Of a DNA stretch of 24,304 nucleotides, positions 1 through 24,304 are shown piece by piece. This DNA is from Calditrichaceae bacterium (lineage in GTDB: Bacteria; Calditrichota; Calditrichia; Calditrichales; JBFXGD01): the NCBI GenBank assembly GCA_050178385.1, contig JBFXGD010000039.1, forward strand, positions 1-24,304, read 5' to 3'. A program made the translations under genes and the position numbers. The notes under the pieces are model-generated. The model ran no database searches. It was not told the origin of the DNA and was given only the letters and a program-made list of their open reading frames with translations. Position 1 is the stretch's first letter. Every line of letters begins with the position of its first letter.

Positions 1-80
1 TCATCATATGTCCAGTCAGAGGCAATACAAAGATCGTAATATTTCTGATCAGCGCTCTTGTTGTTTTTGACAAAATTCAA
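1..80 (-). CDS. 5' end of a hypothetical protein running off the left edge (not in ORF track)
   Basis: TTG start at 80-78 with AGGA (86-89) 5 nt upstream. The frame is open to the window edge (MNFVKNNKSADQKYYDLCIASDWTYD...). It lies 48 bp after the MscS-domain gene on the same strand. Confidence 0.5.
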   Translation of the reverse strand, partial: MNFVKNNKSADQKYYDLCIASDWTYD

Positions 81-128
81 TTTATTCCTGAATATATAAT
101 ATTTCTGTCTCTATGTTATATGCCGGAA

Positions 129-887
129 TCAGTTTTTTATCAATAATAATCCGGCTTCCGCGGCGGCGGATTTTACATCATTTTCGATGTGTCTGAAAAA
201 CTCCTTGCTGATAGAATAAACAAATATCTCAAATACAAATTGATTTTCGTTTTCATCAAGCAACTGTATTTGCGGTTCTTTTGTTAACAATGTCCATGGT
301 GAATTTAATATGATCTGCCGAAGGTATTCAACATTTTCTTTCAGGCCGTATGTCCTGGTTGTTTCGATTTCGAAGCGGTGATGATTGGAATGTTCTTCGG
401 GATCGCTGATTGAATGGATCATCCCCGTTATTTTGCTGTATGGGAACTTTATTATTTCACCGCTCTCGATTTCAATCTGCAAAGACAAATATCCGATGCT
501 TTTTAATCGGCCCTCAAATTCGGCGATTTTTATCCATTGTCCCGATTCATATACATCCTGCGCTTTAAAGATGATCCCCGCGACAAAATCACGGACCGCA
601 AACCAGGATATCCATACAAGAGCGATCAGAATGATAAGAATAAGGGCCACAGAATAATATAAACGGTCTTTAAAAATCTGATTGATACTCCATAGAACAA
701 AAAGAAGCCAGACAACCGTTTCCAGAATCGGATAATAACGCTGAAAATATAACCGGTAGATTCTTTTTACAAATACAACTTTTGCAATCCGCTCAAATAG
801 TTTAAGAATAAGAAAGAGAGCAATCGCCAATATCAGAACTTTTATGATGGCGAACTGAGAGAGCGGGAGCTCAAATATCTGTTTCAT
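129..887 (-). CDS. Mechanosensitive ion channel (MscS-family) domain protein, 252 aa
   Basis: Three N-terminal hydrophobic segments, then 'RDFVAGIIF...YESGQWIKIAEFEGRLKSIGYLSLQIEIESGEIIKFPYSKI', which matches the MscS TM3/beta-domain pattern. ATGA overlap with the upstream gene. Confidence 0.8.
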   Translation of the reverse strand: MKQIFELPLSQFAIIKVLILAIALFLILKLFERIAKVVFVKRIYRLYFQRYYPILETVVWLLFVLWSINQIFKDRLYYSVALILIILIALVWISWFAVRDFVAGIIFKAQDVYESGQWIKIAEFEGRLKSIGYLSLQIEIESGEIIKFPYSKITGMIHSISDPEEHSNHHRFEIETTRTYGLKENVEYLRQIILNSPWTLLTKEPQIQLLDENENQFVFEIFVYSISKEFFRHIENDVKSAAAEAGLLLIKN

Positions 888-3800
888 AATATCTCCATTT
901 CTATAAATTTCCGTATTATAAACGGTTGGAGATACTGATTGAGTTCAAGATGATTCGTCTGAATCTCCGTTACTAATCCCGATCGTTTAAAAAGTTCGAT
1001 CTGGGTTCGGACTTTTTCCGGATCCAGGCTGAATATTCTCCCAAGCTTCTCGATGGTCAGCCGTTTATGAATAATAAACTGAATAAGCCATACCAGCCAG
1101 TCCGGTTCGAGTTTGTGCAATTCGTCCGAATCAGGTCGCTCCGGTTCACGAAGTGTGAGTACGTTACCAGCGACGCTTTCGATATGACTGAACCAACCCT
1201 GTAAGGCTGTGCCGATATTACCATCGGAATAAACGAAAAATTTATTGAAATACCGCACAAGTTTGAATTCCGATATATTGTCTTCAAAATGGCCGTTCAG
1301 TTGAAATTTGAATCCTGTTGACCGGTGACGCATAAGAAGCGCCTCTTTGATATCCTCGGTGTCAAAAGGGGTGCATTCGATAATGCTGATAAAATGATTG
1401 TCAATCCGTTTCATTCGGTTGATAAAACGAAAACTATAGGTATTTGTATTCACAATAAACAGGTGCCGGCGGCCAAATCTCTCAATCAGAGTCATGATCT
1501 GATCAACCAAAGCAAATCCATTGTTACTGCGTTCCCACCATAATTCGAGATCATTAAAAATAAATACACTACCCGCGGGCATGGCATCAAAAATTTCTGC
1601 CGGTTCGCCGTTACTTTGTAATATGCTGTTCAGGTGAGCCTTGAATACATCCGGTTCAATGCTGCCTGTTTCCGGCGGAAAGATATGGAACACTTTATCC
1701 TTGTCGAAAAATTTCGTCGCGATAGCGTTGGAAAGGCTCGATTTCCCCGCGTCAGGCGCCCCGGTTATGAGAATGCCTCCGCTGAATCCCTGTTTGTACC
1801 TGCTTACCGCCTTTTCCGCTGTTTTCATTTCAGCGGCGCGGTTGATTCTGAATTCACGTCCGATGAAGTGTTTGCCGATAAATAATTGTTTATAGTAAAA
1901 CGGAAGAGACTTGAGAACAGACGGAGGCGGGGATACCTTTTCAACCATATTTAACACTGTGCTGATTCTTCCGGGGTATGCAAACTCTTTCTCTGTAAAT
2001 TTCCGGGCAAACAGAACCCCTTCGCTTTGACTGTAAAGCAATCTGACCAATGTATCTCTGAATGTTTTCTTTACGGTTTCTCTTACAGCCTGGACCTGAG
2101 ACAGGACTTTTCGGCTTTCCTCCTGCCTGATATACTGACCCAGGTGACCAATCTCACGCGTGACAAGATAAGGGTTCATGGATGAGAAGGTTTTTGTCAA
2201 ATGTGTCCATAATGAAACTTCCATTTTTTGAATTTGTGCGGATATCCTTTCCCTCTCACTGATTATTCTAAGATTACTTTTTTCAATGATCGTATCGATG
2301 GGGTCATGCATATCATCAATTCCGGTCTCCTCTGATGACCGGGATGAAGAAATATTAAAAGAGATCAGCCGGACAACATCCCTGGCAGTGCCGACGGCTT
2401 GTCTGAAAACTCCGGGAAGTGATGAGATCTCCTTTCTGAACGGTGTCAGAAAATCTTTCTCAACCAGGTAGTCCATAAGGCGCTGCAGGTAAATCGAAAT
2501 CACTTCGGTATCATCGAATTGATTGATTTCGATATTCTGAAAAGAACCTTCGGTGATGATATCTACTGTTTCCGGGATCTCATCGATCGCGCTCCTGATA
2601 TCTGAAACCAGTTCTTCAATAATTGATCTGTTATCTATAATTTCTTCAGGATTGAGTGCCCAGGCTGTCAAAACTCTTGTCTCAGGTTTCTTAGTGCTTT
2701 TAATGTTGTTAATATCCGATTCCAGCCCTGAAAGAGCGGCAATAAGCTTGTTCTCCACAGATACCCGGAGTTCAGAAATCTGTTTTGTAACGATGATCCT
2801 GAATCTGTATTGCAAAGCCATCAGGATTAAATCCATTAATGTGAAATTTACAATTAAATCTTTGTTTTTTGCTAAAAATGACGGAGCGGCAAGGATATTT
2901 TCTTTTATTTCCAGATCGGATTTGGATATCTTAAATTTTTTCTTAAGACGCCGGCCGGCATCTATTGGAATTGAATTGGTAATAATATTCTGCATCATCA
3001 CACGATTCTGAAGCAGCAGCTCCATCCTGAAATCGCTAAATTGCTGCTCTGACCGCGTAATTAAATCCTGTAATTGTTTTAATGTTTTTGATTTTTCGTC
3101 ATTAATAAAATTCTCATCCAATTGTCTGTTGTTCGCCATATCTTCAATCGTGTTTAAGGAATCTCTGACCCGGTTGAAAAATTTTTGTAAATCTGATGTC
3201 CGGCGGTAGCTTTCAATACCTGCTTTATCAAGCTGAGAATATAATTTCTTAAGAAAAACGGTTAAGATATGATATTCTACAAGTGATTTCAGGTCTATGT
3301 TAAGAACAATTGGTTTCTTTGTTAAACGGTGCCTGAATCGTTTTCTGAATTTCATCATATGGATTTGAAATGAATCATCTGCGGACGCTTTAAGTTCGAA
3401 TGGCTCAAACGTAACTCCAACTCTGTGGGGGACATTTTCTGTCAGTGTGTCTAATTGTTTGAGAAAAATATCAAGTCCCTGTTCAAGATTCTCTTTTTGT
3501 TCTGTCGGAATTTCTGATTTAAATTCTTCAAGCAGCCGACGTGAATGGAATAAATAATCGCTCTGAACACGCATTAATAATTTTTGAAAACGGAGAGGCT
3601 TATTTTCAGTAAATCCGTTTTCGATGCTGATAAAATATCGTTCGATAGAATTATTAAGTTTTGAAAGAAACCGGATCTCTGAATCCGAAAAATTTTTAAA
3701 ATAGGCGCTGAAATATTCATCGATTTCTTTTTCAAGTTGATCGGAAATGCCCGATATGGTTTTTGAGAGAAGTCCGCTTTCCGGAAGGACGAGTTCGGGT

Positions 3801-6025
3801 AGATTAAATTTTTCTTCGGCAGGGGGTTCATGATCCTGCGCGACGGGGATTGTCCTTTCGATACCGATGAACAGTGGTTTAAAAAATGAAGCCGCCTGGA
3901 TAAGAAGTACCGTTCCGACAGTATCCAGAAGTGAATTCGTTTTCGAAACAAAATCATCGATATTTTTATCACTCAGACCGGGAATTCCTAAGATCGATAA
4001 ATCAGCATCAACGGATTCCACCTTGATAATTTCTTCAAACGGACGTTTTTCAATGGCGTTATTTATGACTTTAACCTTTGCGTCCAAACGCTCTTCTTCT
4101 AAAATCAAATTCATGTTTTTATAGACTTTGTTGATCAGAGCGCTGTCGTCGACGACAATTAAAATGCGGACGCGGGCATCATGCCATTCTTCCGCGGAAA
4201 GCAGAAATTTTGCCATTGTCATGGCAAGCGCGGCGTTATTGCTTCCCCCTCGCCACCAGATATCAATGTTTTCTTTTTTCCCGAAACCGACATCCTTATC
4301 ATAGTCAAGAATAAGCACATTATAATCAAGCTCGCTGAATTCATTTATCAGTTCAGCAAATCTATCCGGATTATTAGAATTCCTTGCCCATCCCATCATG
4401 ATAGAATTGGGGTCGATGCCCGAAAAGCCGTAAATCTTGGAGATGGTTTCTATTCCCTCGTAAATATTCTGACATTCTATACGTCTCCTGAAAACACCGA
4501 AAAATTCTTCATCAGTTTCTTTTATGTCTTGTCCCATTTTTGGAAAGAGGGCTTTAGCTTTAGTATTCTCGACAAGATCAAAATTGGAGAGTATACCACG
4601 TTTATGAACAAGCCATTGACCAAATTCCACCAGTTGCGGACGAGCACCGGTACCGCCGCTGAATAAAATAATATTCGGGCGCCAGTTTCTCGCGTGACGG
4701 TCAGACCGGTTTAGTTTTTGAAGTCCGGTTCGAACCATGGATGACCAGACTCCCTCCCATGTATCACCGGATTCAAGAGTCAGTTCACGCCTTTTTAATG
4801 TAATAAAAATCAACCCCAGGAGGAGCGAGGCGACGACAAGAGCGATTACATCCAGCTCTATCATGACCAGGAACGCGGCAGCGGAACCGATTATGCTTAT
4901 CCAGGTGGGCACTTTAAAAGATGGCCTGAAGTCAGAGCTTGCCCAGTTTTCAATCGCGCAGCTTAAATTTAAAAAGCCATATGTCGTGATGAAGAACATT
5001 GAGACAATTCTCGCTATTAAATTCAGCTCACCCAAAAGGATACCCGCCTCGGCGAGAATAAATGTAAATAAGAGCGCGTTTCGAGGCTCATTATCCTTGC
5101 CATATCCCTTCTCAAAGAACTTTGGCGTGATTCGGTCAACCGATGTGGCCTGAAGAATACGGGGCGCGCCAAGGATGCTTCCGAGTGCTGACGAAATTGT
5201 CGCTCCCCAGATGCCCGCGAGCACGAGCGGGGAAAATATTGATATTTCAAGAAGAATATTTGGATTATTCACAAGCGATTCCGCATCTACCCGGTATGCT
5301 AGAAAAATAGTCAAAATAATATAAACGACCAATCCTGTTACTACAGCTGTGATCGTTCCGCCCGGGATAGATTTTTTGGGATCTTTCAAATCACCCGACA
5401 TTGAGACACCAGCTTCAAACCCCGTTACGGCAGGGAAGAAGATTCCAAAAAGTACCATCAGAGGGGCGCTGTTTTCTAAAGAATTGAGTACGGGAAGAGC
5501 CGGCGCGGAAGAATTGCCGCCTAAAAATATTGATGCCAGTGAAAGCAGCATCAAGGTCATGATAATATACTGTGTTTTAATCGCCAGTGAGGTGCTTATA
5601 AATGTAATAACTGTGATGCTGACGAGCGCGATGGTCCCGGCCAGTCTTATTGTGTTTTTTGTAACTTCTATACCTATAAATCCGAGAAAACTCTCTGAGA
5701 AACCAATGATGTATAAACTAACGCTCAGGGAAAGCCCGACAAACAGGGCGATTCCAAGCGTTCCTCCGATCGGGAGACCCAGGCTTCGCGACAGGAGATA
5801 GTAATTTCCTCCGCCCTTTACCTTTTTATCGGTGGCGATAGAGGAAATACTTAACCCGGTTGTTACCGAGATAAGGTGAGCAATCAGAATAATCCCAAGA
5901 GTTGTGTATAGACCTGCCTGCCCGAGTATCCAGGGGAGACGGAGGTACATGATCACCCCGAGAATAGTCAGGATAGAAGGCGTAAAAACACCTCCAAAAG
6001 CTCCGAATTTTTTTGCAGTTGCCAT
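884..6025 (-). CDS. SLC12/cation-chloride cotransporter-like APC permease fused to a helical region, P-loop NTPase and putative C-terminal winged helix, 1713 aa
   Basis: CCC motifs GVFTPSILTILGVIMYLRLPW, GGGNYYLLSRSLG, FFPAVTG..AG..MSGDLKDP..SIP.GT, NWRPNI and IDIWW (aa 587). Walker A GAPDAGKS at aa 1422-1429 (nt 1762-1739). Walker-B-like VFIFND. SD GGAG upstream. Confidence 0.85.
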   Translation of the reverse strand: MATAKKFGAFGGVFTPSILTILGVIMYLRLPWILGQAGLYTTLGIILIAHLISVTTGLSISSIATDKKVKGGGNYYLLSRSLGLPIGGTLGIALFVGLSLSVSLYIIGFSESFLGFIGIEVTKNTIRLAGTIALVSITVITFISTSLAIKTQYIIMTLMLLSLASIFLGGNSSAPALPVLNSLENSAPLMVLFGIFFPAVTGFEAGVSMSGDLKDPKKSIPGGTITAVVTGLVVYIILTIFLAYRVDAESLVNNPNILLEISIFSPLVLAGIWGATISSALGSILGAPRILQATSVDRITPKFFEKGYGKDNEPRNALLFTFILAEAGILLGELNLIARIVSMFFITTYGFLNLSCAIENWASSDFRPSFKVPTWISIIGSAAAFLVMIELDVIALVVASLLLGLIFITLKRRELTLESGDTWEGVWSSMVRTGLQKLNRSDRHARNWRPNIILFSGGTGARPQLVEFGQWLVHKRGILSNFDLVENTKAKALFPKMGQDIKETDEEFFGVFRRRIECQNIYEGIETISKIYGFSGIDPNSIMMGWARNSNNPDRFAELINEFSELDYNVLILDYDKDVGFGKKENIDIWWRGGSNNAALAMTMAKFLLSAEEWHDARVRILIVVDDSALINKVYKNMNLILEEERLDAKVKVINNAIEKRPFEEIIKVESVDADLSILGIPGLSDKNIDDFVSKTNSLLDTVGTVLLIQAASFFKPLFIGIERTIPVAQDHEPPAEEKFNLPELVLPESGLLSKTISGISDQLEKEIDEYFSAYFKNFSDSEIRFLSKLNNSIERYFISIENGFTENKPLRFQKLLMRVQSDYLFHSRRLLEEFKSEIPTEQKENLEQGLDIFLKQLDTLTENVPHRVGVTFEPFELKASADDSFQIHMMKFRKRFRHRLTKKPIVLNIDLKSLVEYHILTVFLKKLYSQLDKAGIESYRRTSDLQKFFNRVRDSLNTIEDMANNRQLDENFINDEKSKTLKQLQDLITRSEQQFSDFRMELLLQNRVMMQNIITNSIPIDAGRRLKKKFKISKSDLEIKENILAAPSFLAKNKDLIVNFTLMDLILMALQYRFRIIVTKQISELRVSVENKLIAALSGLESDINNIKSTKKPETRVLTAWALNPEEIIDNRSIIEELVSDIRSAIDEIPETVDIITEGSFQNIEINQFDDTEVISIYLQRLMDYLVEKDFLTPFRKEISSLPGVFRQAVGTARDVVRLISFNISSSRSSEETGIDDMHDPIDTIIEKSNLRIISERERISAQIQKMEVSLWTHLTKTFSSMNPYLVTREIGHLGQYIRQEESRKVLSQVQAVRETVKKTFRDTLVRLLYSQSEGVLFARKFTEKEFAYPGRISTVLNMVEKVSPPPSVLKSLPFYYKQLFIGKHFIGREFRINRAAEMKTAEKAVSRYKQGFSGGILITGAPDAGKSSLSNAIATKFFDKDKVFHIFPPETGSIEPDVFKAHLNSILQSNGEPAEIFDAMPAGSVFIFNDLELWWERSNNGFALVDQIMTLIERFGRRHLFIVNTNTYSFRFINRMKRIDNHFISIIECTPFDTEDIKEALLMRHRSTGFKFQLNGHFEDNISEFKLVRYFNKFFVYSDGNIGTALQGWFSHIESVAGNVLTLREPERPDSDELHKLEPDWLVWLIQFIIHKRLTIEKLGRIFSLDPEKVRTQIELFKRSGLVTEIQTNHLELNQYLQPFIIRKFIEMEIL

Positions 6026-6119
6026 TCAAGTTCTCCGGGAAGATAATTGTCAAAAAATCTTATTTTGATATTCCGATAAAATTCTTTTCTGATCTCTAAT
6101 AATTTTATTTTGGCAGGTT

Positions 6120-6147
6120 GTTATATCGCTCAGACCGTTAGTGTCAA
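6120..6147 (-). promoter_or_regulatory. Candidate sigma70 promoter for the permease-MscS operon
   Basis: Minus strand TTGACA (6147-6142), 16-nt spacer, TATAAC (6125-6120), about 95 nt upstream of the start codon. Confidence 0.4.
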
Positions 6148-6432
6148 CCAACCGGTAAAAATATCAGGATGTCGTTTCATATTAACTTTTGCAGGCAATC
6201 CTATTCTTGTTTTACGGTGATGCTTACGATCTTGTTTTTAAACTAATTTTTAGCCTGTAATATTTACTATTTATCAAATGACGGGATTCAGTATTCAATT
6301 TAAGTATATTTTTGAGAAAACTTCAGAATTTTTTATAAAAATATTATGGTTGAATAAAAAGTATTTTAAAGGCAAGGTGTTGGTCTGTGACCCGGCTGAT
6401 TATATAAAATCGGCTATCGCCGAATCCATTAC

Positions 6433-7611
6433 TCAAAGCAGAAAAAATGTCATTATAAAAGTCATAAATGCCAGTCCCGCTCCGCTGAAGTATGCCGCAT
6501 CGATTCCCCATAGGCTGAAAAATATACCTATGATTAAAGGTCCTGTTGTCTGGCCGAGACGGAGGACCATCCCGTTAATAGACATAAATGCCGCGCGGTG
6601 TTCGATCGGGGCAAGACCGGCGAGCATCGTCTGAATGCTGGGCAGGTTTAAACCTTGGGCGATTCCAAATATAATAGTGGGTATTATTAACAGATAAATA
6701 TTGGATATATAAGGGATGGAAAGGAGTGCCACAGTGTATAGGATGAAGGCCCCTTTGATAAGTTGTTTTTCAGAATATTTTTTTGAGAGTTTTCCGAGTT
6801 GAGAAGATGTGATGGCTGTGCTGACTGACATTATGGACATAATAATTCCGATTACAAGAGAGGATGCTTTAAATTTGAAAGAGATTAAAAGCGGATAAAA
6901 AGTCAGATATGATCCATAAATCAGAATAAAAGTGATAACACTAAGGATAAACAGGATCAGAACCTGTTTCTTTTTTACACTCTTAAAAATACTGGATAAA
7001 TAATTATTAAATGATTGGGAAAGTTTTGGTTCGGGATTATTCAAGCCGAATATCACAAGCAGTCCGACCGGGATCGCCATGACAGGAAGAAGAAATGGGT
7101 AATTCCAGCCAAACAGGGCAAGCGCCCCTCCAATCGCCGGATAGGATGCCGTACCGATGCTAAGAACGCTGGCGTTATAACCCATCGCCGCCGACCGTTC
7201 CTTGCCGGTAAATAAATCACCGATAAGAGTGACATTAAGAGCGCCCAGAGACGCGGCTCCCATTCCCTGAATTGTTCTCATTAAAAGGAGCAGATTAAAA
7301 TCGTTGATAAAAGCGCAGCTAAATCCCGATATCCCGAACAAAAAGAGTGAAGGAATAATTATTCTTTTTCGCCCCAACCGGTCCGCCAAAATACCGAATA
7401 CCGGGGCAAGTATAATTCCGGGGAACGTAAAAACGGTTATTAACAATCCGATCTGGTGGGAAGAGATTTTAAAATGGTCGATCATCCTGGGAAAAGCAGG
7501 TGTGATACTGGCCACACCCATTACGGCGATAAGAGTAATGGAATAAATGACCTGAAGATTTTTATTAAAAAAAAGATGACGCTGTTGTGCCTGATGGTTA
7601 TTTTCGCTCAT
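6433..7611 (-). CDS. MFS transporter (DHA1-like drug/metabolite:H+ antiporter), 392 aa
   Basis: About 12 hydrophobic segments, MFS motif A 'GILADRLGRKR', 'RTIQGMG' and 'G...YPAIGG'. Confidence 0.9.
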   Translation of the reverse strand: MSENNHQAQQRHLFFNKNLQVIYSITLIAVMGVASITPAFPRMIDHFKISSHQIGLLITVFTFPGIILAPVFGILADRLGRKRIIIPSLFLFGISGFSCAFINDFNLLLLMRTIQGMGAASLGALNVTLIGDLFTGKERSAAMGYNASVLSIGTASYPAIGGALALFGWNYPFLLPVMAIPVGLLVIFGLNNPEPKLSQSFNNYLSSIFKSVKKKQVLILFILSVITFILIYGSYLTFYPLLISFKFKASSLVIGIIMSIMSVSTAITSSQLGKLSKKYSEKQLIKGAFILYTVALLSIPYISNIYLLIIPTIIFGIAQGLNLPSIQTMLAGLAPIEHRAAFMSINGMVLRLGQTTGPLIIGIFFSLWGIDAAYFSGAGLAFMTFIMTFFLL

Positions 7612-7708
7612 GTCTGTTTAACCCAGTCTCCGGGAATGATATAATTGCTTCTGAAGCCGGAACGATTCATAAATGTTCTAATTTAATCAAAAGCAGAATA
7701 AACTAAAA

Positions 7709-7737
7709 ATAATATTGGGAACCTCAAGTTTTATCAA
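7709..7737 (-). promoter_or_regulatory. Candidate sigma70 promoter for the MFS gene
   Basis: Minus strand TTGATA (7737-7732), 17-nt spacer, TATTAT (7714-7709), about 100 nt upstream of the ATG. Confidence 0.5.
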
Positions 7738-8066
7738 TCGTATGATCATTTTCTTAATAAAAAAATGTAAATGCGGAAGAATCTTGCCGGGCAAATATAT
7801 TTAAAATCATATTGCATTGAAAAATTTGGATATTTATCTTCTACAAGAATGTAGTTATTTGTGGGCAAAAAGAATATATTGATGAAATTTTTCGAGTTAA
7901 AAACCTGTCCGGCTGGTATCGGTATCACAATGTCGGTCGCTGCAGGAATAAAATTTAAGTGTTTTAAGATATTGATATATATAAAATTAGAAAAAATAAT
8001 TTCTTTCACATATTATCAGACTAATCACTATAATTATTAATTTGTTAAAAAAATCAGAAAGGGGTA

Positions 8067-8095
8067 TTGACAAATGATAATATGCAATATATATT
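8067..8095 (+). promoter_or_regulatory. Sigma70 promoter of the tolC-MFP-RND operon
   Basis: TTGACA (8067-8072), 17-nt spacer, TATATT (8090-8095). Confidence 0.75.
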
Positions 8096-8097
8096 TG

Positions 8098-8115
8098 TTA
8101 GTGAACGATAACTAA
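8098..8115. promoter_or_regulatory. Putative TetR operator, copy 1
   Basis: TTAGTgaacgataACTAA, 2 nt downstream of the -10 box and covering the predicted start site. Confidence 0.7.
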
Positions 8116-8167
8116 TATAAATTATTCAACGATTTTAGATTAAAAATATAAACAATTAGAGGGTAAT

Positions 8168-9532
8168 ATGGTACGGATGAATCGAACGATTAGGACAGTG
8201 ATTGCGGGAGCTGCAATTTTTATTGCTTCTACCGGTGCGCTGAGCGCGTCTGACACCCCGGTTGGCATGAATCTGTCGACAGCACTTAATCTGGCGCTGG
8301 AGCAGAATCCTTATTATAGCTCTGCGAAAGGGGTGAGCAGGGCCGCGCATGCAGATGTATGGGACGCGAGAAGTGGTTTTTTACCAAAACTGCGGGCGAA
8401 TGCGGGATACACCCATTACGAAAAACCGGGTACGGTTACACCGATTCATGAGGCCGGCATATTTCCGGAACTGGATGATGAAATATATAAAGCATCGGTT
8501 GAATTATCCATGTCCATATTTAGCGGGGGCAGGACATTAGCCGAAACAAAAGCCGCTAAAGCCGGTGCCCGGGAGAAGGATATCAATGAAGAATCGGTTA
8601 GACTGAATATCATACACAGTGTCGCGAGTGTCTATATCAACGCTCAGGAAATTACTGATAAAGAAGCTCTGGTTGGTGCTCACCTGGAGATTCTAAGACA
8701 GAGATACAATGAATTTAAGCTGCTTTTTGACGAGGGCAGAATTTCTTATGCCGATATAGCTCTATTACAAGCTTCGCTTGAATCTGTTCAGGCTGATAGC
8801 CTTGACATAGAGTCGAAAGGATATGAACTGAATGTTAATCTTGGACAGCTGGTCGGCGGACATGATCCGGTTCAGCCGCTTATTATGGATATGAAGGGTC
8901 ATACATCGGAAAATGACGCGCTGTCAGTATTATTGCCGGATACCAGCTTAATATATTCTGATTATGCCGGTCCTGAAGTGCGCCGCGCGCATGCTCAGTT
9001 GGGTAAATCTGAGGCTATGCTTTCACTTACCAAGAGAAGTTTCCTTCCTGAAATAGGCGGATTTGCGGCTTATAACTACTACTCGCCGTCGGAAATTGAT
9101 ATTTCGGATGAATGGGTAGCGGGTATCACGCTTAGCGTACCACTGTTTGAAGGCGGCAGCAGAATTGCAAAAGTAAAATCGGCAAAAGCGTATACGGTTT
9201 CAGCAAAAGAAAATTTAAAAGCCGCTCAACAAACCCAGACAGCTTTGTTGAAAATTGCCTATGACCGATGGAAAAGCGCAAAAGTTAGAAGGCAATATCT
9301 ATCAAAAGCGGTTGAGCATAAGCTGACATCCGTGACTGCTCAAAGAAAAATTTATGAAAACGGCAGAATCTCTCTCAGCGAGCTGCTGACACAGGAAACA
9401 GAATTATTGGATTTACAAATGCAGGAAAAAGAATTGATATATGCGGAATTGATGGCCATCCTGGATTATCATTCTACCGCTGGAACATTAAATGTGGAAA
9501 ATGTAAAAATGCTATTAGGGAGTGAGTCATGA
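8168..9532 (+). CDS. TolC-family outer membrane efflux protein, 454 aa
   Basis: Signal peptide ending ALSA; 'LSTALNLALEQNP', 'RSGFLPKL', 'RSFLPEI', 'LSVPLFEGG' and 'YENGRISLSELL', typical of the two outer-membrane-efflux repeats. First gene of the tripartite pump. Confidence 0.9.
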   Translation: MVRMNRTIRTVIAGAAIFIASTGALSASDTPVGMNLSTALNLALEQNPYYSSAKGVSRAAHADVWDARSGFLPKLRANAGYTHYEKPGTVTPIHEAGIFPELDDEIYKASVELSMSIFSGGRTLAETKAAKAGAREKDINEESVRLNIIHSVASVYINAQEITDKEALVGAHLEILRQRYNEFKLLFDEGRISYADIALLQASLESVQADSLDIESKGYELNVNLGQLVGGHDPVQPLIMDMKGHTSENDALSVLLPDTSLIYSDYAGPEVRRAHAQLGKSEAMLSLTKRSFLPEIGGFAAYNYYSPSEIDISDEWVAGITLSVPLFEGGSRIAKVKSAKAYTVSAKENLKAAQQTQTALLKIAYDRWKSAKVRRQYLSKAVEHKLTSVTAQRKIYENGRISLSELLTQETELLDLQMQEKELIYAELMAILDYHSTAGTLNVENVKMLLGSES

Positions 9533-10587
9533 AAATCTTGATGAACTGGCGAATCAAATTAATGATGACAATATTATTTGTTATATCTATTATATTTAGC
9601 GGCTGCAAAAAGGAAAATTCTGAAATCACTCACCCACCCGTGGCGGTGAGAGTGATAAAGCCGATGCATAAAAATATGAATAAAGTGCTTTCTTATATGG
9701 GTACGGTTCATTCGGAGAGTGAAGTCAAGGTGACTGCTCAGGTTCAGGGTACCATTGCTTCTCTTAGGTATCCCGAAGGTGCGCGAATTCAAAAAGGTGA
9801 TATGATCGCAAAGATTTATGCTCCCGATCTGGATGCTGCGGTCGAGCGGACAAAAGCCGATTCTGATTACTGGACCAGAAGATATGAGACGGATAAAAGG
9901 CTGGTGGAGGCAAAAGCAATTCCTCCGGAAGAAGGCGAAGCGAGTAAGAGAGCTTACCTTGCAGCCAATGCGGCTTATACCGAAGCAAAATCACGTCTGG
10001 AAAAAACAATTGAAAAATCTCCGATTAACGGCGAAGTCTTAGACTGGCTCGTTGAACCGGGACAGAATGTAATGCCGGGTCAGCCCATATTACTCCTGGG
10101 TAACAATAAACTGGAACTGCATGCCGAGGTGGTTGAAGAAGACCTTCGCAGGGGAATAAGAGGAGGAATTTCAGCCCTGGTAACAGAAAACGACGGTACA
10201 AAATTTGAAACAAAAGTTTCAGAAGTTTCACCGGTAGCCAGTGGCACATCACGGGCATTCATTGTAAAAACTCCACTGCGCTCAGGTGATGGTCAAAATT
10301 TACGCAAAGGGGCTTCACTCAGGGTGGATTACATTCTTGATTCCAGTAAAGATGCAATAGTCGTTCCGGTGCAGGCAATCGCGAATCGTGATAAAAATCC
10401 TCATCTGTTTGTTATTAGTGACGGGCTGGCGTTTCGCCGGGATGTGAAACTTGGAATCGAGCAGGACGGGTGGATAGCCGTTTCTATGGACGGGACGGGA
10501 ATTGAAACAGTAGCAATGTCAAATCTGGGCTCATTAAAAGATAGCGTAAGGGTGTTTGCGGTTGAATTAGAGGAGGTGCAAAGATGA
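9529..10587 (+). CDS. RND efflux periplasmic adaptor (membrane fusion protein), lipoprotein, 352 aa
   Basis: Lipobox IFSG-C; biotinyl-lipoyl halves 'VQGTIASLRYPEGARIQKGDMIA' and 'SPINGEV...VEPGQNVMPGQPI'; 'VVPVQAI'. ATGA overlaps with both neighbours. Confidence 0.92.
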   Translation: MKILMNWRIKLMMTILFVISIIFSGCKKENSEITHPPVAVRVIKPMHKNMNKVLSYMGTVHSESEVKVTAQVQGTIASLRYPEGARIQKGDMIAKIYAPDLDAAVERTKADSDYWTRRYETDKRLVEAKAIPPEEGEASKRAYLAANAAYTEAKSRLEKTIEKSPINGEVLDWLVEPGQNVMPGQPILLLGNNKLELHAEVVEEDLRRGIRGGISALVTENDGTKFETKVSEVSPVASGTSRAFIVKTPLRSGDGQNLRKGASLRVDYILDSSKDAIVVPVQAIANRDKNPHLFVISDGLAFRRDVKLGIEQDGWIAVSMDGTGIETVAMSNLGSLKDSVRVFAVELEEVQR

Positions 10588-13500
10588 GCCTTCCAGGATT
10601 TTCATTAACAAATAAATATACGATATACGCGCTTTCCATTGGTGTACTGATATTTGGTACGGTTGCGTATTACACTCTGCCAATACAGTTGTTTCCGGAT
10701 ACTTCACCGCCGCTGGTCAATGTTCTGACACCTTATGCAGGTGCCGCGGCGGAGGATGTGGCGGATCTTGTATCTGATCCGATTGAAACAGAAGCCGCGA
10801 CACTGGAGGGGGTATACAAGGTAACCTCTACTTCGCAGGATGGATTGTCACTCGTGGAAGTGGAATTTACCTACGACACGGATGTCGATATCGCGGCCGT
10901 TGACGTTCAGAATGCCATTACCAGAATCAGAGGAAAACTGCCGAAGGAGATTGATGAACCCCAGATTATGAAAATTTCAACCAGTGATGCTCCGGTTCTG
11001 AGTATGGGTTTGATAAGTGAAAATCTGGTTGATGTTCGCAGGCTGTCTGAAGACGTTCTGGCACCGGAGCTTCAGCGTGTGCGCGGGGTTTCCATTGTGG
11101 ATGTGTTTGGTGGTTACCAGCCTGAAATATCCATCAGAGTCAACAGAGACCGTCTCGAGGCCCACAGGCTGAATCTTGGCATGGTGGTCAACGCCATACG
11201 AAGTCATAATGTAAGTGTGCCGGCGGGTGAAATCAAAAGCGAGGGATTGCAGTACACATTTCGTGTTGATGAACAAAGCCGGAATATGACCGATATCGAA
11301 AAAATTCCGATTACGACGCCAACCGGTAAACGAATATTAATCGGTGATGTTGCAAAGGTGGAGCAGGGATCAGGAGAAGATCTGTCCCTGTTTCGGGTGA
11401 ATGGAAAAGAAGCCATTGCCATGCAAGTTTTTAAACAGGATGATGCAAATACTGTCGATGTTGTCCTGCGCGCTCAAAATAAATTTTCAGAATTACAGGA
11501 ACGGTACCCGGATATTGAAATGATTGTTGCCAAAGAAGATGCCTCTTTTACCCAGATGATTGTGGATAATATGCTCGGTGGTGTGTGGCAGGCCATCTTC
11601 CTTGCTGCTCTGATAATCTTTCTTTTTCTTGGAAGTTTAAGCAGAGGCCTTGTGGTCGCTGTATCGATGCCGATGACCTTTTTGCTTACTTTTGCCGGTA
11701 TGAAGGTGTTTAATGTGCAATTAGATCTGGTAACGCTTTCGGCGATCATTCTGGCGGTTGGTATGGTTGTGGATGCTTCCGTAGTTGTGCTGGAAAACAT
11801 CACACGGCATTACCGGGAAAGGAAAATATCAGCGACACAGGCGGCTATCGAAGGAGCACAGGAAATCCAGTTTGCTGTTGTTGCCGGAAATTTAACGACA
11901 TTGATCGTTCTTTTTCCGATGCTCTTCTTGTATGGATTCATCGGGAAGACGTTTGGACCATTAGCGGAAACGATGATAATTGCTTTTATTTCTTCTTTAC
12001 TTGTGGCACTTTCATTGGTGCCCATTCTTACGGCATTGGTGACCAGAGACGGCGGGAAAACGGAAAAAATTTCAGAAAAGATTGCCGCGCCATGGAATCG
12101 AGTGATGGATAAAGTCAGGGATGGTTATACTACATTACTTTCAAAATCTCTGAATAAACGATGGTTGGTATTTTTGACTGTAACCATCATGTTCGTCGGT
12201 TCACTTTTGTTATTAAAATATATTGGTATGGAGTTACTCCCTAAAATGGATGCGGGTACCACCAATATTACCATCGAAACGACATCGGGTACCTCTCTTA
12301 CGGAAACCGGAAAAATAATGGAGCAGGTGGAAGCGATCATTTTACAGGAACCCGAAGTGTTGCTGATATCAAATCAAATGGGTTTTGAACCGGGGATGCA
12401 TTCGTTCGGCGGCGGAGGTGTGCAGGGACCGACACAGGGATATATCACGCTGACCTTAACACCCCGTACCCAACGGGATGAATCGATTTGGGAAATCCAG
12501 GATCGTCTGAGAGAGAAAATATGGAGGATTCCGGGTCTGCAGAATGTCGTAGTGAGAGAATCCGGAGCGACAGCCAAATCCACAACGGCTGCATCCATTA
12601 TGGTCAGTGTTAAAGGGGAAGATCCTCTGGTTCTTAATGCGTTGGGTGATGAGGTCATGAAGATCATCACTCCAATACCCGGGGTAGTAAATCCATACCG
12701 GGAATGGCGCATCGATCAGAAAAGCATCGAACTTTCGATCGATACAGAACGCGCCCGGGAGATGGGGATGACTCCCGCCAGCGCGGCCGATGAACTGGTT
12801 CGTTCTCTCGATGGAATGTATGCCGGTACCTTCCGGGATCTGCTGGGAGATGATACACCAATTCGGGTCAGATACGACATGCCATTTCGTCAGCGTGAGA
12901 GAGATGCTTACGAAGTCCGTACGATTTCATCCACGGATGGACAGGTCGTACCAATTGGCAGTATCGTAAATGGCAAAGAAATTATGGTACAGGGGTTAGT
13001 AACAACCGAAAACCTAGAGCCAACACTCGATATTCTCGCGCTGCACCAGGATCGCGCTCTGAATTTTGTGACTGCTGATGTGGCCAAAGCGATTTCCAAA
13101 ATTGATGTCCCAAAAGGCTATAAAGTAGGTCTGGCCGGAGAAGATAAGGATTTAGGAGAAGCTCAAAGTGAGCTTATGGGAGCAATGCTGATGGCACTCA
13201 TAGCAATTTATCTGCTTCTTGTTGCTCAGTTCCGCTCATTTATTCATCCGGTGACGGTTATGATGTCGGTTCCGCTAAGTCTGATCGGTGTAGCCATTGC
13301 TCTCTGGATCGGCGGGAAGACAGTCTCAATGATTGTAATGGTGGCTTTGATTCTCCTTGTGGGTATCGTTGTGAATAATTCGATCATTCTTCTCGACTTC
13401 ATAAGGCAGCGCCGTAATGAGGGAGCCGAGAGAAGGGAGGCGATTGTTGAATCCGTAGCGGCCCGTTTCCGCCCGATTATGATGACATCGTTTTCAACGA

Positions 13501-13700
13501 TTATTGGTATGACGCCGCTGGCTCTGGAACTGGCGCTTGGAGCGGAAAAGTTCTCTCCTCTGGCGATCGCGGTAATCGGCGGGATGACGGCATCTACATT
13601 CCTTACAATGATTGTGATACCTGTGGTGTATGATTCATTTGAAAGCGCCGCTGAATTCCTGAAAGGACTAAGGGCTAAAAGTAGTGTAATTACTAATTGA
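10584..13700 (+). CDS. RND efflux permease subunit (AcrB/CzcA superfamily), 1038 aa
   Basis: Size and topology; 'LPIQLFPDTSPPLVNV', 'GMVVDASVVVLENI', 'GIVVNNSIILLDF', 'RFRPIMMTS' and 'PLAIAVIGGM'. Confidence 0.95.
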   Translation: MSLPGFSLTNKYTIYALSIGVLIFGTVAYYTLPIQLFPDTSPPLVNVLTPYAGAAAEDVADLVSDPIETEAATLEGVYKVTSTSQDGLSLVEVEFTYDTDVDIAAVDVQNAITRIRGKLPKEIDEPQIMKISTSDAPVLSMGLISENLVDVRRLSEDVLAPELQRVRGVSIVDVFGGYQPEISIRVNRDRLEAHRLNLGMVVNAIRSHNVSVPAGEIKSEGLQYTFRVDEQSRNMTDIEKIPITTPTGKRILIGDVAKVEQGSGEDLSLFRVNGKEAIAMQVFKQDDANTVDVVLRAQNKFSELQERYPDIEMIVAKEDASFTQMIVDNMLGGVWQAIFLAALIIFLFLGSLSRGLVVAVSMPMTFLLTFAGMKVFNVQLDLVTLSAIILAVGMVVDASVVVLENITRHYRERKISATQAAIEGAQEIQFAVVAGNLTTLIVLFPMLFLYGFIGKTFGPLAETMIIAFISSLLVALSLVPILTALVTRDGGKTEKISEKIAAPWNRVMDKVRDGYTTLLSKSLNKRWLVFLTVTIMFVGSLLLLKYIGMELLPKMDAGTTNITIETTSGTSLTETGKIMEQVEAIILQEPEVLLISNQMGFEPGMHSFGGGGVQGPTQGYITLTLTPRTQRDESIWEIQDRLREKIWRIPGLQNVVVRESGATAKSTTAASIMVSVKGEDPLVLNALGDEVMKIITPIPGVVNPYREWRIDQKSIELSIDTERAREMGMTPASAADELVRSLDGMYAGTFRDLLGDDTPIRVRYDMPFRQRERDAYEVRTISSTDGQVVPIGSIVNGKEIMVQGLVTTENLEPTLDILALHQDRALNFVTADVAKAISKIDVPKGYKVGLAGEDKDLGEAQSELMGAMLMALIAIYLLLVAQFRSFIHPVTVMMSVPLSLIGVAIALWIGGKTVSMIVMVALILLVGIVVNNSIILLDFIRQRRNEGAERREAIVESVAARFRPIMMTSFSTIIGMTPLALELALGAEKFSPLAIAVIGGMTASTFLTMIVIPVVYDSFESAAEFLKGLRAKSSVITN

Positions 13701-13725
13701 TGTGAAGTTAGAATCACTTATAAGA

Positions 13726-13753
13726 GCCGCCTGGAGACTATTTGACAGGCGGC
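13726..13753. other. GC-rich intergenic stem-loop after the RND gene (no U-tract on +)
   Basis: GCCGCCTG (13726-13733) / CAGGCGGC (13746-13753), 12-nt loop, followed by AAAA. Confidence 0.5.
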
Positions 13754-13848
13754 AAAATTAAGAAACAAGATAGTTGAAGACTTTGCAGACAAGATGAATG
13801 ACTTCAGAAAAATGTATCTTGCATGCAATATGAATTGAGGTAACCCAA

Positions 13849-14439
13849 ATGGCTAGAATTAACACGGAAGAAAGACAACGGCAAATTATTGATGAAGCGA
13901 TAAAAATTATCCACGTGAAAGGATATTCAGCATTATCGATAAGAGAACTCGCCAAAAATGTAGGGATTTCAGAGCCGGCTATATACCGTCATTTTACCAA
14001 TAAAAATGAGATCATATACGGTATTCTCGACCGCTTGATGGAATTCGGACAAGAGTTGGAAAAAAGACTCAAGACAATTTCTTCACCAAAGGAAAAAATA
14101 GAACAAATAACTATTTTACATATGGAATTTTTACAGGAACATCCTGAAATGACCGCGGTAATATTTTCGGAAGACATATTTGATCCCGACGAATCTATCC
14201 AGAACAAAATCAATGAAATTATGAGAAATCGCCTCAAACTAATAGGCGGGCTGATAGAAGAAGCAAAAGTCGAGGGAACCATTGTTGATGTAAATACCGA
14301 TGACCTCAGCACTGTTATTTTGGGATATCTTAGAATGGTAATTCTTGAGTGGCGTAATTCCGGTTTTAAGTTTTCAATTAAGGAGCGGGGCGAAGGTTTG
14401 CTCGAAACGCTTGACAAAATTGTGTTCAGGGAAAATTAA
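13849..14439 (+). CDS. TetR/AcrR family regulator #1, 196 aa
   Basis: HTH 'RQRQIIDEAIKII..KGYSALSIRELAKNVGISEPAIYRHFTNKNEI'; SD GAGG. Confidence 0.93.
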   Translation: MARINTEERQRQIIDEAIKIIHVKGYSALSIRELAKNVGISEPAIYRHFTNKNEIIYGILDRLMEFGQELEKRLKTISSPKEKIEQITILHMEFLQEHPEMTAVIFSEDIFDPDESIQNKINEIMRNRLKLIGGLIEEAKVEGTIVDVNTDDLSTVILGYLRMVILEWRNSGFKFSIKERGEGLLETLDKIVFREN

Positions 14440-14523
14440 ATTTTTACAATGGCACAAATGATTTGGTACGTTGTTGAACTAATTATAGCGATGTAAAGAA
14501 AAGAAAATTTTTTACCATAATTG

Positions 14524-14541
14524 GTAGTTAGTGATCACTAA
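14524..14541. promoter_or_regulatory. Putative TetR operator, copy 2
   Basis: gTAGTtagtgatcACTAA, containing the perfect 14-bp palindrome TTAGTGATCACTAA (14528-14541). It lies downstream of tetR#1, after a T-run. Confidence 0.65.
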
Positions 14542-14690
14542 AAAGCGTTTAGTTTTTTGGTTTTCCAAAATTTTGAATCAGACTGATGATTATCATAAAA
14601 GAATTAAAGTGTCATAAAATGGATATGCCCGAAGAAAAACCTGTTTCTAAACAATTTGCATTTCCGCATTGCACTGGTTGGAGGTGTATC

Positions 14691-15365
14691 ATGAAGTATT
14701 TATCAAATATTGTGTTAACTCTTTTTTTAATGTTGATGGCGGAATCAGGCTTTGCAAGCGACTGGAAGGGTAAAATTGGAATTACTCCGACTGCCGGCGC
14801 AATGATTCCATCCAACGGCAGTTTTGATAATCATGGTGACTTGAAGGATGTTGTGGAAACGGGTCAGAACTGGGGTGTATCTGTCAGGTATGGAATAACG
14901 ACCAATCTTGCTGTGGAAGGTTCTTTTAGTTATAGCTGGATGTATGTGGTTGATTCAGAAAAACCGGAAGCCGATTTGGATCCGGCTTATGTGATGCCAA
15001 GTATCATTTTTGGAATTGTTTATAAATTTGATCCATTTATTAATTTAAAATTTAGCAGAAATATTTCACCTTTTGTTAGTTTGGGTTTGGGTTTACATCC
15101 CTGGAAATTCAGCAATGACGGTGTCAGCGGCACTGTAGTTGCTGCAAAATATCAAAGTGAAGACGAGTTCTCAAAAACGAGTTTTGGAATGAACGTTGGA
15201 GCAGGAGCTGAATATTCTATCTCAAAAAATTTATCGGTATCTGGACAGGGAAAGTATTATTTCGTATTTTCCGAAGACGAAGAGAAATTTGGTGCAAACT
15301 TCGACAATCAGGGTTTTATCGGCCTTGATTTTTCTTTAACCTATTATCTTCCTTTGAGAAAGTAA
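14691..15365 (+). CDS. Outer membrane beta-barrel protein (OmpA/OmpW-like small barrel), 224 aa
   Basis: Start reassigned to the ATG at 14691 (GGAGG at 14680-14684), which gives a clean signal peptide MKYLSNIVLTLFLMLMAESGFA. Amphipathic strands 'WGVSVRYG', 'PFVSLGLG', 'GMNVGAGAEYS' and 'GLDFSLTYY'. Confidence 0.85.
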   Translation: MKYLSNIVLTLFLMLMAESGFASDWKGKIGITPTAGAMIPSNGSFDNHGDLKDVVETGQNWGVSVRYGITTNLAVEGSFSYSWMYVVDSEKPEADLDPAYVMPSIIFGIVYKFDPFINLKFSRNISPFVSLGLGLHPWKFSNDGVSGTVVAAKYQSEDEFSKTSFGMNVGAGAEYSISKNLSVSGQGKYYFVFSEDEEKFGANFDNQGFIGLDFSLTYYLPLRK

Positions 15366-15382
15366 GTTTCCGGGTGATGTAT

Positions 15383-15415
15383 AAGTCCCCCTGAGCTAAC
15401 GCAGGGGGACTTTTT
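15383..15415 (+). terminator. Intrinsic (rho-independent) terminator after the OMP gene
   Basis: AAGTCCCCCTG (15383-15393) / CAGGGGGACTT (15402-15412), an 11-bp perfect stem with an 8-nt loop, ending in TTTTT. Confidence 0.85.
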
Positions 15416-15434
15416 ATTGTATTGTAAGGTATAT

Positions 15435-16226
15435 ATGGATATTGCGACAAAATTAGAGATGTTGATTCTTAAGAGTAAATTAAAAAATATTTATAGTGAA
15501 GTAAAAAACTGGGTAGTCTTTATATATAAAACGCTTTCTTCCCTCCATTATGCATTCAAATATCCCGGGGAGACATCAAAGCAGTTTTATATTATGGGAG
15601 TGCAGGCGATTATTATCGTTTTGCTGGCTACCAGTTTCACAAGCATGGTCCTTGCGCTTGAATGGGCAAAAAAATTGGAACCATTTGGAGCAAAATTGAT
15701 GCTTGGGCGTATAGTAGCAGTATCGGTCATCAGGGAAATTGGCCCAATGCTGACCGGTCTGATGGTCGCGGGAAGAAGTGGGGCTAAGGTAGTGTCTGAA
15801 ATTGGCAATATGGCCTTGACAGAACAAATTGATGCGCTTCACGCGTTCGGGGTGGATCCTATCAAAAGACTGGTGGTACCAAGGGTCTTCGCGTCGATTA
15901 TGATCATGATTCCACTGACACTGCTGGCCGATGCAATGGGAATCATCGCCAGTTGGTTCGCGTCGGTTGTCTGGATGGGTGTGGATTCCCAGTTTTTCTG
16001 GATATCGATGCGTGACGGACTGTTTATAAAAGATTTGGTTATAGGTTGGGTTAAGCCGCCGTTTTATGGGGTTTTGATTGGAATAATAAGTTCCTATTAT
16101 GGTTATACTGTCCAGGGGGGCGCGGAAGGAATGGGAAGGGCTGCCACAAAAACAGTAATGTACTCATCGCTTGCTGTTCTTTTTATGGACTTCCTTTTGA
16201 CAAAAATTATCCTGAGCCTCTACTAG
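15435..16226 (+). CDS. mlaE: MlaE-family lipid ABC transporter permease
   Basis: 'VIREIGPMLTGLMVAGRSGAKVVSEIGNMALTEQIDAL..FGVDPI..LVVPR' and 'GGAEGMGRAAT.TV'. ATG at 15435 follows AAGG. Confidence 0.92.
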   Translation: MDIATKLEMLILKSKLKNIYSEVKNWVVFIYKTLSSLHYAFKYPGETSKQFYIMGVQAIIIVLLATSFTSMVLALEWAKKLEPFGAKLMLGRIVAVSVIREIGPMLTGLMVAGRSGAKVVSEIGNMALTEQIDALHAFGVDPIKRLVVPRVFASIMIMIPLTLLADAMGIIASWFASVVWMGVDSQFFWISMRDGLFIKDLVIGWVKPPFYGVLIGIISSYYGYTVQGGAEGMGRAATKTVMYSSLAVLFMDFLLTKIILSLY

Positions 16227-16238
16227 GAGAAATAAAAA

Positions 16239-16988
16239 ATGATCGAATTTAAAGATGTCGAGCTGAACCTGAACGGCAAGGAAATTTTGAATAAAATTTC
16301 ATTTAAGATCGAAAAAGGACAGAGTGTCCTGCTGATCGGCAACAGCGGCGCCGGTAAAAGCACTATTTTGAAACTTTTACTCGGGCTGATTAAACCGGTA
16401 TCAGGCGAAATCTCGGTCTTTGGTAAAAATATCGCTGAATTGTCAAACAATGAATTGATGAGATTGCGTCAAAAATGCGGAATGGTCTTTCAGGGAGGCG
16501 CATTGTTTGATTCTCTGACCGTGGAAGAAAATGTGGGATTCTTTCTTCGTGAAAGCCAAAAACTGTCAAGAGAAGAAGTATATCATGGAGTGATGGAAAA
16601 GCTTGAATATCTGCACCTCGACGCATTTAAAGACTATTATCCCGCGCAGCTTAGCGGCGGTATGAAGAAGCGGGTAGCGATCGCGCGGGCGATCACATCA
16701 GGACCCAATGTCATGTTGTATGATGAACCCACAGCAGGACTCGATCCGCAAACAGCCACGAGGGTCGTCGATCTTATTGACGATTTAAGGCACCGTTTTA
16801 ATGTGACATCACTTATTGTAAGCCATGAAATCCACTATTTTATGAAAATTGTGGACAGGATGATGCTGCTAAGGGATGGTATCATTGAATATGACGGGGA
16901 GCCGGATTTGGAATCCGTATCCGATAAAAAAAAAACTGAATTCCCATTCGCTTTAACTGAGGTAATGTCACAGTATGGAATTATCTAA
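16239..16988 (+). CDS. mlaF: MlaF/Mkl-family ABC ATPase, 249 aa
   Basis: Walker A GNSGAGKS, Q-loop VFQGGALFDSL, signature LSGGMKKRV, Walker B MLYDEP, H-loop SH; SD AGGAG. Confidence 0.93.
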   Translation: MIEFKDVELNLNGKEILNKISFKIEKGQSVLLIGNSGAGKSTILKLLLGLIKPVSGEISVFGKNIAELSNNELMRLRQKCGMVFQGGALFDSLTVEENVGFFLRESQKLSREEVYHGVMEKLEYLHLDAFKDYYPAQLSGGMKKRVAIARAITSGPNVMLYDEPTAGLDPQTATRVVDLIDDLRHRFNVTSLIVSHEIHYFMKIVDRMMLLRDGIIEYDGEPDLESVSDKKKTEFPFALTEVMSQYGII

Positions 16989-17937
16989 TAAAAATAAAAG
17001 TCTTAAAGTAAGTGTATTTCTGATGATAGGACTCTCTCTGTTTTTAGCCGGATTCATATTTTTTATGGTCGGATCAAATCAGAAGATATTCGATTCAAAA
17101 TACTCGATATATATGTTTCTCCCCAATATAGAGGGATTAAATTCCGGCGCGTTTGTCACATTATCCGGGTTGAAGGTTGGCGTAGTCGGTCAGCTGAAAT
17201 TTACAGAATATAATGACCAGCGGGGAATTAGAATCGAACTGAAAATAGATAATGATTACCAGGATAAAATCACCGCGTCTTCAAAGGCCATTATCAAAAC
17301 AATGGGGATTCTTGGAGACAAATATGTTGACATTTCACTCGGGAAGGCAGATGAATTGGCGCTTGAGCAGAGTTCTTTTATCCAAAGTGAATGGCTGATT
17401 GATACAAGTAATCTTATTGCTGATGCCACATCCACTCTTTCTGATCTAAAAGCTATTTTGCACAATCTTAATAAAATCAGCAGTGACATAGTAGATGGGG
17501 AAGGGGTGCTTAGCCGTATTATAAAAGACAAAGATGCGGGAAGCGATATGGCGGTATTGTTAAAAAACGTCAGTAAGGGGAGTGATAAACTTGTTGCCGG
17601 AAAGGGGAATCTTGGTAAACTCCTTAACGACAGTACACTCTATAAATCTGTTACGCGGACATCACAGGATGTGGAGGCGATAGTCGGAAATATCCGCGCC
17701 GGCAAAGGAACGGTCGGGCAGGTGGTTTCTGATACTATGTTCTTTTCTCAAATTCAATCGGTTGTTCAGAAAAGCGATTCACTGCTGAATAAATTGCATG
17801 GTGAAGGAACCGCAGGCAGATTATTGTCTGACAAAGAACTTTATGAACGTCTTCTAAATCTGACCCGTGAACTTGAAGAATTGACGGTTGATTTTAAAGA
17901 AAATCCCGAAAAATACGTCTCTTTTAGTGTTTTCTGA
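16975..17937 (+). CDS. mlaD: MlaD/MCE-domain protein with long helical repeat tail, 320 aa
   Basis: N-terminal TM; MCE motif 'GLNSGAFVTLSGLKVGVV...I.TMGILGDKYVDISLG'; C-terminal 'NPEKYV'. 14-bp overlap with mlaF. Confidence 0.9.
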   Translation: MELSNKNKSLKVSVFLMIGLSLFLAGFIFFMVGSNQKIFDSKYSIYMFLPNIEGLNSGAFVTLSGLKVGVVGQLKFTEYNDQRGIRIELKIDNDYQDKITASSKAIIKTMGILGDKYVDISLGKADELALEQSSFIQSEWLIDTSNLIADATSTLSDLKAILHNLNKISSDIVDGEGVLSRIIKDKDAGSDMAVLLKNVSKGSDKLVAGKGNLGKLLNDSTLYKSVTRTSQDVEAIVGNIRAGKGTVGQVVSDTMFFSQIQSVVQKSDSLLNKLHGEGTAGRLLSDKELYERLLNLTRELEELTVDFKENPEKYVSFSVF

Positions 17938-17950
17938 TTTGGGAGGCCGA

Positions 17951-18577
17951 TTGAAATCTCCGAACAGGACAAAGGCAGCAATCATTCAGGCTGCGACAAC
18001 TCTATTCTCGATGAACGGCAAAAACGGCACTTCGTTGAGCCAGATCGCCGGTTACTGCGAAATAAATAATTCACTCATCTATTATCACTTTAATGATAAA
18101 GACCGTTTATATGATCTTGTGATTAGGGTGAATATTAAAAAAATGATTAACTATCTGCATTATCAGATTATGCTGCAGCATGTAAAATCTCCGGACAGAA
18201 GCAAACTGATTGAAATATTTATTAGATTCTGGCAGGAAAATCCGGAAGTGTTGAAACTCCTTATTTATGAGATTAATAACGGCGCAGATGCATTGATCAA
18301 AATATTGAAATCGCCGAGAACTTCAAATCTGCAGTCAAAATTGCATAATATTGTCGCCATTCTGGAGCAGCATGTATCACCTGGCGCGGATTGTGATGAT
18401 AACAGGATAAACGGATTTATAAGTTTTGTGGGGATAATTATGATATACGCCCTCTTTGAGCCTCTGTTTGACAATCTGTTTAATGTTAGCCTGGAACAAA
18501 AAAATGACTTCATTAAAAAGAGAATAGAACTGATTTCTGAAGTTTACGGCTCTCATAAAAAAATATACATTAAATAA
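17951..18577 (+). CDS. TetR/AcrR family regulator #2 (about 208 aa, TTG start)
   Basis: HTH 'TKAAIIQAATTLFSMNGKNGTSLSQIAGYCEINNSLIYYHFNDKDRLY'. GGGAGG at 17941-17946 precedes an in-frame TTG at 17951, which removes the overlap with mlaD. Confidence 0.85.
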   Translation: MKSPNRTKAAIIQAATTLFSMNGKNGTSLSQIAGYCEINNSLIYYHFNDKDRLYDLVIRVNIKKMINYLHYQIMLQHVKSPDRSKLIEIFIRFWQENPEVLKLLIYEINNGADALIKILKSPRTSNLQSKLHNIVAILEQHVSPGADCDDNRINGFISFVGIIMIYALFEPLFDNLFNVSLEQKNDFIKKRIELISEVYGSHKKIYIK

Positions 18578-18637
18578 TTTATTGTATCCTGATTAAGGAA
18601 ATCTTCGTAATATATTTTTAAAAACATAAAGTTTGAA

Positions 18638-20212
18638 ATGAAACAGATATACTCATTAAATCTTCAGATATTTGCCGTCGCAATTATCTTATTAACAGCT
18701 TCAAAACATATTTATGCCTTCGAGAAGCCTACCATATCAGGAGCTGATTCGTTAAAAGATATGACTCAACGAATTAGCGGTTCGGTTGAAAACGGTGAAG
18801 ACGAAATGAATGCGCTGAATGAATTTATGATTAAGGATGAGGCGACTGACGGGCTTAATAATTTCAGGAGTTTCATCAGGAATTATGACGGCGGACTTAT
18901 TTCTTATGATTACTGGAGAGCGACTGATCGTTTTAAATTATATGAGGATGGAAATGATTTTGACTGGATTCAATCACGACAAGATCTGATAAACGATTCG
19001 CGAAACACTCAGCATTATGATAATAATCAGTTTTTAATCCGTGAGGGGGAGTTCAGGAGAATGACAGAGGACCGCTCCTACAGAAGGAAAAAGGAAGCTC
19101 TTGTCGTATTGAATCATTTGCTTACGGGAAATATAAATTCTGACCACGTTTTATCCAGTCCCCATCTCATGCTAAAAAGTGAAGATAAGCTCCTAAAAAA
19201 CAATTCACTCAATTTGATGCACAAGATTGTCGGAACAGGGGATGTTAAAAAGGAACCTGGCCAATTTGCCCTGGATGTTCATGTCCACACCTATCAATCT
19301 TTTGACGGTACAAGTGATATGGAAACACTGCTGCTTACCGCGTATAAAAAGGGATTTGGAGCCATTGTTATTACGGATCATGATTATTTTGACGATTCGC
19401 ATCAAGCCATTGCGGCGGCCGAACGATTAAAAGCGGCCGGCAATCTGCCTCGGGAATTTGTCGTTATACCCGGGATGGAAATTTCTTCCCGTGACGGACA
19501 TATTCTTGGTCTATATATAAAATCGTACATTGCTCACGGGCTTACCGCGGAACAGACGATAGATGAAATTCACCGTCAGGGAGGTCTGGCTATCGCCCCG
19601 CATCCGTATCAGCCCGATTTCGGTGTCGGCGGGAAGCTTGTAAAAAATTTGGCGTTTGACGGAATGGTGGTTACAGGTATGGGTCCGGAATTTAGAATGT
19701 CTTTGAGTTTAGCAGAAGATGTGAACGACAGGATGGCGATTTTCATGGATTCAGATACTCATGTTGAAAATGGCCTTGCCTGGATGGGGTATACAGCGGT
19801 GCATTCTGATGATCAAAGCAGTGATGGCGTTTACCGGGCAATTCAGGAGAGAAAAACCGCTCCCGTTCATCAAAATGTCATGAAATATCAAAGAAATCTA
19901 GCGGATAATAAGCTGGGTAAAACAATCGTATCACCGATAGTCACATTAACAAATATGCACTATCATGCAGAAAGACATTTGTCTGATTTTTTACTTGCAG
20001 ACCGTGTTGAGATTCACGGAATCTTAACAGATATGATAGATGATGTGGCCGGTTTAAGTCTCGGCGAATTTGGAGGATACGATTATTTCAGCGGTGGACA
20101 TCGTTTTTATCCGCTAAGAGGCGTATCCGCTTATTATGGGCCGGTGCGCCTGGGATTGAGGCGGGATATAAATATTATTAACATAGATTTCGGATTTAAA
20201 GTAATCTGGTAA
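18638..20212 (+). CDS. Exported PHP-domain metal-dependent phosphoesterase, 524 aa
   Basis: Signal-peptide-like N-terminus; PHP metal ligands DVHVHT..S.DG, ITDHD, GMEIS...GHIL, APHP and SDTH. Confidence 0.85.
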   Translation: MKQIYSLNLQIFAVAIILLTASKHIYAFEKPTISGADSLKDMTQRISGSVENGEDEMNALNEFMIKDEATDGLNNFRSFIRNYDGGLISYDYWRATDRFKLYEDGNDFDWIQSRQDLINDSRNTQHYDNNQFLIREGEFRRMTEDRSYRRKKEALVVLNHLLTGNINSDHVLSSPHLMLKSEDKLLKNNSLNLMHKIVGTGDVKKEPGQFALDVHVHTYQSFDGTSDMETLLLTAYKKGFGAIVITDHDYFDDSHQAIAAAERLKAAGNLPREFVVIPGMEISSRDGHILGLYIKSYIAHGLTAEQTIDEIHRQGGLAIAPHPYQPDFGVGGKLVKNLAFDGMVVTGMGPEFRMSLSLAEDVNDRMAIFMDSDTHVENGLAWMGYTAVHSDDQSSDGVYRAIQERKTAPVHQNVMKYQRNLADNKLGKTIVSPIVTLTNMHYHAERHLSDFLLADRVEIHGILTDMIDDVAGLSLGEFGGYDYFSGGHRFYPLRGVSAYYGPVRLGLRRDINIINIDFGFKVIW

Positions 20213-20235
20213 CTTATATAATTACGGAACTTGAT

Positions 20236-21144
20236 ATGATTGACGCGCTACTTGAAAAGAAAAAACATTTTAGATTATTTGATACGCTTATAATTTATTT
20301 TTTTATTTTGCTTGATATTTTAATTCTGTTTTTTCACAATAACTTGCCTGTCTGGGGATTACATTTTGCTAAACATCTGTTTATTGTGATTTTCGTGGCT
20401 GGTTTTGTGATTTTTATGGATAAGCAGACGAATCCAATTTTAAAATTTATCAGAAACTGGTATCCGGTTATCAGTTATCCTTTTATATACAAAAATTTAA
20501 TATTCTTCCTTCATATTATATTTCCCGGTGAATTTGATTCGATGATTCTGTCTCTTGAAATGTCCGTATTTGGAGTGTTGCCTAATTTATGGATACAAAG
20601 AATCGTCAATCCCGTTTTGACGGAAATTATGCAGATTTCCTATGCGGTCTACTGGTTTACAATTCCCATCAGTGCAGCCATTTTGTATTTTAAAAAACGT
20701 TCAAGAGAGTTTGAATATCTGATCTTTTATGTGACAATTACCTTTTTCGCATCCTACCTGTTTTTTATATTTTTCCCTGTAGCGGGACCCCGGTTCACTC
20801 TTGCCAATGAAATTGTTGTACCTTATGACGGGCTTTTCCTGACAAAATACCTGAGAAATTTTGTTGCTTCGGCCGGATTTCGCGGCGGCGCTTTTCCCAG
20901 TTCTCATGTTGCGGTTGCTGTTGTGGTTTATTTCTTTATGTACGCTTTTGAGAGAAAAATCGCCCTGCGCTATTTTTTACCGGCAGTCATCGCGCTCTCT
21001 CTTGCTACGGTATATGGCCAGTACCATTATTTGACAGATATGATAGCGGGATTAATACTTGGCGTTCTAATCGGTCATACGAGTATTAAACAGTTCAAAA
21101 GAAGAGAGCATCTTGAATCCATGGTGGCGTCCGAAGTAACCTGA
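20236..21144 (+). CDS. PAP2-superfamily membrane phosphatase/phosphotransferase (Aur1/PAP2_3-like), 302 aa
   Basis: Multiple TM segments; FPVAGPR, AFPSSHVA and YGQYHYLTDMIAG motifs. Confidence 0.88.
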   Translation: MIDALLEKKKHFRLFDTLIIYFFILLDILILFFHNNLPVWGLHFAKHLFIVIFVAGFVIFMDKQTNPILKFIRNWYPVISYPFIYKNLIFFLHIIFPGEFDSMILSLEMSVFGVLPNLWIQRIVNPVLTEIMQISYAVYWFTIPISAAILYFKKRSREFEYLIFYVTITFFASYLFFIFFPVAGPRFTLANEIVVPYDGLFLTKYLRNFVASAGFRGGAFPSSHVAVAVVVYFFMYAFERKIALRYFLPAVIALSLATVYGQYHYLTDMIAGLILGVLIGHTSIKQFKRREHLESMVASEVT

Positions 21145-21224
21145 GCTTAGAGTTTTAATTTTCTATCTACATAAATATTTATAATTTAACCCACTTTTTA
21201 AAGAAAAATTAATAGCTTTTTTTC

Positions 21225-21273
21225 TTGACAGTTAAAAAACAATCAATTAACTTAGTTAGTAAGTGCTTACTAA
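21225..21273 (+). promoter_or_regulatory. Sigma70 promoter plus putative TetR operator, copy 3
   Basis: TTGACA (21225-21230), N17, TAACTT (21248-21253); palindrome TTAGTAAGtgCTTACTAA (21256-21273). Same geometry as at 8067-8115. Confidence 0.75.
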
Positions 21274-21396
21274 TAAATGTGATGTTTGATTTTTTTTTAG
21301 ATTGTTTCATTGACATAAAAAGTAGCACAGGGAAATAGGATTTGTCAGGTAATTATGCATGGTTTTGTTTTTTTTTGAACATGTGAAAAAAAAATC

Positions 21397-21442
21397 TTGA
21401 CATTATAAAATTACGATCTTAAGTTAGTAAGCAATTACTAAC
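21397..21442 (+). promoter_or_regulatory. Second sigma70 promoter plus putative TetR operator, copy 4
   Basis: TTGACA (21397-21402), N17, TAAGTT (21420-21425), overlapping GTTAGTAAgcaaTTACTAAC (21423-21442). Confidence 0.7.
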
Positions 21443-21640
21443 CATGTTCATATAGAGAATGTGTTTTTTTTGTACTATCACAAGTGAAAGTTTTATCATT
21501 TTAGCGTACACAAAGTTTGATTGTCACGGGGAATGATAAAATAGGGTGGACGGGTTGTTTTCGTATTTTTTGTCTTGTGAAAAAAATTGTTTGGTGTTTT
21601 TTATAATAGAGAATACGGTTGACAAAGAAAGTGTTGAAAA

Positions 21641-22228
21641 ATGGCCACTGAAAAAAAGATCTCAAGAAAACAACAAATTGCAAAAGCGGCGATGAAAATT
21701 ATTGCCAATGAGGGTGTTCAGAGTCTTGTTATGATTAAAATCGCAAAATTAATCGGTTTGACTGACGCGGCTCTGTATAAACACTTTAACACAAAAAATG
21801 ATATGCTATTGTTTATGGTTGAAGAAATTGAAAATTCTTTGATCATCAATATTGAGAAGAAAATTGATCTGCAGGCGGATGCATGCGATAAACTGAAAAG
21901 TATTCTTTTTGTTCATCTCAGTTTTATAGAAAAAAATATCGGTATCCCACGGGTTCTGTTTTCTGAAGCCATACAATTCCAGGATAAACGTCTAAGAGAT
22001 AAAATTGCGGGGATTATCACTCAGTATATGGACTATATCAAAGATATAATTCAACAGGCGGTTGATAAAGGTTGTGTCAGGAAAGATCTGGATGTGGAAG
22101 CGGCCGCCATCATGTATATGGGCATTATTCAGGCCACCTTTATTCTATGGTCAACATCGGATTTTTCATTTCCGTTGACCGGTAAAGTTGACCAGCTTTG
22201 GGCAACTTTCAGCAAGTGCCTTTACTGA
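21641..22228 (+). CDS. TetR/AcrR family regulator #3, 195 aa
   Basis: HTH 'RKQQIAKAAMKIIANEGVQSLVMIKIAKLIGLTDAALYKHFNTKNDM'. Confidence 0.93.
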   Translation: MATEKKISRKQQIAKAAMKIIANEGVQSLVMIKIAKLIGLTDAALYKHFNTKNDMLLFMVEEIENSLIINIEKKIDLQADACDKLKSILFVHLSFIEKNIGIPRVLFSEAIQFQDKRLRDKIAGIITQYMDYIKDIIQQAVDKGCVRKDLDVEAAAIMYMGIIQATFILWSTSDFSFPLTGKVDQLWATFSKCLY

Positions 22229-22245
22229 TTTTTTTTGCCGTATAA

Positions 22246-22265
22246 GTAGGTAGGTGACAACTTAC
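22246..22265. promoter_or_regulatory. Putative TetR operator, copy 5 (variant)
   Basis: GTAGGTaggtgacaACTTAC, an N8-spaced imperfect palindrome 17 nt after the tetR#3 stop, following a T-run. Confidence 0.5.
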
Positions 22266-22349
22266 ATGTTGTTTTTATTTTTTAGCGGTGGTATATCAGC
22301 CGCAAATAGATACTATCTGGTACAATAATTAATTATATGGAGGAGTAAA

Positions 22350-23141
22350 ATGAAGAACAAGAGTGCATTAGGCGCGGTATTGGCCGTCGTTGGTTTTTTT
22401 GCAGGAATGCTGCTTTTCTATTATCTGGCTGACACGTATATGACAGTCATCAATGGAAAAATAGCTGGTGGCCGTCCTGATGAGGCAATCGCTGTTATGA
22501 TTACCCAATCTATGCTTGGCTGGCTTGGTATCTCAGCCAGCGCTTTGTGGGTTGTGGTCATGTATGGTTATCTGAAAAAACTGGAATGGGCAGGATTCTG
22601 GGCGATCGTAGCTGCTTCATTGCAGATGCTGGCCGGTTTTTTCCCGACAATTCCCGCCAAAAGTATTAACCTGCCTGCACCGACAATGACAGTGTTTATT
22701 ATAGCTACTGTTGTGTGGTTTGGGATTATGTTTATCGAGAAAGTTGATAAAAAAGTAATAGCGTTGTTATTTGTCGCTGGATTAGCCTATGTGCTGACCT
22801 ATATGTGCGGTGTGGCGCTTATTTCCAAATATCAGACGACCACCTATAATGATCTCTGGAAAGGTATGTATGCGGTAGATATGATGGTGACATGGTTTGG
22901 CGCGACCGCGTGGTTGGTATTTTCTCTCGCAGTACTCAAAAGAAAATCATGGTCGCTGTATCTCGGAATCTTTGCATCGATGATGTCATTAATTGGGGCG
23001 CTTCCACTGGCTATTGTTAATATTATGGAAGTACATCGTTTCTCTATGTTTTTGCCGGCTCCGATAATTGCTGGTTGTTTGCTCATCGTGCTTCTTATGC
23101 CGAATACAAATAAGCTTCTTACAGAATGGAAAAATTCATAA
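22350..23141 (+). CDS. Hypothetical integral membrane protein (about 8 TM, internally duplicated), 263 aa
   Basis: Strong SD GGAGGAG; about 8 hydrophobic segments; no family recognised. Confidence 0.85.
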   Translation: MKNKSALGAVLAVVGFFAGMLLFYYLADTYMTVINGKIAGGRPDEAIAVMITQSMLGWLGISASALWVVVMYGYLKKLEWAGFWAIVAASLQMLAGFFPTIPAKSINLPAPTMTVFIIATVVWFGIMFIEKVDKKVIALLFVAGLAYVLTYMCGVALISKYQTTTYNDLWKGMYAVDMMVTWFGATAWLVFSLAVLKRKSWSLYLGIFASMMSLIGALPLAIVNIMEVHRFSMFLPAPIIAGCLLIVLLMPNTNKLLTEWKNS

Positions 23142-23205
23142 GAACAATTGAAAAAGCAAAAGAGAAATAAAGATGGTGTTCGACATTTGAAATAGTTGAT
23201 TTGAT

Positions 23206-23270
23206 TGGCAGAGCTCACCACAGATTCTTTTATCCCCCCCCCGAAAGATCTGGAGCTCTGTCATGTTTTC
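23206..23270 (+). other. Long imperfect stem-loop with C-rich loop (possible terminator or structured RNA)
   Basis: TGGCAGAGCTC/GAGCTCTGTCA outer stem, CAGATTCTTT/AAAGATCTG inner stem, loop ATC9, followed by TGTTTTC. Confidence 0.6.
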
Positions 23271-23338
23271 TAAAAGAAATGAACGGGGGAGTGTCAACTT
23301 ATTGACAAAAATATATAATATGGCAGAAAGGAACGAAA

Positions 23339-23962
23339 ATGAATGCCTTCGATCAAATCGTACTATTAGTGACTGGTTTGACTGCTATTTACTTACTGTT
23401 TAGGCTCTTTAAAGATTATCAAAAAACAAACAGTATGCACAATATTTATTATATCTTATCATTTACTGTTCTTTTGGTTTCCGGATTGCTGTTGATCGCG
23501 CTCGGGTATGGAATTCTCGCGTCACCTCTGGTTGTAATTGTGGCGGTTTTTATCCCGGTTGGATTGGCGGCGGGTTTAATTTCAGAATTTTTCCCAAAGC
23601 ACGAAAAAACCTTTTTGATATTTGCAATACTCGGTTTACTTGCCATTGCCGTTACCCGCTTCACAGGACCTCACGGCCTTGCGACTCTGGTACTGGTTAT
23701 TGTTCACACCGTCGCCGGATTAACCATATTCGGGTTGCCTATCCTGGTTTCAAAAAAAGGTGAAGCGCCAAAAGAATTTATTTGGGTTACGGTAGGCGGC
23801 ACTTTGATTGGAATTGGTGGAATTGCGCTGGCATTTTTGAAAGCCGGTGTTCCTATCCTTTCAGCAGATGTGATATTTACAATATTAGCGCCTATCCTGC
23901 TTTTGATGACGATTGCCTATACATTTGGATTTGTAAAAAAAATGCAGTTGACAGGTAAATAA
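23339..23962 (+). CDS. Hypothetical integral membrane protein (about 7 TM), 207 aa
   Basis: SD AAAGGA; almost entirely hydrophobic helices; intramembrane His in 'VIVHTVAG'. Confidence 0.85.
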   Translation: MNAFDQIVLLVTGLTAIYLLFRLFKDYQKTNSMHNIYYILSFTVLLVSGLLLIALGYGILASPLVVIVAVFIPVGLAAGLISEFFPKHEKTFLIFAILGLLAIAVTRFTGPHGLATLVLVIVHTVAGLTIFGLPILVSKKGEAPKEFIWVTVGGTLIGIGGIALAFLKAGVPILSADVIFTILAPILLLMTIAYTFGFVKKMQLTGK

Positions 23963-24093
23963 TCGTGTTTTTTAACGGGTTGATGTAATAATGAAGTTGA
24001 TACCGTTGAAAAGTTTTCAGACCGGATGATGCTGAAAAAAAGAAAATTAGTTTGTTTGTGATGTCGATTTTAAATTTAAAAAGGAAATTGAAT

Positions 24094-24304
24094 ATGGAGT
24101 CTCGTTTTTCCCGATTACAATACCTCTTCAGATCAACAAAAGGCCTTGTGCTTGTTGCTATTTCCGTGGTTTCGGTTATTACGGCAATCTGGGGCACTCT
24201 TTCCGGACCCATGGTGGAATGGGGCGTTCGTGATCTGACAGTTAAGCTTCTGGGCATGGATATGCATCACTGGGATCGTGAGGGGCGCATCATTATGCTC
24301 TATC
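24094..24304 (+). CDS. 5' end of a hypothetical membrane protein, truncated at the right edge (not in ORF track)
   Basis: AAGGA at 24081-24085, ATG at 24094, frame open to the edge: MESRFSRLQYLFRSTKGLVLVAISVVSVITAIWGTLSGPMVEWGVRDLTVKLLGMDMHHWDREGRIIMLY... Confidence 0.8.
   Translation, partial: MESRFSRLQYLFRSTKGLVLVAISVVSVITAIWGTLSGPMVEWGVRDLTVKLLGMDMHHWDREGRIIMLY

Follow-up and report, generated by a model that had tools for sequence, protein, structure and literature searches.

A giant CCC-type cotransporter with a helical-bundle and AAA+ extension, paired with an MscS-like protein: a candidate system for ion and cell-volume homeostasis

How cells sense their volume and adjust their CCC cotransporters is a long-standing question, for which animals use soluble kinases. 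For prokaryotic CCCs we know of no regulator, and literature searches for one found none. The question is raised anew by a locus in the window, the whole stretch of 24,304 nucleotides from a Calditrichaceae bacterium that was analysed here. A giant gene (884..6025, minus strand), defined by the ORF list, its translation, domain matches, and homologues, encodes a protein of 1713 aa consisting, from the N- to the C-terminus, of an SLC12/CCC cotransporter, a pair of long helical bundles, an AAA+ domain, and finally a winged helix. The giant gene is followed by the gene of a small membrane protein of the MscS family (P0002; 129..887, minus strand), and both lie among ordinary transporter genes. 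Why should a cotransporter carry an AAA+ domain and share its locus with an MscS-like protein? Current annotation of the family is restricted to "amino acid permease", "cation:proton antiporter", or "hypothetical protein", the first being the label under which, according to the sequence-only reading, similar fusions might exist, and full-text literature searches retrieved no paper on the giant protein/MscS-like pair.

From the letters alone, the first ~715 residues had been read as a complete CCC-type transporter with its cytosolic domain, and both Pfam and an alignment to KCC1 agree with a complete SLC12/CCC protein spanning aa 1-~720. The transmembrane domain, a LeuT-fold permease (aa 1-~415; 4781..6025, minus strand), matches AA_permease (PF00324) over aa 13-411 (E 1.4e-46, 159.6 bits against a cutoff of 24.6), and the hydrophobic segments of the giant protein are confined to aa 7-413. 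The cytosolic C-terminal domain (aa ~416-720; 3866..4780, minus strand) is matched marginally by the SLC12 domain of Pfam (PF03522, aa 583-667, 29.2 bits against a cutoff of 27), and the alignment to human KCC1 (E 5e-77) covers the transmembrane and cytosolic domains as far as aa 655, including the IDIWW motif. The KCC1, NKCC1, and NCC chains all align to this part (E 5e-77 to 1e-58). RNWRPN is found at aa 446-451 and IDIWW at aa 586-590; W448, P450, N451, and W590 are conserved columns, and all motifs named earlier could be located and are conserved across the 43 full-length homologues. Y105, P198, and T201 align to Y216, P429, and T432 of KCC1, which we take to be the K+ site (TM3 Tyr, TM6 Pro/Thr), and Y349 aligns to Y589, presumably belonging to the Cl- site (TM10 Tyr). 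In TM8, "ATISSALGS" pairs with "ATLSSALAS" of NKCC1 so that A275, S278, and S279 align to A610, S613, and S614, which we assume to form the Na+ site (TM8 Ala and Ser-Ser). Each of these ion-site positions is either invariant among the homologues or conserved to at least 90%. Where KCC1 has N131, the giant protein has a Thr. The NCBIfam K-Cl cotransporter model TIGR00930 scores 386.5 bits, below its cutoff of 953.4. By these alignments and scores, this part is a CCC homologue outside the TIGR00930 K-Cl cotransporter subfamily. An ordinary CCC paralogue of 745 aa with 41% identity is encoded in the same genome.

What had been described as a charged helical region behind the transporter resolves into two long helical bundles, which are confidently modelled (pLDDT 90.8 and pTM 0.84 in the AF2 model of the bundles). 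Bundle 1 (aa ~754-1034; 2924..3766, minus strand) and bundle 2 (aa ~1054-1283; 2177..2866, minus strand) each include a small beta hairpin, and the VIA-align rows cover model residues 14-294 and 314-543, respectively. Bundle 2 contains a conserved LPE motif, and P1151 is near-invariant. A low-confidence linker (aa ~1294-1350; 1976..2146, minus strand; pLDDT<50 at extension-model residues 574-630) leads to the AAA+ core and lid (aa ~1353-1620; 1166..1969, minus strand) and to the C-terminal winged-helix domain (aa ~1633-1713; 887..1129, minus strand), the latter assigned from the secondary structure of the model and weak profile matches. The AAA+/winged-helix part (aa ~1353-1713) is modelled with pLDDT mostly between 85 and 96. 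Foldseek and motif counts place the AAA+ domain near the ORC/Cdc6/STAND type, with E-values of 5e-7 to 1e-5 for such structures. The best match is 1w5t_A (ORC2; E 5.4e-7, probability 1.00, TMt 0.44), 2qby_A matches as well (E 7.8e-7, probability 1.00; TMt 0.44-0.48 over both structures), and further matches are to Cdc6/Orc1, RuvB, TnsC, 2qen, 2fna, and Apaf-1. The P-loop matches of Pfam at aa 1418-1538 are all sub-threshold, the AAA-family scores falling short for AAA (16.7 bits against a cutoff of 21.2), AAA_16 (14.2 against 32.6), and nSTAND3 (14.2 against 27.2). The domain also contains a "GRE.E" motif ahead of the Walker A, a "DDL..W"-like Walker B, and "GN(P)G", which we regard as AAA_16/STAND hallmarks.

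The Walker A motif GAPDAGKS (aa 1422-1429; 1739..1762, minus strand), whose G1422 and G1427 are invariant, is well conserved. GxxxxGK[ST] was found in 42 of the 43 full-length homologues, and the Walker A lysine (K1428) is present in the same 42/43 proportion and in 109 of 123 sequences of a wider set, being replaced in the other 14. The Walker-B-like VFIFND noted earlier is present (aa 1487-1492), within the family motif VFIFNDLELWWERS (aa 1487-1500; 1526..1567, minus strand), but it is degenerate: position 1491 is H in 37, D in 37, N in 23, and E in 19 of the 123 sequences and thus H or N in 60/123. Other positions are better kept (D1492 in 106, E1494 in 107, W1496 in 119, and W1497 in 120 of the 123), and R1566 is invariant (123/123). 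Because the Walker B is degenerate, the AAA+ domain is likelier to be a binding switch than a motor. Together with the replacement of the Walker A lysine in 14/123 this means that nucleotide hydrolysis, and in some lineages also binding, may have been lost.

The 252-aa partner has three hydrophobic helices ahead of a beta domain, which is followed by an alpha-beta domain. Pfam detects MS_channel_2nd (PF00924) at aa 98-154 (34.7 bits against a cutoff of 20.2), the MscS structure 9seh_A is matched over aa 15-170 with E 0.0032 (range of all PDB MscS matches, 0.0032-0.8), and the MscS equivalog model of NCBIfam (NF047601) is not reached (14.3 bits against 500). Judged by these matches, hydropathy, and the family alignment, the protein is a divergent MscS-family member. 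A Gly/Ala-rich TM3a pore helix is the packing motif of MscS. The pore helix of the MscS-like protein (aa 78-98, YSVALILIILIALVWISWFAV) contains no Gly; because it is bulky and hydrophobic and not Gly/Ala-rich, the partner may be non-conducting. As had been read from the sequence, the stop codon of the giant gene overlaps the start codon of the MscS-like gene by four nucleotides in ATGA (884..887, minus strand: ...gatattATGAaac..., with ATG at 887-885 and TGA at 886-884). Overlaps of 1-16 nt are also found in 14 of the 16 other loci of the phylum that have an MscS-like partner. Between the upstream MFS gene and the giant gene lie a terminator-like hairpin and, behind it, two promoter-like sites (6343..6423, minus strand; weak consensus matches); the counts of terminator- and promoter-like sites barely exceed those of shuffled sequences. 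This is no more than a hint that the pair is transcribed as a unit of its own.

The fusion is by no means unique to this assembly. Searches found relatives in 392 GTDB species genomes from several phyla, and 457 representatives (at 50% identity) at E<=1e-30. Of the 48 homologue clusters found, 43 are 1666-1737 aa long, and length and architecture are kept across phyla at 25-40% identity. The supposed linkage to the MscS gene holds equally widely: an MscS-like gene comes next in 16 of 17 other loci of the phylum and, in the survey over several phyla, at 76 of 80 loci, the adjacent partner missing at L076, L105, and L111, which are assessable, and at L021. None of the three outcomes that had been named as refuting the first reading (a Walker A not kept in homologues, a fusion restricted to this assembly, an MscS gene that does not go with it) was observed. 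It is the only neighbour conserved so widely in the 80 loci, where Na+/H+ exchangers (25/80), ordinary CCCs (10/80, carrying PF21555/PF21554), and extra MscS genes (8/80) are found less often. These neighbourhoods bear on the idea that the locus is a stress-suicide or anti-phage module, whose STAND-like NTPase would sense an invader and open an ion flux that collapses the cell. The STAND/AAA_16-like motifs would agree with this, as would a weak match of PADLOC mad8 to the P-loop of the giant protein (P0001; E 2.2e-5, 22.1 bits), and defence by ion export has been published for a transmembrane P-loop NTPase (PMC13001434). However, PADLOC gave no match for the MscS-like partner (P0002), the stand-alone protein described below (P0196), or its MscS partner, the neighbours are ion transporters rather than defence genes, ordinary transporter genes surround the pair in the window, and length and architecture are conserved across phyla. 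We therefore regard a defence function as very improbable.

The extension is not bound to the cotransporter. All of its ~1000 aa are homologous to a soluble stand-alone protein (P0196; hhalign probability 100, E 7.9e-53 over 847 columns), which has no transmembrane segment by hydropathy. The stand-alone gene is followed by an MscS gene in 13 of 13 loci of the phylum and in both loci found in other phyla; the pore helix of the stand-alone module's partner reads AVTASAGIAIGFAS. In a third form, the module is fused to a CPA (Na+/H+-type) antiporter (172 clusters), with an MscS-like ORF directly behind it in four of four loci, and in one database protein (P0249) a single chain comprises CPA, AAA_16, and MscS. 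The sequence-only reading had paired the cotransporter-NTPase fusion with the MscS-like protein. While the linkage is conserved, the conserved partnership is that of the helical/AAA+ module with MscS and not that of CCC with MscS, because the module also precedes an MscS gene when alone or fused to CPA. The conserved unit, as far as gene order and homology tell, is therefore an NTPase module plus MscS that is attached to different cation transporters, and this suggests that many MscS-family proteins have a dedicated AAA+ partner, which to our knowledge is absent from the E. coli MscS paradigm.

Could the NTPase energise the CCC domain and turn it into a primary pump? The fusion of a P-loop to a transporter invites this thought. 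However, it is hardly conceivable given that LeuT-fold carriers are gradient-driven, that the fold is that of an ORC/STAND-type switch AAA+ with a degenerate Walker B, that NTPase and transporter lie ~650 residues and a disordered linker apart, and that the module also exists without any transporter. Alternatively, the module could be a chaperone or membrane scaffold whose whole task is the assembly, clustering, or localisation of MscS-type channels and cation transporters and which sends no signal to the transporter. The soluble form, which pairs with canonical MscS genes and lacks a transporter, would fit such a role, as would the resemblance of the long helical bundles to the generic scaffolds talin and vinculin (Z 8-9) and the degenerate Walker B, which suits binding better than a working enzyme. 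Assembly alone, however, poorly explains why the module has repeatedly been fused to two unrelated transporter families, always C-terminally on the cytosolic side, and the invariant R1566 and the largely intact P-loop point to a nucleotide-dependent function. A mere scaffold is thus unlikely.

Modelling of the pair, as had been proposed together with the first description, gave an ipSAE of 0.62 compared to 0.00 for the best control. Among 157 solved complexes 116 reach that mark, among 215 mismatched pairs two. Contacts agree by at least 81% between runs, and the partner has a pLDDT of at least 71. In the model the cytoplasmic domain of the MscS-like protein sits on the AAA+/winged-helix part, and both contact surfaces are cytoplasmic. 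The predicted interface comprises extension residues 921-946 and 991-993, which together with the contacting residues of the partner do not exceed the remainder of their domains in conservation (permutation p 0.83 and 0.41). The model is 1:1 only, and MscS channels are heptamers and CCCs dimers. On the strength of the model, the giant and the MscS-like protein are predicted to bind each other. The winged helix might instead serve a membrane-tethered DNA-binding regulator, in which the AAA+ and winged-helix domains would bind DNA and let the state of ions or transport act on transcription or replication. ORC2 and Cdc6/Orc1 are the best fold matches, and the C-terminal profile weakly resembles archaeal wHTH regulators (1uly_A, E 0.0087; 2d1h_A, E 0.011). 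However, the winged-helix helix 921-932 is part of the contact to the MscS-like protein in the model, neither a conserved regulatory target nor a repeated DNA site was seen beside the genes, and the sole conserved neighbour is a membrane protein, so that DNA binding appears improbable.

Our preferred reading is that the two genes encode one hard-wired complex in the membrane that serves the homeostasis of ions and cell volume, and in its full mechanism we consider it slightly better than an even bet. The giant protein would be an NKCC-like secondary cotransporter of Na+, K+, and Cl-, and its cytosolic domain would continue, in full, with the regulator (bundles, AAA+ domain, and winged helix) that is elsewhere encoded on its own. 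The co-translated MscS-type protein would reside in the same membrane with its alpha-beta domain docked onto the AAA+/winged-helix end. The MscS-like subunit might report membrane tension, the AAA+ domain its nucleotide state, or both inputs might act together, and the signal would pass through the helical bundles to the cytosolic domain of the transporter and turn salt uptake up or down. That nucleotide or tension gates salt transport is what we infer, as are the ions carried and the direction of the regulation. The wider proposal, to which we give somewhat less than an even chance, is a widespread, so far unrecognised class of bacterial regulators, in which twin bundles, an AAA+ switch, and a winged helix bind MscS-type tension sensors and are fused to unrelated cation transporters (CCC, CPA, and possibly TrkH-CPA), forming a mechanosensor-to-transporter circuit for cell-volume control. 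A candidate MscS-type sensor, a nucleotide switch, and a transporter would be wired together physically and genetically in hundreds of species, and the volume-sensing question would therefore become directly testable with two genes.

The SLC12/CCC cotransporters closest to the giant protein are eukaryotic NKCC1, NCC, and KCC1-4 and the ordinary prokaryotic CCCs of ~745-765 aa. Over its 12-TM permease and its cytosolic C-terminal domain, the giant protein aligns from end to end with KCC1. It differs from these cotransporters in the additional ~1000 aa of helical bundles, AAA+ domain, and winged helix and in having an MscS-like protein as its dedicated partner. The order of AAA+ core, lid, and winged helix is shared with ORC/Cdc6 initiators, STAND NTPases (Apaf-1, MalT-type AAA_16), and the archaeal ATPases 2qen and 2fna, but the extension is devoid of DNA-replication and NOD-LRR/TPR sensor parts, has twin helical bundles ahead of the AAA+ domain, and is membrane-associated via fusion or partner. 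E. coli MscS and YnaI have the three TM helices, the TM3b-like "RDxxAG" hinge, and the beta and alpha-beta domains in common with the partner, which differs in its small size of ~240 aa, in a pore helix without the Gly/Ala packing motif, and in being always encoded 3' of an AAA+ gene. A parallel in logic is offered by the Kef-type K+/H+ systems, in which a CPA2 antiporter is fused to a nucleotide-binding domain of the KTN/RCK kind and assisted by KefF/KefG as ancillary subunit. Here as there, a secondary cation transporter is combined with a fused nucleotide-binding regulatory domain and a small co-encoded partner, and the CPA-fused form of the module adds to the likeness. However, the regulatory domain of Kef is a Rossmann-type KTN instead of an AAA+ with helical bundles, and its partner is a soluble oxidoreductase-like subunit instead of an MscS-family membrane protein. 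The giant protein also does not have the N-terminal phosphoregulatory region of animal CCCs, which is what the WNK-SPAK kinases use. If the proposal is true, the regulator class would be the prokaryotic functional counterpart of the WNK-SPAK control over animal NKCC/KCC.

The giant gene (884..6025, minus strand) encodes 1713 residues, in which a cation-chloride cotransporter (CCC) of the SLC12 type is followed by helical bundles, an AAA+ domain, and a winged helix. The gene directly downstream (129..887, minus strand) encodes the partner, a divergent MscS-family protein of 252 residues. Both genes are based on the ORF list and on translation, and the TGA of the giant gene overlaps the ATG of the partner gene within the ATGA at 887-884, as read on the minus strand. 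All features that the sequence-only reading had described for this pair are present. An MFS transporter gene (6433-7611, minus strand) lies upstream of the giant gene, and between the two there are a terminator-like hairpin (6423-6410) and promoter-like sites; the promoter and terminator scan of this upstream region gave weak consensus matches only. Elsewhere, the plus strand carries an operon of an outer-membrane factor, a membrane-fusion protein, and an AcrB-type RND pump (8168-13700) followed by a TetR-family regulator (13849-14439), and a lipid-transport-like ABC system of MlaE permease, ABC ATPase, and MlaD (15417-17937). An outer-membrane beta-barrel gene comes before the MlaE/MlaD genes, and a second TetR regulator after them. 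For the plus-strand ORFs at 22350-23141 (263 aa) and 23339-23962 (207 aa), Pfam gives nothing at E<=0.001.

In the transporter part, Pfam recognises an AA_permease domain at residues 13-411 (E 1.4e-46) and an SLC12 cytosolic domain at 583-667 (29.2 bits versus a cutoff of 27). The K-Cl cotransporter model of NCBIfam scores 386.5 bits, which is far over noise and below the subfamily cutoff of 953.4. Human KCC1 can be aligned to residues 1-720 (E 5e-77), spanning the membrane and cytosolic domains, and NKCC1 and NCC align to the same residues at about 1e-75 to 1e-65. In the alignment, Y216, P429, T432, and Y589 of KCC1 correspond to Y105, P198, T201, and Y349, while Thr20 stands where KCC1 has N131. 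The TM8 stretch AGIWGATISSALGSILGAPR aligns to NKCC1 such that A275, S278, and S279 correspond to A610, S613, and S614, and all 18 matches of a 46-aa TM8 query at E<=0.01 are NKCC1 or NCC chains, none being a KCC. Across the family, the aligned ion-site residues either do not vary or are conserved to at least 90%. In CCC structures the corresponding residues form the K+, Cl-, and Na+ sites, and by this correspondence the carrier looks NKCC-like and would transport Na+, K+, and Cl-. Hydrophobic segments are confined to aa 7-413, and the other 1300 residues are therefore cytoplasmic. The genome of the window also encodes an ordinary CCC paralogue of 745 aa (contig C10, locus L002), which shares 41% identity with aa 3-454 of the giant protein.

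Within the extension C-terminal to the CCC, the P-loop matches of Pfam (around 1418-1538) all stay sub-threshold, and sequence-profile searches against the PDB gave only sub-significant matches, to a wHTH (E 0.009) and a RuvB-like protein (E 0.027). AlphaFold2 modelled aa 721-1713 from a 55-row alignment with a pLDDT of 84.4 and a pTM of 0.54, and the helical part alone (aa 741-1295) with a pLDDT of 90.8 and a pTM of 0.84. The helical part is predicted to fold into two long bundles, spanning model residues 14-294 and 314-543, and both include a small beta hairpin. A Foldseek search of this part against the PDB gave nothing at E<=0.001. In the wide VIA-align search the top match was a designed helical bundle (Z 11.8), and four-helix-bundle sensor domains reached a Z of about 10; as these values are below the bar of about 13 for helical proteins, the likeness is generic. 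In the predicted model a disordered linker (aa ~1294-1350) is followed by the AAA+ core, the lid, and the winged helix. The best fold match of the AAA+ part is archaeal ORC2 (1w5t_A, E 5.4e-7), and further matches include Cdc6/Orc1, RuvB, TnsC, the archaeal ATPases 2qen and 2fna, and Apaf-1. The Walker A motif GxxxxGK[ST] is conserved in 42 of the 43 full-length homologues, and in the wider set its lysine is kept in 109 of 123 sequences (otherwise R in 11, T in 2, and N in 1). The first position of Walker B is variable in these 123 sequences (H 37, D 37, N 23, E 19), and D stands directly after it in 106. Other conserved residues are E1494 (in 107), W1496 (119), W1497 (120), and R1566 (all 123). 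In these alignments the P-loop is largely intact and the Walker B motif looks degenerate, which together with the ORC/STAND-like fold points to the AAA+ domain being a nucleotide-dependent switch and not a motor. That it would instead drive pumping with ATP is unlikely given its fold and the architecture of the protein.

Searched by word index, the extension matches 48 clusters, and 43 of these have 1666-1737 aa. An exhaustive search yielded 457 representatives at E<=1e-30 and, at the looser E<=0.001, 1729; of the 150 matches listed, most are about 1700 aa long. Relatives are encoded in 392 stretches of GTDB species genomes, from Calditrichota, the phylum of the window, Ignavibacteria, Bacteroidota, Marinimicrobia, Latescibacterota, Desulfobacterota, and Myxococcota MAGs. 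The full-length type is present in 18 of the 86 genomes of the window's phylum. The fusion is thus neither unique to this assembly nor an assembly artefact. The current database names of these proteins are 'amino acid permease', 'cation:proton antiporter', or 'hypothetical protein'.

The partner contains an MscS beta-domain (34.7 bits versus 20.2 in Pfam), and solved MscS channels are weak sequence matches (best E 0.0032). Its family (54 aligned sequences of about 230-270 aa) keeps a 'WF..RD..AG' hinge, the beta-domain, and an 'LN.PW.S' motif, and has a pore-lining helix that is bulky and hydrophobic, not Gly/Ala-rich. The gene is directly downstream in 16 of the 17 other loci of the phylum, overlapping by 1-16 nt in 14, abutting in one, and at a distance of 122 nt in one; it is absent from L021, and the locus L010 is cut at the contig end. 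Across phyla, 76 of 80 loci have a downstream same-strand ORF that the partner profile matches, and in 74 it is immediately adjacent. In the two Bacteroidales loci L083 and L106 the partner is about 2.2 kb further downstream. In L106, and likewise in L083, an ordinary prokaryotic CCC of about 764 aa (PF21555/PF21554) lies between the two genes. Of the four misses, L062 cannot count because its contig ends 102 nt past the gene, while L076, L105, and L111 truly have no partner next to the gene. In L015 (4422-5168) and L081 (8113-8877) two consecutive ORFs stand in place of the partner, through either a frameshift or an assembly error. Clustering of the flanking ORFs of the 80 loci revealed no other neighbour near this frequency, the next being a Na+/H+ exchanger (25), an ordinary CCC (10), and a second MscS (8), all of them ion-transport genes. 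A role as defence or suicide module is another way to read the extension. However, the neighbours are transporters, and PADLOC found nothing beyond a weak P-loop match.

The module is not restricted to the CCC fusion. Proteins of about 1000 aa matching the NTPase part are encoded in many genomes of the phylum including that of the window (contig C114). P0196, for example, lacks a TM segment and matches AAA_16 and AAA_22 below threshold only, and its gene is followed by a canonical MscS gene of 335 aa (MS_channel_2nd, E 7e-21). In profile-profile comparison, the stand-alone family aligns to nearly all of the extension and covers the helical bundles as well (847 columns, probability 100, E 7.9e-53). 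An MscS-family gene lies directly 3' of the stand-alone gene in all 13 phylum loci, and has the same position in two loci elsewhere, in a Cyclobacteriaceae and a Polyangia genome. On contig C114 (locus L115:272-6592, minus strand) the stand-alone gene is cut by the contig end, leaving 861 aa open, and is followed by three consecutive MscS-family ORFs (3041-4006, 2093-2971, and 272-1237). The same Polyangia genome encodes a third architecture, a Na+/H+-exchanger (CPA) domain fused to the module and followed by an MscS gene. This family comprises at least 172 clusters of about 1500 aa, mostly from Myxococcota, and an MscS-like ORF follows in all four full-length carriers among 61 genomes sampled. 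Two chains combine further domains, P0249 (2083 aa; CPA, AAA_16, and MscS beta-domain) and P0233 (2038 aa; TrkH, CPA, and module), but each is a single cluster and therefore may be a read-through or gene-call artefact. A suspected single-chain NTPase-MscS fusion in L122 was rejected, as the long reading frame is spurious; in this high-GC genome a CPA-NTPase gene precedes a separate MscS gene. The module is older than the CCC fusion. Because the linkage, which is three-fold and independent, is also found in the stand-alone and CPA forms, the conserved partnership is that of the helical/AAA+ module with MscS, and the CCC of the window is one of several attached cation transporters.

A direct contact is predicted by the complex model of extension residues 300-993 and the partner, with a separate alignment for each. 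Its ipSAE, which expresses model confidence and is not a measurement, is 0.62 (runs 0.61, 0.65, and 0.62) versus 0.00 for the best control; 116 of 157 solved complexes and 2 of 215 mismatched pairs reach 0.62. At least 81% of the contacts are common to the runs, and the partner has a pLDDT of at least 71. The predicted surface comprises aa 191-204 (including L194, N195, P197, and W198) and 226-245 of the partner, and aa 1499-1501 just after WWE, 1530-1538, 1641-1666 in the winged helix, and 1711-1713 of the giant protein. Both surfaces are cytoplasmic and the pose is therefore topologically possible. The model is 1:1, with the MscS heptamer and the CCC dimer outside its scope. On average, the interface is not more conserved than the rest of the respective domains (p 0.83 and 0.41). 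The module could alternatively have a pure scaffold or assembly role, or the winged helix, part of which is predicted to touch the partner, could belong to a membrane-tethered DNA-binding regulator. The best-supported reading is that the giant protein and its partner form a single ion and volume homeostasis complex, and the earlier proposal of a transporter-NTPase-MscS unit is supported as far as computation goes. In such a complex, an NKCC-like salt importer would have its cytosolic domain extended by a regulator, and this regulator would bind an MscS-type tension sensor in the cell. Tension, nucleotide state, or both might then reach the transporter by way of the helical bundles and gate uptake.

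In our full-text searches of the literature open without subscription, no paper turned up on a CCC or CPA fused to such an AAA+ module, nor on an AAA+-MscS gene pair. The system would be a regulated secondary transporter whose regulator and partner are without precedent. Its closest known relatives differ from part to part: the CCC transporters for the carrier, the MscS channels for the partner, and the ORC/Cdc6/STAND NTPases for the switch. For the logic, the closest systems are the Kef-type antiporters with their fused nucleotide-binding domain and ancillary subunit.
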